Shown here: positions 1 to 17,428 of the stretch, one piece after another
Numbering within the stretch: position 1 is the first letter of the stretch
Layout of the letters: every line of letters starts with the position of its first letter
IMG/VR virus record: IMGVR_UViG_2657244986_000007
Coordinates: 1-17,428 of that record
Origin: a virus
Lineage: Duplodnaviria > Heunggongvirae > Uroviricota > Caudoviricetes
Length of the DNA stretch: 17,428 nucleotides
Strand: one strand, 5' to 3'
The notes under the pieces: model-generated
What the model was told of the DNA's origin: nothing
The model's input: the letters and a program-made list of their open reading frames with translations, nothing else
Databases searched by the model: none
Program-made: the position numbers and the translations under genes

Positions 1-96
1 GGCGATTGCATTATCACGGTAATGATTAACAGCCCATGACAGGCAGACGATGATGCAAATAACCAGAGCGGAGATAATTGCGGTGACTCTGCTCAT
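1..96 (-). CDS. Rz: Rz spanin (inner-membrane subunit), N-terminal 32 codons only; gene runs off the left edge
   Basis: Minus-strand translation from the ATG at 96 reads [31 protein letters not shown]..., recognised as lambda Rz. The ATG overlaps the R stop (ATGA). Confidence 0.85.
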
Positions 97-569
97 ACAT
101 CAATCTCTCTGACCGTTCCGCCCGCTTCTTTGAATTTTGCAATCAGGCTATCAGCCTTATGCTCGAACTGGCCATAACCAGCACCCGGCAGCGAAGCCCA
201 GATATTGCTGCAACGGTCGATTGCCTGACGGATATCACCGCGATCAATCATCGGTAAAGCGCCACGCTCTTTAATCTGCTGCAATGCCACAGCGTCCTGG
301 CTTTTCGGAGAGAAGTCTTTCAGGCCAAGCTGCTTACGATAGGCATCCCACCAACGGGAAAGAAGCTGGTAACGTCCGGCTGCTGTTGATTTGAGTTTTG
401 GGTTTAGCGTGACAAGTTTGCGAGGGTGATCGGAGTAATCAGTGAATAGCTCTCCGCCAACAATGACGTCATAACCATGATTTCTGGTTTTCTGACGTCC
501 GTTATCAGTCCCCTCTGACCACGCCAGCATATCGAGGAACGCCTTACGTTGATTATTGATTTCCACCAT
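93..569 (-). CDS. R: Endolysin R (lambda-type lytic transglycosylase), 158 aa
   Basis: ORF-track protein [39 protein letters not shown]... is recognised as essentially lambda R. Its start overlaps the S stop. Confidence 0.95.
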
Positions 570-876
570 CTTCTACTCCGGCTTTTTTAGCAGCGAAGCG
601 TTTGATAAGCGAACCAATCGAGTCAGTACCGATGTAGCCGATGAACACGCTCGTTATATAAGCGAGATTGCTACTTAGTCCGGCGAAGTCGAGAAGGTCA
701 CGAATGAACCAGGCGATAATGGCGCACATCGTTGCGTCGATTACTGTTTTTGTAAACGCACCGCCATTATATCTGCCGCGAAGGTACGCCATTGCAAACG
801 CAAGGATTGCCCCGATGCCTTGTTCCTTTGCCGCGAGAATGGCGGCTAACAGGTCATGTTTTTCTGGCATCTTCAT
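553..876 (-). CDS. S: Class I holin S with dual-start motif (Met1-Lys2-Met3)
   Basis: Protein [32 protein letters not shown]... is recognised as lambda S. The MKM start is the known S107/S105 dual-start arrangement. Confidence 0.95.
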
Positions 877-1002
877 GTCTTACCCCCAATAAGGGGATTT
901 GCTCTATTTAATTAGGAATAAGGTCGATTACTGATAGAACAAATCCAGGCTACTGTGTTTAGTAATCAGATTTGTTCGTGACCGATATGCACGGGCAAAA
1001 CG

Positions 1003-1040
1003 GCAGGAGGTTGTTAGCGCAACCTCTTGCCACCCGCTTT
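1003..1040 (-). other. GC-rich hairpin followed by GTTTTGCCC in the S leader
   Basis: Minus strand reads GGCAAGAGGTTG-CGCTA-ACAACCTCCTGCC then GTTTTG. I believe the same structure exists in the lambda S upstream region; function unassigned. Confidence 0.35.
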
Positions 1041-1167
1041 CACGAAGCCAGCCATTGAGCTGGTTTTCTTTTATGCAAAGCACACCGCACCGTAGCCACA
1101 GCGGATAAGGTGATTATTTTTGTCTGTCTGGTATTTGGTTTGATGTGCTTTCAGAAAGGCCGTGCTT

Positions 1168-1201
1168 AAAACGCAAAAAGCCCCGAGCTATTAACTCAGG
1201 G
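1168..1201 (-). terminator. tR'-like intrinsic terminator
   Basis: Minus strand: GCCCTGAG-TTAATAG-CTCGGGGC (8-bp stem with one G.U) followed by TTTTTGCGTTTT, about 60 nt downstream of the predicted pR' start. Confidence 0.7.
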
Positions 1202-1232
1202 CTTTATTTAACGAGTGCATTTATCCATCGTT
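1172..1232 (-). ncRNA. Short pR' leader transcript (6S-RNA analogue, about 60 nt)
   Basis: Inferred from promoter and terminator positions; transcript ends were not measured. Confidence 0.4.
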
Positions 1233-1270
1233 GAGTCAAATTTACCCAACTTTATTCAAAAAGTCAATAT
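1232..1270 (-). promoter_or_regulatory. Late promoter pR' with Q-utilisation (qut) region
   Basis: Minus strand has TTGACT (plus 1262-1267), a 17-bp spacer and TAAATT (plus 1239-1244), directly downstream of the Q stop, as in lambda. Confidence 0.7.
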
Positions 1271-1309
1271 TATGCCGTTAATATGTTGCCATCCGTGGCA
1301 ATCATGCTG

Positions 1310-1933
1310 CTAACGTGTGACCGCATTCAAAATGTTGTCTGCGATTGACTCTTCTTTGTGGCATTGCACCACCAGAGCGTCATACAGCGGCTTAACAGTG
1401 CGTGACCAGGTGGGTTGGGTAAGATTTGGGATTAGCATCGTCACAGCGCGATATGCGGCGCTTGCTGGCATCCTTGAATAGCCGACACCTTTGCATCTTC
1501 CGCATTCTTTCTCAACAACTCTCCCCCACTGCTCTGTTTTTGCTATATCAACCGCACGGCCTGTACCGTGGCAATCTCTGCATCTTGCGCCCGGCGTCGC
1601 GGCACTACGGCAATAATCCGCATAAGCGAATGTTGCGAGCACTTGCAGTACCTTTGCCTTAGTATTTCCTTCAAGCTTTGCCACACCACGGTATTTCCCC
1701 GATACCTTGTGTGCAAATTGCATCAGATAGTTGATAGCCTTTTGTTTGTCGTTCTGGCTGAGTTCGTGCTTACCACAGAATGCAGCCATGCCGAATCCGG
1801 CTTGTGATTGCGCCATCCCCATAGCAGCCATCACATCAGTACCGGAAAGAGAGTCAGAAGCCGTGGCCCGTGGTGAGTCACTCATCATCGGGCTTTTTGG
1901 CGAATGAAATTTAGCTACGCTTTCGAGTCTCAT
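1310..1933 (-). CDS. Q: Late-gene antiterminator Q, 207 aa
   Basis: Protein [44 protein letters not shown]... is recognised as lambda Q, with its Cys-rich zinc-binding region. The start overlaps the upstream gene's stop (ATGA). Confidence 0.95.
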
Positions 1934-2595
1934 GCGCCTTCTCCCTGTACCTGAATCAATGTGAGGTTTCCGCAGAACACTGCGCCGGTATCGATATACA
2001 TCTGGTTGGCAAACTTGAGTGGTTTCACTGCTGGCGTATGACCAAAGATGAACGTGTCCGCGCCTTTGATTTCTTTCACGATCCCGTCTTGTGAGTTGCT
2101 GATTCGTTCGCGGTTCCAGATTACCTGCTGATGATCAACTGGCTTTCCAAACTCGTATTCGTCACAAGGATAATCGGCGTGGCAGATGACGTATTTTTTA
2201 CCTTTGCTCACCAGTTCGATGATTAACGGAAGTTCATCTGCTTTATGGGCAAGAGCTTTAGCCAGAATTTCTTTGTCGTAATCGAGATTAAAGAGCCAGC
2301 CACCGCCATTAAACAGCCAGTGATTGACGTTTCCACGCTCTGATAAGCCATCAATCATCATTTGCTCATGGTTTCCACGTACAGCTCTGAACCAGGTGAA
2401 TGTGATTAATTCCAGGCATTCAACGTTCTCTGTACCGCGATCGACCAAATCGCCAACAGAGATAAGCAGGTCTTTTTTGGTGTCGAATCCTATCGTCTCC
2501 AGTTTTTCCATCAGGTTCGTGTAGCATCCGTGCAGATCGCCAACTACCCAAATATTTCGGTATTTGCTGCCATCAATTCTTTCGTAATAGCGCAT
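1930..2595 (-). CDS. Ser/Thr protein phosphatase (lambda PPase / ORF221-like), 221 aa
   Basis: From [25 protein letters not shown]...GNHE: the GDLHG, GDLVDRG and GNHE metallophosphatase motifs are present. Start chosen at the internal ATG (2595) with a GGAG Shine-Dalgarno; the track's 2670 start is probably an upstream extension. Confidence 0.9.
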
Positions 2596-2779
2596 CTCTT
2601 TCACTCCATCCGCGATGAACCATAAGAACGTCGTTGACGATGGCGTGCATTTTCCCGTCTTTATCATCAACGTATTTTCTGACCGTACCGCGACTACATT
2701 TCAGTCTGCGTGCTACTTCTGTCTGGTTTCCGTATGCTTCAACGAGCATGTCTGGAATGGTTTTTACTGAGAACGTCAT
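2573..2779 (-). CDS. ninH: NinH, 68 aa
   Basis: Protein [37 protein letters not shown]... is recognised as lambda NinH (HTH-like). Sits between ninG and the phosphatase. Confidence 0.9.
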
Positions 2780-3387
2780 GCGGCCTCACTTCTGCTGTTT
2801 CGCAGGTCTTTGAGTTTCTGCTGATACTCCGCCTTGATGGCCCTGCACTCTTCGACAGTCCAGCGATGGCGGTTATGGTTTGATTCGATTTCGTCTACTG
2901 CTTCCTGCCCAATGCGATTAATCAGTTCGACGCGATACGGAACGAGATTTCCGCTTTTGTGCTGGTTGCACACCACGCATTGCTTGTGAATATTGCGTTC
3001 ATCAAATCGGAGTTGAGGTGCCGCAGCAGTTGTCCGGTAATGTCCGGCATCCCACTGAGCAGACGTGAGCGTTCCGCACGAGATACATGGTAAGTCGCGG
3101 TCTCTTTCTCTGATGAAGGCGTTTACGGCTTGTTGGGCTTGTTTAATCCAGTAACTGCGGGGCTTTAAGGCGAGTTTTCGAATCTTAAGTTTATCTTTCT
3201 GTTTCTGCTCCTCTCGTCGTCGTTTCTTCTCTGCTGCTTTTTCCGCTTTTTCGCGTTCTTTGCTTCGTCGTTCGAGTGCTATCTTTGTTCCACACTCTGG
3301 AGAGCACCACCACTGATTAGCGAATGCAGGGTGAAACCATTCCCGACATTCTTCGTTTTTACATCGTCTTCGCGCTGGTTTAGCCAT
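2776..3387 (-). CDS. ninG: NinG / Rap recombination-associated structure-specific endonuclease
   Basis: Protein [33 protein letters not shown]... is recognised as lambda NinG. Confidence 0.9.
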
Positions 3388-3556
3388 CGTCTTCTTCCTC
3401 GTACATTGAGCTATTCGGATCGCTCATCAGTTCTGCACAGCAGTGCTCACACACGTGAACTTCCAGCACATGCAGCTTCTGACCGCAGTTAGCGCACGTT
3501 AAAGCCCGCTCGACGCTTTCTTTCTGGTATTGAAGGGATTGGGATGGACTAAGCAT
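3380..3556 (-). CDS. ninF: NinF, 58 aa (absent from the ORF track because under 60 aa)
   Basis: Hand translation of the minus strand gives [58 protein letters not shown]. The stop overlaps the ninG ATG. Confidence 0.85.
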
Positions 3557-3896
3557 TATTGGCGTCCTGCATCATGAGAAATACAATCATGGCGGCGCGG
3601 AGTGGGTTGTTGTCTATGGTAATAAATTCACAAAATCTATCCGCCTCCCACCAATATTCATTCTTCATTCCAGGATTATTTCTTTCGTATGCACATATGC
3701 TGATCTGATGTTTTGCAATTACAGGCCATGCATCTGCTGGGTTATTGCAGTAGTCGTACCATCGATAATTACCATTTACTTCATTGCCAACAGACCGTCC
3801 ATCTGCGTTGTGCGGATAACCTAATGGTTTTGCCCCAACTATCGCTTTAAATACTCGCTTGTTAATTTCAAAATCACTTAACTGTGAATAATCCAT
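3549..3896 (-). CDS. Hypothetical nin-region protein (NinX / DUF2591-like), about 115 aa
   Basis: ORF MDYSQLSDFEINKRVFKAIVGAKPLGYPHNADG.... Start placed at the ATG at 3896 (AGGA Shine-Dalgarno 7 nt upstream); an ATG at 3902 coupled to the ninE stop is the alternative. The track's 3938 start is a GTG extension. Confidence 0.65.
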   Translation of the reverse strand: MDYSQLSDFEINKRVFKAIVGAKPLGYPHNADGRSVGNEVNGNYRWYDYCNNPADAWPVIAKHQISICAYERNNPGMKNEYWWEADRFCEFITIDNNPLRAAMIVFLMMQDANNA

Positions 3897-3898
3897 TG

Positions 3899-4075
3899 TC
3901 ATTTCCTCGCACGATGTCTTAGCCACCGGATATCCCACAGGTGAGCCGTGTAGTTGAAGGTTTTTACGTCAGATTCTTTTGGGATTGGCTTGCGTTTATT
4001 TCTGGAGCGTTTCGTTGGAAGGTATTTGCAGTTTTCGCAGATTATGTCGGTGATACTTCGTCGCTGTCTCGCCAC
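3899..4075 (-). CDS. ninE: NinE, 58 aa, GTG start (absent from the ORF track)
   Basis: Hand translation: (M)[57 protein letters not shown], recognised as lambda NinE. AAGGAGG lies 4 nt upstream of the GTG. Confidence 0.75.
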
Positions 4076-4215
4076 ACGTCCTCCTTTTCCTGCGGTAGTG
4101 GTAACACCCCTGTTGGTGTTCTTTCACATCGGAGACACCATCGATTCCAGTAAGGTTGCCCGGGTCGAAAGCGATCGTCTTCCTTTCGCTCTCCACATCG
4201 ATAACAGTGCTTCAT
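4042..4215 (-). CDS. ninD: Small Cys-rich protein, probable NinD (57 aa)
   Basis: [34 protein letters not shown].... The ATG overlaps the methyltransferase stop (ATGA). Size and position match lambda ninD; the sequence was not verified from memory. Confidence 0.55.
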
Positions 4216-4802
4216 GCGATCACCATTTTGCATGGTTTAATCGCCATGCCGGTAGCCAGTTCAAAATCGGAGTCGCACTGATTGCCCCACATATCCCACC
4301 CGGTCACTTTGTCGCGGCTAAATAACTCACAGCGCGGCACGTCGCCAAGCAACTTAGCTAACATGTCTCTTACGATCGGTGGTTTTGCACTGTGCTCCAT
4401 TCTCGGTGCGGTAAAGTGCTGGCATATTGAAGCGTCCATTCTCTCAGGTAACCGCCCTCGAACGGCAAACAAGCAATCCTCGCTATTTGCCCGGGTCATA
4501 TGCCCCATTCCGATCGCACTGTTGCCTTTGTGCTTATTGGTTTTGTGCCAAGTAAAGCCTTTCATAGTCATCAACCTGAATCCCCACGCCTCAATTACCT
4601 TTAGCGCTTCGGCTGGCTGTGTCGGCACCCACCACATCGCTAACAAGCAAGATTCTGGATCCGCTAAATCCCATACTGGCAGTCGGCAAATGTCCTGAAC
4701 ATTCATAACATCGTATTTATGTCCAGCACCGCGATTGCCATCGTTGGCTTTGTCGCGATATTGCCAAGGCGGATCTGCGTAAATAAGTCGGTATTTGTTC
4801 AT
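4212..4802 (-). CDS. DNA N6-adenine methyltransferase, MT-A70 family, 196 aa
   Basis: N-terminal motif YADPPW (DPPW catalytic motif) and overall MT-A70-like layout. Occupies the position of lambda ninC, coupled to the ninB stop. Confidence 0.8.
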
Positions 4803-5239
4803 TCAGTTTTATCTCCCCATCTCGCTTTCCACTCCAGAGCCAGTCGCGCTTCGTCTGACCATTTAACGCCACGTTCTGTACCGAATGCCTGTATAAGCTC
4901 TAATAGCTCCGCAAATTCGCCTACACGCATCCTGCTGGTTGACTGGCCTATTACCACAAAGCCATTCCCGGCAAGGTTAGGAACAACGTCCTGCTGCTTT
5001 AATGCTGCGGTAAACACACACTTCCAGCTTTCTGCATCCAGCCAGCGACCATGCCATTCAACCTGACGAGAGACGTCACCAAGGCAAGCCCAAAGCTTTC
5101 GGTTTTGGTCTAAGCTGCGGTTGCGTTCCTGAATGGTTACTACGATTGGTTTGGTTGGGTCTGGAAGGATTTGCTGGATAGCTTGAATGGCGTTCTGCTG
5201 ATGGATGGGGCTTCTTAGTTCAAACGTTAGTTTCCTCAT
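4799..5239 (-). CDS. ninB: NinB recombination protein, 146 aa
   Basis: Protein MRKLTFELRSPIHQQNAIQAIQQILPDPTKPIVVTIQERNRSLDQNRKLWACLGDV... is recognised as lambda NinB. Confidence 0.9.
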   Translation of the reverse strand: MRKLTFELRSPIHQQNAIQAIQQILPDPTKPIVVTIQERNRSLDQNRKLWACLGDVSRQVEWHGRWLDAESWKCVFTAALKQQDVVPNLAGNGFVVIGQSTSRMRVGEFAELLELIQAFGTERGVKWSDEARLALEWKARWGDKTE

Positions 5240-5474
5240 TGCTCACCTTCTGCACGCATGGATTAATTAACGCCAAAATAGCTTCTGGTTTCTCAATAAC
5301 ATCGAACCGCTCACCACTTGCCATTCTTACAATCGTAATCCCGGCCTCAAATAGGGTTTCGATGTTGTCAGAGTTAACGTACAAGGGCTCATATGCACTT
5401 CTGGTGCTTTCTATCACGCCTGTGCTTGGTGGCTGATAGATGCTGCATTGCATGGTTAATTTTATAAATGGCAT
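5220..5474 (-). CDS. Hypothetical protein, 84 aa
   Basis: ORF with a strong Shine-Dalgarno (GGAG 7 nt before the ATG), in the ren-equivalent position between the helicase and ninB. Confidence 0.6.
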   Translation of the reverse strand: MPFIKLTMQCSIYQPPSTGVIESTRSAYEPLYVNSDNIETLFEAGITIVRMASGERFDVIEKPEAILALINPCVQKVSNEETNV

Positions 5475-5478
5475 ATAC

Positions 5479-5742
5479 TCACTCCTTCACTTTGATTCCA
5501 GCGGCGCGGATAGCCTCTACATCGCTTTCGTATTGCGATTCTGCACCTGAGTCATAGCCAATGTGATAATCACCGGGAAGTGGGCCTTTCTTTGGCTTTT
5601 GCAGCTCAATCTCGATAGCTGCTCGCGATGCCTGCCACGCTTGCCAATACATCTCAACTATATTGGCGTATATTTTATTTTTAGGATCACATCCGGTGTA
5701 ATTTTCAAACCATTCTTCAAACTGCTTTCTTGATTCGTCCAT
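5479..5742 (-). CDS. Hypothetical protein, 87 aa
   Basis: ORF MDESRKQFEEWFENYTGCDPKNKIY... with a GAGGG Shine-Dalgarno upstream. Confidence 0.6.
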   Translation of the reverse strand: MDESRKQFEEWFENYTGCDPKNKIYANIVEMYWQAWQASRAAIEIELQKPKKGPLPGDYHIGYDSGAESQYESDVEAIRAAGIKVKE

Positions 5743-5759
5743 CGATACTTACCCTCAGT

Positions 5760-5966
5760 TCAACTCACAAAACGCCACGCCATTTTTGCTACAGCGACAG
5801 GCATAACACCGATAATCACCCACAGGAAAATGCTACCGAAAAGCACACCCACCAGGTCTTTACCTTCGCCTACCAACCGGACAAAACTGCTGGCAACAAC
5901 AATGAACGTCGCCACCATCCACATAGCACCGAGAATCCTCAATGCAGAGAAAATTAACTCAGCCAC
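5760..5966 (-). CDS. Small hydrophobic protein with two predicted transmembrane segments, 68 aa, GTG start
   Basis: (M)AELIFSALRILGAMWMVATFIVVASSFVRLVGEGKDLVGVLFGSIFLWVIIGVMPVAVAKMAWRFVS. GGAGG lies 7-8 nt upstream of the GTG. Confidence 0.5.
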   Translation of the reverse strand: MAELIFSALRILGAMWMVATFIVVASSFVRLVGEGKDLVGVLFGSIFLWVIIGVMPVAVAKMAWRFVS

Positions 5967-5981
5967 GATTCACCCTCCCCC

Positions 5982-6013
5982 AAATAAAAAGGCCTGCGAT
6001 TACCAGCAGGCCT
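5982..6013 (-). terminator. tR2-like intrinsic terminator between the replication and nin modules
   Basis: Perfect inverted repeat AGGCCTGC-N8-GCAGGCCT (5990-6013) followed on the minus strand by TTTTTATTT. Confidence 0.7.
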
Positions 6014-6038
6014 GTTATTAGCTCAGTAATGTAGATGG

Positions 6039-7415
6039 TCATACGTCCGCTCCTTGTGCATATCGTCTGCCACGTGCAGCGGGTGCATTTGATGTTGTGC
6101 AAATCTGTCTGGCTTCATCCTGGTCACATGCAACAAAGTGTCCGTTGCAGAACCGCTGGTAAACCGTACCAAGCGAGCCAAAACGGTTTTTTGTCACAAT
6201 GATTTCAGCAAATGGTGCGGCGCTACTGTTCTCGTCATATACCGCTTCCCGATAGAGCATGATGATTGAGTCTGCGTCCTGTTCAATGCTTCCTGAATCA
6301 CGCAAATCTGCGTTTGTCGGGCGTTTGTTTGGTCGCTTCTCAACATCGCGCGAAAGCTGACTCAGGGAGATAACAGGCGTTTTCAGGTCTTTCGCCATCG
6401 CCTTCAGGCTTCCGGAGATGTGAGCAATTGCGAGGTCGTTGCGGTCTGCTTTCGGCTTCTCAATCAGGCCAAGATAATCCGCCATGATGAGTGACAGGTT
6501 TGGATTTTCCTGTTTGTGCCGTTCTGCGATTGAGCGTATTTCTTCGACCGATAACCGCGAGGCATCGACTACCCATACATCCAAATCTGCAAGCTGACTC
6601 ATGCCGTTAGCAACGCGCGCCCAGCCTTCGTCATCCATCGATGCAGGATTTCGCAGCACGCTAACCGACATCCTCCCGGCGTTGGCAATACTTCGCTCTG
6701 CAATCTGCAATGCGCTCATTTCCATCGAGAAAATCAACACTCCGCGCCGGACGTCAGAACCAGGAATAACGCGGCTTGCAACGCCTTCGGCAATCTTCAG
6801 CGCCAGTTCGGTTTTACCCATACCAGGACGAGCGGCGATAATCACCAGGTCTTCTGCGTTCATCCCTCCGGTGATGGCGTCAAGTTCGTCGATTCCGGTC
6901 TTCAGGGTATCTGACTCTTCTCCGTTCCTCAGACGCCTGTCAAGCGTGTCAGTGTAGTCAGTGATGATTTCCCCTAACCGTACAGGTTTAACCTCGTCAC
7001 GGGGCTTTCTGATGGCTGAAAGACGCTTTACAAGTTCATCCATCGCCTGACTCGATGCGTCGATGGTTCCGCTTTGGATTGGTTCACGCATTTCATCCAT
7101 GATTTCCAGCACCAGACGGCGGTGATAGTTATCCGCGACCATTCCGGCATATCCCTTCAGGTTTGCGGCACTCGGGCAGTTTTTGCTGGTCATCAGGATT
7201 GACGTGAAATGCTCCTCTCCGCACGCCTCGGCAACCATCAGCGCATCGATTAGGTTTCTGTTTCTCGCCTGCTTGCGAATAACCTCGAAGGCTTTCCGGT
7301 AGAGCGGAATTGAAAACGCTTCCGGCTCTAGCGTTGCCAGAACGTCGCTGGCAGTTGGTGTTAATCCACCAATCAGCAGGCCACCGATAACGCTCGCTTC
7401 GATATCCTGTTTCAT
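6039..7415 (-). CDS. Replicative DNA helicase, DnaB family, 458 aa
   Basis: Walker A ARPGMGKT and DnaB-like N- and C-terminal regions. Its ATG overlaps the O stop (ATGA). Confidence 0.9.
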
Positions 7416-8233
7416 GCAATCCCCCTGTCTGCAAACTTCCCTTCCCGTACTCCCATTAACGAATCTTCCCTCAGCAGGTAATCAAAATCAGCTGTCCAGC
7501 CCGTGTCGTTGTCTCCGAAGTAAAACGGCTTGGCCTGATGCACAAACGCCCTGACATACGCTCTGAAACCGTCCACGTTTGGCGTTTTCAGTTGCGGGAT
7601 GATTTTCTTCAGGCGGCGTTTGCGTTTCTCGTTGACCGCAACAGCGTGTGGCAGTCTGTCACCGACTTCGGTGTTGTAGGCGTTCAGGAAGGATTCGTAG
7701 TCGATTCGTTCTGCCTTGCGACGTTCAGGTTTAACCTGCCCATCGCCGCCCCCGTTAGGGGGTAAGGGGGTATTTGTATTTATTGTCTTTTGTATATTGT
7801 CTTTTGTGTTTAGCTGACTTGGCTTATACCCATTAGCCGACTCGGCTAATGTTTTATTAGCTGTTTTAGCTAATGTTAAGCTGTCCTGGCTAATCCACTG
7901 AGAAACCACCTTGTTCACTCCGATTTTCACGCCATCAGCAATGAGGAATTTACGCTCGATAAGCTGGCGCTTGGCAGCGCAAACATGAGTGTGATGAATA
8001 CCTGTCATGGCTGCTATCTGCGTGTTTGTGAGTCGATCCATCGGCTTATTGAATCCGTATGTCTTGCGCATGATAGCGAGCATCACCTTCAGCTGCCGGA
8101 CGGTTAAATCAGCCATCAGCAGACTGTCGGTAATCTCGTTAGCAACGCGCATGAAACCATCTTCGGTATCTGCCACGCGATGCTCCACGACCTCCAGTTG
8201 AGGCCTGTAATCAGCTAACTTAACGACGCCCAT
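7412..8233 (-). CDS. O: Replication initiator protein O (lambda O-like), 273 aa
   Basis: The N-terminal region (...[37 protein letters not shown]...) resembles lambda O. The gene contains the iteron array. Confidence 0.9.
7766..7894. repeat. Replication origin inside O: four iterons of about 19 bp plus an adjacent AT-rich region
   Basis: Iterons TTAGCTGACTTGGCTTATA, ATTAGCCGACTCGGCTAAT, ATTAGCTGTTTTAGCTAAT and TTAAGCTGTCCTGGCTAAT at about 7810-7894. AT-rich tract 7766-7809, next to a G-rich CCCCCGTTAGGGGGTAAGGGGG run. Confidence 0.8.
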
Positions 8234-8381
8234 GTTTCACTCCTGCTTTGGCTAGTCTGTAAACACCAACAAGGCGCTCTGCGAACGCCCTGCTATTTGC
8301 TGCGGCTACCACTAATCCCTCAGGTGAATCAGGGTGTCGAATCTCTTCTTTTTCCTGGTATTTCTTACGACGTTTTGTCAT
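8220..8381 (-). CDS. Small basic protein, 53 aa, between cII and O
   Basis: Hand translation: [58 protein letters not shown] lies 6 nt upstream of the ATG. The 3' end overlaps the O start. Confidence 0.45.
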   Translation of the reverse strand: MTKRRKKYQEKEEIRHPDSPEGLVVAAANSRAFAERLVGVYRLAKAGVKHGRR

Positions 8382-8384
8382 AAT

Positions 8385-8459
8385 TACTCCTGTGGATTGA
8401 TCCAGTCTTTCTACATCAGGCCTCGAAGAATTCGCCGTTCTTCGGGGCTTTTTCTTTTG
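8385..8459 (+). ncRNA. oop: oop-like antisense RNA overlapping the 3' end of cII, ending at an intrinsic terminator
   Basis: Plus-strand hairpin CCTCGAAGAA-TTCGCCG-TTCTTCGGGG (8421-8447) followed by CTTTTTCTTTTG, inside the last codons of cII, as for lambda oop. The 5' end and promoter were not located. Confidence 0.5.
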
Positions 8460-8697
8460 TCAGGTAATTGGCAAGCCGCTTAGTCAGCTCAGCCATTTCA
8501 TCGTCTTCGATTCCGTATTCCAGAACAGCCAGCATCATGCTTACCTGCGAGAAGAAACCATTCTTCCATCGGCTTACCTGATATTCAGGAACCCCCATCG
8601 CTCGAGCGAATGTCTTCTGCCCCATCAGTGCCAGTTTGTTCAGCAAGGCTGACTCGATGCGAGCCGCTTTCTTGCTTTTAGTTGCAATAGTACCCAT
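8416..8697 (-). CDS. cII: CII transcriptional activator homolog, 93 aa
   Basis: ...ARIESALLNKLALMGQKTFARAMGVPEYQVSRWKNGFFSQVSMMLAVLEYGIEDDEMAELTKRLA... resembles lambda CII. Confidence 0.9.
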   Translation of the reverse strand: MGTIATKSKKAARIESALLNKLALMGQKTFARAMGVPEYQVSRWKNGFFSQVSMMLAVLEYGIEDDEMAELTKRLANYLTKEKAPKNGEFFEA

Positions 8698-8719
8698 AGA
8701 TAATTTCCTTAATGATTAG

Positions 8720-8760
8720 ATAGAGTTGGCTTCGCAAAGAAACGCAAAACCATAGAGATT
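8720..8760 (+). promoter_or_regulatory. Probable pRE region with a CII-binding direct repeat (TTGC-N6-TTGC)
   Basis: Complement of 8724-8737 reads TTGCGTTTCTTTGC, at the 5' edge of cII and oriented for leftward (plus-strand) transcription toward cI. Confidence 0.55.
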
Positions 8761-8773
8761 TTTTTCTGGTAAT

Positions 8774-8805
8774 GCCCTTTTTCAGGGCGGGGATGTGTAA
8801 GAGCG
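8774..8805 (-). promoter_or_regulatory. nutR (boxA plus boxB hairpin)
   Basis: Minus strand reads CGCTCTTACACATCCCCGCCCTGAAAAAGGGC: boxA CGCTCTTACACA and the boxB stem-loop GCCCTGAAAAAGGGC, as in lambda nutR. Confidence 0.85.
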
Positions 8806-8813
8806 GGAATGTC

Positions 8814-10166
<1,353 letters not shown>

Positions 10167-10216
10167 TCCTCACCTCGATTTCGATAACCAAAAAACAAAC
10201 TATTTTCCGTTTAAAA

Positions 10217-10284
10217 ACAATGGAGTTTGTTTTTCACGCCCCTTTTTACAATATTTCTTGTTTACAACATACAATCTTTCTTGT
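10217..10284. promoter_or_regulatory. Left operator OL (three 434-type sites) with pL
   Basis: ACAATGGAGTTTGT (10217-10230), ACAATATTTCTTGT (10248-10261) and ACAATCTTTCTTGT (10271-10284), all ACAA-N6-TTGT. Confidence 0.85.
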
Positions 10285-10328
10285 AATTTTAAGCCATCAG
10301 CAGGACGCACTAACCACCATTGAAGGTG

Positions 10329-10359
10329 AGGCTCTTAAAAATTTAGCCCTGAAGAAGGG
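10329..10359 (+). promoter_or_regulatory. nutL (boxA plus boxB hairpin)
   Basis: GGCTCTTAAAAATTTAGCCCTGAAGAAGGGC: boxA-like GCTCTTAAA and the boxB stem-loop GCCCTGAAGAAGGGC. Confidence 0.8.
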
Positions 10360-10470
10360 CAGCATTCAAAGCAGAAAGCTTTGAGTAGCGCGAAATGCAG
10401 CTGCAAGGCAGCAACCGTGGAGATAAGCATCACGGCGCGTTACTCAAAGCTAACTGACAGGAGAATCCAG

Positions 10471-11368
<898 letters not shown>

Positions 11369-11401
11369 TTAAAAGACAGGCATACTAATAAACACTGCAC
11401 T

Positions 11402-11429
11402 GTGTATTCATTCCAACGAGTGAATACAC
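11402..11429. repeat. Perfect 9-bp inverted repeat, GTGTATTCA-N10-TGAATACAC
   Basis: Seen directly in the sequence. No U-tract on either strand, so it looks operator-like or RNA-structural rather than a terminator. Confidence 0.6.
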
Positions 11430-11491
11430 GGAGCAATGTCGCTCGTAACTAAACAGGAGCCGACTTGTTCTGATTATTGGAAATCTTCTTT

Positions 11492-11519
11492 GCCCTCCAA
11501 TGTGAGGGCAGTTTTTTTT
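11492..11519 (+). terminator. Intrinsic terminator (tL-like) 13 nt upstream of the next start codon
   Basis: GCCCTC-CAATGT-GAGGGC followed by AGTTTTTTTT. Confidence 0.7.
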
Positions 11520-11532
11520 GACGGAGTAAACG

Positions 11533-11781
11533 ATGATAAAAACTGATTACCCTGCAGAGCTTAAACAAAAAGTAATAACAGCAATTAAATGCTCTTTTAT
11601 CTCATGTCGTACAGATGAAGAACGATATGTCGTTGAGTGTGCAATTGTCGAGTTTCTCACAGCGATGGAATTTACCGCTGCAGAATCAATAGATGTATTA
11701 AAGCAATCAGACGGAAATGATATTGAAACGGATGATGTTATTGACCGACTAATAAAATCATTCGAAGAAGAAATAGAGTAG
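11533..11781 (+). CDS. Small acidic protein, 82 aa, unknown function
   Basis: MIKTDYPAELKQKVITAIKCSFISCRTDEERYVVECAIVEF...DGNDIETDDVIDRLIKSFEEEIE, with an acidic C-terminus. GGAG Shine-Dalgarno upstream. Confidence 0.65.
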   Translation: MIKTDYPAELKQKVITAIKCSFISCRTDEERYVVECAIVEFLTAMEFTAAESIDVLKQSDGNDIETDDVIDRLIKSFEEEIE

Positions 11782-11864
11782 CCGCCTGAGCGCGGCTTTA
11801 CCGCATACCAATAATGCTTCACGAGAGGCATTTTCGTTATGCAATCAAATATAAGGAGTTACCC

Positions 11865-11999
11865 ATGATGCACTTTCAGCTCGCGGGTAGCGGCGTCATG
11901 TCCGCTTTCTACCCGCACGAATCTGAATTATCACGCCGAGTTAAACAATTAATCAGAGCAGCAAAGAAACAACTGGAGGCGTTATGCGCAATGAAATAG
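11865..11999 (+). CDS. cIII: CIII-like small protein (putative FtsH-inhibitor helix), 44 aa
   Basis: MMHFQLAGSGVMSAFYPHESELSRRVKQLIRAAKKQLEALCAMK. Its central amphipathic helix resembles lambda CIII (ESLLERITRKLRDGWKRL). AAGGAG Shine-Dalgarno upstream. Confidence 0.55.
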   Translation: MMHFQLAGSGVMSAFYPHESELSRRVKQLIRAAKKQLEALCAMK

Positions 12000-12136
12000 C
12001 CATTAATCACCAGATGCTTCGTGCTGCACAGAACAAAGCAGTAATAGCCAGATTTATTGGTGATTCCAAAATGTGGCTTGAAGCAAATAAAGCGATGAAA
12101 TCAGCCATCAACCTTCCGTGGTATCGCAGGAAATGA
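11984..12136 (+). CDS. Small protein, 50 aa, possibly Kil-like
   Basis: Hand translation: MRNEIAINHQMLRAAQNKAVIARFIGDSKMWLEANKAMKSAINLPWYRRK. GGAGG Shine-Dalgarno upstream; overlaps the cIII-like 3' end in another frame. The Kil assignment is a recollection of a FIGDxKM-like motif, unverified. Confidence 0.4.
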   Translation: MRNEIAINHQMLRAAQNKAVIARFIGDSKMWLEANKAMKSAINLPWYRRK

Positions 12137-12211
12137 GTTTTACAGATAACTGGTAAGACGAAGAATTCATTCGTCAGATGAAAGAATTAATCGGTAACGA
12201 AGGAGATATTC

Positions 12212-12382
12212 ATGTCACTTGCAACCACAGTGAAGGAGAGCAAGTTACAGAGACGCATGTACACGCAGAAAGCTCTCTGGTATCGCCATAATGGCGACCG
12301 CGAAGGAATGCGGGTATGCCTTAATTTGTCCCGAGTCGAAGTATTAAATCAGCGTTATTTTCTTGGGCCATGTCCATTCTGA
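12212..12382 (+). CDS. Small hypothetical protein, 56 aa
   Basis: MSLATTVKESKLQRRMYTQKALWYRHNGDREGMRVCLNLSRVEVLNQRYFLGPCPF. AAGGAGA Shine-Dalgarno upstream. Ends 8 nt before the annealing-protein start. Confidence 0.4.
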   Translation: MSLATTVKESKLQRRMYTQKALWYRHNGDREGMRVCLNLSRVEVLNQRYFLGPCPF

Positions 12383-12390
12383 GGTGATTT

Positions 12391-13098
12391 ATGGATTTGA
12401 ATAAATTCGATGAGCCATTCAGCCCTGAAGATATCGAATGGCGAATACAGCAAAGCGGTAAAACACGCGATGGCAAAGTGTGGGCTATGGTGCTGGCTTA
12501 TGTCACGAACCGGGCAATCATGAAACGCCTGGACGATGTTTGCGGCAAAGCAGGATGGCGCAATGAATACCGCGATATTCCCAACAACGGAGGCGTTGAA
12601 TGCGGCATATCAATCAGGATTGATTCCGAATGGGTAACCAAATGGGATGCTGCTGAAAACACGCAGGTAGAAGCCGTCAAAGGTGGTCGTTCAGGTGCAA
12701 TGAAGCGTGCTGCCGTTCAGTGGGGAATCGGTCGGTATCTGTATAACCTTGAGGAAGGTTTCGCACAAACATCTCTCGATAAAAAGCATGGGTGGCACAG
12801 GGCAAAACTGAAGGATGGAACAGGATTTTACTGGTCCCCTCCATCGCTGCCGGGCTGGGCAATCCCAGCATCAGATAACAAACCATCACCAGAAAATACC
12901 AACCAGAAATCTCCATCGGTTGACTGCGAACAAATCCTGAAAGACTTCAGCGATTATGCGTCAACAGAAACTGACAAGAAAAAACTCATCGAGCGTTATC
13001 AGCGTGACTGGCAATTAATGGCTGGCAACGAGGAGGCGCAGGCTAAATGCGTTCAGGTAATGAACATCAGAGTTAACGAGCTAAAACAGGCGGCATAA
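12391..13098 (+). CDS. Single-strand annealing recombinase, Rad52/Rad22 family, 235 aa
   Basis: Central motif ...GGRSGAMKRAAVQWGIGRYLYNL... is typical of Rad52-type phage annealing proteins. Located upstream of SSB and an exonuclease. Confidence 0.8.
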   Translation: MDLNKFDEPFSPEDIEWRIQQSGKTRDGKVWAMVLAYVTNRAIMKRLDDVCGKAGWRNEYRDIPNNGGVECGISIRIDSEWVTKWDAAENTQVEAVKGGRSGAMKRAAVQWGIGRYLYNLEEGFAQTSLDKKHGWHRAKLKDGTGFYWSPPSLPGWAIPASDNKPSPENTNQKSPSVDCEQILKDFSDYASTETDKKKLIERYQRDWQLMAGNEEAQAKCVQVMNIRVNELKQAA

Positions 13099-13572
13099 AT
13101 GGCAAGCAGAGGCGTAAATAAGGTGATCATTATTGGTCGCCTTGGGCATGATCCAGAAATCAGATATTCACCATCAGGAACGGCATTTGCAAACCTTACA
13201 GTTGCTACGTCAGAACAATGGCGTGATAAGCAAACTGGAGAGCAAAAGGAGCAGACGGAGTGGCACCGCGTGGTAATGAGCGGGAAACTGGCAGAAATTG
13301 CCAGCGAATATCTGCGAAAAGGCTCTGAGGTTTATCTTGAAGGAAAATTGCGGACAAGAAAATGGCAGGATCAAAGCGGACAGGATCGGTTCACTACCGA
13401 AGTCATCGTGGGCGTTGGTGGAACCATGCAAATGCTTGGTGGCAAGCAAGGAGGCAATGAACAGTCTTCACCTCAGCGAAATAACGGCCAGCAACAAAGA
13501 CAGCAATCTCAGCAGCATGGGAATCACAGCGAACCACCTATGAACTTCGACGATTCGGATATTCCGTTCTAG
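13099..13572 (+). CDS. ssb: Single-stranded DNA-binding protein (SSB), 157 aa
   Basis: OB-fold N-terminus ([43 protein letters not shown]...TEWHRVV), Gly/Gln-rich linker and acidic tail ending DDSDIPF. Confidence 0.95.
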
Positions 13573-13581
13573 GAGCTGAAT

Positions 13582-14061
13582 ATGAAAGTCTGCTCAAGAT
13601 GCCATCAACAGAAGGAAGAAAGGGACTTTCAAATCAGAAGAGCATCCAGAGATGGATTAACTGCCGCTTGCCGGGCTTGCCTGGCTGAATACGACAAAGA
13701 ACGCGCTGGATTGCCACATCGAGTATCAGCAAGGAGAGAATATCAATCATCGGAACGCGGAAGAGAACGGTGTAACGCAGCCAAAAAGCGGTTCATTCAG
13801 AGCAACCCATGGAAAAGAAAAGCCCACATCATTGTGGGTAATTTTTTGCGCGACGGTAAGCTAATCCGACCACCACAATGTGAGTGCTGCGGATCAGAAT
13901 GTAAACCACAGGCGCACCACTGCGACTACAGCAAACCAACCGATGTGATGTGGCTCTGCAAGTCATGTCATGTCGAGTGGCACAAACATAACAAACCTAT
14001 CTACCCAGACGAGGAACCAGTAACTCTCCCCTTCCCTCGTCACGCTATTCACGCAATTTAA
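13582..14061 (+). CDS. HNH-family endonuclease, 159 aa
   Basis: Cys pairs CSRCH, CRAC and CECCG, plus ...QAHHCDYSKPTDVMWLCKSCHVEWH, consistent with an HNH/zinc-binding nuclease motif. Confidence 0.7.
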   Translation: MKVCSRCHQQKEERDFQIRRASRDGLTAACRACLAEYDKERAGLPHRVSARREYQSSERGRERCNAAKKRFIQSNPWKRKAHIIVGNFLRDGKLIRPPQCECCGSECKPQAHHCDYSKPTDVMWLCKSCHVEWHKHNKPIYPDEEPVTLPFPRHAIHAI

Positions 14062-14069
14062 GGACTTAC

Positions 14070-14618
14070 ATGAATCACTTGATGGTTGACCTTGAAACAA
14101 TGGGCAACGGGCCATACGCGCCAGTTATTTCTATTGGGGCGGTATTCTTTGACCCGAATACCGGAGAAACAGGAGAAGAGTTCTCGGTAAATATCTCGCT
14201 TGAATCATCAATGCGATATCGAGCGCGTCCTGACGCTTCAACGATTTTATGGTGGCTGGAACAGAGTGAAGAAGCCAGAAAATCGCTAACCAGCAACACT
14301 CAGGAGCTTTCAACGGCTCTTTCATGGTTATCTGAATTCATCATAAAGAACGCTAACCACAAATTCGTTCAGGTTTGGGGGAATGGAGCATCATTTGACT
14401 GCGTTATTCTCCGAAACAGTTATTCGCTGACAGGGCAGCCAGTTCCGTGGCAGTGGTGGAATGACCGCGACGTAAGAACAATCGTCGAACTTGGGAAGGT
14501 AATAGGATTCGACCCTAAGCGAGATATGCCATTCAAAGGAACTCGCCACAACGCGCTTGATGATGCCATTCACCAAGCCAAATACGTTTCAGCGATCTGG
14601 AAAAAGTTAGCTAAATAA
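14070..14618 (+). CDS. 3'-5' exonuclease, DEDD (DnaQ-like) family, 182 aa
   Basis: Exo I motif MVDLETMG and Exo III motif H-NALDDA; size and layout fit DEDDh exonucleases. Confidence 0.8.
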   Translation: MNHLMVDLETMGNGPYAPVISIGAVFFDPNTGETGEEFSVNISLESSMRYRARPDASTILWWLEQSEEARKSLTSNTQELSTALSWLSEFIIKNANHKFVQVWGNGASFDCVILRNSYSLTGQPVPWQWWNDRDVRTIVELGKVIGFDPKRDMPFKGTRHNALDDAIHQAKYVSAIWKKLAK

Positions 14619-14634
14619 TCAACAGGAGAAAACC

Positions 14635-14931
14635 ATGCCAGCGCCTCTGTATGGTGCGGATGACGCGCGCCGCTGTTCCGGCAATTCCGTATCGGAGGTG
14701 CTGGATAAATTCAGAAAAAACTACGATCGGATAATGTCGCTACCGCAGGAAACGAAAGAGGAAAAGGAATTTCGCCATTGTATATGGCTTGCAGAGAAAG
14801 AAGAACGAGAGCGAATTTACCAGACATCAATCCGACCATTCCGCAAAGCCACATATACCCAATTCCCTGAATATATCGACCCGCGCCTGCGTAATTACCG
14901 CTCACGCTATGGCGCTATCAGTAATGACTGA
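14635..14931 (+). CDS. Hypothetical protein, 98 aa
   Basis: ORF with AGGAGA Shine-Dalgarno upstream; no recognisable motif. Confidence 0.55.
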
Positions 14932-14941
14932 GGAATTTACC

Positions 14942-15109
14942 ATGAGAGGACTTGCATACAATCCCGGCATTCTTCCGGCAGAAATGATTATTCGCCAACG
15001 CGTAAAGCCAATGCCATCGAGAGAGGAATTGCTTAAGAGAAAGAGTTTCGGTTCTGTTAATGACAACAAATATCTGAATGCGATGTTGCGCAAAGGAGGC
15101 AACCGGTGA
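14942..15109 (+). CDS. Hypothetical small protein, 55 aa
   Basis: [55 protein letters not shown], with GAGGAA upstream. The track ORF 14789..15109 is probably an extension. Confidence 0.45.
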
Positions 15110-15189
15110 CTGGACATGCAGCGATCCTCGACATGTGCTGTGGCAGCCGCATGTTCTGGTTAGATAAGAATGACGAACGGGCGAGATAA
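15106..15189 (+). pseudogene. 27-codon ORF with a strong RBS, possibly a truncated methyltransferase N-terminus (gene remnant)
   Basis: AGGAGG lies 5 nt before a GTG that overlaps the preceding stop (GTGA). Peptide (M)[26 protein letters not shown]; ILDMCCGS resembles SAM-binding motif I. Stops in all frames follow. Confidence 0.3.
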
Positions 15190-15239
15190 GCGATCGGTTA
15201 AGTGCTATAGTAATGCGCTTTTGTATTTATGGAGTGAAT

Positions 15240-15938
15240 ATGAAAAATATCCTACTGGCATCATTGTTAGTGGCATCGCCGGGTGCATTTGCAGCCAGCT
15301 TTGACTGCCAAAAGGCTTCGACAGCAATCGAACATAAAATCTGCGATAACGAACGTCTGTCAAAATTAGACGAACAGCTTAGCTCTGCCTATTCTAGTGC
15401 CCTCAAAGAAAACCCAGAGAACGCAGACACCATAAAAATGGTTCAACGTCAGTGGGTAAATATGCGTGGAAAACTCACTGATAATAAGGCTCTGGAGCTG
15501 GCTTATCTTATCCAAATTAATGGCCTCAAAGGTTTGGGGAGTTCAGTCAGCGTAACAGCGGCCAATGAGATACCCACGTCGACGCAGAAACATTCTGAAG
15601 AGCAGGAAGAAACAAGTAAGGCAGAAGTTAAGTCGGTCAAGAACGGCAATAAGCTAACCTTAGAGTCATTCCGAGCTAAATATGTAGAAGTAGATGGTGA
15701 GTATTACAGCACGACATCCATTCCTAGAGGCAGTTCGTTCTTGTTCACTTGCGCCAGTCGTATTGCTGATGACCAAGTGAATGTTTGGAAGAAACATGCA
15801 GCCAAAGAGGGCAAAATCGACCTATTCTTTGAGGTTGAGAATCACTTACACACTGCTATGTTGAACGCCAATTTCCAGAAGTTGAATTCAGACCCTGCCA
15901 AAAGAGGTATTTGTAATCTGATTAACGCAGTGCCGTAA
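15240..15938 (+). CDS. Secreted protein with an N-terminal LprI-like (DUF1311, lysozyme-inhibitor-like) domain, 232 aa
   Basis: Signal peptide MKNILLASLLVASPGAFA, then FDCQKASTAIEHKICDNERLSKLDEQLSSAYSSALKE...QRQWVNMRG, the hallmark DUF1311 pattern. AT-rich gene. The track start at 15213 is an extension. Confidence 0.75.
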   Translation: MKNILLASLLVASPGAFAASFDCQKASTAIEHKICDNERLSKLDEQLSSAYSSALKENPENADTIKMVQRQWVNMRGKLTDNKALELAYLIQINGLKGLGSSVSVTAANEIPTSTQKHSEEQEETSKAEVKSVKNGNKLTLESFRAKYVEVDGEYYSTTSIPRGSSFLFTCASRIADDQVNVWKKHAAKEGKIDLFFEVENHLHTAMLNANFQKLNSDPAKRGICNLINAVP

Positions 15939-15948
15939 GTAAATTTAG

Positions 15949-15978
15949 GGCCACAGTTGTGGCCTTAAATATTTTTTC
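15949..15978 (+). terminator. Putative intrinsic terminator after the LprI-like gene
   Basis: GGCCA-CAGTTG-TGGCC followed by TTAAATATTTTTT. Confidence 0.55.
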
Positions 15979-16106
15979 AGCCTTTTCTTATTTGTAATAA
16001 GCAGTACTTAGTAGTGCTTATAAAACAGAATAAAAAACATATGACTTTGGCGATTACCCAGTAAAGATATTCGAAATAAATGTAAATATCGGCAATGAAT
16101 AACAAT

Positions 16107-16133
16107 CCTCGCACTCGCGGGGATTTCTTTTAT
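16107..16133 (+). terminator. Hairpin plus U-tract immediately upstream of the 16145 gene (terminator or attenuator-like)
   Basis: CCTCGC-ACTC-GCGGGG (one G.U pair) followed by ATTTCTTTTAT. The RBS GGGGA and the ATG follow within about 12 nt. Confidence 0.4.
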
Positions 16134-16144
16134 ATGGGGATAAT

Positions 16145-16945
16145 ATGACCATCCACTTTCACGGCAGCCCAATATGGGGGGATGAGCATGCCCCTACAGA
16201 TATGCTGATTAAAGCCCTTTACCGTGATGGTGGGGCTTTTGTTTCATTTGCCAGACCAGAGCAGATGAAAAAGATTGCCATGTTCCCTTGTGATATACGC
16301 CTTGATAACGGCGCTTTTAGCGACTGGATGAAAGCATTAAAGAAAGGCACTCCGGTAGACTGGAGTAAGAGGCGAGCAAAATTCTACGACTTTGTTGGGA
16401 AGTGGTTCAGCAGAATTGAATGGTTTCTTATACCTGACGTTATCGAAGGGACAGAGGCAGAAAACGACGAGCAGATTGAGTTGGTTCCTGATTGGCTAAA
16501 ATCAAAAGCGGTTCCGGTCTGGCATACCGACGAATCAATTGAACGTCTTTTACGCCTTTCTGGCAAATTTGAATGGGTGGCGATTGGATGCTGCGGCCCA
16601 CACAGGCACATACGCTCTAAATGGTGGGAACAGAGAATGGATGAAGTTTTCACTGAGCTTTATATCAATCGTAATTTGAAAGTGAAAATTCATGGTCTTC
16701 GAATGCTCGACGTGAGAGTTCTTGGTATGTATCCGTTCGCCAGTGCGGATTCTACTAATGTTGCTGTTAACGTACCGAAGACAGAGAAGCGATTTCCTGA
16801 GATTACTGACAAACTGGCACGTACAGCTGTACTTCGCGCTGCTATTGAAAAGGTGCACCCGCCATCGATATCAGCATGGGTAGACAGAAAGATGAGAGAG
16901 CCGGCGCAAGCCGGTTTTTTATTTGAATTCACCGACGCCGCTTAA
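16145..16945 (+). CDS. Protein of unknown function, 266 aa
   Basis: Long ORF preceded by GGGGA. No motif I can assign with confidence (no P-loop, no PP-loop, no HTH recognised). Confidence 0.75.
   Translation: MTIHFHGSPIWGDEHAPTDMLIKALYRDGGAFVSFARPEQMKKIAMFPCDIRLDNGAFSDWMKALKKGTPVDWSKRRAKFYDFVGKWFSRIEWFLIPDVIEGTEAENDEQIELVPDWLKSKAVPVWHTDESIERLLRLSGKFEWVAIGCCGPHRHIRSKWWEQRMDEVFTELYINRNLKVKIHGLRMLDVRVLGMYPFASADSTNVAVNVPKTEKRFPEITDKLARTAVLRAAIEKVHPPSISAWVDRKMREPAQAGFLFEFTDAA
16899..16924 (+). terminator. Intrinsic-terminator-like hairpin with a GCAA tetraloop inside the last 15 codons of the 16145 gene
   Basis: CCGGC-GCAA-GCCGG followed by TTTTTTATTT. Confidence 0.55.
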
Positions 16946-16964
16946 TGCGGATTTCTTTTATCTG

Positions 16965-16989
16965 AACTCGCTACGGCGAGTTTTGTTTT
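16965..16989 (+). terminator. Intrinsic terminator downstream of the 16145 gene
   Basis: AACTCGC-TACG-GCGAGTT followed by TTTGTTTT. Confidence 0.6.
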
Positions 16990-17002
16990 ATGGAGATGAT
17001 AA

Positions 17003-17170
17003 ATGCACTTCCGAGTAACAGGTGAATGGAATGGAGAACCATTCAACAGAGTTATCGAAGCAGAGAACATCAACGACTGCTATGACCACTGGATGCTGTG
17101 GGCGCAGATGGCACATGCAGACGTAACCAATATTCGAATTGAAGAACTGAAAGAACACCAAGCCGCCTGA
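17003..17170 (+). CDS. Small hypothetical protein, about 55 aa
   Basis: MHFRVTGEWNGEPFNRVIEAENINDCYDHWMLWAQMAHADVTNIRIEELKEH.... GGAGA Shine-Dalgarno upstream. The 3' end is uncertain by a few nt: my hand reading and the ORF track disagree on the stop position. Confidence 0.4.
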   Translation: MHFRVTGEWNGEPFNRVIEAENINDCYDHWMLWAQMAHADVTNIRIEELKEHQAA

Positions 17171-17186
17171 TGGCGGTTTTTTATTG
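17160..17186 (+). terminator. Intrinsic terminator
   Basis: CCGCC-TGAT-GGCGG followed by TTTTTTATT. Confidence 0.7.
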
Positions 17187-17227
17187 CCTGATTTGCAGGT
17201 TCGATTCCCTATTCGGAGATAGCACTC

Positions 17228-17428
17228 ATGCAACACGAACTACAGCCTGATTCACTGGTTGATTTGAAATTCATCATGGCCGATACTGGATTCGGTAAAA
17301 CCTTCATCTATGACCGGATTAAGTCCGGAGACCTTCCAAAAGCCAAAGTTATCCACGGGCGAGCAAGATGGTTATATCGTGACCATTGTGAATTCAAAAA
17401 TAAGCTCTTAAGCCGCGCCAATGGGTAA
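17228..17428 (+). CDS. Excisionase / AlpA-family small DNA-binding protein (Xis-like), 66 aa
   Basis: ...LKFIMADTGFGKTFIYDRIKSGDLPKAKVIHGRARWLYRDHCEF... looks like an AlpA/Xis-type HTH. It sits at the distal end of the leftward operon where xis is expected; integrase would lie beyond the window. Confidence 0.55.
   Translation: MQHELQPDSLVDLKFIMADTGFGKTFIYDRIKSGDLPKAKVIHGRARWLYRDHCEFKNKLLSRANG

Follow-up and report, generated by a model that had tools for sequence, protein, structure and literature searches.

Phage P22 offers the closest described counterpart of the locus studied here. Like phages 21, phi80 and 82, it makes a short late RNA regulated by antitermination, according to PMC7547250, which cites Roberts et al. 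1976 for this statement. For the P22 late leader we rely on the GenBank annotation of the phage and on secondary citations of this kind. Lambda makes a 194-nt 6S RNA (lambda positions 44587-44780), which ends at lambda tR'. In the lambda Q-loading complex sigma region 4 occupies a -35-like element, and the Q protein forms a nozzle on the RNA exit channel, by which the formation of the terminator hairpin is blocked (PMC9388147). The consensus of the scrunched sigma-dependent pause is T+14 N Y+16 G+17 (PMC9191641). Lambda Q and the P22 gene 23 protein (gp23) have been reported to substitute for each other (PMC8022706). A further relative, StxS, is an Hfq-bound regulatory sRNA that originates from the constitutive pR' transcript of Stx phages and is ended at tR' (PMC7547250).

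In this work we focused on the late control region of a window of 17,428 nucleotides, i.e. the whole stretch of DNA that was analysed, from the IMG/VR record IMGVR_UViG_2657244986_000007. A first-pass annotation had described a late promoter of lambda type followed by a leader of a different kind, and had asked whether Q could still engage there. Our analysis indicates, with little doubt, that the element is the cassette by which a P22-like lambdoid prophage normally controls its late genes, composed of a lambda-family Q, pR', qut and a P22-type tR'. The element is already known, since it is the annotated late switch of P22 and its leader is common to many phages and E. coli prophages.

Methods

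The late region was aligned with lambda (43800-45600) and with the late control region of P22 (NC_002371.2, 37186-37945). Positions relative to the transcription start are given with a sign, and positions without a sign refer to the window. For the survey of module junctions, IMG/VR and one-genome-per-species contigs were scanned for the -35 to +8 core of the promoter, leaving positions -28 and -18 free, and the 146 occurrences were classified. The scan of one-genome-per-species contigs yielded mostly lambda contamination.

Genome context and late operon

E. coli ST12468 (NZ_CP103694.1) carries a P22-like prophage with which the whole window is 100% identical. The first late gene under Q control encodes a holin:

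553-876, minus strand: holin S; PF05106 (E = 2.4e-30), 'phage holin, lambda family' in RefSeq

This holin is of the lambda S type, whereas P22 has the gene 13 holin. After S, the late operon of the ST12468 prophage is intact, with genes for endolysin, Rz, terminase, portal, scaffold and a P22-family coat protein, and the virion genes of the prophage are of P22 type.

The endolysin gene (93-569, minus strand, 158 aa), designated 'glycoside hydrolase family 24' by RefSeq, had no Pfam match at E ≤ 0.001. ORFs without a Pfam match were also found in the immunity and early-left region, at 10787-11290 (minus strand), 9690-10166 (plus strand), 13582-14061 (plus strand) and 16145-16945 (plus strand). 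One of them, encoding 167 aa, is located between N and the recombination genes, with its neighbours on the other strand. Such positions are often occupied by phage morons or exclusion genes.

The Q gene and the late promoter

All features of the cassette (Q, promoter, terminator and late genes) lie on the minus strand. Q is encoded immediately upstream of the late promoter, and its stop codon precedes the -35 hexamer by 42 nt. The features from Q to the pause site are the following:

1310-1933, minus strand: Q, late-gene antiterminator of lambda type, 207 aa; identified by PF03589 and identity with lambda Q
1262-1267, minus strand: -35 hexamer TTGACT of pR' (P late); promoter scan, same in lambda and P22, P22 promoter annotation
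1245-1261, minus strand: 17-nt spacer TTTTGAATAAAGTTGGG, which holds the Q binding element (QBE); 15/17 positions match lambda and 17/17 match P22
1239-1244, minus strand: -10 hexamer TAAATT of pR'; promoter scan, same in lambda and P22
1234-1239, minus strand: -35-like TTGACT at -7 to -2, 1 bp upstream of the -10-like pause element; identical to lambda
1227-1232, minus strand: start site (+1 = A1232) and -10-like AACGAT at +1 to +6, the sigma-dependent pause element; identical to lambda and P22
1216-1219, minus strand: pause-site tetramer TGCA at +14 to +17 (TTCG in lambda); from the alignment

The Q ORF belongs to the Pfam family PF03589 (Antiterm, E = 1.3e-57), and its product is identical to lambda Q at 206 of 207 residues, the sole change being L135Q. 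At the nucleotide level 611 of 624 positions are shared with lambda Q and 594 of 624 with P22 gene 23, so that the window Q is closer to lambda Q than to gp23. Although gene 23 of P22 thus differs from the window Q at 30 of 624 nucleotides, the sequence from -38 to +38 is identical in the two.

A consensus promoter scan did not by itself exceed chance, with 1 site found and 2.3 expected in shuffled sequences. We take pR' as real because it is nearly identical to lambda pR' and to P late of P22. From the end of Q through +8 the window is identical to lambda except at -39, -28 and -18. Within the -35 to +8 interval this corresponds to 41 of 43 positions, the exceptions being A to T at -28 (1260) and A to G at -18 (1250). 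Position -39 carries a base found in neither lambda nor P22. The identity from -17 to +8 includes the -35-like TTGACT, AACGAT, G+7 and G+8. Nickels et al. (2002) are said to have described the -35-like element as the position of sigma region 4 in the lambda Q-loading complex. The nucleotide taken as +1, A1232, is the first A of AACGAT and is homologous to the annotated 5' nucleotide of the P22 late RNA. The first-pass annotation had named a lambda-type Q and pR' with the hexamers TTGACT and TAAATT, and both are borne out by these comparisons.

The P22 record annotates 'P late or P R'', 'qut (gene 23 protein utilization) site' and 'P late RNA 5' nt' at the homologous positions. At +31 to +59 it places 't late or tR', antiterminated by gene 23 protein', an action noted there as permitting full late transcription. 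The window therefore has the same sequence and spacing as the annotated P22 promoter, qut, +1 and terminator, and it shares with P22 the architecture, the distance to the terminator and a protein of the Q family. The HK544 record annotates the promoter as well, and in the QBE spacer a 'lambda Qut site with 2bp mismatch'.

With respect to the pause consensus, the window keeps T+14 and C+16 and has A in place of G+17. This A+17 is also present in P22 and in every short-leader phage, and is therefore compatible with function. Given this base, the lifetime or the position of the pause may differ from those in lambda.

Inside Q, the opposite strand carries an antisense unit:

1633-1646, plus strand: CII/C1 box TTGC-N6-TTGC
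1660-1665, plus strand: -10-like TAGTAT
1866-1898, plus strand: hairpin GCCCG...CGGGC followed by T5

The a23 (paQ) promoter, the C1 binding site and the a23 terminator of P22 are annotated at exactly the positions of this unit.

The late terminator

The terminator follows the pause site and precedes the first late gene:

1168-1205, minus strand: tR' (t late), intrinsic terminator; terminator scan, folding, homology to the P22 and Emek annotations

Its hairpin (1205-1177) comprises 11-13 bp and is followed by T5-GCG-T4 at 1179-1168. The GC core, GCCCTGAG / CTCGGGGC (GCCCUGAG/CUCGGGGC), occupies 1202-1195 / 1187-1180, i.e. +31 to +53, and is extended by three A-U pairs. The fold has a predicted energy of -19.1 kcal/mol by itself (z = -4.7) and of -23.3 kcal/mol together with the 5' leader (z = -4.1), and none of 200 shuffled sequences folded as well. 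The stem and the T-tract are the same as in P22; the loop is TTAATAG in the window and TTTAACCG in P22, and the leader beyond the terminator is about 78% identical between the two. The Emek record annotates the same rho-independent terminator. An RNA terminated here would measure about 58-60 nt.

Over 20 distinct alleles the tR' stem pairs in 96.8% of cells, with one compensatory pair, which 19 of 500 shuffles equalled. The alleles are nearly identical, so that covariation lends thin support, and we dropped it as independent proof of the hairpin. An Rfam search of the whole window at gathering thresholds gave no family, and with E-values up to 5 on 850-1330 the hits were chance-level terminator look-alikes.

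The hairpin starts 11-14 nt past the pause site. Q-modified lambda complexes go on scrunching to about +24 to +28 before they escape (PMC4005639). On these two grounds, escape would meet the terminator almost at once. Such a near-immediate terminator would be compatible with function, because Q would already be loaded by then.

The following sequence of events is proposed from the work on lambda and P22, from which we take the pause, the loading of Q and the readthrough. RNA polymerase would start constitutively at A1232, and rebinding of sigma-70 to the -10-like AACGAT would hold it in a pause near +16. When Q is missing, transcription would terminate at the hairpin and U-tract, releasing a leader RNA of about 58-60 nt and leaving the lysis and virion genes silent. 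Once made from the early rightward operon, Q would bind the QBE between -35 and -10 and load onto the paused complex together with NusA. The modified complex would then pass tR' and the terminators beyond it, and transcribe S, R, Rz and the morphogenesis genes. The P22 annotation and the reported exchange of lambda Q with gp23 lend indirect support to such a Q-dependent readthrough.

Comparison with lambda: replacement of the leader

Lambda and the window share the promoter hexamers, the -35-like TTGACT, the -10-like AACGAT, T+14 and C+16. They differ at +9, +11, +15 and +17, have CTCGTT at +18 to +23 in common, and show no homology from there on until the S-proximal part of the leader. Two segments can thus be distinguished:

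1047-1209, minus strand: leader segment +24 to +186, which replaces lambda +24 to +428; from blastn
877-1046, minus strand: S-proximal leader, 98.8% identical to lambda; from the alignment and blastn

In the first segment 163 nt of the window stand in for 405 nt of lambda, which comprise most of the 6S RNA, lambda tR' and orf-64. Identity with lambda resumes at about position 1047 and runs for 171 nt to the start codon of S. Neither the alignment nor blastn revealed a homologue of lambda 44587-44780 past +23. The predicted leader RNA of about 60 nt thus takes the place of the 6S RNA, and orf-64 is absent. The first-pass annotation had read the region in this way, as a divergence from lambda that leads within some 60 nt to an intrinsic terminator and leaves no 194-nt 6S RNA. 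This reading holds, as homology stops at +23, the hairpin at 1205-1177 would end transcription at about +58 to +60, and the 6S region was found neither by blastn with a word size of 7 nor in the lambda alignment.

Such a short leader might have arisen as a deletion derivative of the lambda 6S leader, in which lambda tR' was moved near the promoter. In a MAFFT alignment the hairpin of the window did fall opposite that of lambda tR', with a scatter of matching positions. However, blastn with a word size of 7 gave nothing significant between +24 to +186 of the window and +24 to +428 of lambda. The two stems have different sequences and architectures (GCCCUGAG/CUCGGGGC here, AAUCCCGAAAC.../...GUUUCGGGAUU in lambda), and the 125 nt past the window terminator are also unrelated to lambda. 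We therefore rejected this origin, which we consider highly improbable, on account of the different stem architecture and the lack of residual similarity. A leader of P22 type remains the preferred reading.

Further structures were seen in this part of the window. The S-proximal leader contains a hairpin at 1031-1002 (minus strand, 12 bp) followed by GUUUUG to position 996, which is common to the window and lambda. Its pairing is interrupted by one A-C mismatch in the window and complete in lambda and HK544, and the predicted energy is -25.8 kcal/mol (z = -3.6). It could serve as a back-up terminator or as an RNA-processing structure upstream of S. A literature search on tandem lambda late terminators found nothing. 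On the plus strand, a terminator-like hairpin at 1044-1067, followed by TTTTCTTTT, opposes the late transcript at the right-hand border of the leader segment unrelated to lambda. P22 has a hairpin at the same place with another stem register, and no upstream plus-strand gene is evident.

Between tR' and S, lambda carries a segment (44866-44952; 1067-1153 in our lambda locus L001) that is absent from the window. It is 82-83% similar to a stretch of rV5-like phages labelled tRNA-Lys or tRNA-OTHER in some records. ARAGORN found no tRNA in the window or in the lambda leader. An ORF of 51 aa in the leader (928-1083) was discarded as spurious, as it has no Pfam match, is left un-annotated by RefSeq in the identical prophage and corresponds to no lambda gene in the homologous part.

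Distribution of the leaders and position of the module junction

The leader was searched in 50,697 phage records, 79 of which cover at least 80% of it. These include HK544, Emek, HK97, HK106, the mEp phages and Sf101, as well as P22 and its relatives at about 78% identity. The full-length lambda 6S leader was present in 24 phage records, mostly lambda or lambda derivatives. Over 187 nt the short leader is 95-99.5% identical between the window and HK544, HK97, HK106, mEp234, mEp213 and Emek, and over the Q-to-S interval the identity is 97-99%. Some of the phages show variants of their own. In mEp213 and mEp043 the lambda QBE is paired with the short leader. HK97 (L005, locus 795-800) has one extra base between -10 and +1 (TTGACATCAACGAT), by which the -35-like element becomes TTGACA and its spacing to the -10-like element wider. 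Emek (L004) has T to C at -2 (TTGACC) and C to G at +20. A record named 'Campylobacter phage CJLB-4' is 100% lambda over the leader.

In 5,426 complete E. coli genomes, the short promoter-leader segment was covered at 80% or more in at least 265, with some match in 545. For the lambda 6S segment the corresponding numbers are 408 and 440, the best matches listed being mostly laboratory strains. At least nine of these genomes contain an exact copy of the 225-base sequence from the window.

The 146 loci of the junction survey fall into the following combinations of QBE allele (bases at -28 and -18) and leader type:

TG with short leader: 69 loci
AA with 6S leader: 34 loci
AA with short leader: 16 loci
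AG with short leader: 9 loci
TG with 6S leader: 8 loci
TA with short leader: 4 loci
AG with 6S leader: 3 loci
any QBE allele with other short leaders: 3 loci

Among these loci the leader type is matched without exception by the bases at +9 and +11, and with few exceptions by those at +15 and +17 (r2 of 0.87 to 1.0 among them). The QBE positions -28 and -18, in contrast, are almost unlinked to it (r2 of 0.07-0.08), their alleles being seen with both leaders. Since the positions from +9 to +17 track the leader type and the QBE alleles do not, the junction between lambda-type and P22-type modules can be placed in the invariant stretch between -18 and +9. The segment +1 to +60 is kept in 92 of the 92 short-type loci with enough flanking sequence, 34 of which diverge directly after the terminator. 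As the segment is kept while its flanks diverge, pR' to tR' forms a unit that stays together. The window carries the commonest allele of +1 to +66, with 53 identical loci among the 146 surveyed. The module junction with lambda appears to be old, widespread and functional. The suggestion of a mosaic breakpoint in the Q-loading region was therefore right in that two modules do join within qut, between -18 and +9; it is not an unusual arrangement, P22 being identical from -38 to +38.

Two further short-leader types, L090/L110 and L083 (IMG/VR), were found behind the same Q and pR', with different early transcribed bases (GTTAATGCC and GTTGCTGCC). In L090/L110 the stem, of 9 bp, also differs (GCCCCGCGG/CCGTGGGGC), and its distance from +1 is unchanged. 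No variation at T+14 or C+16 was seen in any of the four leader types, and +17 reads G in lambda, A in P22-type leaders, and C in both L090/L110 and L083.

The lambda pR' core was also retrieved (L126-L147) from assemblies of unrelated species, for example of Pseudoxanthomonas, Psychrobacter, Kitasatospora, Shewanella and Oceanobacillus. The contigs are tiny or about 48.4 kb long, with coverage near 1, and look like lambda DNA contamination and not like prophages.

These data bear on the possibility that a recent recombination in qut has damaged the engagement of Q, so that Q loads poorly and the prophage is defective or leaky for late genes. Six substitutions separate the window from lambda between -28 and +17, one of which removes the consensus G+17, and lambda homology ends at +23. 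The same six states are, however, carried by P22 and many plaque-forming phages, the allele is the commonest one in the survey, lambda Q and P22 Q reportedly replace each other (PMC8022706), and the downstream late operon of the prophage is intact. We regard such damage as scarcely credible. The concern raised in the first-pass annotation that Q engagement may be impaired is accordingly not upheld: P22 annotates the same elements, the plaque-forming phages P22, HK97, HK544, Emek and mEp carry the allele, and the -35-like TTGACT, the -10-like AACGAT, T+14 and C+16 are all present. Every combination of the QBE variants at -28 and -18 is found naturally with Q proteins at least 98% identical to the window Q. 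Conservation, taken together with the published exchange of lambda Q and P22 gp23, indicates that the Q-loading signals are functional, small natural polymorphisms aside.

A different role can be imagined for the leader RNA itself, by analogy with StxS. In lysogens the RNA of about 60 nt might also act as a constitutive trans-acting, Hfq-dependent sRNA that alters host physiology. Promoters of the pR' type are constitutive, and the short transcript of Stx phages is an Hfq-bound regulatory sRNA (PMC7547250). The leader of the window would likewise be a short RNA from an antitermination-controlled late promoter, ended at tR' by a strong hairpin and U-tract, with an A-rich single-stranded AAAUAAA before the hairpin. 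Its +1 to +60 segment is also retained in all 92 short-type loci, including those whose flanks differ. StxS, however, goes with another family of Q and another leader, arises by processing of a longer precursor and has a demonstrated function; the RNA of the window is a predicted one. Moreover, qut and terminator function already explain the conservation of +1 to +23 and of the hairpin, and with them that of +1 to +60. Linker and loop differ in the L090 and L083 types and in P22, and the Rfam search gave no family. An additional sRNA role is thus unlikely, and we keep to the reading of the RNA as the terminated leader of the late switch.

Association of Q codon 135 with the Q binding element

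The single residue that separates the window Q from lambda Q lies at the tip of the zinc-ribbon 'arm' (residues 114-152) and adjoins E134, whose change to K gives lambda Q a higher affinity for DNA (PMC9388147). Among 88-90 distinct Q-to-leader haplotypes, codon 135 was the Q site most associated with the QBE alleles, with r2 of 0.21 for -28 and 0.27 for -18. For the -18 allele Fisher's test gave p ~1e-6. These values were computed over the haplotypes in a sample of 120 loci and ignore phylogeny. No association was seen between codon 135 and the leader type (r2 of 0.02). Q sites nearer to the promoter were more weakly associated with the QBE alleles than codon 135, which hints at co-adaptation rather than plain linkage. 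All four combinations of the codon 135 and QBE alleles exist, and the window carries the commonest one, Q135 with T-28/G-18 (codon at 1529-1531, QBE positions 1260 and 1250). The association of L/Q135 with the QBE may reflect a natural fine-tuning of the affinity of Q for DNA, i.e. co-adaptation, or linkage.

Conclusions

As this is the textbook late switch of P22, the element carries little weight as a discovery. The comparison does show that lambda-type Q commonly occurs in nature with either of two leaders, the 194-nt 6S leader of lambda and the short one. The natural variation at +9, +11, +15 and +17, set against the invariance of AACGATGG, T+14, C+16 and TCGTT, constitutes a comparative data set for sigma-dependent pausing and Q loading.

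Follow-up and report, generated by a model that had tools for sequence, protein, structure and literature searches.

The stretch of DNA analysed here, 17,428 nucleotides in full and called the window below, carries a gene for a putative adenine methyltransferase at the place where phage lambda carries ninC. This raises the question of which nucleic acid and which sequence the enzyme would methylate, when in the phage life cycle it would act and what the phage would gain from it. The protein is an already annotated, uncharacterised member of a known and widespread family of Dam-like MT-A70 enzymes of temperate phages. We read it, with a probability of roughly 0.6, as a solitary SAM-dependent DNA N6-adenine methyltransferase of the "beta2" MT-A70 type, with GATC as its likeliest target and with expression confined to lytic growth.

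A methyltransferase cassette in the ninC slot

The window matches the E. coli ST12468 chromosome at 100% identity throughout its 17,428 bases and spans a P22-like lambdoid prophage from the lysis genes to torI, adjoining dsdC. The genes of its nin region, assigned throughout by strong Pfam or PHROG matches, follow each other on the same strand in the order NinB, methyltransferase, NinD, NinE, NinX, NinF, NinG, NinH, NinI-type phosphatase and Q-type antiterminator. The coordinates of the principal features are given in Table 1.

Table 1 Principal features of the window, with strand and source of the assignment.
Feature	Position	Strand	Basis
MT-A70 family (beta-class) N6-adenine methyltransferase ORF, 196 aa	4212..4802	-	ORF list, Pfam, PHROG, RefSeq
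Catalytic motif IV, DPPW codons (residues 10-13)	4764..4775	-	sequence read; invariant in 10-homologue alignment
Variable-loop codons (residues 93-108), candidate target-recognition element	4479..4526	-	AF2 pLDDT and alignment
Mosaic cassette, no homology to NinC-carrying sister prophage (AST215)	4218..4798	.	blastn
ninB (Orf-family recombination mediator), upstream neighbour	4799..5239	-	PF05772, E 4.2e-54
ninD, 57 aa, downstream neighbour	4042..4215	-	PF17466, E 9.7e-40
ATGA overlap, ninB stop and methyltransferase start	4799..4802	-	sequence read
ATGA overlap, methyltransferase stop and ninD start	4212..4215	-	sequence read; RefSeq NinD start agrees
GGGGAG, Shine-Dalgarno-like element 10 nt 5' of the methyltransferase ATG, within the ninB 3' end	4813..4818	-	
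Intrinsic terminator resembling tR2, after the replicative helicase gene and ahead of the nin genes	5990..6013	-	terminator scan
Accessory ORFs of the leftward early operon	11533..11781, 13582..14061, 14070..14618, 14635..14931	+	

An earlier sequence-only reading had reported a DPPW-motif MT-A70 methyltransferase in place of ninC, coupled between ninB and ninD. The coordinates it gave, without a strand, are exactly those of an ORF on the minus strand, and both the family and the position hold. In the lambda reference (NC_001416) the order is NinB-NinC-NinD-NinE, NinC being a PAPS-reductase-like protein of 290 aa, and in the sister prophage of E. coli AST215 a PAPS-reductase-like NinC lies between the equivalent NinB and NinD. 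When the window was compared with AST215 by blastn, the homology on the side of ninB (93.4%) ended at 4799, and on the side of ninD (93.0%) it resumed at 4217. As these breaks coincide with the ORF boundaries, "in place of ninC" applies literally: one cassette has been swapped for another exactly at the gene boundaries, a clean example in the ninC slot of classic lambdoid mosaicism. Lambda NinC (ORF-290) occupies the equivalent slot with the same overlapping junctions, but it belongs to an unrelated family and is a positional alternative to the methyltransferase, not a homologue. The methyltransferase gene would then be one of several interchangeable cassettes in the post-ninB slot of lambdoid phages.

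Among 5426 complete E. coli genomes, the methyltransferase allele was found in 39, always between NinB and NinD, in isolates from several countries and hosts, and the copies are 95-100% identical. The NinC allele was present in 247 of these genomes. At least 867 contain an MT-A70 relative detectable by blastn, mostly adjoining a PerC-like gene near the integrase.

The methyltransferase overlaps both neighbours by ATGA. Since such tight packing is generic in nin regions (PMC8022706), the translational coupling proposed in the earlier reading is reasonable but unremarkable. The downstream 63-aa ORF matches PF17466 from residue 7 onwards, which places the true NinD start at the ATG at 4215 and not at that at 4233. 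We found no restriction endonuclease gene in the window, nor in the RefSeq annotation of the 23-kb region, which makes the methyltransferase an orphan (solitary) enzyme, as had also been proposed. The genes near it are exclusively nin, replication, recombination and lysis genes.

NinX (P22-type; 3549..3938, minus strand), between NinE and NinF, has a G+C content of 0.42 compared with about 0.50 in its neighbours. With this low G+C and its absence from the sister prophage it represents a further cassette difference; its start lies at 3896 in RefSeq, as opposed to the GTG at 3938. The ORF of the NinI-type Ser/Thr phosphatase (1930..2670, minus strand) has a TTG start and 246 aa as mechanically called, but the start used in RefSeq and in lambda lies downstream, giving 221 aa (1930..2595) and an overlap with ninH. 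Between the helicase gene with its terminator and ninB, three small ORFs (5220..5966, minus strand) are absent from the NinC-carrying sister prophage. One of them encodes an FlbD-like protein of 84 aa (PF06289, E 1e-5; PHROG 8458, "flagellar protein"), which is odd in a nin region, and the others encode 87 aa (phiTE_015 family in RefSeq) and 68 aa (PHROG 1165). In the AST215 sister prophage, a tRNA-Asn gene lies between Q and the holin gene, at 1200..1274 of the compared region.

An intact MT-A70 protein with a divergent loop

The methyltransferase matches Pfam MT-A70 (PF05063) over the full domain, residues 4-175 aligning with positions 1-172 of the 172-position profile (E 4.7e-25; 88.9 bits against a cut-off of 23.9), and PF05063 is the sole Pfam family matched. 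It further matches PHROG 359 "DNA methyltransferase" (E 3e-106) and the PADLOC MTase_II model (E 4e-70), and nothing in NCBIfam. Its RefSeq entry, WP_021560253.1, is named "MT-A70 family methyltransferase", and a large protein database contains 1078 relatives at E<=1e-10. The position of DPPW near the N-terminus corresponds to the circularly permuted, beta-class motif order. Together with HSxKP, ELFxR and WGN, all present in the window protein, this motif is unchanged in all of 10 homologues, whose identities go down to 42%. Antisense ORFs over the gene, such as 4282..4698 (plus strand, 138 aa), were taken as by-products of the coding strand.

The AF2 model of the protein is of moderate confidence (pLDDT 74, pTM 0.75). 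The best Foldseek matches of this model, at E of about 1e-11, were METTL3 (5il1_A, E 4.5e-12, TM 0.66) and MTA1 (7yi8_B), the same two proteins that were matched by sequence in the PDB; no solved structure was found for any MT-A70 member from bacteria or phages. The METTL3-METTL14 and ciliate MTA1 complexes thus share the catalytic fold and DPPW with the window protein, but the identity is only about 22-26%, and the eukaryotic enzymes, which have additional domains, are obligate heteromers.

Residues 93-108 are the only segment of the model with a pLDDT below 50. The same residues form the most variable region of the alignment, where the enzyme type of phage HK639 has an insertion of 23 aa, and we regard this loop as a candidate specificity element. 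Its sequence in the clade of the window protein is unlike that in the clade of the Stx-phage enzyme M.EcoGV (NKCGKRQTDKLVMGMGS), so that the specificity could differ between the two clades.

With intact motifs and a conserved allele, the enzyme is likely active. That it might instead be an inactive or decaying prophage passenger without function appears hardly credible. The gene is an accessory one in a non-essential prophage region and its allele is limited to the 39 genomes mentioned above, but nothing specific points to decay. The frame is intact and full-length and keeps all residues that are invariant in the family, the 39 copies are near-identical, and intact homologues at 78-92% identity occur in four other genera (Cronobacter, Pantoea, Erwinia and Rahnella).

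Relatives and their gene neighbourhoods

A tblastn search yielded 517 phage records and 176 plasmid records with a relative of the methyltransferase. The homologues most similar to the window protein, at 73-92% identity, come from Cronobacter, Pantoea, Rahnella, Erwinia phage 59 and Pectobacterium; their genes directly follow NinB or its analogue DUF1367, with a different downstream gene each time. NinB and the methyltransferase overlap by 4 bp in E. coli, Cronobacter, Pantoea and Rahnella; in Erwinia phage 59 there is a short gap and in Pectobacterium a gap of 300 nt. Other relatives follow a small ORF near the integrase, as in Stx2a phages, Klebsiella, Hafnia, Salmonella, HK639, Pantoea stewartii and Yersinia, and still others lie after PerC, after NinG, on phage-plasmids or in a conjugative module of Enterococcus.

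We inspected 14 homologue neighbourhoods. NinB or DUF1367 lies upstream in seven loci, which represent six lineages of the closest clade, and in the remaining ones the upstream gene is PerC, DUF1317, NinG, a gene of unknown function or none. The gene downstream of the close homologues always varies (NinD, NinE, NinH or unknowns). No partner gene is conserved among the 14 neighbourhoods, and an obligate subunit, sought through the conservation of neighbours, was rejected as unsupported. In early operons, the methyltransferase gene has the character of a free-standing accessory cassette.

GATC as the likeliest target

The target motif had been called unknown in the earlier reading; the relatives of the protein suggest a default prediction. 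The nearest experimentally studied relatives of the window protein are of the M.EcoGV/M.EcoPA8orf6770P type; gp5 of Stx2a_F723, compared here for this type, is 64% identical to it over 187 aa. Two papers cite M.EcoGV as a "Dam homologue" whose GATC specificity was established by PacBio sequencing (PMC6602927, PMC10810198). The HK639 enzyme is 45% identical to the window protein and 75% identical to p32 of the Serratia phage BZS1 (PMC7556043). DNA modified by BZS1 p32 in a dam- host was resistant to MboI and sensitive to DpnI, and was still cut by HinfI and Hin1II (PMC7556043). The third type is M.EfaBMDam of Tn1549, reported to be GATC-specific (PMC7556043); a Tn1549-type homologue from Enterococcus, about 42% identical to the window protein, served as its stand-in. 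In a neighbour-joining tree of 10 taxa, built without bootstrap, the clade of the window protein and the M.EcoGV clade are sisters, and the HK639 clade and then the Enterococcus enzyme branch off as successive outgroups. Because three types reported to methylate GATC bracket the window protein in this tree, GATC is by parsimony its most likely target. All bacterial MT-A70-type enzymes with a reported specificity that we found are specific for GATC.

These relatives differ in size and genomic setting. The Stx2a gp5 type shares with the window protein the MT-A70 subgroup, DPPW, HSxKP, ELFxR and WGN, and is likewise a solitary prophage gene of an early operon. It lies, however, near the integrase and overlaps the preceding gene, PNB-2, by 4 bp, whereas the window gene lies in the nin region after NinB. 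BZS1 p32 and HK639 gp35 are also small solitary MT-A70 enzymes of temperate phages, but with 219 aa, the 23-aa insertion in the variable loop and a location near the integrase they are unlike the window protein. M.EfaBMDam, the founding "beta2-class" bacterial MT-A70 member, belongs to the same subgroup but is encoded in the transfer module of a conjugative transposon in a Gram-positive host. The window enzyme is predicted to act on the same site as the host enzyme Dam and with identical chemistry (G-m6A-TC), yet Dam is an alpha-class enzyme with the reverse motif order and without sequence similarity to the phage enzymes (PMC7556043, PMC7544214). The relation would therefore be one of convergence and not of homology, a phage "Dam-like" enzyme having converged on the host Dam site GATC.

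The base composition gave no support for GATC methylation. The window has 29 GATC sites in 17.4 kb where 67.5 are expected from base composition, but the corresponding region of the NinC-carrying sister, with 24 in 17.0 kb, is equally depleted, and we discarded this signature as uninformative. Five GATC sites fall within the 591-bp methyltransferase ORF (4218, 4374, 4512, 4658 and 4772), one of them in the DPPW codons. The cassette is thus far less depleted of GATC than its surroundings, which may reflect a different origin or chance.

A DNA adenine methyltransferase of other or relaxed specificity, recognising a short motif or acting nearly free of context, would provide a broad anti-restriction device; we consider this the main alternative, though a rather unlikely one. 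Non-specific phage adenine methyltransferases are known (M.EcoGII, PhiOS31_p25 and PhiARM81ld_p56) and come from the same part of lambdoid genomes (PMC7556043, PMC5778455). The window protein, with its 196 aa, lacks a separate target-recognition domain, and its sole variable element is the disordered loop that sets it apart from the M.EcoGV clade. In addition, the Stx-phage relative on its own used SAM weakly and non-specifically (PMC10810198), and the prophage contains other counter-defence genes, encoding the anti-RecBCD protein Abc2 and an ORF of an "anti-restriction protein" PHROG. Against this, PF05063 is the only family that the window protein matches, and the non-specific enzymes known so far are members of other families. 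Moreover, the uniform GATC specificity reported for bacterial MT-A70 enzymes extends to BZS1 p32, which left HinfI and Hin1II sites unprotected (PMC7556043). The comparison with M.EcoGII itself illustrates the difference. Like the window enzyme, it is a solitary beta-class adenine methyltransferase of an E. coli prophage, and it is silent in the lysogen (PMC5778455), but it has 349 aa, DPPY, a central recognition region and a C-terminal FxGxG (PMC5778455), in place of 196 aa and DPPW.

Possible partners and an RNA substrate

The literature on the nearest relatives disagrees, with GATC methylation of DNA on one side and methylation of 16S rRNA with a partner protein on the other. The Stx-phage enzyme alone showed only weak activity on DNA in vitro, even on DNA whose GATC sites were unmethylated, and Gong et al. 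2023 attributed the in vivo GATC result for the M.EcoGV type to overproduction (PMC10810198). The enzyme is reported to bind PNB-2, a protein of 67 aa encoded upstream, at a ratio of 1:1, to act preferentially on 16S rRNA and 30S subunits in this complex, and thereby to increase spontaneous induction (PMC10810198). Shorter variants lacking the C-terminal tail occur without PNB-2, and the tail was proposed to be necessary for PNB-2 binding (PMC10810198).

This raises the alternative that the window protein is mainly an N6-adenosine methyltransferase of RNA, for example of 16S rRNA, which together with a small phage partner tunes translation or induction and does not act on DNA. The closest biochemically studied relative is the one reported to have this activity with PNB-2 (PMC10810198), METTL3, an mRNA methyltransferase, is among the nearest solved relatives of the fold, heteromers are frequent among MT-A70 enzymes (PMC10810198), and the genes that overlap it on either side, for NinB and NinD, encode proteins that are small or bind nucleic acids. 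We nevertheless regard this alternative as distinctly unlikely. We searched the window by tblastn with the Stx-phage PNB-2, PNB-1 and downstream ORF as queries and detected no PNB-2 homologue in it (best E 1.3), the upstream gene being NinB. The window protein has 196 aa compared with 208 aa in the Stx enzyme, the similarity ends near residue 187, the tails are unrelated, and the extension proposed for PNB-2 binding is not present. Both neighbours vary among close homologues, so no partner is conserved. Moreover, the claim of 16S rRNA methylation rests on assays of SAM consumption, with no modified base mapped (PMC10810198). By its length and its lack of PNB-2, the window protein fits the description of the shorter, partner-less variants (PMC10810198), and such a nin-region variant would lend itself to testing the activity of the catalytic subunit alone.

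The PNB-1 query matched a 55-aa ORF (17003..17170, plus strand), 89% identical to PNB-1 (gp7) of Stx2a phages and belonging to PHROG 676 of unknown function. In Stx2a phages, PNB-1 is encoded two genes upstream of the MT-A70 gene; here the ORF lies just before torI/xis at the prophage end, with neither PNB-2 nor a methyltransferase gene beside it. As a partner it was rejected because of its distance of about 12 kb from the methyltransferase gene and its location in the other early operon.

The targeting subunit of a heteromer could also be a nin protein whose translation is coupled to that of the enzyme, the candidates being the ssDNA-binding recombination mediator NinB and the zinc-ribbon-like NinD. 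Such a complex would methylate single-stranded DNA intermediates of recombination or replication, or RNA, and so regulate phage development. We hold this to be very unlikely; if it were true, the "ninC slot" would serve nucleic-acid modification in general, in coupling with NinB.

Predicted expression and benefit

The preferred reading, a solitary GATC-specific DNA methyltransferase, includes a prediction of when the gene is expressed. In a terminator scan, the tR2-like hairpin, which lies where lambda has tR2, was detected as a strong candidate with an 8-bp stem including 6 GC pairs, followed by TTTTATTT. An N homologue is encoded at 10381..10794 (PF11438). By analogy with lambda tR2, the terminator would make expression of the nin genes dependent on N antitermination. 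A promoter scan yielded no minus-strand promoter-like site between the terminator and the methyltransferase gene, but as its total of 9 sites equals the shuffle expectation (9.1), this absence argues only weakly. Located in the delayed-early pR operon behind the tR2-like terminator, the methyltransferase gene is probably delayed-early and silent in the lysogen. Silence in the lysogen was reported for other prophage methyltransferases (PMC5778455). Transcription from pR would reach it, as it would the nin genes, only once N allows read-through of the terminator, and hence during lytic growth or induction.

With respect to the benefit, the earlier reading had suggested protection from host restriction. 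Since Dam already methylates GATC in E. coli, a narrower benefit is plausible, namely the completion of GATC methylation on phage DNA and protection in hosts that are poor in Dam or possess enzymes of the MboI/DpnII type. A phage Dam-like enzyme would correct under-methylation of virion DNA, for which attack by MutH and GATC-cutting restriction enzymes have been proposed as the relevance. For both P22 and lambda, virion DNA under-methylated by Dam has been described (PMC8022706). The window enzyme may thus top up GATC methylation on fast-replicating phage DNA that Dam leaves under-methylated. Fully methylated progeny DNA would resist enzymes of the MboI/DpnII type, which cut unmethylated GATC, and it would not be a target of MutH at unmethylated GATC.

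The same considerations bear on how the enzyme can be detected. The absence of a new methylated motif upon expression had been named as a refutation, but this would be misleading in any other than a dam- host, because Dam would mask a GATC mark, and the gene is probably silent in the lysogen in any case. Methylome profiling of the lysogen would therefore probably show nothing, and phage Dam-like enzymes are invisible to such profiling in dam+ hosts.

Other accessory genes of the prophage

The accessory ORFs of the leftward early operon listed in Table 1 are, in the order of their coordinates, one in PHROG 14587 "anti-restriction protein", one in an "endonuclease" PHROG with a weaker Lar-like match (PHROG 2340/5558), which is absent from the RefSeq annotation, one for a Rv2179c-like 3'-5' exonuclease and one for the Abc2 anti-RecBCD protein. 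A Rad52-type recombinase and a phage SSB are encoded beside these genes. Further along, an ORF of 266 aa (16145..16945, plus strand) matches PHROG 887 "queuine tRNA-ribosyltransferase" (E 1.4e-102). It has no Pfam match and is a "hypothetical protein" in RefSeq; if it were a DpdA/TGT-like enzyme, the prophage would possess a second base-modification function for DNA or RNA.

Follow-up and report, generated by a model that had tools for sequence, protein, structure and literature searches.

Small phage proteins of the inner membrane are known to form one class of exclusion factors, and the exclusion genes of temperate phages are normally expressed from the prophage. T4 Imm and HK97 gp15 are small membrane proteins that block DNA entry. 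S21 of phage 21 is a class II holin, or pinholin, of 68-71 aa with two transmembrane (TM) segments and both ends in the cytoplasm. The type I toxins Hok, TisB and Ldr are small hydrophobic peptides with one TM helix found on mobile elements. The 68-aa protein described here, encoded in the early region of a lambdoid prophage, has its size class and a predicted inner-membrane hairpin in common with T4 Imm and HK97 gp15, its length and two TM helices in common with the class II holins, and its small size, hydrophobicity and location on a mobile element in common with the type I toxins. However, it had no sequence or family match to T4 Imm or HK97 gp15, and its predicted context is lytic-only and not prophage-expressed. 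Unlike the type I toxins, it has two predicted TM helices, and its gene was found without a promoter of its own, an antisense RNA signal or an Rfam family.

The family phrog_1165, with the RefSeq protein WP_016042226.1, is known from phages HK75, HK629 and HK630 and from the orf69/70 region of Stx2-converting phage 86; protein and post-tR2 position are equal to those found here, and the annotation alone differs. NinA of P22, HK620 and lambda (phrog_5907) is, like the 68-aa protein, hydrophobic, and the two genes are adjacent, belong to the same tR2 module and are translationally chained, but NinA has 27 codons that span the tR2 hairpin in another frame. In a reporter study of lambda tR2, the maximal termination efficiency was set at 0.9, the NinA initiation site was active and "not weak", and translation of NinA reduced termination at tR2 by only about 10% (PMC4824070). 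ATGA-linked gene chains in nin regions have long been known (Kröger and Hobom 1982, as cited in PMC8022706 and PMC4824070).

Organization of the Early Operon

The window (the whole stretch of 17,428 nt analysed here) is a lambdoid prophage whose minus strand is read leftward, starting at cro. The gene order on this strand was cro–nutR–cII–O–helicase–NinA/tR2–68-aa gene–PF26207 gene–FlbD-like ORF–NinB–MT-A70 methylase–NinX–NinG–NinH–phosphatase–Q–S holin, and cI, nutL and N were located on the strand opposite to the 68-aa gene. The coordinates of the features are listed in Table 1.

Table 1. Location of the 68-aa gene, its expression signals and other features of the window.
Feature	Position	Strand	Evidence or remarks
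68-aa CDS, predicted two-TM helical hairpin, phrog_1165 member	5760..5966	minus	GTG at 5966-5964, TGA at 5762-5760; ORF list, phrog_1165 match, identical HK proteins, AlphaFold2 (AF2), pN/pS
Shine-Dalgarno GGGGGAGGG	5973..5981	minus	6-nt spacer TGAATC, then GTG
tR2 intrinsic terminator	5982..6013	minus	Terminator scan, fold, identity with lambda tR2; stem AGGCCTGC/GCAGGCCT at 6013-6006/5997-5990, U-tract TTTTATTT at 5989-5982
NinA ORF, 27 aa	5959..6042	minus	phrog_5907 match; annotated as NinA in HK620 and HK630
DnaB-like replicative helicase	6039..7415	minus	Upstream of NinA/tR2; Pfam DnaB_C 1.3e-77, DnaB 4e-13
cII	8697..8416	minus	
nutR	8774..8805	minus	boxA CGCTCTTA at 8805-8798, boxB GCCCTGAAAAAGGGC at 8788-8774; upstream of the 68-aa gene in the same operon
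Lambda-type N antiterminator ORF	10381..10794	plus	Pfam N36 1.5e-24; nutL boxB at 10346-10360
87-aa cytoplasmic protein, phrog_343/PF26207 (Phage_phiTE_015)	5479..5742	minus	17 nt downstream of the 68-aa gene
84-aa FlbD-like ORF	5220-5474	minus	Pfam FlbD (flagellar/swarming), E=9.7e-06, just over the gathering score
MT-A70-type DNA methyltransferase	4212-4802	minus	nin region
Rv2179c-like 3'-5' exoribonuclease-domain protein	14070-14618	plus	E=2.9e-73
S-family holin	553-876		Part of the same window

The boxA and boxB of nutR matched the searched lambda consensus patterns with zero mismatches, and the boxB pattern was found three times against 0.07 matches expected by chance. No promoter-like site was detected on either strand between positions 5000 and 6600, Rfam and tRNA scans of the window returned no match, and no terminator was adjacent to the stop of the 68-aa gene. 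Because the gene lacks a promoter and a terminator of its own and is located in the pR operon behind tR2, established lambda biology predicts no transcription in the lysogen and transcription only by N-modified polymerase that has passed tR2; the gene should thus be expressed only in lytic growth. Some expression in the prophage could result from about 10% readthrough of tR2 or from a promoter type that escaped detection. Assignment of the gene as a moron was rejected, since no promoter was found, the upstream terminator is the operon's own and no terminator is adjacent downstream.

The surroundings of the gene varied among phages. It was located behind DnaB-type helicases in 72 loci and behind ren-like genes and two other short ORFs in 41; in a single case, it came after a replication module of primase type followed by an HNH_3/AP2-domain gene. 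The phages carrying it comprise lambda-like siphoviruses, P22/HK620-like podoviruses and Stx phages. With replication modules and phage types so varied, the gene appears to be independent of any particular phage partner, and its absence from lambda and Sp5, together with occasional pseudogenes, indicates that it is dispensable. The 68-aa gene was also considered as a functional replacement of ren; this was rejected because at least 21 loci contain both it and a ren-like gene.

The tR2 Junction and the NinA ORF

The tR2 hairpin consists of a perfect 8-bp stem and an 8-nt loop, followed by the U-tract. The hairpin and its flanks were base-for-base identical to lambda tR2 and also to the annotated tR2 of HK620, and hairpin and U-tract are placed between the replication genes and the nin genes, as in a tR2 module. 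An alignment with lambda showed that the identical tR2 and Shine-Dalgarno site lead straight into ninB there, with no 68-aa ORF. Comparison of the sequences shows tR2 and the Shine-Dalgarno site as a seemingly fixed junction, behind which the first gene appears to be swappable between ninB, the two-TM gene and the PF26207 gene.

The NinA ORF reads through tR2. Its ATG overlaps the stop codon of the helicase gene (ATGA), and its TGA overlaps the GTG of the 68-aa gene (GTGGCTGA). The 68-aa ORF itself was considered as NinA and rejected, since it is located downstream of the 27-codon NinA and in another frame; the label "NinA protein" on the HK630 BLAST match belongs to the neighbouring ORF and not to the 68-aa gene.

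The NinA mini-ORF is hydrophobic. A conserved Shine-Dalgarno of its own is embedded in the 3' end of the replication gene before it (helicase, ren or others). The overlaps at both of its ends form a coupling chain across an intrinsic terminator, as is known for lambda (PMC4824070). Four Salmonella enterica proteins of 93-94 aa (P0121, P0123, P0125 and P0128) are in-frame fusions of NinA with the 68-aa protein; the P0125 fusion was found on 47 contigs. These fusions are consistent with a change of 1 nt in the G-run downstream of the tR2 U-tract; their product is predicted to be a three-helix membrane protein. They could reflect homopolymer slippage, sequencing error or natural variation.

The junction was also seen in altered form. 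On the viral contig IMGVR_UViG_2871727361_000001 (3913-4000), a diverged NinA-like ORF (MHQAYTTEKLTGLLIIAALIFWRW...) precedes a distant two-TM homologue, and the hairpin has diverged to GGGCTGC-N8-GCGGCCC plus a T-run. The arrangement of NinA, terminator and two-TM gene therefore extends beyond the near-identical module of E. coli and Salmonella. In prophage Sp5 of E. coli O157:H7 Sakai (14976-15594 of the locus), an extra 89-aa ORF, ECs_1191, is inserted between P and NinA/tR2, tR2 is followed directly by the phrog_343-like gene ECs_1192, and the 68-aa gene is absent.

Start Site of the 68-aa Gene

Pairing of GGGGGAGGG with the anti-Shine-Dalgarno sequence gave -11.8 kcal/mol, the minimum on the entire minus strand of the window. 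The corresponding values for the internal ATG codons M15 and M17 of the ORF were -6.9 and -4.0, respectively, and HK620-type homologues have no Met at the matching positions. The gene is annotated with only 52 codons in HK630, mEp235 and others, and is unannotated in HK620, H-19B and some Stx phage records. Because the M15 and M17 sites are weak and HK620-type homologues have no Met there, the 52-codon annotation starts too late, and, judged from these sites, several phage records place the start of the gene 16 codons downstream of its predicted position. The 30 nt upstream of the gene were near-invariant across 126 loci. Among 130 close copies, the start codon was GTG in 125 and ATG in 5, with its position unchanged.

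The initial annotation had described a very hydrophobic 68-aa ORF with two helices and a GTG start, preceded by a strong ribosome-binding site, placed directly after a perfect-stem tR2-like terminator and having no counterpart in lambda. All of these points were borne out on the minus strand, down to the identity of the hairpin with lambda tR2.

Conservation and Selection

The protein matched phrog_1165 with E=3.5e-37, residues 1-68 aligning to positions 1-68 of the 68-position profile, and the same profile was matched by all 20 diverse homologues searched. A 100% identical protein is encoded by phages HK75, HK629 and HK630. Identity was 95.5% to many Stx2a-converting phages, 56% to HK620 and H-19B, 56% to mEp213 (residues 3-68) and 44% to P22-like Salmonella phages. 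WP_016042226.1 is listed as a 68-aa "hypothetical protein", and PGAP annotates the 68-aa version. Near-identical DNA was present in 530 of 5426 complete E. coli genomes, and among cultured phages the family was limited to 107 lambdoid phage records of E. coli and Salmonella.

A total of 143 loci were collected. Among the 130 close copies, 127 were intact with exactly 68 codons; the exceptions were H-19B (stop codon), Salmonella phage 146851_sal5 (frameshift) and a third locus, L092 (disrupted 5' part). The H-19B copy (AF034975.3, 1501-1704 of the locus), unannotated in the 1998 record, carries TGA in frame at codon 15 in place of the TGG of HK620, and reads stop-Trp against Gly-Trp at alignment residues 15-16. 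In the 146851_sal5 copy (1501-1815 of the locus), a 1-nt deletion in an A-run results in fusion with the next ORF. The lesions in these two phages are either real pseudogenes or sequencing errors.

Over 61 unique coding sequences, pN/pS was 0.50 in the annotated frame and 0.72 and 1.10 in the other two frames. The value for codons 2-16 (0.57) was similar to that for codons 17-68 (0.48), and dN/dS between divergent types was 0.24-0.42. These ratios point to moderate purifying selection (0.5) on the 68-aa frame and on that frame only.

A profile search of 1.84 billion representative proteins returned 26 matches only, which include relatives of 60-66 aa with 27-35% identity in other Enterobacterales prophages. 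The distant relatives retain K/R10, W16, G35, D37-P38, W49, G53, P56, K61 and W64, and are encoded on twelve viral contigs and two contigs of Izhakiella capsodis; the search of genome contigs, for which a narrower alignment was used, returned Izhakiella capsodis only. In all 12 distant viral contigs inspected, the gene is located between the replication genes and NinB, often with its start sharing bases with the stop codon of the replication gene before it (ATGA/GTGA).

The window contains 67 ORFs of at least 60 aa, and the length of the 68-aa ORF is by itself unremarkable. It is conservation and selection that place this ORF beyond chance, as read from the sequence comparisons. We regard it as a genuine, conserved gene on this evidence, of a family already catalogued as phrog_1165; it is real but an ordinary conserved hypothetical gene. 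Pfam, NCBIfam and PADLOC scans found nothing significant for the 68-aa protein or 20 homologues, no PADLOC defence-system HMM family matched the protein at E<=1, and a literature search found no report on it. About 1 in 10 complete E. coli genomes, many Stx2a-converting phages and the model phages HK022, HK620 and HK75 carry the gene. Two corrections follow for existing records, namely the start codon in several phage records and the separation of the 68-aa gene from "NinA", a name that BLAST output can wrongly suggest for it.

Predicted Fold and Topology

The 68-aa protein had a GRAVY of 1.49, the highest value among the window's 102 stop-free segments with a length of at least 60 aa, with Kyte-Doolittle peaks of 2.15 (residues 11-29) and 2.49 (residues 41-59). 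The AF2 model, built from an 18-sequence alignment, consists of two helices, residues 2-33 and 38-67, with a mean pLDDT of 91.6. Across the family, the termini carry on average 2.8 K+R and 0.5 D+E, and the 8-residue turn carries 1.5 K+R and is net neutral. By the positive-inside rule, this modest charge bias slightly favours a cytoplasmic location of both termini. The C-terminal tail comprises 8 residues, and no soluble part is longer than 10 residues.

Foldseek comparison of the predicted hairpin with viral and PDB structures gave no match at E<=0.001, as is expected since the protein is a bare helical hairpin, and a PDB sequence profile search with the 68-aa protein matched nothing. Assignment as a holin was rejected, because the gene belongs to the early operon, outside the lysis cassette, the window has a separate S-family holin, and the protein has no charged C-terminal tail and no dual-start motif. 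Holin families gave no significant Pfam match to the 68-aa family, the best being E=0.6 for one distant member.

Proposed Role of the 68-aa Protein and Alternative Explanations

We have high confidence in the gene, its predicted fold and its expression context. As the first gene past tR2 in the rightward early (pR) operon, the 68-aa gene would be silent in the lysogen. After infection or induction, N-modified RNA polymerase, with nutR located upstream, would pass tR2 and transcribe it. Translation would start at the GTG via the strong tR2-proximal Shine-Dalgarno and may be aided by termination-reinitiation from NinA, whose stop overlaps the GTG. The product would be an inner-membrane hairpin with TM1 at about residues 11-29, an 8-residue periplasmic turn containing the conserved G35-x-D37-P38, and TM2 at about residues 38-60. 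During lytic growth, it may act on a conserved component of the host envelope through contacts between helices within the membrane, and the outcome may be host takeover, exclusion of a competing phage or counter-defence. An intramembrane, host-directed action is suggested because the protein has almost no soluble part and because the replication modules, immunity regions and virion types that accompany the gene are unrelated. We infer this functional part from context, since the protein has no homology to a characterised family and no informative fold match, and the membrane-target mechanism is put forward as tentative. Concerning the statement as a whole, that the gene encodes a dispensable delayed-early inner-membrane hairpin acting on a host envelope component, we lean slightly towards its being correct. 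Should a phenotype be found, the lambdoid early programme would gain a new small membrane effector.

Several other explanations were weighed against this one. Superinfection exclusion, in which the inner-membrane hairpin would stop DNA entry of competing phages, agrees with the fit of the predicted hairpin to the known class of small inner-membrane exclusion proteins, and the presence of the gene in phages with different virions makes a host-side target plausible. However, with no promoter and a position behind tR2 in the CI-repressed pR operon, exclusion would operate in lytic growth only, and PADLOC and Pfam gave no match; an injection block of this kind is considered unlikely. A membrane toxin or growth inhibitor, whether type I toxin-like or Kil-like, would depolarise or damage the host membrane, and the protein is indeed small and very hydrophobic. 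It is also predicted to have two TM helices with few polar residues, which does not favour a toxin; neither do the lack of antisense or promoter signals on either strand and of an Rfam match, the placing of the gene within an operon, with 17 nt between it and its downstream neighbour, its intact state in about 10% of complete E. coli genomes and the separate S-type holin in the window. Such toxicity appears improbable. Classification as a type I toxin proper was rejected, as neither a promoter (0 promoter-like sites in 5000-6600) nor an antisense RNA (no Rfam match in the window) was found. The initial annotation had pointed to toxins, cell-division inhibitors and exclusion factors as frequent roles of such proteins. 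None of these gained support, and the context (no promoter, no Rfam RNA, a CI-repressed and N-dependent pR operon, and no PADLOC, Pfam or NCBIfam match) speaks against their usual prophage-expressed versions; we do not think a prophage-expressed toxin or moron role likely.

The position beside the replication genes could instead mean a replication-linked role or shared descent. A membrane factor, co-translated with the helicase or loader, that anchors phage replication to the membrane or arranges it there would account for a gene that is always directly behind replication genes, overlaps the preceding replication gene by ATGA/GTGA in distant relatives and is here chained to the helicase via NinA. 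Nevertheless, the upstream replication proteins are of unrelated types, soluble parts of at most 10 residues are too small for obvious binding of DNA or the replisome, lambda, P22 and Sp5 replicate without the 68-aa gene, and ATGA chaining is general in nin regions (PMC8022706), all of which makes a replication factor very unlikely. The hairpin could also form a two-gene module with the downstream PF26207 protein (Phage_phiTE_015/phrog_343), which it would anchor or regulate. The PF26207 gene was the immediate neighbour in 7 of 8 non-redundant contexts of the exact 68-aa protein and immediately next in 36 of 72 close viral loci (conversely, 41 of 69), and was within about 0.7 kb in most divergent loci. 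But the hairpin occurs alone in HK620 and HK630 and PF26207 alone in Sp5, both are common nin-region cassettes whose adjacency may be shared descent, and the fold of the PF26207 protein offers no functional clue, and we consider it rather improbable that the two act as one module. There remains the reading as no gene at all, which the initial annotation had allowed for as a hydrophobic chance frame in a GC-skewed region. A short ORF behind a terminator, with a GTG start, no Pfam family and no annotation in HK620, H-19B and some Stx phage records, might suggest this. It is contradicted by purifying selection specific to this frame and not seen in the other two, by constant length and start, by the strongest Shine-Dalgarno of the window, by homologues at 27-35% identity and by the confident predicted fold. 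The conservation in related prophages that the initial annotation had named as a check was confirmed by phrog_1165, the HK phages, the E. coli genomes and the distant relatives. As far as sequence evidence goes, a chance frame is refuted, and its probability is negligible.

Beyond the preferred reading of a lytic-phase membrane hairpin acting on the host envelope, it is conceivable but doubtful that the hairpin founds a new class of lytic-phase, membrane-embedded host-manipulation factors, perhaps together with the NinA peptide, with which it is found joined in some Salmonella prophages, and/or the PF26207 protein. Possible roles of such a class would be inhibition of membrane-acting Abi effectors, lytic-phase exclusion, or modulation of a host membrane protease or transporter.

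Neighbouring Genes of the Window

The PF26207 protein was strongly mosaic: N-terminal MDESRKQFEEWF, central WQAWQASRAAIEIE and C-terminal IRAAGIKVKE were conserved, and the inserts were variable. Its AF2 model had a pLDDT of 83.7, and a fold search with this model gave no informative match. The FlbD-like ORF that follows also matched phrog_8458 ("flagellar protein", moron category), an unusual family for a nin region, and no FlbD-like ORF was found in the other loci collected. Further downstream, the MT-A70-type methyltransferase gene overlaps the stop of NinB. In the leftward operon, the gene for the Rv2179c-like protein adjoins those of a Rad52-type recombinase and an SSB.

Follow-up and report, generated by a model that had tools for sequence, protein, structure and literature searches.

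In bacteriophage lambda, the gene for the cII activator and the gene for the replication initiator O lie only 32 bp apart (cII ends at lambda coordinate 38653 and O starts at 38686). This short junction carries the −10 element of the oop promoter, CATAAT, with a TG upstream of it, as well as a Shine-Dalgarno (SD) sequence and an ATG, and the oop RNA runs over the 3′ end of cII. The ATG of the junction opens O itself, and O is paired with the loader P rather than with a phage-encoded helicase.

Other lambdoid phages carry a further small open reading frame (ORF) at this place. The resulting ‘cII-oop-orf-O-P’ layout has already been described, together with a consensus for a conserved 33 nt junction, ACTGGATCaATCcACAGGAGTaATTATGaCAAA (Hayes et al., 2012). 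One representative is HK97 gene 53, which corresponds to Sf6 gene 42, ES18 gene 58, ST104 ORF27 and epsilon34 gene 49. In P22 and HK022, the slot between oop and the initiator gene is filled by orf48 (Pfam DUF2740, PF10872). HK97, P22 and Sf6 are all in standard laboratory use. In the literature on HK97 gp53, orf48, DUF2740 and PHROG 1331 we found descriptive mentions and no functional study.

A 53-codon ORF in the interval from cII to the initiator gene

The DNA analysed here is a 17,428 nt stretch from a virus of the Caudoviricetes (IMG/VR record IMGVR_UViG_2657244986_000007), which we refer to in full as the window. It has the composition of a typical lambdoid early region, with a 434-type cI, cro, N, Erf and SSB on one side and the nin genes, Q, holin and endolysin on the opposite side. 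Between the end of the cII-like gene at 8416 and the start of the O-like initiator gene at 8233 lie 182 bp, compared with 32 bp in lambda. This interval is occupied by a 53-codon ORF, hereafter ORF53. The features needed to describe its position are the following:

8416–8697, minus strand: cII-like activator gene, the upstream neighbour, in a different mosaic unit (Pfam Phage_CII, 7.6e-30)
8387–8391, minus strand: SD sequence AGGAG of ORF53, homologous to the lambda O SD, with a 5 nt spacer (TAATT) to the ATG
8220–8381, minus strand: ORF53, 53 aa, HK97 gene 53 family (PHROG 1331), most probably the first cistron of the replication module
8240–8244 and 8231–8233, minus strand: SD sequence AGGAG and ATG of the initiator, within the last codons of ORF53
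7412–8233, minus strand: O-like replication initiator gene (Phage_rep_O, 5.8e-33; PHROG 345)
6039–7415, minus strand: DnaB-family replicative helicase gene (DnaB_C, 1.3e-77), the third cistron of the module

On the minus strand, ORF53 starts with ATG at 8381–8379 and stops with TAA at 8222–8220. Its TAA lies 11 nt past the initiator ATG, giving an overlap of 14 nt (8220–8233) that recurs in all 100 loci examined; the initiator SD is likewise conserved inside ORF53 in the loci compared. An earlier note, made from the letters of this DNA, had described a 53-residue ORF with a strong ribosome-binding site that is extra relative to lambda and overlaps the start of O at its 3′ end, and had put the two cII-O gaps at about 30 and about 180 bp. 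The sequence bears out each of these statements, and the AGGAG that the note had placed 6 nt before the ATG is right to within one base.

ORF53 is an already annotated small gene and is not new. The encoded protein aligns with the PHROG 1331 profile from end to end (E = 2.6e-36; residues 1–53 on positions 1–53 of 53), a family listed as "unknown function". It matches HK97 gp53 at 52 of 53 residues (98.1% identity), with S30 in the window and N30 in the common allele, and about the same identity (~98%) is found to annotated genes in Sf6, ES18, ST104, mEp213 and Stx phages. Database entries carry the names HK97 gp53, ST104 ORF27, ES18 gp58 and Sf6 gene 42, or read "hypothetical protein". Members of the HK97 gp53 group share the position, the SD and ATG and the 14 nt initiator overlap of ORF53, and we noticed no substantive difference. 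At the DNA level, identity to the best-matching annotated phages, which include mEp213, HK544, HK446 and ST104, is 98.7–99.7%; over ORF53 alone it is at least 99% for HK97 and many Stx phages and 91% for ES18.

Of 5426 complete E. coli genomes, 571 have the gene, called by PGAP as "hypothetical protein", and it also occurs in 507 IMG/VR contigs. The family is nevertheless a narrow one: among 1.8 billion representatives it comprises 23 clusters at 50% identity, all of them short and all from Enterobacterales, and a profile search of the same representatives returned no larger protein containing the motif. Even at E ≤ 10 the sole Pfam match to ORF53 was a chance hit to TGT, and sequence searches of NCBIfam, PADLOC and the PDB gave none. 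An apparent hybrid of lambda O and ORF53 (P0040) was set aside; it comes from a 650 nt metagenome contig with 2.6x coverage and a broken initiator frame, and is a remnant or a chimeric assembly.

Overlapping signals and coding constraint

Both ends of ORF53 coincide with signals that belong to the other strand or to the next gene, and a further element lies within the ORF:

8374–8406, no strand assigned: conserved 33 bp mosaic junction (‘boundary sequence 5’) with the oop 5′ end, the −10 of the oop promoter pO, the SD, the ATG and codons 2–3
8356–8384, plus strand: putative oop promoter pO, assigned through its homology to pO of lambda and to the one annotated in P22, inside ORF53 codons 1–9
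8356–8361, 8376–8377 and 8379–8384, plus strand: parts of pO, namely TGGTAT at the −35 position, the TG of the extended −10, and the −10 CATAAT
8392–8459, plus strand: oop-like antisense RNA of ~68 nt with a terminator hairpin (8418–8450) and T-run, covering the last ~14 codons of cII
8272–8290, minus strand: 7 bp mRNA stem-loop at ORF53 codons ~31–37, with pairing conserved in 17 loci

The junction at 8374–8406 is the sole stretch that matches lambda (91%) or HK022 (100%), and the Sf6 record annotates it as ‘bsq5; boundary sequence’. An alignment of lambda, P22, HK97 and ES18 reveals that lambda O starts at the very bases that form the SD, ATG and first codons of ORF53 (ATGACAAA). The earlier note had also placed the ORF on the oop promoter region, and the lambda and P22 alignment agrees, as the CAT of the pO −10 element CATAAT is the complement of the ORF53 start codon. 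Codon 2 reads NCA (Thr, Pro, Ala or Ser) in every locus whose ATG sits on CATAAT. This invariance keeps the extended −10 TG of the opposite strand intact and leaves the amino acid free to vary. Moreover, the unrelated orf48 of HK022 repeats nucleotides 22–29 of the ORF (TACCAGGA) at an identical offset, and orf48 of P22 has TGACCAGGA there; this offset coincides with the annotated P22 pO −35. A simple sigma-70 promoter scan did not call pO, because its −35 is weak and matches at 2–3 of 6 positions.

The start of oop at 8392 is a putative one, placed by alignment with lambda. The predicted terminator folds with −23.3 kcal/mol (z −3.5), and the 5′ part of the oop-like RNA is identical to the P22 oop RNA that was recovered by RNA-seq (PMC13397905). 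Since Rfam returned no family for oop or for anything else in the region at gathering or permissive thresholds, the RNA is identified here by the lambda and P22 alignment only. At the other end of the ORF, the last eight codons (AGVKHGRR) double, read in a different frame, as the SD, the ATG and the opening codons of the initiator, and synonymous change is lower there (pS 0.42) than in the body. Because these overlapping signals sit at the junction and pO and at the initiator start, they constrain only the two ends of ORF53.

Such an arrangement raises the question of whether ORF53 encodes a protein. We compared 19 loci from phage records and other Enterobacterales genomes, whose products are 57–98% identical in amino acid sequence. 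All 19 loci keep the frame, with indels in multiples of three, and all have an SD-like purine run 5–10 nt upstream of the ATG. When a further 80 viral contigs are included, the frame is intact in 100 of 100 loci. Substitutions were counted by the method of Nei and Gojobori in 17 non-redundant loci over codons 14–44, which are free of known overlapping signals. Synonymous sites in this body are nearly saturated (pS 0.66) and nonsynonymous sites are conserved (pN 0.14), yielding a dN/dS of 0.093 with a bootstrap range of 0.05–0.12. Leaving out the codons of the hairpin changes this ratio to 0.105. Variation falls mostly on third positions, with mean pairwise differences of 0.18, 0.09 and 0.51 at codon positions 1, 2 and 3, respectively. 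Residues L23, A27 and FAER 33–36 are invariant. By the same counts, dN/dS exceeds 1 in both shifted sense frames, and each of the three antisense frames is interrupted by stops.

These data bear on the idea that ORF53 is not a gene, and that its frame stays open as a result of promoter, antisense-RNA or RNA-structure constraints. The idea draws on the position of the first ~9 codons over pO, on the initiator SD, ATG and first codons within the last ~8, and on the conserved 7 bp hairpin in codons 31–37. For the body of the ORF it is rejected by the low dN/dS and the intact frames: nonsynonymous sites are conserved amid a pS of 0.66 even without the hairpin codons, three-base periodicity is evident, no alternative frame is open, and not one of 100 loci has lost the ORF. 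We regard this explanation as effectively refuted, and judge that ORF53 is very probably a real, translated protein gene. The earlier note had posed the two possibilities as an either/or. Its small protein is supported for the body, where dN/dS is 0.09 and the other frames exceed 1 or contain stops; a frame held by overlapping RNA signals is supported for the ends of ORF53 and contradicted for the body. The comparison of synonymous and nonsynonymous change at homologous cII-O junctions, which the note had proposed, favours coding, and the loss of frame that it had named as counter-evidence was observed in none of the loci.

In the alignment of 17 loci, 98.3% of the cells that make up the 8272–8290 stem are paired and nine are changed on both sides, while slid controls reach 38–56% paired. 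None of 500 shuffles attains the observed values, and one pair exchanges among GC, CG, GU and UG. Because this alignment also served to derive the structure, we treat the evidence as suggestive only. The minimum free energy (MFE) fold additionally pairs 8322–8328 (codons 18–20) with the initiator SD region at 8236–8243, a pairing that is 89% conserved. The covariation of this candidate long-range, SD-masking helix does not rise above that of shuffles (88–134 of 500 reach it).

Association with helicase-type replication modules

The ends of the matches to two annotated phages delimit a small unit around ORF53:

8203–8406, no strand assigned: mosaic cassette comprising the junction, ORF53 and the first ~10 codons of the initiator, bounded by the ends of the Sf6 and HK97 matches

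The HK97 match extends from the initiator across ORF53 to its end at 8406, and the Sf6 match comes from the immunity side and ends at 8203, ~10 codons into the initiator. For this reason we consider 8203–8406 to be a separate cassette. In keeping with such a unit, the initiators that follow ORF53 begin with the same ~10-residue sequence or a close variant despite having unrelated N-terminal domains.

Neighbouring genes were then classified by best match in 100 ORF53 loci. Downstream, at least three initiator types were found (46 Sf6 gp43/HK022, 42 HK97 O and 11 P22 gp18), and one further locus has ES18 gp59, an initiator with lambda's origin-binding domain. Upstream, there are at least four cII types, and five loci have no recognisable cII. 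The gene after the initiator encodes a phage helicase in each of the 96 resolved loci, being of the DnaB family in 95 and the ES18 primase-helicase in one, and lambda P occupies this place in 0 of 96. Identical ORF53 proteins precede initiators with unrelated N-terminal domains and two helicase subtypes. ORF53 assorts with the replication genes rather than with cII or the immunity genes, and it is highly probable, on the comparative evidence, that it belongs to the replication module.

The same observations weigh against the label of lysis-lysogeny regulator that the earlier note had offered, which finds no support here. A CIII-like small regulator of this kind could, for example, affect the stability of CII or affect oop. 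ORF53 does lie between cII and O and over pO, and its 53 residues and amphipathic helix (see below) resemble CIII in general character. Against this, the loci with ORF53 have any of at least four cII types or lack a recognisable cII, and the mosaic boundary at 8406 separates it from cII. Furthermore, no Pfam family, Lambda_CIII included, matches at E ≤ 10, no relative is present in the PDB, and lambda, which has the classic switch, lacks ORF53. A role in the lysis-lysogeny decision is accordingly very unlikely.

Three unrelated families of small proteins alternate in the slot: ORF53, DUF2740/orf48 and PHROG 2519. The P22/HK022 orf48 resembles ORF53 in its position between oop and the initiator, in the SD and ATG of the junction, in its first codons and in having TACCAGGA or TGACCAGGA where the pO −35 lies. 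It is also small and basic, its stop overlaps the initiator ATG, and it precedes an initiator and a DnaB-like helicase. It differs in having 48 residues, an overlap of 8 nt and a following initiator that begins MSN. A similar-looking helix (RAFAER in one protein, RFRAEL in the other) made homology between the two a candidate, which was discarded: BLAST gives no alignment, the hhalign probability is 0.3%, and ORF53 has no Pfam match. By sequence comparison, then, orf48 is best taken as a positional analogue only.

The PHROG 2519 ORF (90 aa) occupies the same slot in other prophages, behind a variant SD/ATG junction (gaggtaattatATGCGAAA); downstream of it come an O-like initiator and the helicase type of the window. 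Its sequence is unrelated to that of ORF53, it is longer, and it stops 2 nt before the initiator ATG. The C-terminal 35 residues of this ORF weakly resemble the N-terminus of O-like initiators (E = 0.009).

To count slot occupants, the best 80 matches per query were sampled, and the loci in these samples are phylogenetically non-independent. The 80 loci seeded with the window's helicase comprise 46 with ORF53, 33 with the PHROG 2519 ORF and one that is truncated. We had considered that every helicase-type module might carry ORF53 or orf48; this proved wrong, because 34 of the helicase-seeded loci had neither, 33 of which are accounted for by PHROG 2519. The slot is thus filled in 79 of the 79 resolved loci with the window's helicase, and is filled also in P22, HK022 and ES18. 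An ORF of any of the three families is found in 0 of 76 resolved lambda O-P loci, where the ATG of the junction is the start of O. In summary, a small ORF stands in the slot in every resolved helicase-type module sampled and in no O-P module sampled.

Possible functions of the slot gene

Taken together, the data are best explained, with a probability of about 60%, if ORF53 is an HK97 gene 53 family protein gene that heads a helicase-type replication module and has an accessory role. ORF53 would be read from the early-right (pR) transcript. Its product has a mass of 6.06 kDa, a pI of 10.7 and a net charge of +8, and the median pI of the family is also 10.7; DUF2740 is likewise basic (pI 10.1). 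An AlphaFold model built with 34 homologues (pLDDT 68, moderate confidence) has a disordered stretch of 20 residues followed by helices at 21–29 and 31–49, the second of which is amphipathic (muH 0.50). The protein is therefore predicted, with a model of this quality, to consist of a disordered N-terminal tail with basic and acidic residues and an amphipathic helical hairpin. Foldseek comparisons of the model with BFVD and the PDB gave no meaningful match.

A protein of this type may be a small nucleic-acid-binding accessory factor that acts in the early replication or expression of its module, and not in lysis-lysogeny. Specific contact between ORF53 and the variable parts of initiator or helicase is argued against by the identical ORF53 proteins that precede unrelated types. 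Whether the accessory role concerns replication or initiator expression in particular is a point on which we are tentative, and we put the chance of it at somewhat below even.

The arrangement of the two genes offers one route to such an effect. Because ORF53 ends 11 nt past the initiator ATG and the initiator SD sits in its last codons, ribosomes that finish ORF53 would probably be handed on to the initiator by translational coupling. Coupling is not required, however, since the initiator has a strong SD of its own.

Alternatively, ORF53 could be a cis-acting leader alone, which carries ribosomes to the initiator start and sets its translation rate, with a peptide that has no function. On this view the junction ATG would have to be used for translation, since its place in the oop −10 protects it from loss. 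The same SD and ATG serve lambda O and the unrelated slot ORFs. The stop codon falls at or near the initiator start in each family (a 14 nt overlap here, an 8 nt overlap in P22, a 2 nt gap for PHROG 2519), the initiator SD is embedded in ORF53, and the MFE fold pairs the SD region with codons 18–20. Yet purifying selection in the middle of the ORF (dN/dS 0.09; L23, A27 and FAER 33–36) is not expected of a spacer, and the helix that would mask the SD lacks covariation support. We consider a pure leader function to be highly improbable.

The main rival to a role in the module is that ORF53 encodes an accessory, ‘moron-like’ small early protein that is unrelated to replication and has settled in a permissive slot, for example one for host takeover, anti-defence or exclusion. 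That three unrelated families share one slot is the kind of pattern seen more at an accessory-gene hot spot and less with a core replication factor; lambda does without any of them, and the ORF53 family is narrow (23 clusters, all Enterobacterales). In densely organised phage operons the stop of one gene often overlaps the start of the next, and the 14 nt overlap is therefore unspecific as evidence. A merely permissive slot is harder to reconcile with its being filled in 79 of 79 loci with the window's helicase and empty in 76 of 76 resolved lambda O-P modules, in the samples taken, or with a cassette that takes in the first ~10 codons of the initiator. PADLOC also gave no match, although its library covers defence rather than anti-defence. 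On balance we hold a function outside replication to be rather unlikely.

A broader proposal starts from the same cross-phage pattern. The slot ORFs of the three unrelated families might together be an obligatory, functionally convergent part of those lambdoid replication modules in which the helicase is encoded by the phage. They could provide a small basic adaptor with which the initiator loads the phage helicase at ori, or a coupling device, perhaps with the conserved internal hairpin, that sets initiator dosage. If true, either role would account for a slot that is occupied in each resolved helicase-type module examined and vacant in each O-P module. We think it unlikely in this strong form.

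The analysis re-finds an annotated hypothetical gene, and it changes little in that respect because ORF53 was on record already. What it does resolve is the nature of the frame, which is very probably that of a genuine protein gene and does not stem from the oop promoter, and it delineates the parts of ORF53 that are shaped by signals of the other strand or of the next gene. The point that may deserve experiment is the pattern of slot occupancy across phages: lambdoid replication modules of the helicase type possibly have a third component that has been overlooked.

Conserved elements within the 53-codon gene

Two elements of the 53-aa gene (ORF53, HK97 gene 53 family), which lies between the cII-like gene and the O-like initiator gene, stand out:

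8379-8381 and 8376-8378, ORF53 ATG and codon 2; the ATG overlies the -10 hexamer CATAAT
8272-8290, minus strand, conserved 7-bp stem-loop GGGCGUUCGCAGAGCGCCU, internal to the ORF53 mRNA

Wherever the ORF53 ATG sits on CATAAT, as it does in the window and in 8 of the 19 comparison loci, codon 2 is NCA, encoding Thr, Pro, Ala or Ser. NCA at this codon preserves the TG of the extended -10 element of the oop promoter on the opposite strand. Within the stem-loop, compensatory GC, CG, GU and UG changes are found among 17 diverged loci, and pairing is kept at 98%, a suggestive figure given that the structure was derived from the same alignment used to score it.

Alleles, hybrids and host labels of ORF53

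A single identical ORF53 protein carrying Asn30 is common to 83 of the 100 homologous loci. Codon 30 of the window gene (8292-8294) is AGC, encoding Ser30, and among the loci shown no other carries Ser at this residue. One ENA contig of 650 nt with 2.6x coverage (L183) carries a hybrid reading frame, in which lambda O codons 1-15 are fused in frame with codon 16 onward of ORF53. Downstream of this hybrid the initiator frame is broken, and the hybrid is probably either an assembly chimera or a remnant left by rearrangement.

Two homologues reside on contigs labelled 'Bacillota bacterium MAG' (L003, 98% ORF53 identity) and 'Chryseobacterium sp.' (L005, 81%), each with DNA typical of an enterobacterial lambdoid prophage. 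These host labels probably reflect mis-binning or contamination.

Other genes of the window

9690-10166 (likely start 9762), plus strand, ORF matching PHROG 2651, directly after the 434-type cI
16145-16945, plus strand, queuine tRNA-ribosyltransferase-like gene (PHROG 887, E 1.4e-102)

The first ORF occupies the position of lambda rexAB. Its family is annotated as of unknown function, its N-terminus resembles a signal peptide, and its product may be an exported protein expressed from the prophage. The second gene belongs to the early-left operon of the prophage.

Exchange at the cII-initiator interval

L188:1282-1554, 90-aa PHROG 2519 ORF in the cII-initiator interval, with 32 similar IMG/VR loci
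8203-8233, minus strand, initiator start region, compared with loci L002-L020

The PHROG 2519 ORF represents a third family in this interval, unrelated in sequence to the other occupants, and O-like initiators show a weak N-terminal similarity to its C-terminal 35 residues (E 0.009). Prophages carrying it there encode a helicase 99-100% identical to that of the window.

In the window and L002-L020, initiators downstream of ORF53 share one N-terminal decapeptide despite having unrelated N-terminal domains, which include the HK97 O type, the Sf6 gp43/HK022 type and the lambda-O type in ES18. In contrast, initiators downstream of orf48, an alternative occupant, start MSN. Because the initiator N-terminal start follows the upstream ORF, the mosaic joint is placed approximately 30 nt inside the initiator gene.

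Follow-up and report, generated by a model that had tools for sequence, protein, structure and literature searches.

The non-coding stretch at 11387-11519 (+ strand) of the window, meaning the whole 17,428-nt stretch of phage DNA analysed here, is very probably the ortholog of PreS (LPR1), a small RNA of phage lambda, with a structured hairpin placed before it; the phage itself is lambdoid and HK446/Sf6-like. Positions 11387-11517 are identical to the lambda ral-ea10 intergenic region (lambda 33925-34055) at 128 of 131 nucleotides (98%). The homology of the spacer to lambda falls in two pieces with the ral gene between them, and the other piece, 11297-11382, shows 87% identity to the lambda sieB(git)-ral spacer. 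LPR1, later renamed PreS, was described as a small RNA located "between ea10 and ral" in lambda and strongly enriched with Hfq (Silverman et al., bioRxiv 10.1101/2024.10.31.621285). According to the same work it appears in the lytic cycle only, as bands of about 88 and 68 nt, its 3' end is the terminator tL2a, and its Hfq-dependent action raises dnaN and lowers alaS, both effects being proven by compensatory mutations. Translation of dnaN is activated by pairing upstream of the start codon, which opens the ribosome-binding site. Deletion of the PreS seed or of the whole PreS in lambda results in less phage DNA and a lower plaque yield in an Hfq-dependent manner, and homologs, which were considered in the preprint only at 92% identity or more, are widely conserved (10.1101/2024.10.31.621285).

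The full-length PreS ortholog (about 88 nt in lambda) is placed at 11431-11519 (+) by the identity to lambda. The +1 at 11431 is derived from the cloning primer of the lambda authors, P810 GAGCAATGTCGCTCGTAACT, beginning GAGCAATGTCGC, together with the northern band of about 88 nt. When counted back from the U-tract, the form of about 68 nt (LPR1-S) would start around 11448-11452, in the AU-rich linker that directly precedes the internal hairpin at 11452-11469. The strand, the place in the pL operon, the terminator, the seed with both triplets mutated in lambda and the complementarity to the dnaN leader are all shared with lambda PreS. The U-tract is T6 in lambda and T8 here, with one further difference in the terminator loop. 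In lambda ral lies before PreS, whereas ral is absent from the window and the module directly follows a stretch resembling the antisense RNA sas. The gene downstream is ea10 in lambda and a member of an anti-restriction family here, standing at the ea10 position. Expression, Hfq binding and regulation of dnaN and alaS would be expected in the window phage by analogy with lambda. The PreS/tL2a element is thus already known from lambda, and the loss of ral and the longer U-tract are its sole unusual traits here.

No Rfam model matched the window at the gathering threshold, and within 11250-11600 the Rfam matches (RyhB, SNORA27, others) were at chance level (E >= 1). A search of full-text literature with the seed sequence returned one unrelated paper containing lambda sequence and nothing else. 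Several known prophage RNAs were considered as well. StxS of Stx phages is likewise a short Hfq-associated RNA of lambdoid phages that ends at an intrinsic terminator subject to antitermination (10.1101/2024.10.31.621285, discussion), however RNAs of the StxS type share no sequence similarity with PreS, belong to the late Q-controlled operon and have other targets. RalA of the Rac prophage, considered on account of the ral neighbourhood, is an unrelated RNA encoded within ydaC on the other strand, while svsR (3' end of cI) and HnrS (late genes) are encoded at other loci.

By sequence comparison the window as a whole belongs to a mosaic lambdoid phage of the HK446/Sf6 type. Over the 242 nt of 11291-11532 it is 100% identical to HK446, where this segment is an unannotated spacer between HK446_037 and HK446_036. 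The same 242-nt query, which includes lambda-type sequence, found matches in 2243 of 5426 complete E. coli genomes and in 390 phage records. With the HK446 annotation mapped onto the window, the + strand order is repressor (9133-9765), pL region, N, the sieB-like gene on the - strand (there 10787-11281), the spacer, HK446_036, cIII and kil. The pL-operon N-utilisation site lies upstream of the module at 10330-10361 (+), was recognised by reading the sequence and from the HK446 and HK620 annotations, and consists of a boxA-like GGCTCTTA and a boxB identical to GCCCTGAAGAAGGGC, which makes it a nutL of the lambda type. It is followed by the antiterminator gene N (10471-10794, +; HK446_038 "anti-termination protein N"; PHROG 271, N-like, E = 1.7e-20) and by the sieB-like gene (10787-11290, -), whose HK620 counterpart is hkaP, "putative superinfection exclusion". 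When the HK446, HK620 and lambda annotations are aligned to the window, the module stands on the strand of the pL operon, with N and sieB before it and cIII, kil and the recombination genes after it.

The next gene, HK446_036, starts at the ATG at 11533, extends to 11781 (+), encodes 82 aa and falls into PHROG 14587 ("anti-restriction protein", E = 2e-48); its Shine-Dalgarno sequence is read as GGAG at 11523-11526 (+). Only transcription that reads through the terminator reaches this gene. A second terminator-like hairpin, AATGCTTCACGAGAGGCATT followed by TTCGTT, was noticed further downstream at 11813-11832 (+), where it is homologous to HK620 tL2B and overlaps the annotated start of HK446 cIII (11814-11999). 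An ATGATG near 11866 with GGAG upstream would be a better placed cIII start, and the annotated gene may thus be longer than the real one.

The 3' end of the module is formed by an intrinsic terminator (11490-11519, +) homologous to tL2a, which received 8 pairs, 5 of them G-C, a loop of 6 and the tail TTTTTTTT in the terminator scan. GCCCTC (11492-11497) and GAGGGC (11504-11509) form the stem around the loop CAATGT (11498-11503), then follow AG and T8 (11512-11519), and the 13 nt of 11520-11532, with the GGAG inside, separate the end of T8 from the ATG at 11533. The first-pass annotation had reported the same hairpin, T-run and 13-nt distance in these positions, and had called the stretch structured. 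As an RNA, 11387-11519 has a folding energy of -46.1 kcal/mol, whereas dinucleotide shuffles give -27.0±3.4 (z = -5.7; none of 200 as good), and the hairpin at its 5' edge carries compensatory changes across homologs, in agreement with that description. These changes, and the recurrence of the surrounding 242 nt in E. coli genomes and phage records, show that the features exceed chance. The annotation had left the choice between a tL-type terminator gating the distal pL genes and the 3' end of a prophage small RNA. A G+C-rich hairpin with a T-run lies on the operon strand, a lambda-type nut site and an N gene stand upstream in the same transcript, and HK620 (AF335538) carries the label terminator tL2A on the homologous hairpin, which has the same operon position downstream of nutL and N as in lambda. 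A terminator of the tL type is thus supported, and suppression of the window copy by N is predicted by homology. Since tL2a is also the 3' end of the Hfq-dependent lambda PreS/LPR1, the terminator and the small RNA readings are both correct at once.

Upstream of the terminator lies the seed (11466-11492, +), a single-stranded U-rich stretch recognised by duplex calculation and by the mutagenesis primers used in lambda. When primers P838, P839 and P888 are mapped, the M1 triplet CTG (11470-11472) and the M2 triplet GAA (11480-11482), which are the dnaN and the alaS mutation in lambda, respectively (10.1101/2024.10.31.621285), are both intact. The seed is complementary to -47..-17 of the E. coli K-12 dnaN mRNA, inside the 3' end of dnaA, with a duplex energy of -32.3 kcal/mol against -17.6±3.1, a value reached by none of 1000 shuffled seeds. 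The duplex contains two perfect blocks, 12 nt (-47..-36) and 11 nt (-27..-17), the latter including the M1 triplet. These figures belong to the calculation restricted to the seed, which was used instead of that for full-length PreS against 260 nt of dnaN, where the duplexes were long and no better than shuffles. The best duplex with alaS (-16..+9) spans the ribosome-binding site and the start codon and contains the M2 triplet, however 83 of 300 shuffles were as good, so this calculation adds no independent support for the alaS target. The U-rich UCUUCUUU, the GCCCUC/GAGGGC hairpin and U8 follow one another in the order of a predicted Hfq-binding module.

Three elements of PreS were returned by RNAalifold: a small hairpin GAGC/GCUC which is invariant, a hairpin AACAGG/CUUGUU, and the U-rich seed, which is unpaired, with the terminator after it. 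In the second of these (11452-11469, +; AACAGG-AGCCGA-CTTGTT in DNA), pair counts show one pair changed from A-U to G-C in 14 sequences and another varying among G.U, A-U and G-C.

At the 5' edge of the module, homology to lambda starts at 11387, and the left edge AATAAACACTGCACT (11387-11401, +) is conserved in the alignment named A2. The GCAC directly before the hairpin is nearly invariant, and the TAA within this edge serves as the stop codon of the upstream gene in many relatives, including P22, where ORF67 ends there. Hairpin 1 (11402-11429, +) has a stem of 12 bp, GTGTATTCATTC/GAGTGAATACAC, with one U.G pair and the loop CAAC, and it ends 1 nt before the PreS +1. The perfect 9-bp inverted repeat pointed out earlier, GTGTATTCA (11402-11410) and TGAATACAC (11421-11429), is present and extends to this stem. 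The hairpin is real, but it lies outside the mature small RNA, immediately 5' of the +1.

For the alignment a conserved 19-mer GAGCAATNTCGCTCGTAAC was used, which hit 30 stretches in species-representative genomes, some of which match by chance and are unrelated, and more than 119 viral contigs; filtering left 99 distinct homologous sequences, with hairpin 1 in columns 15-42. Eight of the 12 pairs of hairpin 1 are changed on both sides with pairing kept, and 99.4% of cells are paired; when the partner is slid by 1-3 columns as a control, pairing drops to 28-49%. At least four unrelated stems were found, namely the lambda type, P22 (ATAGCAGA/TCTGCTAT), ST104 (AATGACCA/TGGTCATT) and L042 (AATGCGGA/TCCGCATT). 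It can be said that the structure of hairpin 1 is conserved while its sequence is free, as judged by comparison of homologs. Because one position is a U.G pair in 97 of 99 sequences, and such pairs fit the + strand alone, hairpin 1 is a + strand RNA only. Types of hairpin 1 and types of PreS body occur in mixed combinations, therefore the hairpin need not pair with the body of the small RNA. A role as an RNase III site was also considered. The lambda-type stem can be extended to about 22 bp (82% complementarity), but the P22, ST104 and L042 types reach only 8-9 bp, thus a general RNase III role is not favoured. The boxA-like CGCTCGTA at 11440-11447 was rejected as a nut-like site, one-mismatch boxA matches being at chance (13 found, 12.5 expected).

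One alternative would be that the site is the intrinsic terminator tL2a and nothing else, gating the distal pL genes until N accumulates, with no trans-acting RNA function here. The strong hairpin with U8 standing 13 nt before the next gene, the nutL and N upstream and the plain label in HK620 all agree with it, as does the enrichment of terminator-like sites in 9000-17428 (21 against 8.3±2.5 in shuffles). On the distal pL strand strong terminator-like hairpins are dense (15943-15970, 16104-16125, 16895-16920, 16964-16983 and 17160-17179, all +), several of them sit directly before ORF starts, and the second and the last coincide with the terminators which the first-pass annotation had indicated near 16107 and 17160. 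Nevertheless a terminator alone leaves unaccounted for both the roughly 60 nt 5' of the terminator hairpin, which are near-invariant across hundreds of phages, and the perfect 12-nt and 11-nt complementarity to the dnaN leader, and the lambda sequence acts in trans, with proof by compensatory mutations (10.1101/2024.10.31.621285). The roles of terminator and small RNA are moreover compatible, and this alternative bears only on the exclusive form of the claim, in which it is considered improbable.

It has also to be weighed whether the inverted repeat of 9-12 bp serves the divergent sieB-like gene, as an operator in the DNA or as an element of the - strand, instead of being a structure in the pL transcript. 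A palindrome-like repeat about 110 nt upstream of the sieB-like gene start, with other repeats nearby, would suit such a function. The arms of hairpin 1 are, however, fully replaced in relatives with the pairing kept (four stems, 8 covarying pairs), which is the opposite of what a protein-binding site does, and its U.G pairs become C.A mismatches on the - strand. The hairpin also travels with PreS in lambda and P22, where ral and other genes stand between it and sieB, and an operator is accordingly regarded as very improbable. Still less credence is given to a small protein encoded by the 36-codon ORF from the ATG at 11436 (11436-11546, +; MSLVTKQEPTCSDYWKSSLPSNVRAVFFDGVNDDKN), which is open in frame 3 of 11380-11600 and has a GGAG just upstream. 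This GGAG is merely 2 nt from the ATG, the frame in lambda ends elsewhere, after the terminator, and an insertion of 12-13 nt shifts it in relatives; the ORF would run through PreS and the terminator hairpin. It is probably not a gene, since ATA stands in place of the ATG in every homolog of the P22/ST104 type and also in L119, which is otherwise of the lambda type.

With the site taken as a PreS ortholog, its synthesis may be outlined as follows. Loss of the repressor would start pL transcription, which would proceed through nutL, N, the antisense side of the sieB-like gene and the sas-like region into the module on the + strand. RNA polymerase without N modification would stop at GCCCTC/GAGGGC-U8 (tL2a), and N-modified polymerase would continue past it to transcribe the anti-restriction gene, cIII, kil and the recombination genes. 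Whether formed by termination or by processing, the RNA of about 88 nt (11431-11519) would, like the form of about 68 nt, carry the U-rich single strand, the terminator hairpin and the poly-U. Together with Hfq, the seed at 11466-11492 would base-pair ahead of the dnaN ribosome-binding site, in the 3' end of dnaA, and open that site, so that more sliding clamp would be made to help phage DNA replication; alaS would be repressed by PreS as well. Against this scheme, N-modified polymerase should ignore tL2a, which is at odds with a terminator-defined 3' end of PreS during N-active lytic growth.

The 5' end appears to be formed in another way than by initiation. A consensus scan of 10014-12139 found no sigma-70-like site on the + strand, and an own promoter of PreS was rejected, as the would-be -10 and -35 positions also fall in the freely varying arms of hairpin 1. 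The PreS preprint (10.1101/2024.10.31.621285) mentions neither a promoter nor a processing enzyme nor hairpin 1. Hairpin 1 is under selection as a + strand RNA and must therefore be transcribed, and because it lies upstream of the +1 with no promoter-like site before it, we infer that PreS is cut out of the pL transcript and that hairpin 1 marks or insulates its 5' boundary. In the simplest reading endonuclease cleavage at the 3' foot of hairpin 1 would free PreS and a second cut would give the short form. The hairpin may shield the upstream RNA from 3' exonucleases or insulate the folding of PreS from the upstream gene.

The sequence immediately before the module had been taken for a control region of the convergent gene. 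Instead it is a homolog of the P22 antisense RNA sas (11270-11382, +), revealed by local alignment to sas nt 1-111 (sas sequence from PMC13397905 Table 2). Antisense to the sieB-like gene at its 5' end, it contains two direct repeats of CTGTAGGGGTA, as well as the repeat TCTNNCTGTAGGGGTA at 11293-11308 and 11327-11342. P22 sas switches sieB translation to the Esc product (Ranade and Poteete 1993, as cited in PMC12197685 and PMC13397905), and the homolog suggests a putative translational switch of the SieB/Esc type in the window phage. The sas-like RNA lies on the same strand immediately upstream of the module, but in contrast to PreS it is a cis-antisense RNA, a distinct molecule with no homology to 11387-11519, and is a neighbour of the element. 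In the ral-less window phage the sas-like region, hairpin 1 and PreS follow one another without interruption within 250 nt.

Relatives of the module extend to Salmonella phages. In P22 and ST104 a diverged PreS-like version, about 80% identical in its 5' half, lies between ORF67/orf18 and gene 17, and such cassettes of P22-like phages were located at 866-1018 of the retrieved P22 stretch (L005), at 866-1020 of that of ST104 (L006), and in L118 and L138. The layout is as in the lambda type: hairpin 1, body, seed, terminator, T-run, Shine-Dalgarno sequence and ATG. Their seed carries the 12-13-nt insertion, and the terminator stem is different yet complementary. Against positions -53..-8 of the E. 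coli dnaN leader, the only leader for which pairing of this type was computed, 5, 1 and 0 of 300 shuffles were as good as the P22, ST104 and L118 variants, respectively. Few E. coli genomes contain this type (15 of 5426, 84.5% identity). A study of P22 by small-RNA sequencing reported ten P22 small RNAs, none of them at the homologous locus (PMC13397905). The P22-type variant is a putative small RNA whose complementarity to dnaN is computed in silico.

The cassette was found at 133 loci, where the flanks fall into about 25 sequence clusters upstream and about 20 downstream, in 61 combinations, while the module stays intact; these flank counts are over-estimated because ungapped clustering at 80% splits frame-shifted copies of the same flank. 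The start codon of the gene that follows is usually 10-15 nt after the T-run. As a tentative proposal, which we consider possible though somewhat less than evenly supported, hairpin 1 would act by structure alone, setting or insulating the 5' end of PreS on its excision from the pL transcript; hairpin, small RNA, terminator and Shine-Dalgarno sequence would form a portable cassette exchanged among lambdoid gene contexts, and the family would include P22/ST104-type variants of Salmonella phages with a rewritten seed that still targets the dnaN leader. If this is true, the dnaN-targeting variants would point to long-term selection on hijacking of the host clamp.

The covariation of hairpin 1, the diverged P22/ST104 variants and the adjacent sas homolog go beyond the literature consulted. 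The first two, together with the mobility of the cassette, are modest extensions of a known system. The main value is one of annotation, as the spacer is unannotated in HK446, in the lambda RefSeq record and in thousands of E. coli prophages, and it carries a regulator of host DNA replication that has been characterised in lambda. The hairpin, the mosaic mobility and the Salmonella-phage variants could guide work on how PreS is made and how widely it is used by phages. Short low-coverage contigs assigned to Pseudoxanthomonas, Bradyrhizobium, Arthrobacter and other unrelated bacteria (L008, L010, L020, L028 and similar) also match the PreS 19-mer. One such contig, L008, was examined by sequence and is of the lambda type, one base off lambda, and these matches in unrelated bacterial assemblies look like lambda DNA contamination.

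Follow-up and report, generated by a model that had tools for sequence, protein, structure and literature searches.

The 17,428-nt stretch of phage DNA analysed here (the window) represents an E. coli lambdoid prophage whose early-left operon encodes an 82-residue acidic protein (ORF 11533-11781, + strand; PHROG 14587). The ORF is a genuine, selected gene and a self-contained, exchangeable single-gene cassette with no conserved partner gene; its product represents an orphan fold within a well-known counter-defence hotspot. We found no experimental or homology basis for the name 'anti-restriction protein' under which it circulates. The reading we favour, tentatively, is an early accessory protein that depends on N, works on its own and binds a single, narrow target in the host or a prophage, most plausibly a defence or exclusion factor.

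The pL operon of the prophage

The 2.1-kb segment 10300-12400 of the window is 100% identical to E. coli ST12468 (NZ_CP103694.1), in which the prophage adjoins dsdC. The early-left operon is transcribed on the + strand. A cI-type repressor gene (9133-9765) is listed first in the early-left order, followed by a nutL-like site (10330-10360, + strand) with a boxA-like element, GCTCTTAA (10331-10338), and a boxB, GCCCTGAAGAAGGGC (10346-10360). This boxB is a single exact match to the lambda nutL boxB sequence, with 0 matches in 200 shuffles. In the E. coli record of identical sequence, the antiterminator gene N (10471-10794, + strand) bears the annotation 'antitermination protein N'. Beyond a structured leader (11387-11526, + strand) that ends in a terminator comes the ORF, and the next gene downstream is cIII, encoding the FtsH inhibitor (11865-11999, + strand; Pfam cIII, E 4.6e-30; also annotated by PGAP). 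It is followed by kil, encoding the cell-division inhibitor (11984-12136, + strand; Pfam Lambda_Kil, E 1.7e-20; also PGAP), and then by genes for a Rad52-like annealing protein, ssb, an exonuclease and an Abc2 anti-RecBCD protein.

Between N and the leader lies an opposite-strand gene (10787-11290, - strand) that overlaps the end of N and encodes 167 residues counted from a GTG codon (the PGAP start is at 11281). It matches PHROG 1244 (E 4.6e-53), a family of no known function, and gave no significant match in Pfam or PADLOC. The gene belongs to the backbone and not to the cassette, because sibling prophages keep it whatever fills the neighbouring slot. In its product, a Gly/Ala-rich N-terminus is followed by a coiled-coil middle part and, at the C-terminus, a CxxC...CxxC motif. 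Its place, downstream of N on the opposite strand, is presumably that taken by sieB in lambda, and it may be an exclusion gene or a moron, expressed in the lysogen. Upstream of it, two copies of TCTyrCTGTAGGGGTA with 34 nt spacing (11293-11342) could form an operator.

Several further genes of the distal operon were noted in passing. A 159-codon Cys/His-rich ORF (13582-14061, + strand) separates ssb from the 3'-5' exonuclease gene; its CxxC, HHCD and CKSCH motifs suggest an HNH-like endonuclease, and it has neither a PGAP annotation in the identical E. coli record nor a Pfam match. Three more genes lie at 15213-15938, 16145-16945 and 17228-17428. Their products include a secreted LprI-like protein (lysozyme-inhibitor family) and a 266-residue protein that Pfam, NCBIfam and PADLOC assign to no family; the last gene encodes a TorI-like excisionase at the prophage end that adjoins dsdC.

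A structured leader and terminator precede the ORF

A terminator scan placed a tL1-like intrinsic terminator, consisting of a hairpin and a T8 tract, at 11490-11519 (+ strand). The stem (11490-11511) has 8 pairs, 5 of them G-C, closing a loop of 6, and is followed by the tail TTTTTTTTGA. Direct reading of the sequence gives a Shine-Dalgarno GGAG at 11523-11526 (+ strand) with a 6-nt spacer to the ATG. The first-pass annotation had placed this early gene directly behind an N-gated terminator, and that placement holds: the terminator, T8 included, ends 14 nt before the ATG, with N and nutL upstream.

A promoter scan of the + strand found nothing resembling a sigma-70 promoter from the terminator to the ATG, from which we infer that the ORF is reached from pL by N-mediated read-through. 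A lambda-type N-dependent delayed-early gene is characterised by N, nutL and an intrinsic terminator that no promoter follows, and by this analogy the ORF would be such a gene. Kapi1_017, which encodes the identical protein, was undetected in lysogen RNA-seq (PMC12922286), as fits a repressed early gene.

The 140-nt leader is predicted to fold at -51.9 kcal/mol (z = -5.0 relative to shuffles). Its elements are a 22-nt inverted repeat (11392-11439), a hairpin of 12 bp (11402-11429), another hairpin and the terminator. Sibling prophages that lack the ORF retain the leader at 97-100% identity whatever the flanking cassettes, and it is also present in 27 of 28 viral contigs carrying close homologues of the ORF. 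An Rfam search of the window found no RNA family. The leader may have a role beyond termination, for example as a processing or regulatory RNA element.

ORF 11533-11781 is a selected gene

The ORF has an ATG start and 82 codons followed by a TAG stop. Its length alone is within chance, since an antisense ORF of 94 codons overlaps it. The + frame is nevertheless coding, as three kinds of evidence indicate. Substitutions relative to a 68% identical homologue number 21/14/42 at codon positions 1/2/3, and relative to a 64% homologue 29/16/53; the protein matches the PHROG 14587 profile over its full length (residues 1-82 on positions 1-82 of 82, E 2.2e-48); and AlphaFold2 yields a confident model (see below). 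A chance ORF or decaying remnant, which the longer antisense frame and the lack of a known phenotype might suggest, is already refuted by the conservation data and merits practically no weight: besides the third-position bias, intact homologues with identities down to 30% occur in many phages, the structural model is driven by covariation, the Shine-Dalgarno sequence is correctly spaced and the identical protein is found on at least 1000 contigs.

The protein contains 20 Asp/Glu and 9 Lys/Arg residues (net charge -11, pI 4.27). The acidic C-terminus described in the first-pass annotation of this small protein is borne out by residues 59-82, with 10 acidic and 2 basic residues; residues 28-58 contain 8 acidic and 2 basic residues.

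The N-cIII region contains two insertion slots

Three sibling prophages with the same N/opposite-strand-gene/cIII/kil backbone (93-99% identity) served for comparison with the window. Slot A (junction 11382/11387, upstream of the terminator leader) is empty in the window and contains Ral, or Ral plus an Nmad5 gene, in the siblings. Slot B extends from approximately 11518/11527, at the terminator, to 11765/11780, before cIII, and is occupied in the window by ORF 11533-11781. In the siblings, slot B is either empty or filled by a P22 GP17-family gene (PF17420, E 7e-56) or a DUF2528 gene, and homology with the window resumes at 11765-11780. In one sibling (locus L010), segment 1862-2155, with the GP17 gene at 1867-2178, replaces window positions 11527-11764 between identical flanks. 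The leader (11387-11526) is thus a backbone element separating slot A from slot B. A short G+C-rich hairpin over the stop codon of the ORF (11780-11797, + strand; the scan match is listed on the - strand) sits at the distal cassette junction.

The ORF had earlier been described as lying where lambda encodes Ral. It does lie in the same N-cIII stretch, but Ral and the ORF do not share a slot, the Ral slot of the siblings being upstream of the terminator and the ORF downstream. A chimeric Ral-leader-ORF query was covered over at least 80% of its length in 19 E. coli genomes, compared with 58 genomes containing the ORF, and full-length Ral is upstream in 8 of the 28 close-homologue IMG/VR contigs. 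Because they stand side by side in these genomes and contigs, Ral and the ORF are co-occurring neighbours, not alternatives; the positional equivalents of the ORF are the gp17-family and DUF2528 genes. The order leader-ORF-cIII-kil is kept in 27 of the 28 contigs, on several N alleles.

The 64% homologue is also directly upstream of cIII and kil. More distant homologues occur in other contexts: Pantoea prophages have one close to xis/int, a Citrobacter phage has one following a helicase-primase gene, and in Skatevirus siphoviruses the homologue opens a short early operon that also includes a ParB-like gene and RusA. No partner gene is conserved across these contexts, and the protein therefore most probably works by itself on a component that the cell provides.

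Salmonella phage SeSz-2 (Skatevirus; locus L020, 30294-30518 and 31523-31783) carries two paralogues, gp63 and gp60, in one operon; they flank the ParB-like gene, and the second occupies the place of the Bas77 DNA methyltransferase gene (locus L003, 6266-7063). A 'nucleotide modification' gene of the Nmad5 family is a frequent third cassette of the N-cIII region, with or without Ral, and is found directly upstream of the leader in loci L012 (1728-2351), L019 (Kapi1; 1643-2326), L027 and L038. We also considered whether orf184, the gop-beta-cII trigger from the Ral region described by Silas et al., is the slot-B DUF2528 gene; with a BLASTP E of 0.21 and no Pfam match, it is not clearly so.

An orphan family with a predicted four-helix fold

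Proteins identical to that of the window are HK446 gp36 (AFH20664.1), Kapi1_017 and ECP1_057, all members of PHROG 14587 together with the Skatevirus homologues. The ORF is carried by 58 of 5426 complete E. coli genomes, of which 2308 match the surrounding 2.1-kb N-to-kil stretch. A word-indexed single-protein search retrieved near-identical sequences only. An exhaustive phmmer search of 1.8 billion cluster representatives (50% identity) gave only about 17 proteins at E<=1e-3, a profile search gave 52 proteins, none functionally named by its source, and a scan of genome contigs with a 6-sequence alignment gave only 3 loci. The hosts represented, through phages and prophages, are Escherichia, Salmonella, Klebsiella, Shigella, Pantoea, Citrobacter and Pseudescherichia, and on these searches the family appears to be an orphan confined to phages and prophages of Enterobacterales. 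A 99% identical copy on a 3.7-kb contig (locus L022, CAKRSU010000058.1) of an 'Oxalobacter' metagenome-assembled genome most likely reflects a binning error rather than the true host.

In a 40-sequence alignment all 40 members are very acidic, with net charges of -8 to -20. Residues A17, C25, G61 and D67 are invariant; an acidic residue is kept at E40, E51, E65, D68 and D71 in at least 90% of members (85% for D49, 82% for E79), and position 11 is Lys/Arg in 93%. AlphaFold2 run from this alignment, in place of a poor single-sequence model (pLDDT 59), gave a mean pLDDT of 91.7 and a pTM of 0.80, with helices at residues 7-23, 28-44, 49-58 and 64-81. The structure prediction that the first-pass annotation had called for thus yields a confident four-helix model, and the protein is predicted to be soluble and strongly acidic. 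The conserved acidic patch maps to the start of helix 3 and along helix 4 of the model, with an additional Glu within the hydrophobic IVEF motif of helix 2.

Searches of Pfam, NCBIfam and PADLOC gave no significant family for the protein, and a PDB sequence-profile search gave nothing below E 0.08. The best Foldseek match in the PDB had an E of 0.95 and the best TM-score was ~0.46, with no DNA mimic among the best 50 matches listed; in BFVD, Foldseek matches were limited to the protein's own family. Three motif readings were discarded. An EF-hand-like reading of DGxDxETDDxID was rejected on inspection, the Gly and Ile positions being a misfit. A metal site formed by Cys20, Cys25 and Cys36 is not a family feature, Cys25 alone being invariant. 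Mimicry of the SSB C-terminal tail was set aside because the C-terminus is not conserved.

Comparison with Ral, gp17 and DNA-mimic proteins

The protein resembles lambda Ral in being the product of a small, early, N-dependent, dispensable pL accessory gene in the variable N-cIII stretch. It differs in composition: Ral has 66 residues and is Cys-rich and not notably acidic. The Pfam Ral model (PF11058) detected nothing in the 82-residue protein at E<=1, whereas the genuine Ral of a sibling prophage scored 1.4e-47, and hhalign of the family profile against genuine Ral gave a probability of 0.06%. The P22 gp17 family (PF17420, 'Superinfection exclusion gene product 17') is likewise a small early accessory and occupies the same slot B, but has no sequence or profile similarity to the protein (hhalign probability 0.2%; no Pfam GP17 match). 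The Pfam name associates gp17 with superinfection exclusion, and the role ascribed to it in P22 is escape from exclusion by a resident prophage.

Ocr, ArdA, Arn and T7 gp5.9 are also small, helical, early phage proteins, with a pI of about 4, and work by stoichiometric binding. The charge of the 82-residue protein and its family is that of a DNA mimic, but neither fold nor profile similarity connects it with Ocr or ArdA (hhalign probability against Ocr, 0.3%).

The label 'anti-restriction protein' is given by PHROG 14587 and by RefSeq phage records. The original GenBank records of HK446 and Kapi1 read 'hypothetical protein', as does PGAP for all E. coli copies, and 'antirestriction protein ral' was used by the ECP1 submitters only. 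A 21-codon Ral remnant lies just upstream of the leader in ECP1 (locus L029, 2259-2321) and in loci L028 and L036, and its proximity to the ORF may account for the ECP1 name. Most likely the 'anti-restriction' label is a positional annotation that spread through databases, probably from one 'ral' label.

Published experiments bearing on function

Silas et al. (bioRxiv 10.1101/2023.04.06.535777) synthesised and screened 200 accessory genes, listed in their Supplementary File 3. Among them, UDP0194 corresponds to AFH20664.1 of HK446, which matches the window protein at every residue. The UDP numbering follows the orf numbers, as UDP0001 (Ocr), UDP0002 (Arn) and UDP0184 (orf184) show. The UDP0194 entry contains no comment and no database-hit count, unlike those of the phenotype genes that we checked (orf7, orf24, orf48 and orf184). 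UDP0194 is not mentioned in the text, nor is it among the genes named there as conditional-lethal or as validated counter-defence genes.

The screen used single chromosomal copies in a pooled format, in MG1655 and ~20 ECOR strains, with phages T2-T7, P1 and lambda. For MG1655 with unmodified lambda, the EcoKI test, the authors' experiment log reads 'ardA, ral, ocr are hits' in 3/3 replicates; Ral relieved EcoKI restriction, and the 82-residue protein is not noted there as a hit. Cell-death triggering is reported for Ocr and ArdA and not for the 82-residue protein; across MG1655 and the ~20 ECOR strains, the text and the authors' notes report neither a counter-defence nor a cell-death phenotype for UDP0194. 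The lack of reported toxicity argues against inhibition of an essential host function. Literature searches on the protein's identifiers led only to the Kapi1 transcriptome paper and to the supplement of Silas et al.

Additional evidence comes from Bas77, in which a 41.6% identical homologue is the first gene of an early operon. In published raw data, to be read with the homologue's only 42% identity to the window protein in mind, the efficiency of plating of Bas77 was 0.04-0.08 on EcoKI (one site), 6e-4 to 1e-3 on EcoCFT_I (two sites), 3e-5 to 4e-5 on EcoRI, 1e-7 to 5e-7 on EcoRV, about 1e-6 on EcoCFT_II and 1e-5 on EcoP1. It was 0.05-0.1 on Old and about 1 on RexAB, PifA and Fun/Z. Because Bas77 is restricted by six type I-III RM systems and by Old, and is unrestricted by the remaining systems in any case, none of the tested defences is known to be countered. 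Taken together, the screen and the Bas77 data make a general anti-restriction function unlikely.

Discussion

If the reading that we tentatively favour is right, the ORF would be transcribed from pL by read-through of the terminator via N/nutL antitermination and, following the lambda paradigm, in lytic growth only. The protein would act alone, binding stoichiometrically to one protein encoded by the host or by a resident prophage. The binding surface would be the conserved acidic patch (E40, D49, E51, E65, D67, D68 and D71), and the target would most plausibly be a defence or superinfection-exclusion factor of narrow spectrum whose surface is basic and binds nucleic acid. The protein would not be a Ral-type or Ocr-type inhibitor of classical restriction-modification systems.

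The neighbourhood is consistent with counter-defence, the genes found beside the ORF or in its place being Ral, Nmad5 and gp17-family genes. Location in the hotspot is circumstantial evidence for a counter-defence role, as such sites harbour toxins, exclusion genes and functionally unrelated genes too. Acidity is common among small phage proteins. The stretch is a recognised counter-defence region, covered by the 'Ral' and 'RalSupEx' accessory regions of Silas et al. (bioRxiv 10.1101/2023.04.06.535777), and the identical protein was chosen there for screening. Overall, candidacy of the 82-residue protein for an anti-defence role is reasonable, and a narrower anti-defence or counter-exclusion role is possible.

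Classical anti-restriction, by a DNA mimic like Ocr or ArdA or by a functional analogue of Ral, is in our estimate improbable. The low pI, the net charge and the family-wide acidity would suit a mimic, yet no Ral or Ocr profile and no PDB fold matches the protein. Early expression beside the Ral slot would suit an analogue of Ral, but Ral has a separate slot and is itself present beside the ORF in the 19 E. coli genomes and 8 of the 28 viral contigs. The PHROG, RefSeq and ECP1 names are most simply explained as positional annotation that spread. [quoted passage not shown] For EcoKI the anti-restriction reading is largely refuted, and the Ral-like role proposed in the first-pass annotation does not survive the profile, slot, fold, screen and Bas77 data.

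A host-takeover or regulatory role outside immunity is a possibility that we doubt, though we judge it nearly as likely as the narrow-target reading. The protein would bind a non-essential host protein (a nucleoid protein, protease adaptor, recombination or repair factor, or RNA polymerase accessory factor) and tune the lytic programme or lysis-lysogeny. The ORF is an early gene directly upstream of cIII and kil in 27 of 28 contigs and in the 64% homologue; against a functional tie to these genes, it is swapped with gp17-family and DUF2528 cassettes and not kept with cIII/kil, and its distant homologues are unlinked to either. The target would have to be common to Escherichia, Salmonella, Klebsiella, Pantoea and Citrobacter, which a housekeeping protein fits as well as a defence protein, and the published screen reports no counter-defence phenotype. 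Conversely, the gene can be dispensed with and is rare (in 58 of 5426 genomes), some backbones have an empty slot, and Pfam, PDB profile and Foldseek searches gave no similarity to known host-takeover proteins. Esc protects the phage from its own SieB exclusion protein, and the 82-residue protein might similarly be an antidote to, or partner of, the product of the opposite-strand gene at 10787-11290, which is 240 bp from the ORF in the window and presumably at the place of lambda sieB. We reject this very improbable idea on the independent distributions of the two genes: the 167-residue gene occurs with a gp17-family gene, a DUF2528 gene or an empty slot, and the ORF occurs without it in most viral contigs, in Kapi1 and in ECP1. 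The remaining probability belongs to roles beyond those named here.

The protein, the anti-restriction hypothesis and the negative screen are already public, and the value of the present analysis today is mostly corrective. The available data contradict the 'anti-restriction protein' label of PHROG 14587 and RefSeq, repeated in papers (for example, for Kapi1_017), and 'function unknown' should replace it. The arrangement of the N-cIII region in two slots shows that a position beside Ral does not amount to equivalence to Ral. It is conceivable, although on balance unlikely, that the family is a new fold family of phage counter-defence proteins, neutralising a defence or exclusion system absent from or masked in the published screens. 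The acidic patch and the invariant Cys25 would then be the binding site, and the protein would serve HK446/Kapi1-type phages in a role like that ascribed to gp17 in P22. If the target were found, the protein would add one more phage counter-defence inhibitor, with a fold of its own, and could expose the defence or exclusion system that it opposes.

Follow-up and report, generated by a model that had tools for sequence, protein, structure and literature searches.

cIII, kil and a conserved small gene preceding the annealing gene in the leftward early operon of a lambda-like prophage

The amphipathic helix of the lambda CIII protein competitively inhibits the membrane protease FtsH, and the essential region of lambda CIII comprises the 24 residues 14–37 (Kobiler et al. 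2007, PMC1838920). The same work catalogued an HK022 class of CIII, the proteins of HK022, HK97 and H-19B having the same sequence. Lambda Kil transiently blocks assembly of the FtsZ ring in a ZipA-dependent manner (Haeusser et al. 2014, PMC3961180; Naha et al. 2025, PMC11762379). A C-terminal RSK/RSSK motif is present in nearly all lambda Kil homologues, and the Kil proteins tested by Naha et al. 2025 were those of lambda and HK629 (PMC11762379); in the literature searched, we found no functional test of the 50-aa HK022/HK97 Kil subtype. Among recombination genes, the HK620 sak4 and ssb genes gave the same level of oligonucleotide recombineering as the whole module with hkaM (PMC5928155), and this equal level implies that HkaM is dispensable for that oligonucleotide recombineering reaction. 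Our search of the literature on hkaM or on an SSB-tail mimic returned nothing further than Hutinet et al. 2018.

Three small ORFs in the middle of the PL operon

The window analysed here is a 17,428-nt stretch of phage DNA in which a preliminary description had placed a cluster of three small ORFs. All three are present on the + strand at 11865–12382, and the region belongs to a lambda-like prophage, forming the middle of its leftward early (PL) operon. With neighbouring genes named through their Pfam and PHROGs matches, the gene order reads N, a ral-like anti-restriction gene, cIII, kil, a dead Sf6 gene 30-like ORF, ORF56 (the 56-aa third ORF of the cluster), a Rad52-like annealing gene, ssb, an exonuclease gene and abc2; the order in HK97, ECP1, Sf6, HK022, P22, lambda and HK620 is as in the window. 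The E. coli ST12468 prophage matches the window exactly, and comparison of NZ_CP103694.1 with window positions 8865–15390 returned 0 mismatches over 6526 nt. cIII, kil and ORF56 are genes already known from lambda-like phages and hold nothing new; their identities as CIII, Kil and a member of the HkaM/HK97 gp42/Sf6 gp29 family are assigned with high confidence.

The ORFs are beyond chance because each has strong family matches and an exact copy in at least 1000 public contigs, and because ORF56 evolves under constraint, with a pN/pS of 0.30. The strong Shine–Dalgarno (SD) sequence described for every ORF is likewise there. Pairing energies with the 3′ end of the 16S rRNA are −8.8 kcal/mol for cIII (top 2.1% of window ATGs), −9.3 kcal/mol for kil (top 1.7%) and −8.8 kcal/mol for ORF56 (top 2.1%); that is, just 1.7–2.1% of the window’s 660 ATGs on both strands pair equally strongly, and each ORF falls in the top ~2%. 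The picture of tightly packed or overlapping genes applies to cIII and kil, which overlap by 16 nt (11984–11999), but not to kil and ORF56, which lie 75 nt apart. Three real ORFs do form the cluster, although a fourth, at 12133–12291 and overlapping ORF56, had gone unlisted.

Upstream of the cluster, a GC-rich hairpin at 11780–11797 (+ strand), 3′ of the ral-like gene, occupies the position of the ‘putative terminator’ annotated just before cIII in HK97, where it lies 67–90 nt 5′ of the gene. The T-tract of the window hairpin, itself a putative terminator, is weak. An Rfam scan of positions 9000–13500 gave chance-level matches only.

CIII and Kil proteins of the HK022 type

The cIII gene (11865–11999, + strand) encodes a 44-aa CIII of the HK022 type. 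Its product matches Pfam PF08134 with 104.7 bits (cut-off 25; E 2e-30), is 100% identical to HK022 CIII over all 44 residues (exact entry UniProt RPC3_BPHK0), and is named ‘protease FtsH-inhibitory lysogeny factor CIII’ by PGAP in an identical genome, so that what had been called cIII-like is CIII. The SD, AAGGAG at 11853–11858 (+ strand), is separated from the ATG at 11865 by a 6-nt spacer. The ORF track with a 60-aa cut-off, which was said to have missed all three ORFs, did leave out the 50-aa Kil and the 56-aa ORF56, but carries cIII in the form of a spurious 61-aa extension from 11814, a start lacking an SD (−1.5 kcal/mol). The amphipathic helix proposed for the protein is borne out by residues 21–38, ELSRRVKQLIRAAKKQLE, which have a hydrophobic moment of 0.72, a value exceeded by none of 2000 shuffles. 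Its residues E19, S20, L22, R24, L29 and K34 are conserved in the CIII proteins of lambda, P22 and Sf6. By homology to lambda CIII, the window CIII would act through this helix to inhibit FtsH, thereby stabilising a CII-type activator and favouring lysogeny.

Directly 3′ of cIII in the PL operon lies kil, with the same 16-nt overlap, an arrangement found also in HK97, HK022, Sf6, P22, lambda and HK620. The gene (11984–12136, + strand) encodes a predicted 50-aa cell-division inhibitor of the lambda Kil family, and its SD, GGAGG at 11975–11979 (+ strand), is embedded in the 3′ end of cIII with a 4-nt spacer to the ATG at 11984. The protein matches Pfam PF06301 (Lambda_Kil) with 72.6 bits (cut-off 27.6; E 1.7e-20) and phrog_2055 with an E value of 1.2e-35, and it is 100% identical to the Kil proteins of both HK022 and HK97. 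Against the lambda Kil core, BLASTP aligns it with 57% identity over 30 aa (17/30; E 3e-9), FIGD-KM being shared. In the AF2 model (pLDDT 86), a helix spanning residues 2–25 is joined by a G26–D27 turn to a second helix at 28–42, and the FIGD motif aligns with G19–D20 of lambda Kil (PMC11762379). The C-terminus, ...LPWYRRK, is basic and differs from the RSK/RSSK motif. The family match, the 57% core identity and the helix–turn–helix model together turn a possible resemblance to Kil into an identification; both similarities that the preliminary description had proposed to look for, to CIII and to Kil, exceed their Pfam cut-offs. Extrapolating from lambda Kil, the window protein, as a helix–GlyAsp–helix peptide, is predicted to block FtsZ ring assembly transiently and in dependence on ZipA, and induced cells would be expected to filament.

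The cIII and kil sequences are identical to HK022 entries in UniProt, and ~17% of complete E. coli genomes carry them. For genome scanning, their recognition from sequence alone constitutes a clean positive control. The expectation that such genes are easily missed by automated annotation was met in part: PGAP names both CIII and Kil in the identical RefSeq genome, but its annotation there is empty across 12137–12390, skipping ORF56. ORF56 was uncalled by PGAP in both RefSeq genomes inspected, an intact gene 30 frame being preferred where present. Annotation is therefore inconsistent, with PGAP omitting ORF56 or picking the overlapping frame and PHROGs terming the family ‘recombinase’.

ORF56 as a coding gene overlapping a dead gene 30 frame

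ORF56 (12212–12382, + strand, 56 aa) is preceded by the SD AAGGAG at 12200–12205 (+ strand), with a 6-nt spacer to its ATG at 12212. It ends 8 nt before the ATG of the strand-annealing gene, a Rad52-like gene of the Sf6 gene 28 type that is annotated ‘erf’ (12391–13098, + strand; Pfam Rad52_Rad22, 8.7e-26; phrog_1097, 1.8e-129). At the junction between the two (12380–12393, + strand), the TGA stop codon of ORF56 overlaps the erf SD (TGAGGTGA, −6.9 kcal/mol), and the same TGA-GGTGA junction is found 5′ of Rad52-like, Erf and Sak4 genes. The overlap of stop codon and SD suggests translational coupling, and ORF56 is probably coupled in this manner to the annealing gene.

The fourth ORF, which resembles Sf6 gene 30 (12133–12291, + strand, frame 1; phrog_2123), corresponds to the N-terminal portion of gp42.1 in HK97. 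Its start codon and the stop codon of kil overlap as ATGA; the frame is cut at codon 8 by an in-frame TAA at 12154–12156 and shares 80 nt with the ORF56 frame. The remnant 37-aa ORF in this frame (12178–12291) has no SD. Of 951 RefSeq records compared, only those of E. coli ST12468 carried the codon-8 TAA; the gene 30-like ORF is inactivated in the window prophage by a private nonsense mutation.

Which of the two overlapping frames is under selection was queried using substitutions. The first 80 ORF56 loci showed no variation in ORF56 (100% identity) and were hence biased for a selection test, so we re-sampled with kil-anchored loci. In that sample, seven substitutions in the overlap zone altered the gene 30 protein while remaining synonymous for ORF56, with one the reverse, and the part belonging to ORF56 only carried 22 synonymous and 16 non-synonymous substitutions. 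Selection in the overlap is thus seen in the ORF56 frame only, and the pN/pS of 0.30, computed over 45 distinct ORF56 sequences, denotes purifying selection. Homologues 48–63% identical to ORF56 occur in Erwinia and Enterobacter phages that have no overlapping gene 30 ORF. The C-terminal residues of ORF56 are conserved despite synonymous codon turnover, and a length of ~56 to 62 codons is maintained in the family down to 33% identity (HkaM). By these patterns of conservation, ORF56 is a real, translated-looking gene.

These data bear on two other accounts of the same nucleotides. One holds that ORF56 is untranslated and gene 30 the sole coding frame, the DNA being conserved as a module boundary or as the annealing gene’s leader and ribosome-binding region; the overlap of the ORF56 stop codon with the next gene’s SD would fit such an account, as would the PGAP annotation of the gene 30 frame, not ORF56, in FORC_041 and of neither in ST12468. 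The pN/pS value, the turnover of synonymous codons at invariant residues, the preserved length, the strong SD and a confident helical-hairpin model all contradict it, and we consider it extremely improbable. The other account joins gene 30 and ORF56 into one gene, through a programmed +1 frameshift or an ancestral fusion of which HK97 gp42.1, an 83-aa in-frame fusion, would be an example. The 80-nt overlap of the frames lends itself to this, and public protein sets contain at least eight different gene 30/ORF56 fusions of 76–82 aa. However, the junctions vary in position, a pattern expected of scattered 1-nt deletions or sequencing errors, and each fusion is a rare cluster of 1–4 members. ORF56 has its own strong SD and occurs without gene 30 in several phages, the overlap zone is selected in the ORF56 frame only, and the stop at codon 8 of the window gene 30 lies upstream of any possible frameshift site. 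A single joint gene is accordingly hardly to be expected, and we retain ORF56 as a gene in its own right.

Family, position and possible role of ORF56

ORF56 matches phrog_1723 over its full length (9.4e-36) and is 100% identical to Sf6 gp29, 73% to HK97 gp42 and 33% to HK620 HkaM (NP_112046); profile comparison with HkaM in hhalign gives a probability of 98.5% (E 2e-15). Judged by these similarities, it is a member of the HK97 gp42/Sf6 gp29/HK620 HkaM family, a small and uncharacterised one confined here to Enterobacterales phages. ORF56 has no Pfam or NCBIfam match. Searched exhaustively with an HMM, 1.84 billion representatives yielded 21 ORF56 clusters only, nearly all of 56–60 aa, the few long matches being low-complexity repeats. 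The AF2 model (mean pLDDT 90.5) consists of a helix at residues 7–27, a G28–D29 turn, a helix at 30–49 and a non-helical tail at 50–56; the helical hairpin is basic, and its C-terminal F-L-G-x-x-P-F is exposed. Compared by fold with the PDB, the model matched nothing beyond generic helical hairpins and designed mini-binders (best E 1.6). Members of the family are ~56–62 aa long and end in F-L-(G/S)-x(2-5)-P-F, to which ORF56 conforms, and family alignments are invariant at S10, A21, E43, F50, P55 and F56. When the C-terminal motif was sought with a degenerate DNA pattern, 12 loci were recovered, of which 9 were true. The sequence NQRYFLG was considered as a beta-clamp-binding motif, and this was rejected because the Gln varies across the family.

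Position is the second feature that unites the family. In the loci examined, its genes lie 7–10 nt 5′ of Rad52_Rad22, ERF or AAA_24/Sak4 genes, and at two loci that lack cIII, kil and gene 30 (L097 and L098) ORF56 still precedes annealing genes. In 22 of 80 loci an identical kil is present and ORF56 is absent, and these loci have no recombination genes in the ~1 kb 3′ of kil. From this distribution, ORF56 is conserved as the gene that opens the recombination module, regardless of the kind of annealing protein encoded next. The designation of the third ORF as a host-takeover gene is not sustained, as ORF56 travels with the recombination module and not with kil.

The same distribution speaks against ORF56 as a second Kil-like host-takeover peptide, a paralogue or analogue directed at the machinery of division or some other process in the host. 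The two proteins do look alike in outline: both are ~50 aa and carry a net positive charge (Kil +7, ORF56 +6), both are predicted to fold as helix–GlyAsp–helix hairpins, their genes are separated by just 75 nt, and a local resemblance can be drawn between QKALWYRHNGDREGM and NKAVIARFIGDSKMW. The helical hairpin is a generic fold, however, and profile–profile comparison in hhalign (0.8% probability) does not uphold the local similarity around the GD turn. Together with the loci in which ORF56 and kil occur one without the other, this renders a Kil-like activity very unlikely.

Could ORF56 instead be the functional equivalent of P22 Arf, directly stimulating the adjacent annealing protein, with the acidic gene 30-like ORF as unrelated filler? 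ORF56 occupies the position of arf directly 5′ of the annealing gene, HK620 hkaM was first annotated as arf because of its position (PMC5928155), and the PHROGs label of the ORF56 family is ‘recombinase’, a label for phrog_1723 for which we found no experimental basis. ORF56 nevertheless matches neither Pfam PF17585 nor phrog_2445, and HkaM brought no gain over Sak4 and SSB in recombineering (PMC5928155). The annealing proteins partnered with ORF56 come from three unrelated families, which makes a specific contact between ORF56 and an annealing domain unlikely. Such Arf-like signal as there is, a weak SDEEFI motif, resides in the gene 30-like ORF and not in ORF56. The gene 30-like ORF matches phrog_2445 (Arf) weakly (E 0.037), its profile aligns with the Arf profile in hhalign at 26.7% probability (E 7e-4) over 20 columns only, and the gene 30 protein has no match to Pfam PF17585 (Phage_Arf); one public source labels a protein 90% identical to it ‘accessory recombination function protein’. 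An Arf-equivalent ORF56 is, on balance, unlikely.

Our preferred model, offered tentatively, is that ORF56 would have a dispensable role, accessory or regulatory, in phage recombination, and may dock through its exposed, invariant F-L-G-x-x-P-F on a partner common to all such modules. Gene neighbourhood is the one pointer to a role in recombination, and it suggests it weakly. A more specific version, to which we assign a low likelihood, casts ORF56/HkaM as an adaptor or regulator used universally by phage recombination modules that depend on SSB, its C-terminal ...F-L-G-x-x-P-F-COOH mimicking the Pro-Phe-COOH tip of the SSB tail. The tip would then sit in the pocket for SSB tails on the annealing protein, or on a host enzyme that interacts with SSB, for example ExoI, RecJ, RecQ or PriA, and could thereby tune access to ssDNA ends. 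True SSB tails end in DDDIPF (E. coli), DSDIPF (the SSB of the window prophage) and NDYPPF (HK620). Such mimicry would fit the placement of the ORF56 gene before three unrelated annealing-protein families, its co-occurrence, in most of the loci examined, with a phage ssb gene, and its absence from lambda and P22, whose modules have no ssb; it fits poorly with the ORF56 tail, which is devoid of the acidic residues of true SSB tails. As the head of a recombination module, under purifying selection and with a strictly conserved C-terminal peptide, the ORF56 family is a possible lead, and its function might be relevant to recombineering tools that pair Erf or Sak4 with SSB.

The locus can be set against its described relatives gene by gene. 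No sequence difference separates the window CIII from that of HK022, which represents the second class of lambda CIII sequences. Lambda CIII is 28% identical to it in a multiple alignment, gives no significant BLASTP alignment and is 10 residues longer at the C-terminus, while its essential region, residues 14–37, corresponds to the amphipathic helix of the window protein. In lambda, too, the start of kil overlaps the end of cIII, and lambda Kil has in common with the window Kil model the succession of helix, G-D turn and helix; it is 47 aa long as compared to 50 aa for the window Kil, whose N-terminus is longer, and ends in RSSK/RSK rather than PWYRRK. P22 Arf resembles the gene 30-like ORF in lying between kil and the annealing gene, in a start that overlaps the end of kil, in its acidic character and in SDEEFI, at residues 6–11 as compared to 8–13, whereas the C-terminal halves of the two are unrelated. 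HkaM differs from ORF56 in its tail, FLSVPSELPF, which has three extra residues and a Ser where ORF56 has Gly, and in the gene that follows, Sak4 rather than Rad52-like; in length, predicted helical hairpin, C-terminal F-L...P-F and position before the annealing gene, HkaM, HK97 gp42 and Sf6 gp29 are as ORF56.

Start signals and the cIII and kil genes

Three small plus-strand ORFs lie within 11865–12382, each preceded by a canonical Shine-Dalgarno (SD) sequence: ORF1 (11865–11999, 44 aa beginning MMHFQ, SD AAGGAG at 11853–11858), ORF2 (11984–12136, 50 aa, SD GGAGG at 11975–11979), and ORF3 (12212–12382, 56 aa, SD AAGGAG at 12200–12205). Their predicted pairing with the 3′ end of 16S rRNA is −8.8, −9.3, and −8.8 kcal/mol, respectively, a strength equaled at only ~2% of the 660 ATGs in the window. 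Coordinates and SD pairing confirm the three ORFs of the preliminary description, all of them present; its tally overlooked a fourth (12133–12291), and its characterization of the cluster as overlapping applies to ORF1 and ORF2, which share 16 nt, but not to ORF3, which overlaps neither. The 60-aa ORF list does miss them, as had been stated: ORF2 and ORF3 are absent, and ORF1 appears only as a spurious 61-aa extension from an upstream, SD-less ATG.

ORF1 is cIII. It matches the Pfam cIII family (PF08134, 2e-30) and is 100% identical to HK022 CIII (UniProt RPC3_BPHK0); the CIII-like amphipathic helix proposed for it was recovered at residues 21–38, with a hydrophobic moment of 0.72, above all 2000 shuffles. 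The start codon region UUACCCAUGAUG is predicted to pair with codons 5–9 GCGGGUAGC (window 11858–11892), and the 126-nt stretch folded has a z-score of −2.1. Translation of lambda cIII is controlled by alternative mRNA structures, of which this predicted fold is reminiscent. Pairwise BLASTP of ORF1 against lambda CIII returned no alignment, and a multiple alignment including lambda CIII shows the AG...ES-L-R...L...K pattern retained in ORF1. CIII sequences form two classes, lambda-like and HK022-like, with the HK022, HK97, and H-19B proteins identical to each other (Kobiler et al. 2007, PMC1838920). In lambda CIII, an oligomeric amphipathic helix competitively inhibits FtsH, protecting CII (Kobiler et al. 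2007, PMC1838920); by homology, ORF1 CIII would act in the same manner.

ORF2 is kil. What had been put forward as possibly Kil-like matches Pfam Lambda_Kil (1.7e-20) and phrog_2055 (1.2e-35), and shares 100% identity with the HK022 and HK97 Kil proteins and 57% with the core of lambda Kil. A single-sequence AlphaFold2 model (pLDDT 86) places helices at residues 2–25 and 28–42 around a G26–D27 turn, the architecture of lambda Kil, in which a helix-turn-helix with a Gly-Asp turn is essential (Naha et al. 2025, PMC11762379). To break up FtsZ rings, lambda Kil depends on ZipA (Haeusser et al. 2014, PMC3961180), and the homologous ORF2 product would be expected to do likewise. Window 8865–15390 matches a chromosomal prophage of E. 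coli ST12468 (NZ_CP103694.1) without a single mismatch over 6526 nt, and in that genome PGAP names both cIII and kil.

An interrupted ORF between kil and ORF3

The fourth ORF (12133–12291, plus strand, frame 1) begins with an ATG overlapping the kil stop (ATGA). Sf6 gene 30 is the same ORF, intact, at 52 aa; here, translation from 12133 reads MSFTDNW*DEEFIRQMKELIGNEGD...SP, codon 8 having changed from TCA to TAA (12154–12156). Only the window and ST12468 carry the TAA among ~85 ORF3-anchored loci, and none of 79 kil-anchored loci has it. A 60-nt stretch joining the end of kil to the start of this ORF is found in 947 of 5426 complete E. coli genomes, and ST12468 alone matches it exactly, TAA included, among the 951 E. 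coli RefSeq records having that stretch. This confinement marks the mutation as private to the prophage. The gene 30-like ORF is dead in the window; the leftover 37-aa ORF (12178–12291) lacks an SD (−1.0 kcal/mol).

Elsewhere, at least three distinct acidic C-termini (35, 52, and 56 aa; public proteins P0095, P0096, and P0105) follow the 16-residue N-terminus MSFTDNWSDEEFIRQM, itself coupled to the kil stop in every case; such variety suggests that a mosaic junction lies within this very short ORF. Downstream of the 35-aa form, present on at least 1000 contigs (for example, 1335–1457 of the kil-anchored locus L112), the genes are unrelated, and in L112 and 21 other kil-anchored loci the ~1 kb covered after kil contains none for recombination. 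The N-terminus resembles that of P22 Arf (MQHEFSDEEFIALI...), likewise located between kil and erf. Scores against P22 Arf are weak (phrog_2445, E 0.037; hhalign probability 26.7%), and Pfam Phage_Arf is not matched; we regard the ORF as Arf-like by position and possibly by origin, short of a demonstrated member of that family.

ORF3, a small protein under selection

ORF3 matches phrog_1723 over its full length (9.4e-36) and Sf6 gp29 at 100% identity, followed by the HK022 copy (82%), HK97 gp42 (73%), and Erwinia and Enterobacter phage copies (48–63%); Pfam and NCBIfam gave no match. The family is a small one: clustering at 90% identity yields 35 groups, and 1.84 billion proteins include 21 representatives of it, nearly all members being 56–60 aa long and from Enterobacterales. 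Its pN/pS is 0.30 across 45 distinct sequences. In the 80-nt overlap of ORF3 with gene 30, queried in loci sampled through kil and hence unbiased for ORF3, seven substitutions alter the gene 30 protein while leaving that of ORF3 unchanged, versus one of the reverse kind; in the kil-anchored sample, synonymous and non-synonymous changes number 22 versus 16 in the ORF3-only segment and 4 versus 10 in the gene 30-only segment. Codons of invariant C-terminal residues turn over synonymously (Pro CCA/CCG/CCC/CCT, Phe TTC/TTT). ORF3 is a real gene for a translated-looking, selected small protein, a non-coding ORF3 being contradicted by the selection pattern, and the frame under selection in the overlap is that of ORF3, not the one preferred by PGAP. 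PGAP annotated nothing at window 12137–12390 in ST12468; in E. coli FORC_041 it annotated the gene 30 frame and not ORF3, despite purifying selection on the ORF3 frame.

HK97 gp42.1 (83 aa; 1831–2082 of the HK97 locus) fuses the gene 30 N-terminus in frame to an ORF3-frame C-terminus, and at least eight further fusions of 76–82 aa occur in public protein sets (P0001, P0002, P0005, P0021, P0023, P0024, P0027, and P0031), with varied join points. That the two ORFs yield one frameshift fusion product was rejected, as the database joins fall at many sites, as would result from 1-nt deletions or sequencing errors dispersed across the 80-nt overlap.

The AlphaFold2 model of ORF3 (18-sequence alignment, pLDDT 90.5) consists of helices 7–27 and 30–49 about a G28–D29 turn and a non-helical FLGPCPF tail; the net charge is +6. 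A Kil paralogue was rejected on profile comparison and gene distribution. ORF3 is homologous to HK620 HkaM (hhalign 98.5%, E 2e-15; BLASTP 33% identity, E 9e-10). The hkaM gene was originally labelled 'arf' on position alone, its product being an orphan of unknown function with no relation to P22 Arf, and sak4 plus ssb alone attain the recombineering level of the whole hkaM-containing module (Hutinet et al. 2018, PMC5928155). Reading ORF3 as an Arf analogue has position alone in its favor; it lacks sequence support and is weakened by those HK620 data. For the 'recombinase' label that PHROGs attaches to both small families, gene 30-like and ORF3, we found no experimental support. The 90%-identity cluster containing the exact ORF3 sequence (P0197–P0210) also holds ERF-family fragments sharing no sequence with ORF3; these look like a clustering artefact, which may be the source of the label.

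ORF3 in the recombination module and the early operon

In every context examined, 7–10 nt separate ORF3 from the first recombination gene, and the ORF3 stop often overlaps the SD of that gene (TTC TGA GGTGA); the two are probably linked through translational coupling. The neighbor is Rad52_Rad22 in the window, Sf6, and locus L097; ERF in HK97, HK022, and Kluyvera and Yersinia prophages; and AAA_24/Sak4 in HK620, Erwinia phage Eho59, Enterobacter phage MII_001, and a Pseudocitrobacter prophage. Salmonella phage S9-5 carries an HNH endonuclease gene (1079–1549 of its locus L090) exactly between the ORF3 homologue and erf, with the look of a homing-endonuclease insertion at a conserved junction. 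Loci L097 and L098 have ORF3 upstream of the annealing gene without cIII, kil, or gene 30, and, conversely, 22 of 80 loci with identical kil lack ORF3, carry gene 30 in its 35-aa form, and show no recombination gene in the ~1 kb covered downstream of kil. ORF3 is thus part of the recombination module rather than of the cIII-kil block.

Because the neighbors represent three unrelated annealing domains, the partner of ORF3 is likely common to all modules. It would be contacted via the FLGxxPF tail, an exposed and strictly conserved C-terminal peptide; candidates would be SSB, a C-terminal domain that the annealing proteins share, or a host enzyme acting on ssDNA, with ORF3 in an accessory role dispensable for oligonucleotide recombineering. 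In tblastn searches, Rad52-like, Erf, and Sak4 proteins gave separate matches inside single annealing genes at many loci (for example, HK97 and L009), which suggests a C-terminal domain shared among these otherwise unrelated proteins. Like SSB tails, the ORF3 tail has Pro-Phe-COOH at its tip; the SSB of the window prophage ends in DSDIPF, and that of HK620 in NDYPPF, which is needed for Sak4 stimulation (PMC5928155). That the ORF3 tail mimics an SSB tail is an attractive speculation, albeit a quite improbable one.

The leftward early (PL) operon runs along the plus strand in this region, encoding in order a LexA-like repressor, an N-type antiterminator (Pfam N36), a ral-like anti-restriction gene (phrog_14587), ORF1–ORF3 (11865–12382), the Rad52-like annealing gene, ssb, a 159-aa ORF (13582–14061), an Rv2179c-like 3′–5′ exonuclease, and the anti-RecBCD gene abc2. 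The 159-aa ORF has no Pfam or other family match and is unannotated by PGAP in ST12468; its start MKICSRCHQQKEE, as seen in locus L104, has a CxxC zinc-ribbon look. Between N and the ral-like gene, a 167-aa minus-strand ORF (10787–11290; no Pfam match, labelled hypothetical protein by PGAP) occupies the sieB position of P22 and lambda.

The overall interpretation in the preliminary description is supported, and the finding holds nothing new: the cIII and kil genes are textbook examples identical in sequence to those of HK022, and ORF3 has been annotated, its function unassigned, ever since the genomes of HK97, HK620, and Sf6 were published. Minor additions are the placement of ORF3 in the HkaM family and its link to recombination modules, whichever type of annealing protein they carry; the selection on its frame, rather than the PGAP-preferred one, in the overlap; and the private nonsense mutation in the Arf-position ORF of the window prophage. 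The nearest phages are mosaics of HK446, Sf6, and HK544. The layout is matched in HK97, ECP1, Sf6, HK022, P22, and HK620, where cIII and kil lead through one or two small ORFs into the recombination genes; lambda shares the order of cIII, kil, and recombination genes, but has no small ORFs in between.

Follow-up and report, generated by a model that had tools for sequence, protein, structure and literature searches.

A 27-codon open reading frame (ORF) lies among the early-left genes of a lambdoid or P22-like prophage. We think it very probable that this ORF is all that is left of a methyltransferase gene, its dead 5' end, which was cut and joined to an imported LprI cassette and later spread. 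The ORF lies on the + strand of the stretch of DNA that we analysed, which we call the window (17,428 nucleotides, positions 1 to 17,428 of IMG/VR virus record IMGVR_UViG_2657244986_000007). The features discussed below are, in the coordinates of the window:

14942–15109, + strand: DUF2737 gene (Pfam PF10930, E 1.9e-30; same annotation at the identical E. coli locus, L004)
15089–15109, + strand: conserved module-boundary sequence CGCAAAGGAGGCAACCGGTGA, 21 nt, at the left edge of the mobile block
15106–15184, + strand: 5' remnant (codons 1–26) of a class I SAM-dependent methyltransferase gene (tblastn, PHROG, DNA identity)
15180–15184, + strand: crossover interval GGCGA, identical in both parents (four intact genes against six cassette copies)
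15185–15201, + strand: 3' end of a phiTE_072-family gene, read in frame with the remnant (cassette-copy alignments)
15203–15211, + strand: candidate extended -10 element TGcTATAGT, unchanged in 8 cassette copies except at the free position n
15240–15938, + strand: LprI-like (DUF1311) gene with an N-terminal signal-like sequence (Pfam LprI, E 8e-5; phrog_4675, E 6.8e-95)
15943–15980, + strand: intrinsic terminator, 12-bp stem, 4-nt loop and T-run (terminator scan, RNA fold)
15976–16042, + strand: AT-rich filler with an internal inverted repeat (15983–16035 self-complementary)
16043–16102, + strand: 3' remnant of an ASCH-domain gene, last 19 codons and stop (C-terminus of 933W L0064)

The reading frame and its setting

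The genes in this part of the window run Erf, SSB, exonuclease, Abc2, DUF2737 and then xis. Positions 14900–17428 are 100% identical to a prophage adjoining dsdC in E. coli 2018-01-1CC, and the RefSeq record of that strain has no feature annotated from DUF2737 to the LprI-family gene, so the relic is unannotated there. The stop of DUF2737 (TGA, 15107–15109) is overlapped by the GTG of the ORF (15106–15108), an AGGAGG at 15094–15099 is separated from this GTG by a spacer of 6 nt, and the frame ends at a TAA at 15187–15189. The sequence around the start reads ...CGCAAAGGAGGCAACCGGTGACTGGA... in the window. A first-pass annotation of the window, made from the letters alone, had described the AGGAGG, the GTG overlapping the previous stop and the frame of 27 codons, and reading the sequence bears all of this out. 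It had also called the ribosome-binding site (RBS) an orphan, and this description does not quite fit: the AGGAGG belongs to a conserved module-boundary sequence that is common to many gene junctions of the region.

A further claim had been that all frames are closed immediately after the ORF. It stands insofar as the methyltransferase continues in none of the frames, but taken literally it fails, as a 44-codon ATG frame is open over 15170–15304 and the LprI frame is open from 15213.

Match to the N-terminus of a methyltransferase

When an intact homologue was compared with the window by tblastn, residues 1–26 aligned with the ORF at 84.6% identity (E 1e-11). The 27-residue peptide by itself matched the DNA-methyltransferase families phrog_11564 (E 1.4e-11) and phrog_954 (E 3e-9), and 24 of the 26 remnant residues are identical in protein P0001, an intact E. 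coli relative of 161 aa. At the DNA level the remnant is 92.5% identical to the intact gene at locus L010. Residues 3–23 of the remnant also match phrog_7811, a family of 41 positions labelled 'methyltransferase', which may gather methyltransferase stubs like the one in the window.

Searching phage genomes with the peptide (tblastn) returned annotated methyltransferases that start with the same peptide. For example, Stx2c phage LC727890 has a 164-aa ORF whose GTG overlaps the stop of an Ea22-like gene and is preceded by the same AAAGGAGG, while E. coli NRZ14408 (161 aa, WP_192459672.1) and many O157:H7 strains have genes for class I SAM-dependent methyltransferases of 161–162 aa that are 91–92.5% identical to 15089–15194. 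Overall the intact homologues are 157–170 aa long and share the N-terminal peptide and the same AGGAGG and GTGA junction. The first-pass annotation had proposed this search and had allowed that the ORF might instead be a short leader peptide or chance, should related phages have no full-length homologue beginning with the peptide; full-length homologues with the same AGGAGG and GTGA-overlap start do exist in related phages and prophages (LC727890, NRZ14408 and P0001).

Residues 27–161 of the methyltransferase are absent in every frame of the whole window, every other match of a permissive tblastn search having E > 0.7. The closest candidate trace, EHTLCDGRRL against EHKICDNERL (E 0.75), was rejected because it lies inside LprI and is native to the LprI of the SSU5 copies as well. 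We therefore rejected a frameshift or sequencing error in a complete gene, since tblastn with a permissive word size found no trace of residues 27–161. That the ORF arose by chance, or is the start of a complete methyltransferase broken by sequencing error or read through a programmed frameshift, has almost no probability in our judgement. Short ORFs are frequent and a second frame is open over 15170–15304, but a homology of E 1e-11, the lack of residues 27–161 in any frame of the window and the presence of the identical junction in more than 100 independent assemblies all speak against it.

The parent family

The family to which the parent gene belongs is large: 7,492 proteins match at E <= 1e-5, and clustering at 50% leaves 2,008 representatives. 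Pfam gave only below-threshold matches to the parent methyltransferase and PDB sequence searches gave no significant match; PHROG 954 'DNA methyltransferase' (E 7.5e-88) and the PADLOC profiles MTase_II (E 1.2e-73) and orphan MTase (E 2.2e-49) matched it. A first structure prediction from a shallow alignment was discarded (pLDDT 56.5). The AlphaFold model of the intact relative P0001, made with a 65-sequence alignment, has a pLDDT of 94.3, and the structures that Foldseek ranks highest for it, Trm11 and M.TaqI among them, all belong to SAM-dependent methyltransferases (E values down to 7.6e-6). Judging by this predicted structure of intact P0001, the family from which the remnant stems belongs to the class I SAM-dependent methyltransferases and has a complete Rossmann-type fold. 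DNA is a putative substrate, named as such by PHROG, PADLOC and phage annotation.

Several residues, among them D9, D30 and D70-P-P-H73, are invariant across 65 diverse family members. The remnant retains strand beta-1, the loop that follows it and ILDMCCGS (residues 7–14). This had been noticed as resembling SAM-binding motif I, and rightly so: L8, D9, C12 and G13 vary little or not at all among the 65 members. D30, the acidic residue of motif II that ends strand beta-2, is missing because the ORF stops at residue 27, and motif IV, D70-P71-P72-H73 of the amino-methyltransferase (D/N)PP(Y/F/H) type, is absent from the window by tblastn. Compared with the prophage methyltransferase family of about 160 aa (PHROG 954/11564; PADLOC MTase_II/oMTase), the remnant thus has the same RBS, the same overlap of GTG and stop and the same motif I LDMCCGS, but it lacks residues 27–161 with D30, DPPH and the rest of the Rossmann-type fold. 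Without motif II and the catalytic DPPH it cannot be a methyltransferase.

The same family is repeatedly broken in E. coli prophages (PhiR42_1, locus L003; EC11, L006; O157:H7 strain 2159, L012). In the PhiR42_1 copy that adjoins DUF977 (L003 3001–3480), codon 119 is changed from AAA to TAA and the annotated product is 118 aa long, while the sequence of the methyltransferase runs on in frame past this stop. The copy in O157:H7 strain 2159 (L012 3518–3991) is flagged 'internal stop'.

The left breakpoint

In the alignment, the window tracks four intact methyltransferase genes through ...GACGAACGGGCGA and then departs from them. The last base diagnostic of the methyltransferase genes is 15179 and the first diagnostic of the cassette is 15185, which places the crossover within the GGCGA at 15180–15184. 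These five bases are part of a 15-nt patch (15172–15186) in which 11 positions match between the parents.

From there on the frame continues into the end of a phiTE_072-family gene, whose native stop is at 15199–15201. The window reads GAC GAA CGG GCG AGA TAA GCG ATC GGT TAA and a plasmid copy reads CAC GAT CAG GCG AGA GAA GCA ATC GGT TAA, so that the GAA of donor-type copies corresponds to the TAA at 15187–15189 that closes the ORF in the window. Without this TAA the ORF would have 31 codons and would end at the stop of the donor gene. Since its last codon and its stop derive from the tail of the phiTE_072-family gene that precedes LprI, the 27-codon ORF is a chimera.

The T of the TAA matches the T that the intact methyltransferase genes have at this position, and it is also found in an Enterobacter plasmid copy. 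Its origin is therefore ambiguous, and the crossover could be slightly more complex. The plasmid is pFJMB80002_2 of Enterobacter hormaechei (L037 600–731), in which a frameshift lies close to the end of the phiTE_072-family gene and the tail has the same GAGATAAGC as the window, with T replacing G. The stop of the ORF may therefore be inherited from such a donor.

We also considered a breakpoint at 15194, to which the BLAST homology with the methyltransferase genes extends with one gap, and rejected it in favor of 15180–15184. From 15185 onward, the window aligns with the cassette copies ungapped with 2 mismatches in 27 nt, whereas over 11 nt the alignment with the methyltransferase takes two mismatches and a gap. 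We read the similarity to the methyltransferase past 15184 (AGCGAT) as probably due to chance.

An alignment of related prophages across this region had been suggested along with the idea that the ORF is a gene truncated at the edge of the LprI-like cassette. That alignment defines the breakpoint, with homology to the intact genes stopping at 15179–15184, and it supports the truncation. The homology breaks exactly where the LprI-cassette DNA starts, so the ORF marks the boundary of the cassette.

The LprI cassette and its relatives

The LprI-like gene has an RBS (GGAG) at 15231–15234 and starts 50 nt past the stop of the relic; the matching genes at loci L004, L001 and L007 are annotated as LprI family. 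The cassette and its flanks are 82–84% identical to Salmonella phage SSU5, to E. coli plasmids and to 127 records of SSU5-like phage-plasmids. These 127 records are about 100–120 kb long, are mostly non-mobilizable plasmids and come from Enterobacter, Escherichia, Citrobacter, Kluyvera and Shigella. In SSU5 and all of the plasmid relatives the homology spans window positions 15171/15183 to 15975. The LprI gene of SSU5-like elements is preceded by a 183-aa phiTE_072-family gene (SSU5_100 ends ...DDQSREAVG*), which is intact in most of the plasmid copies that we compared.

Between the stop of the relic and the start of LprI lies TGnTATAGT (15203–15211), which we take as a candidate promoter of the LprI cassette; the eight copies compared came from both lambdoid prophages and phage-plasmids. 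A consensus promoter scan upstream of LprI returned no promoter, and it missed this element because no -35 element is present. The terminator is a strong one that consists of a stem-loop at 15943–15970 followed by a T-run, and lies inside the DNA common to the SSU5-like copies.

A moron (Juhala, Hendrix and colleagues; summarised in PMC3029335) is an additional gene that has a promoter and a terminator of its own and lies inserted between two phage genes. Like the morons of lambdoid phages, the LprI cassette is one added gene with its own terminator and a lower G+C content than its surroundings, and it lies in the early-left 'ea' region with a candidate promoter of its own. It also shows presence and absence with sharp edges, at 15180–15184 and at about 15975–16042, with relatives that run from methyltransferase to ASCH without LprI; in mEp235, DUF2737 is followed almost directly by xis. 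It differs from a moron in that it would have replaced genes instead of being set between two intact neighbours, in that it carried along a stub of the donor's upstream gene, and in that its promoter is a candidate only. Our literature search on LprI in prophages, orphan methyltransferases and Pas sRNAs found nothing specific to this locus.

The right flank and the replaced segment

The homology to SSU5 and the 127 plasmid records stops at 15975. Positions 15974–16028 resemble an intergenic stretch of other SSU5-like phage-plasmids (Cyrano, CMS-2020a and PhiR41_1, 80–83% identity), and beyond the AT-rich filler the window continues with the end of an ASCH-domain gene, DFGDYPVKIFEINVNIGNE, which corresponds to the C-terminus of L0064 of phage 933W, HFGDKPVKVFAIKVNIGNE. 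The DNA identity of this flank is 87% over 16044–16136, and a hairpin at 16104–16125 follows the ASCH remnant.

In two unrelated elements (L010 and L041) the order is methyltransferase, Ea22, other genes, DUF551 and ASCH, all in the same orientation. As the right side of the cassette has the 3' end of an ASCH gene and these relatives run from methyltransferase to ASCH, the cassette would have replaced the interior, about 2–3 kb that started at codon 27 of the methyltransferase gene and stopped 19 codons before the end of the ASCH gene. The first-pass annotation had spoken of a gene truncated when the cassette was inserted. The truncation at the cassette edge agrees with this, but the ASCH remnant on the opposite side points to replacement instead of plain insertion.

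Further to the right, an 812-nt segment (16137–16948) is absent from ev099 and 933W. It is bounded by a 16-nt direct repeat, GGATTTCTTTTAT(A/C)TG, at 16121–16136 and 16949–16964, and contains a 266-aa ORF (16145–16945) that matches phrog_887 'queuine tRNA-ribosyltransferase' (E 1.4e-102). This ORF had no match in Pfam, NCBIfam, PDB-sequence or PADLOC searches, which makes the phrog_887 name doubtful.

The boundary sequence and the spread of the junction

The 21-nt boundary sequence CGCAAAGGAGGCAACCGGTGA contains both the AGGAGG and the GTGA stop/start overlap. With 0–2 changes, the same 21 nt stand upstream of intact methyltransferase genes that follow eae-like, Ea22-like and other genes, and they end the DUF2737 genes of Sf6 and mEp235, where unrelated genes come next. 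Thus CGCAAAGGAGGCAACCnGTGA is found after DUF2737, Ea22-like, eae-like and other genes, and before a methyltransferase, Sf6 gene 22 or an Ea22 remnant. The homology of the window to the context of the ev099 type starts at 15089, that is, at the first base of this sequence.

'Boundary sequences' have been proposed for lambdoid phages (Clark et al. 2001 for HK620; cited in PMC3029335), and the Sf6 record NC_005344 has annotated 'bsq' features. The junction sequence in the window, about 21 nt, is likewise common to unrelated neighbours and lies at the edge of an exchanged block; it differs in not being among the annotated 'bsq' features that we saw. The internal join at 15180–15184 is unlike a lambdoid boundary sequence and would be an illegitimate join.

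A second relic of this kind occurs in mEp235 (L035 2008–2070), where a 20-codon ORF, VNKIDYQALREIAKHQRLTE*, follows the same DUF2737 GTGA junction. It is the 5' end of an Ea22-like gene, and its Sf6 counterpart is annotated 'bsq3; boundary sequence'. As in the window, an intact RBS and GTGA start are followed by a few codons of a known gene and then by unrelated DNA; in mEp235, though, the parent is Ea22-like and the downstream DNA is the xis-int region.

We searched the window for further copies of the boundary sequence and of the LprI initiation region as recurring linkers, and each occurs only at its own site. A repeat search of the window did find that 15215–15234 and 16976–16995 are 75% alike (GCGCTTTTGTATTTATGGAG and GCGAGTTTTGTTTTATGGAG). 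Both have a T-rich tail and then GGAG, upstream of LprI and of a 55-aa ORF (17003–17170) respectively, and they may be additional linker-type sequences that separate the small genes found here.

A pattern spanning the junction was found in 22 IMG/VR contigs, and the junction is base-identical there, in phage ev099 and in E. coli chromosomes. The genes upstream of 15089 vary among the copies (DUF2737 in two alleles, an Ea22-like gene and a third gene). Among complete E. coli genomes, 107 of 5,426 have the junction, behind at least 3 different upstream genes. About 940 further E. coli genomes match the methyltransferase-gene part of the query only; among the matches listed, these hits lie under an annotated methyltransferase gene, which in some cases is broken. 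When one genome per species was scanned for the exact pattern, the junction turned up in none of them.

Does the relic have a function?

The mini-ORF has kept all of its initiation signals, and transcription of the early-left operon therefore probably still leads to its translation. Most likely this translation is passive and without a role. We compared 25 copies and found 3 variable sites in the 84 nt of the remnant (one of them non-synonymous), 22 in the 699 nt of LprI and 6 in 198 nt of downstream DNA, with no loss of the start codon and no indel in the remnant in any copy. By this comparison there is no sign of special constraint on the remnant, although with copies this alike the test is not a strong one: at 98–100% identity the lambdoid copies are young, so the lack of a selection signal has little power.

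Searches for RNA structure gave nothing at the relic. Its folding was no better than that of shuffled sequence (z = +0.96), no attenuator-like structure was found, and Rfam had no match at the gathering threshold, the others being at E > 0.2. As for a leader peptide, a gap of 50 nt separates the relic from the start of LprI and no RNA structure links the two.

It is highly improbable, in our view, that the relic is a functional small ORF, either a leader or uORF affecting LprI or downstream genes or an active micropeptide. The initiation signals are all intact, the start is kept without indels in the 25 copies, and the ORF ends 50 nt short of the LprI start, at the putative promoter. However, the intact signals are simply those of the parent gene, and the remnant, in which one of the changes is non-synonymous, has diverged as much as the DNA on its flanks. 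No structure resembling an attenuator is present, LprI in the SSU5-like copies is expressed behind a completely different upstream gene, and the Ea22 relic of mEp235 at the same junction indicates that such relics are common by-products. We are very doubtful as well of a milder version, in which translation of the relic, coupled to the upstream stop, keeps ribosomes moving up to the promoter and RBS of LprI and so tunes LprI or xis/int; if true, it would explain the intact start in all of the copies seen.

Proposed origin

For the dead front end of a methyltransferase, we propose the following history. Illegitimate recombination at GGCGA (15180–15184) would have joined codons 1–26 of a methyltransferase gene to the tail of a phiTE_072-family gene, which would have arrived from an SSU5-like phage-plasmid lineage along with the LprI-like gene and the terminator of the cassette. 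The other end of the cassette came to abut, on this reading, the last 19 codons of the ASCH gene, with the 'ea'-region genes in between, some 2–3 kb, being replaced. This joining probably occurred once. The block from 15089 to 16136 would then have passed from one lambdoid E. coli prophage to another through homologous exchange, with the boundary sequence on its left as the site. With only about 83% identity, the nearest relatives of the cassette do not include the actual donor, and we infer the direction of transfer.

An internal deletion could in principle give the same arrangement, if an ancestor had carried the methyltransferase, phiTE_072, LprI and ASCH genes in cis and had lost the DNA in between through deletions at short homologies. 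The pool of 'ea' genes is common to lambdoid phages and to SSU5-like and other phage-plasmids, and these phage-plasmids also carry this methyltransferase family: the methyltransferase of p96_1414P-1 has 89.6% DNA identity and the same boundary sequence, and phages of about 95 kb match the peptide. A junction in a patch of microhomology also fits deletion as well as insertion. We nevertheless consider this origin unlikely. No record was found with an intact methyltransferase and phiTE_072-LprI in cis, the remnant is already present in all of the chromosomal copies of the cassette, and two separate deletions would be required, one for each junction. In addition, the cassette is about 83% identical to the phage-plasmid copies, whereas the remnant is 92% identical to lambdoid alleles.

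What the locus means

Phage mosaicism ordinarily leaves scars like this relic, which is a feature of a known kind. Its catalytic part is gone, so nothing suggests that it affects methylation in the host. With the origin proposed here, both of the accepted routes of mosaicism would be seen at one locus at single-base resolution, an illegitimate join of 5 nt and spread through a boundary sequence, and the locus would show, resolved to the base, how a gene passed from SSU5-like phage-plasmids to lambdoid prophages. The relic could be marked as a methyltransferase pseudogene fragment so that it is not called as a small protein. We expect the finding to serve annotation and the study of phage evolution above all, as a clean case of DNA exchanged by phage-plasmids and lambdoid prophages.

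Follow-up and report, generated by a model that had tools for sequence, protein, structure and literature searches.

Near one end of the 17,428-nucleotide stretch of phage DNA analyzed here (the window), an open reading frame of 266 codons lies between two hairpins that look like transcription terminators, and a third such hairpin is found inside its own 3' end. What does this gene encode, and how did it come to be boxed in? The first-pass annotation took it for a tightly insulated cargo gene of unknown function, recognized no catalytic motif in it, and guessed at a role in DNA modification or anti-defense. The reading frame and all three hairpin/T-tract elements are real (Table 1), and the guess about cargo was a good one: the product is a TGT-like TIM barrel of the DpdA family, and its cassette is missing from collinear phages. 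Taken as a whole, that reading is partly supported. The explanation developed below, which we consider probable in its entirety, is that the gene specifies a DpdA1-type DNA guanine transglycosylase that is expressed from pL, is tethered to the sliding clamp, alters restriction, and is boxed in by the history of its cassette. Family, fold, conserved motifs, the limits of the cassette, the operon setting, and the enrichment of a tail motif come directly from the data; which base is used, DNA as the target, binding to the clamp, and a gain against restriction are deduced from them.

Table 1. Features of the window that bear on the boxed-in gene and its surroundings
Feature	Position	Strand	Details
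nutL boxB GCCCTGAAGAAGGGC	10346-10360	+	Exact pattern match; chance expectation 0.01; just upstream of N gene
N gene	10381-10794		PF11438, phrog_271
LprI-like gene	15213-15938		
Terminator-like hairpin with T-tract, after LprI-like gene	15943-15970	+	12-bp stem; dG -17.6 kcal/mol; z -4.0
3' relic of ORF6/ASCH-type gene	16034-16102	+	22 codons plus TAA; recombination scar in AT-rich stretch
Hairpin 1 AATCCTCGCACTCGCGGGGATT, then T-tract TCTTTTAT	16104-16125	+	9-bp stem; dG -13.5 kcal/mol; z -3.8
Left copy of 13-bp direct repeat GGATTTCTTTTAT	16121-16133	+	Flanks cassette
Inserted cassette, 828 bp	16134-16961	+	Ribosome-binding site, dpdA-like ORF, short 3' tail, second repeat copy
Ribosome-binding site of dpdA-like ORF	16136-16139	+	GGGG
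dpdA-like gene, 266 aa	16145-16945	+	ATG start; singleton phage DpdA1-type guanine transglycosylase, TIM-barrel fold
Codons D54-N-G-A-F58 (LDNGAF)	16304-16318	+	Putative general acid/base Asp and gating Phe
Codon H127 (VPVWH)	16523-16525	+	His typical of DpdA1 and bacterial DpdA (H181)
Codon D202 (SADST)	16748-16750	+	Putative nucleophile Asp; bacterial DpdA D256
Intragenic hairpin, stem CCGGC/GCCGG, loop GCAA, then T6ATTT	16895-16920	+	dG -17.7; z -4.5
Codons Q255-A-G-F-L-F260	16907-16924	+	Beta-clamp-binding-like motif; TTT TTA TTT codons form the T-tract
C-terminal tail peptide KMREPAQAGFLFEFTDAA			
Right copy of 13-bp direct repeat GGATTTCTTTTAT	16949-16961	+	
Hairpin 2, then T-tract TGTTTTAT	16964-16983	+	8-bp stem; dG -14.2; z -3.8
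Small 55-aa gene (phrog_676)	17003-17170	+	HK106 record: similar to lambda hypothetical protein lambdap35
Hairpin with T-tract	17160-17179	+	Overlaps stop codon of 55-aa gene
Excisionase (TorI/Xis-type)	17228-17428	+	phrog_66; end of pL operon and of window

The identity of the gene turns out to be already known. It shares 98.5% of its DNA sequence and 98.9% of its amino acid sequence with HK106 gp29 (YP_007151699), which is annotated in RefSeq and was listed as a "singleton" phage DpdA, group 3 (Hutinet et al. 2019, Supplementary Data 1; PMC6884629). No new category is needed, and because the gene is a catalogued singleton DpdA, the puzzle of a mystery gene with private terminators is largely explained. 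The literature searched for HK106 or BTP1 together with DpdA, or for DpdA in temperate phages, held nothing relevant except the 2019 supplementary listing.

The wider family relationships agree with this listing. The window protein matches phrog_887 (E 1.4e-102), as does the experimentally validated DpdA of phage CAjan (E 8e-96), a member of the DpdA1 subfamily that is essential for dPreQ0 in the phage's DNA. Identity between the two is only ~24% over 87 residues, but homology is found both by direct BLASTP (E 2e-5) and by hhalign (probability 95%, E 3e-8, 151 columns). The family extends to 1779 clusters. No Pfam family, PF01702 (TGT) included, is matched by the window protein at E values up to 1, searches of NCBIfam and the PDB sequence set gave no meaningful match, and neither did a 42-sequence profile against the PDB set. 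Since searches of Pfam and the PDB sequence set also fail to detect the validated CAjan protein, these blanks are no argument against membership in the DpdA family. Names attached to the protein vary: RefSeq (for HK106 gp29) and phrog_887 call it a "queuine tRNA-ribosyltransferase," while PGAP labels the same protein "hypothetical." The RefSeq name is probably misleading.

The fold points the same way. A check for a TIM-barrel transglycosylase fold had been suggested at the outset and proved worthwhile, in that an AlphaFold2 model (pLDDT 92.5), together with structure and profile matches, gives a DpdA-family TIM barrel. The predicted structure, a TGT-like (beta/alpha)8 barrel, lies nearest to bacterial DpdA and TGT enzymes. 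In a viral structure library, all 27 significant matches are phage proteins, and every named one is a queuine or queuosine tRNA-ribosyltransferase. The protein sequence has no zinc site of the CxCxxC...H type, and the C-terminal subdomain of Tgt is missing, the chain ending ~45 residues after beta-8.

Is there an active site in this barrel? The earlier statement that no catalytic motif is present does not hold, since TGT/DpdA-type LDNGAF, VWH, and SADST motifs are all there, with key residues that are invariant in the family. Across 42 homologues, D54, D98, H127, G148/G151, and D202 never vary; the same is true of N55, A57, W126, and S203, and the conservation of G56 and F58 is 90% or more. 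LDNGAF may be compared with DSGGF of TGT and with D95...F99 of bacterial DpdA. In the hhalign alignment with CAjan, the paired motifs are LDNGAFS/LDSGAFS, VWH/CFH (PCFH in CAjan), and SADST/SCDSS; D98 is ambiguous there, as the acidic residue of CAjan comes three positions later. The window residues keep the order of D95, D130, H181, G206/207, and D256 in bacterial DpdA, where the counterparts of D54, H127, and D202 have assigned roles (PMC10164549). From motif order, rather than from superposition, we infer that D54, H127, and D202 are equivalent to D95, H181, and D256. The protein thus appears to have both the catalytic Asp pair and the conserved His that is absent from DpdA2. In the exchange of guanine for another base, D202 would act as the nucleophile and D54 as the general acid/base.

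Why should a DpdA lie between terminators? The answer is found in the phages that lack it. In Bas106 and phiv205-1 the cassette is missing, hairpins 1 and 2 are adjacent, and the 13-mer that flanks the cassette is present as a single copy; the window has exactly two copies of it, against 0.03 expected. HK106, which has the cassette, resembles the window: gp29 lies between the same two hairpins, is flanked by that direct repeat, and is followed by the lambdap35-like gene, xis, and int. The two differ upstream, where in HK106 a small gene ends at hairpin 1 and the window has the LprI-like gene and a gene relic. Among complete E. coli genomes (n=5426), 79 contain the cassette and 2442 the flanking sequence only. 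The homology that is common to thousands of E. coli prophages begins exactly at the right repeat, with many genome matches starting at window position 16949 (query position 950). Recombination would have placed the 828-bp cassette in the T-tract that separates two tandem terminators, with the 13-bp direct repeat as its trace. Hairpin 1 is therefore not an attenuator, as had been proposed from its hairpin and U-tract shortly before the ribosome-binding site (~11 nt from the end of the stem, close to the ~12 nt given at first). Instead it belongs to the preceding module, as its terminator, and supplies the left wall of the box. Hairpin 2, correctly recognized as a terminator-like element downstream of the gene, is the right wall, with the following gene's ribosome-binding site and ATG directly after it.

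The AT-rich stretch to the left (15981-16106) had been considered a possible place for a promoter of the gene, but is a recombination junction with a gene relic: the 22 codons recorded in Table 1 match the C terminus of ORF6 of phiv205-1 (13/18 residues identical, E 6e-8), and the DNA also aligns. No sigma-70-like site was found in 15971-16144 by a consensus scan, which weak or atypical promoters could escape, and a promoter of its own for the gene was rejected as a reading of this stretch. The arrangement invites comparison with the morons and mosaic boundaries of other lambdoid phages (the Sf6 bsq features; HK97/HK022). Like them, it has a single gene between genes that are normally adjacent (Bas106 and phiv205-1 being the empty sites), a terminator downstream, and junctions at short conserved sequences. 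Unlike the classical promoter-gene-terminator moron, it shows no lysogen-active promoter of its own in the region scanned, and its terminators belong to the recipient site. Nor does the insulation travel with the family: it was inherited from the insertion site, and the homologue in BTP1 has no flanking terminators. The boxed-in layout, judged from these alignments, is an accident of history.

The third hairpin, the one inside the gene, requires a different explanation. It had been described correctly as to its GCAA loop and T6ATTT, although its place within the last 15 codons was slightly off; it covers codons 251-259 and begins 16 codons ahead of the stop. With 11 pairs, 5 of them GC, it has the GC-rich stem and U-tract of an intrinsic terminator, and to this extent the proposal of an internal terminator was sound. 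Could all three hairpins be purpose-built regulation, with an attenuator upstream and a conditional terminator inside the gene controlling the level of transcription into xis and int? Each of the three folds stably and has a T-tract, and five elements of this kind are grouped a short way upstream of xis. Terminator-like sites are overrepresented in this region (10 observed in 15000-17428 against 2.4 +/- 1.9 in shuffles), and five of the six strong plus-strand hairpins in the pL direction fall within 1.25 kb (15943-17179). The CCGGC/GCCGG stem, moreover, is constant in five sequences whose proteins are 76-100% identical, while the loop and neighboring synonymous sites vary. This conservation is weak evidence, as two synonymous sites face each other in a single pair of the stem. 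The five stems being identical, with synonymous changes confined to loop and flanks, there are no compensatory changes, and covariation was dropped as support because it speaks neither way. Hairpins 1 and 2 are no part of the dpdA-like gene, since both preexist in phages without it. The internal stem is present in other homologues as well (L069, L068, L002): it lies in the middle of the reading frame in a fusion to Dam (460 aa), and elsewhere it comes before overlapping, cotranscribed genes, where termination would do harm. Homologues that are 71-72% identical do not have it. Neither a sensible location nor structural conservation is therefore found for an intragenic terminator, and its recurrence in midframe and before overlapping genes disfavors that reading. 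Translating ribosomes and N-modified polymerase should also each suppress the internal hairpin. Designed regulation by the three hairpins is thus unlikely. A better account of the internal hairpin is that it arises incidentally from the codons for PAQAGFLF and is not a dedicated terminator.

When would a gene in this position be expressed? Both an N gene and the boxB of lambda nutL are found upstream, so the plus-strand genes that follow form an N-antiterminated pL operon. Erf, SSB, an exonuclease, Abc2, and an anti-restriction protein are neighbors of the dpdA-like gene, and the operon closes with the excisionase (named TorI by PGAP in an identical E. coli prophage). Transcription of the gene would start at pL, making it a delayed-early lytic gene, and antitermination of the lambda N type would carry polymerase past the numerous intrinsic terminators found toward the operon's distal end. 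Early lytic expression is probable, because the gene occupies the far end of such an operon and has no promoter-like site of its own.

What does the enzyme modify, and with what? Most likely, its function is to put a host-made 7-deazaguanine into replicating phage DNA. Guanine would be removed from double-stranded DNA and a 7-deazaguanine base, preQ0 or preQ1 from the queuosine pathway of E. coli, put in its place. The window encodes none of FolE, QueD, QueE, or QueC and no YhhQ transporter, hence the term "singleton," which denotes a recognized subgroup; with no gene for preQ0 synthesis or transport, the base must be supplied by the host pathway. In each of the nearest relatives (PEAT2 and those of 86%, 81%, and 76% identity), a YhhQ-family gene (PF02592) lies directly upstream, and one copy that was scanned belongs to the same PHROG as the preQ0 transporter of CAjan. 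A lone DpdA without a precursor pathway is kept by temperate enterobacterial phages and in ~1.5% of complete E. coli genomes, and DpdA2 enzymes alone in E. coli put host preQ0/preQ1 into DNA (PMC10516641). That DNA is the target is supported by the company the family keeps. Homologues have been fused independently to two classes of DNA adenine methyltransferase, PF05869 (P0006, L010, L011) and PF02086 (L012), and in 13/59 genome loci a DNA methyltransferase gene lies within 4 kb of the homologue. Once modified, the phage DNA would be recognized differently by host nucleases.

How do the better-known enzymes compare? CAjan DpdA resembles the window protein in its LD(S/N)GAF, conserved His, and (A/C)DS(T/S) motifs, its PHROG, the lack of a zinc site or Pfam match, and a C terminus ending in acidic-Leu-Phe. 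CAjan differs in being virulent, with its own polymerase and processivity factor, and in encoding FolE, QueD, QueE, and QueC, which make up the full pathway, as well as a preQ0 transporter; ~32% of its G is modified. The closest tested relative, 58% identical to the window protein, is the DpdA of Salmonella phage 7-11, the only tested singleton from a gammaproteobacterial phage. It too is without preQ0 genes, but its phage is virulent with a 90-kb genome, and the protein belongs to a short-tail class that lacks the clamp-like motif discussed below. Phage 7-11 DNA contains 50 dADG per 10^6 nt, ~0.02% of G, and no dPreQ0. This counts against the explanation given here, since modification at this level would be far too sparse for general shielding from restriction. 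In this sole tested relative, only a handful of bases per genome are modified. Bacterial DpdA (Salmonella Montevideo, PDB 7ui4), a DNA preQ0 insertase, shares the order of catalytic and base-recognition residues, though only 16% identity. It is larger (413 aa), has the zinc site CxCx2Cx22H and a large insertion, Ins8, both absent here, and requires the DpdB ATPase, for which the window has no equivalent. It also forms part of a restriction-modification-like island. Membership of the window gene in a bacterial Dpd system was considered and rejected: there is no Cys motif and no dpd cluster, and the neighbors are ordinary lambdoid early genes.

The peptide encoded by the internal hairpin offers a clue to how the enzyme might reach its substrate. 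PAQAGFLF is the local form of a family-wide C-terminal motif, QxxLF/QLxLxL. Clamp-like motifs are found in 57/156 family tails, against 0.9 +/- 0.9 in shuffles, and in 22/92 representatives of clusters formed at 50% identity. The bacterial beta-clamp-binding motif is QL[S/D]LF (PMC9690074), and in clamp-binding proteins, as in this family, a short Q-x-x-hydrophobic-x-hydrophobic peptide ends a disordered C-terminal tail. Residues 255-266 of the window protein are predicted to be disordered (pLDDT <50). Many family members have the canonical QLDLF, QLDMF, or QLSLAL, the BTP1 protein has QLQLAV, and almost all CAjan-type DpdAs terminate in (I/V)QELF, though in these xQELF tails the Gln is one position out of the pentapeptide register. 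QAGFLF departs from the canonical QL[SD]LF and lies 6 residues from the C terminus. It is probably bound by the host beta clamp, and would then tether the enzyme there, giving it newly replicated phage DNA to act on. The broader proposal, that phage DpdA-type transglycosylases carry a conserved C-terminal clamp-binding peptide, as QLDLF/QxxLF/QLxLxL, as QAGFLF here, and as xQELF in the CAjan type, is put forward tentatively, as one that may well prove wrong. In the literature searched, nothing was found that links DpdA to the sliding clamp or reports the tail motif.

Other activities have to be weighed against this one. The inherited enzyme name would make the protein a tRNA-guanine transglycosylase that alters host or phage tRNA (Q34-type), tuning translation or evading anticodon nucleases, and the catalytic Asp motifs are the same in both kinds of enzyme. 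This is very unlikely, however: the name is an inherited annotation, PF01702 is not matched, the zinc site and a C-terminal RNA-binding region are missing from a protein of only 266 aa, its homology points to DpdA, which is known to act on DNA, its homologues are repeatedly fused or adjacent to DNA methyltransferases, and its C-terminal motif is of the clamp-binding type. Might the gene instead serve the prophage, as a lysogen enzyme that attacks or re-edits the 7-deazaguanine DNA of Queuovirinae-type phages, excluding superinfection, or that marks the host as "self"? A moron-like cassette, set between terminators in a variable part of the prophage, would fit; glycosylase defenses against dPreQ0-modified DNA exist (bioRxiv 10.1101/2025.10.29.685425), and bacterial DpdA is part of the restriction-modification-like Dpd system. 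Expression in the lysogen is not to be expected, though, because the pL operon is cI repressed and N dependent, and no promoter-like site lies between the upstream terminators and the ATG. The window also has no partner restriction genes of the dpdB-K type, and the protein is related to DpdAs with which virulent phages modify their own DNA. Defense of the lysogen is accordingly quite improbable. Finally, a TGT-like enzyme could have a target other than nucleic acid, as in the nucleobase-protein conjugation of Cap10 in type IV CBASS, or could be an inactive relic. No QueC-like Cap9 or CD-NTase partner is found in the window, in sequence the protein is homologous to phage DpdA rather than Cap10, and fusion of homologues to DNA methyltransferases speaks against both ideas. 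A relic is disfavored because the catalytic residues are invariant across the family, itself of 1779 clusters. Either of these two possibilities seems barely credible.

If the reading of the gene as a clamp-tethered DNA guanine transglycosylase is correct, it has consequences beyond this phage. Insertion of 7-deazaguanine would be physically coupled to the replisome, which would explain how phage DpdA works without the DpdB ATPase that bacterial DpdA needs, and why modification is postreplicative. In this lambdoid phage, the enzyme would travel with the host's beta clamp while early lytic replication is under way, with host preQ0/preQ1 as its base, and the terminator-like internal hairpin with its T-tract would be the nucleic acid shadow of the codons for the clamp peptide. 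Together, the clamp-like motif and the repeated fusions to DNA methyltransferases suggest replication-coupled, probably site-limited marking of DNA. The empty and filled sites, for their part, illustrate the route by which lambdoid phages exchange single-gene cassettes, namely recombination within the T-tracts of terminators. Genes gained in this way will seem "insulated" without any regulatory design.

What does the 266-amino-acid protein encoded just upstream of the excisionase gene do? The best-supported mechanism, which we regard as probable, is that of an early-lytic, host-precursor-dependent DNA guanine transglycosylase, possibly tethered to the clamp; we infer its substrate, target sites, and benefit. 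Membership in the DpdA family, the transglycosylases that place 7-deazaguanine in DNA, is near certain. The window protein matches PHROG 887 (“queuine tRNA-ribosyltransferase”) at an E value of 1.4e-102, and the DpdA of phage CAjan, which is required for dPreQ0 in CAjan DNA (PMC6884629), matches the same PHROG at 8e-96. Direct comparison of CAjan DpdA with the window protein by BLASTP gives E 2e-5. Against a family profile built from 42 sequences, hhalign places it at 95% probability (E 3e-8), with the pairs LDNGAFS/LDSGAFS, VPVWH/LPCFH, and SADST/SCDSS (window family/CAjan). Pfam, NCBIfam, and PDB sequence searches with the window protein gave no match. CAjan DpdA is likewise without a Pfam or PDB sequence match and, since this validated enzyme is invisible to those two libraries, their silence on the window protein is uninformative.

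The gene is in fact already known. Coliphage HK106 gp29 is 98.5% identical to it in DNA, lies at the equivalent site before xis and int, and is named (YP_007151699) in Supplementary Data 1 of Hutinet et al. 2019 (PMC6884629). The gene that the first-pass annotation listed as being of unknown function is thus effectively identical to a catalogued singleton DpdA, and DNA modification, one of the cargo functions suggested there, proves right. Group 3 of that catalogue comprises 76 phages, including HK106, SfI, SE131, SEN1, SPN3UB, BTP1, and 7-11, that carry DpdA without preQ0 or G+ synthesis genes and whose modification status is hard to predict; singleton DpdAs from gamma-proteobacterial phages form a separate cluster (PMC6884629). 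The RefSeq name of the HK106 copy, “queuine tRNA-ribosyltransferase,” is probably misleading. PGAP calls the identical protein of E. coli 2018-01-1CC (WP_053901189.1; NZ_AP021892.1, L072:9146-9946) a “hypothetical protein,” a mismatch between annotations.

The AlphaFold and Foldseek check proposed at first pass gave a TIM-like barrel. The AlphaFold2 model, made with the family alignment as input, is confident (pLDDT 92.5) and shows a (beta/alpha)8 barrel, beyond which the residues from 255 on form a disordered tail. Foldseek gave a non-specific result against the PDB; in a viral structure library, all 27 significant matches were phage proteins, and every named one was labeled queuine or queuosine tRNA-ribosyltransferase. 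No catalytic motif had been recognized, yet D54 (in D-N-G-A-F58), D98, H127, G148/G151, and D202 are invariant in the family, and the three motifs paired with CAjan DpdA align. Residues with shown or proposed roles in bacterial DpdA are D95 (acid/base), F99 (gate), D130 and H181 (base recognition), G206/G207, and D256 (nucleophile) (PMC10164549). Judged by motif order and the CAjan alignment, which is ambiguous around D98, the invariant residues would follow the order of these, each at the end of its own strand. Unlike bacterial DpdA, the window protein has no zinc site, large Ins8 insertion, or DpdB partner; CAjan DpdA also lacks the zinc motif.

Is the target DNA or tRNA? With 1779 clusters (50% identity) at E <= 1e-3 and 133 at E <= 1e-30, the family is a large one, and it spans Proteobacteria, Acidobacteria, and Planctomycetes. 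Some members are fused to a Dam-type domain (PF05869), namely P0006, which is 76% identical to the window protein, and those at loci L010 and L011; in the L012 homologue the fusion partner is a D12-class adenine methyltransferase (PF02086). Of 59 genome loci, 13 have a DNA methyltransferase gene of the Dam, D12, or C5 type no more than 4 kb from the homologue. These fusions and neighbors argue for DNA rather than tRNA as the target. The gene following the fusion in L010 and L011 is C5-cytosine-methyltransferase-like. One 72% identical homologue (P0007; L070:1-3795) adjoins an LPD7 polyvalent-protein gene and an Hha-family gene, a context that is plasmid-like rather than prophage.

As for the substrate, a small YhhQ-family gene lies directly 5' of the closest non-identical relatives (86%, 81%, and 76% identity; phage PEAT2, 64%), overlapping the dpdA start codon in the three metagenomic relatives. 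PF02592 membership was confirmed for three of these four genes, whereas the PEAT2 copy carries a VUT-family annotation; a PHROG scan of one copy placed it in the family of the CAjan “putative preQ0 transporter.” Such neighbors tie the family to 7-deazaguanine precursors; the window and the HK106 cassette have no YhhQ/Vut_1-family gene. When DpdA2 enzymes are expressed alone in E. coli, host preQ0 or preQ1 enters the DNA at about 10^3 per 10^6 nt (PMC10516641), so a singleton in an E. coli phage could in principle work on host precursors. One result points in the opposite direction. For the nearest assayed relative, the 58% identical DpdA of Salmonella phage 7-11, the associated modification amounts to no more than 50 dADG per 10^6 nt (about 0.02% of G). 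Perhaps just a few positions in each genome are marked by this subgroup, which would make a general restriction-shield role doubtful.

When would the gene be expressed? From about 9.1 kb on, the plus strand is a lambdoid early-left (pL) operon, its genes running from the cI-type repressor to the TorI/Xis-type excisionase. The exact nutR and nutL boxB sequences indicate an immunity/antitermination region of lambda-N type, here combined with P22/HK-like recombination genes (Erf, Abc2). Several anti-nuclease functions are present: the phrog_2340 endonuclease with its Lar-like N terminus, the anti-restriction protein, and Abc2. An own promoter had been suggested in the AT-rich stretch at 15981-16106, but a sequence scan found no promoter-like site near the dpdA-like gene, and the stretch holds the relic of an ORF6/ASCH-type gene. 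This relic is a recombination scar: the rest of the ORF6/ASCH-type gene gave way to the LprI-like module. Given nutL, N, and no promoter, expression solely from N-modified pL transcripts, i.e., during early lytic growth, is most likely. N-modified RNA polymerase reads through terminators, as is established for lambda.

Features of the window and of homologous loci (L-numbers)
Feature	Position	Strand	Remarks
nutR boxB	8774-8788	-	exact lambda sequence
cI-type repressor	9133-9765		
nutL boxB	10346-10360	+	exact lambda sequence
N	10381-10794	+	
Anti-restriction protein	11533-11781	+	after N; then cIII, Kil
Erf, SSB, Lar-like endonuclease, exonuclease, Abc2	after Kil	+	in that order
Endonuclease, 159 aa	13582-14061		phrog_2340; N-terminal stretch also matches Lar-like restriction-alleviation family
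LprI-like gene	15213-15938	+	
Additional hairpin	15943-15970		
ORF6/ASCH-type relic	16034-16102	+	3' end, 22 codons in frame, then TAA, hairpin 1
Hairpin 1	16104-16125	+	dG -13.5 kcal/mol, z -3.8
dpdA-like ORF	16145-16945	+	266 aa
Internal hairpin	16895-16920	+	dG -17.7, z -4.5
Clamp-like motif QAGFLF	16907-16924	+	Q255-F260
Hairpin 2	16964-16983	+	dG -14.2, z -3.8
55-aa gene	17003-17170	+	
Additional hairpin and T-tract, 55-aa gene	17160-17179		stop codon of gene within loop (GCCGCCTGATGGCGG)
TorI/Xis-type excisionase	17228 to window end	+	
DpdA-methyltransferase fusions	L002:6001-7383, L010:4001-5704, L011:4001-5719, L012:4001-5686		PF05869 (Dam) or PF02086 (D12)
YhhQ/Vut_1-family genes	L002:5540-6004, L068:2648-3004, L069:3-485		also phage PEAT2 (H24)

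Why, then, is the gene boxed in by hairpins? The three hairpins described at first pass are all real, and their folds are much more stable than those of shuffled sequence. The interval 15000-17428 holds 10 terminator-like sites versus 2.4 +/- 1.9 expected, and five strong plus-strand sites crowd into 1.25 kb at the operon's distal end. Terminators overlapping ORF ends recur around the hairpin at 17160-17179. Insulation by design is contradicted by phages Bas106 and phiv205-1, which lack the gene: there the two “walls” are directly adjacent tandem hairpins, in the order hairpin 1, TCTTTTAT, CTG, hairpin 2, and TTGTTTTATGGAGATGATAAATG, with which the small downstream gene begins. The flanks without the gene are common to many lambdoid and P22-like phages. 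In the window and HK106, 828 bp are inserted in the T-tract of hairpin 1, and the 13-mer GGATTTCTTTTAT, single at empty sites, is duplicated (16121-16133 and 16949-16961; exactly two occurrences in the window versus 0.03 expected by chance). The cassette is found in 79 of 5426 complete E. coli genomes, and another 2442 have the flanking sequence only; many matches start exactly at the right-hand repeat. On this comparison the boxing is inherited from the insertion site. A 71% identical Pantoea homologue has its own hairpin and then TTTCTTTATATGAGG before the ATG, which suggests recombination through shared T-tract and ribosome-binding-site microhomology. The BTP1 homologue lies among overlapping ea genes without terminators, so insulation is not a family trait.

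The internal hairpin had been read as a further terminator. Its CCGGC/GCCGG stem and T-run encode E-P-A-Q-A-G-F-L-F, and homologues of 76 to 86% identity have the identical stem, with synonymous loop changes (GCAA versus TCAG) and no compensatory stem changes; it is absent from 71 to 72% identical homologues. In L002 the stem sits mid-ORF in a 460-aa DpdA-Dam fusion, and in L068 and L069 downstream genes overlap or abut the stem-bearing ORF, so a terminator there would be counterproductive. The hairpin thus appears to be mainly a consequence of coding sequence, though without coupled translation it may make RNA polymerase pause or terminate to some extent. Overall, the DNA-modification part of the earlier interpretation stands and its regulatory part falls.

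The same peptide is the local form of a motif that recurs at the family's extreme C terminus after a variable spacer. A survey of family proteins P0001-P0268, loci L009-L067, and L074:2504-3259 found QLDLF, QLDMF, QLQLF, QLSLAL, QLRLAL, and QLCLL in enterobacterial and metagenomic tails; PIQRGLFGEAA, PIQESLFGEAA, and PIQAPLFMAAA in Cupriavidus and Janthinobacterium; QAEMAL and QTELAL in Pseudomonas; QLQLAV in BTP1; and QADLF, QQDLF, and QEELF elsewhere. By one fixed definition, the motif occurs in the last 15 residues of 57 of 156 stand-alone members (shuffled tails, 0.9 +/- 0.9), in only 9 of 2392 internal windows, and in 22 of 92 representatives that are no more than 50% identical to one another. 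The bacterial beta-clamp-binding consensus at C termini is QL(S/D)LF (PMC9690074). The family motif appears to match it. It also fits the hexapeptide variants of Pol IV and Hda, and clamp-binding motifs usually lie in disordered tails, as the window tail is predicted to be. CAjan DpdA homologues (P0269-P0388; L005:1852-2769; Queuovirinae-type DpdA1) nearly all end in (I/V)QELF and CAjan DpdA itself in VMELF, its gene lying two genes from the phage's own “DNA polymerase processivity factor” gene. The 7-11-type proteins of virulent phages have no such tail. The commonest C-terminal dipeptide is Ala-Ala (14 of 233 distinct tails versus 1.6 expected), often after the clamp-like motif (QRGLFGEAA; window FEFTDAA), an ending that may recall ssrA/ClpX-type degrons.

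The DpdA literature searched makes no mention of a clamp, processivity, or a C-terminal motif and draws no substantive DpdA-clamp link; putative clamp binding by DpdA tails would therefore be new. The main remaining leads are this motif and the role of singleton DpdAs. If real, clamp binding would tie base exchange to replication, and it could take the place of the DpdB ATPase that bacterial DpdA needs.
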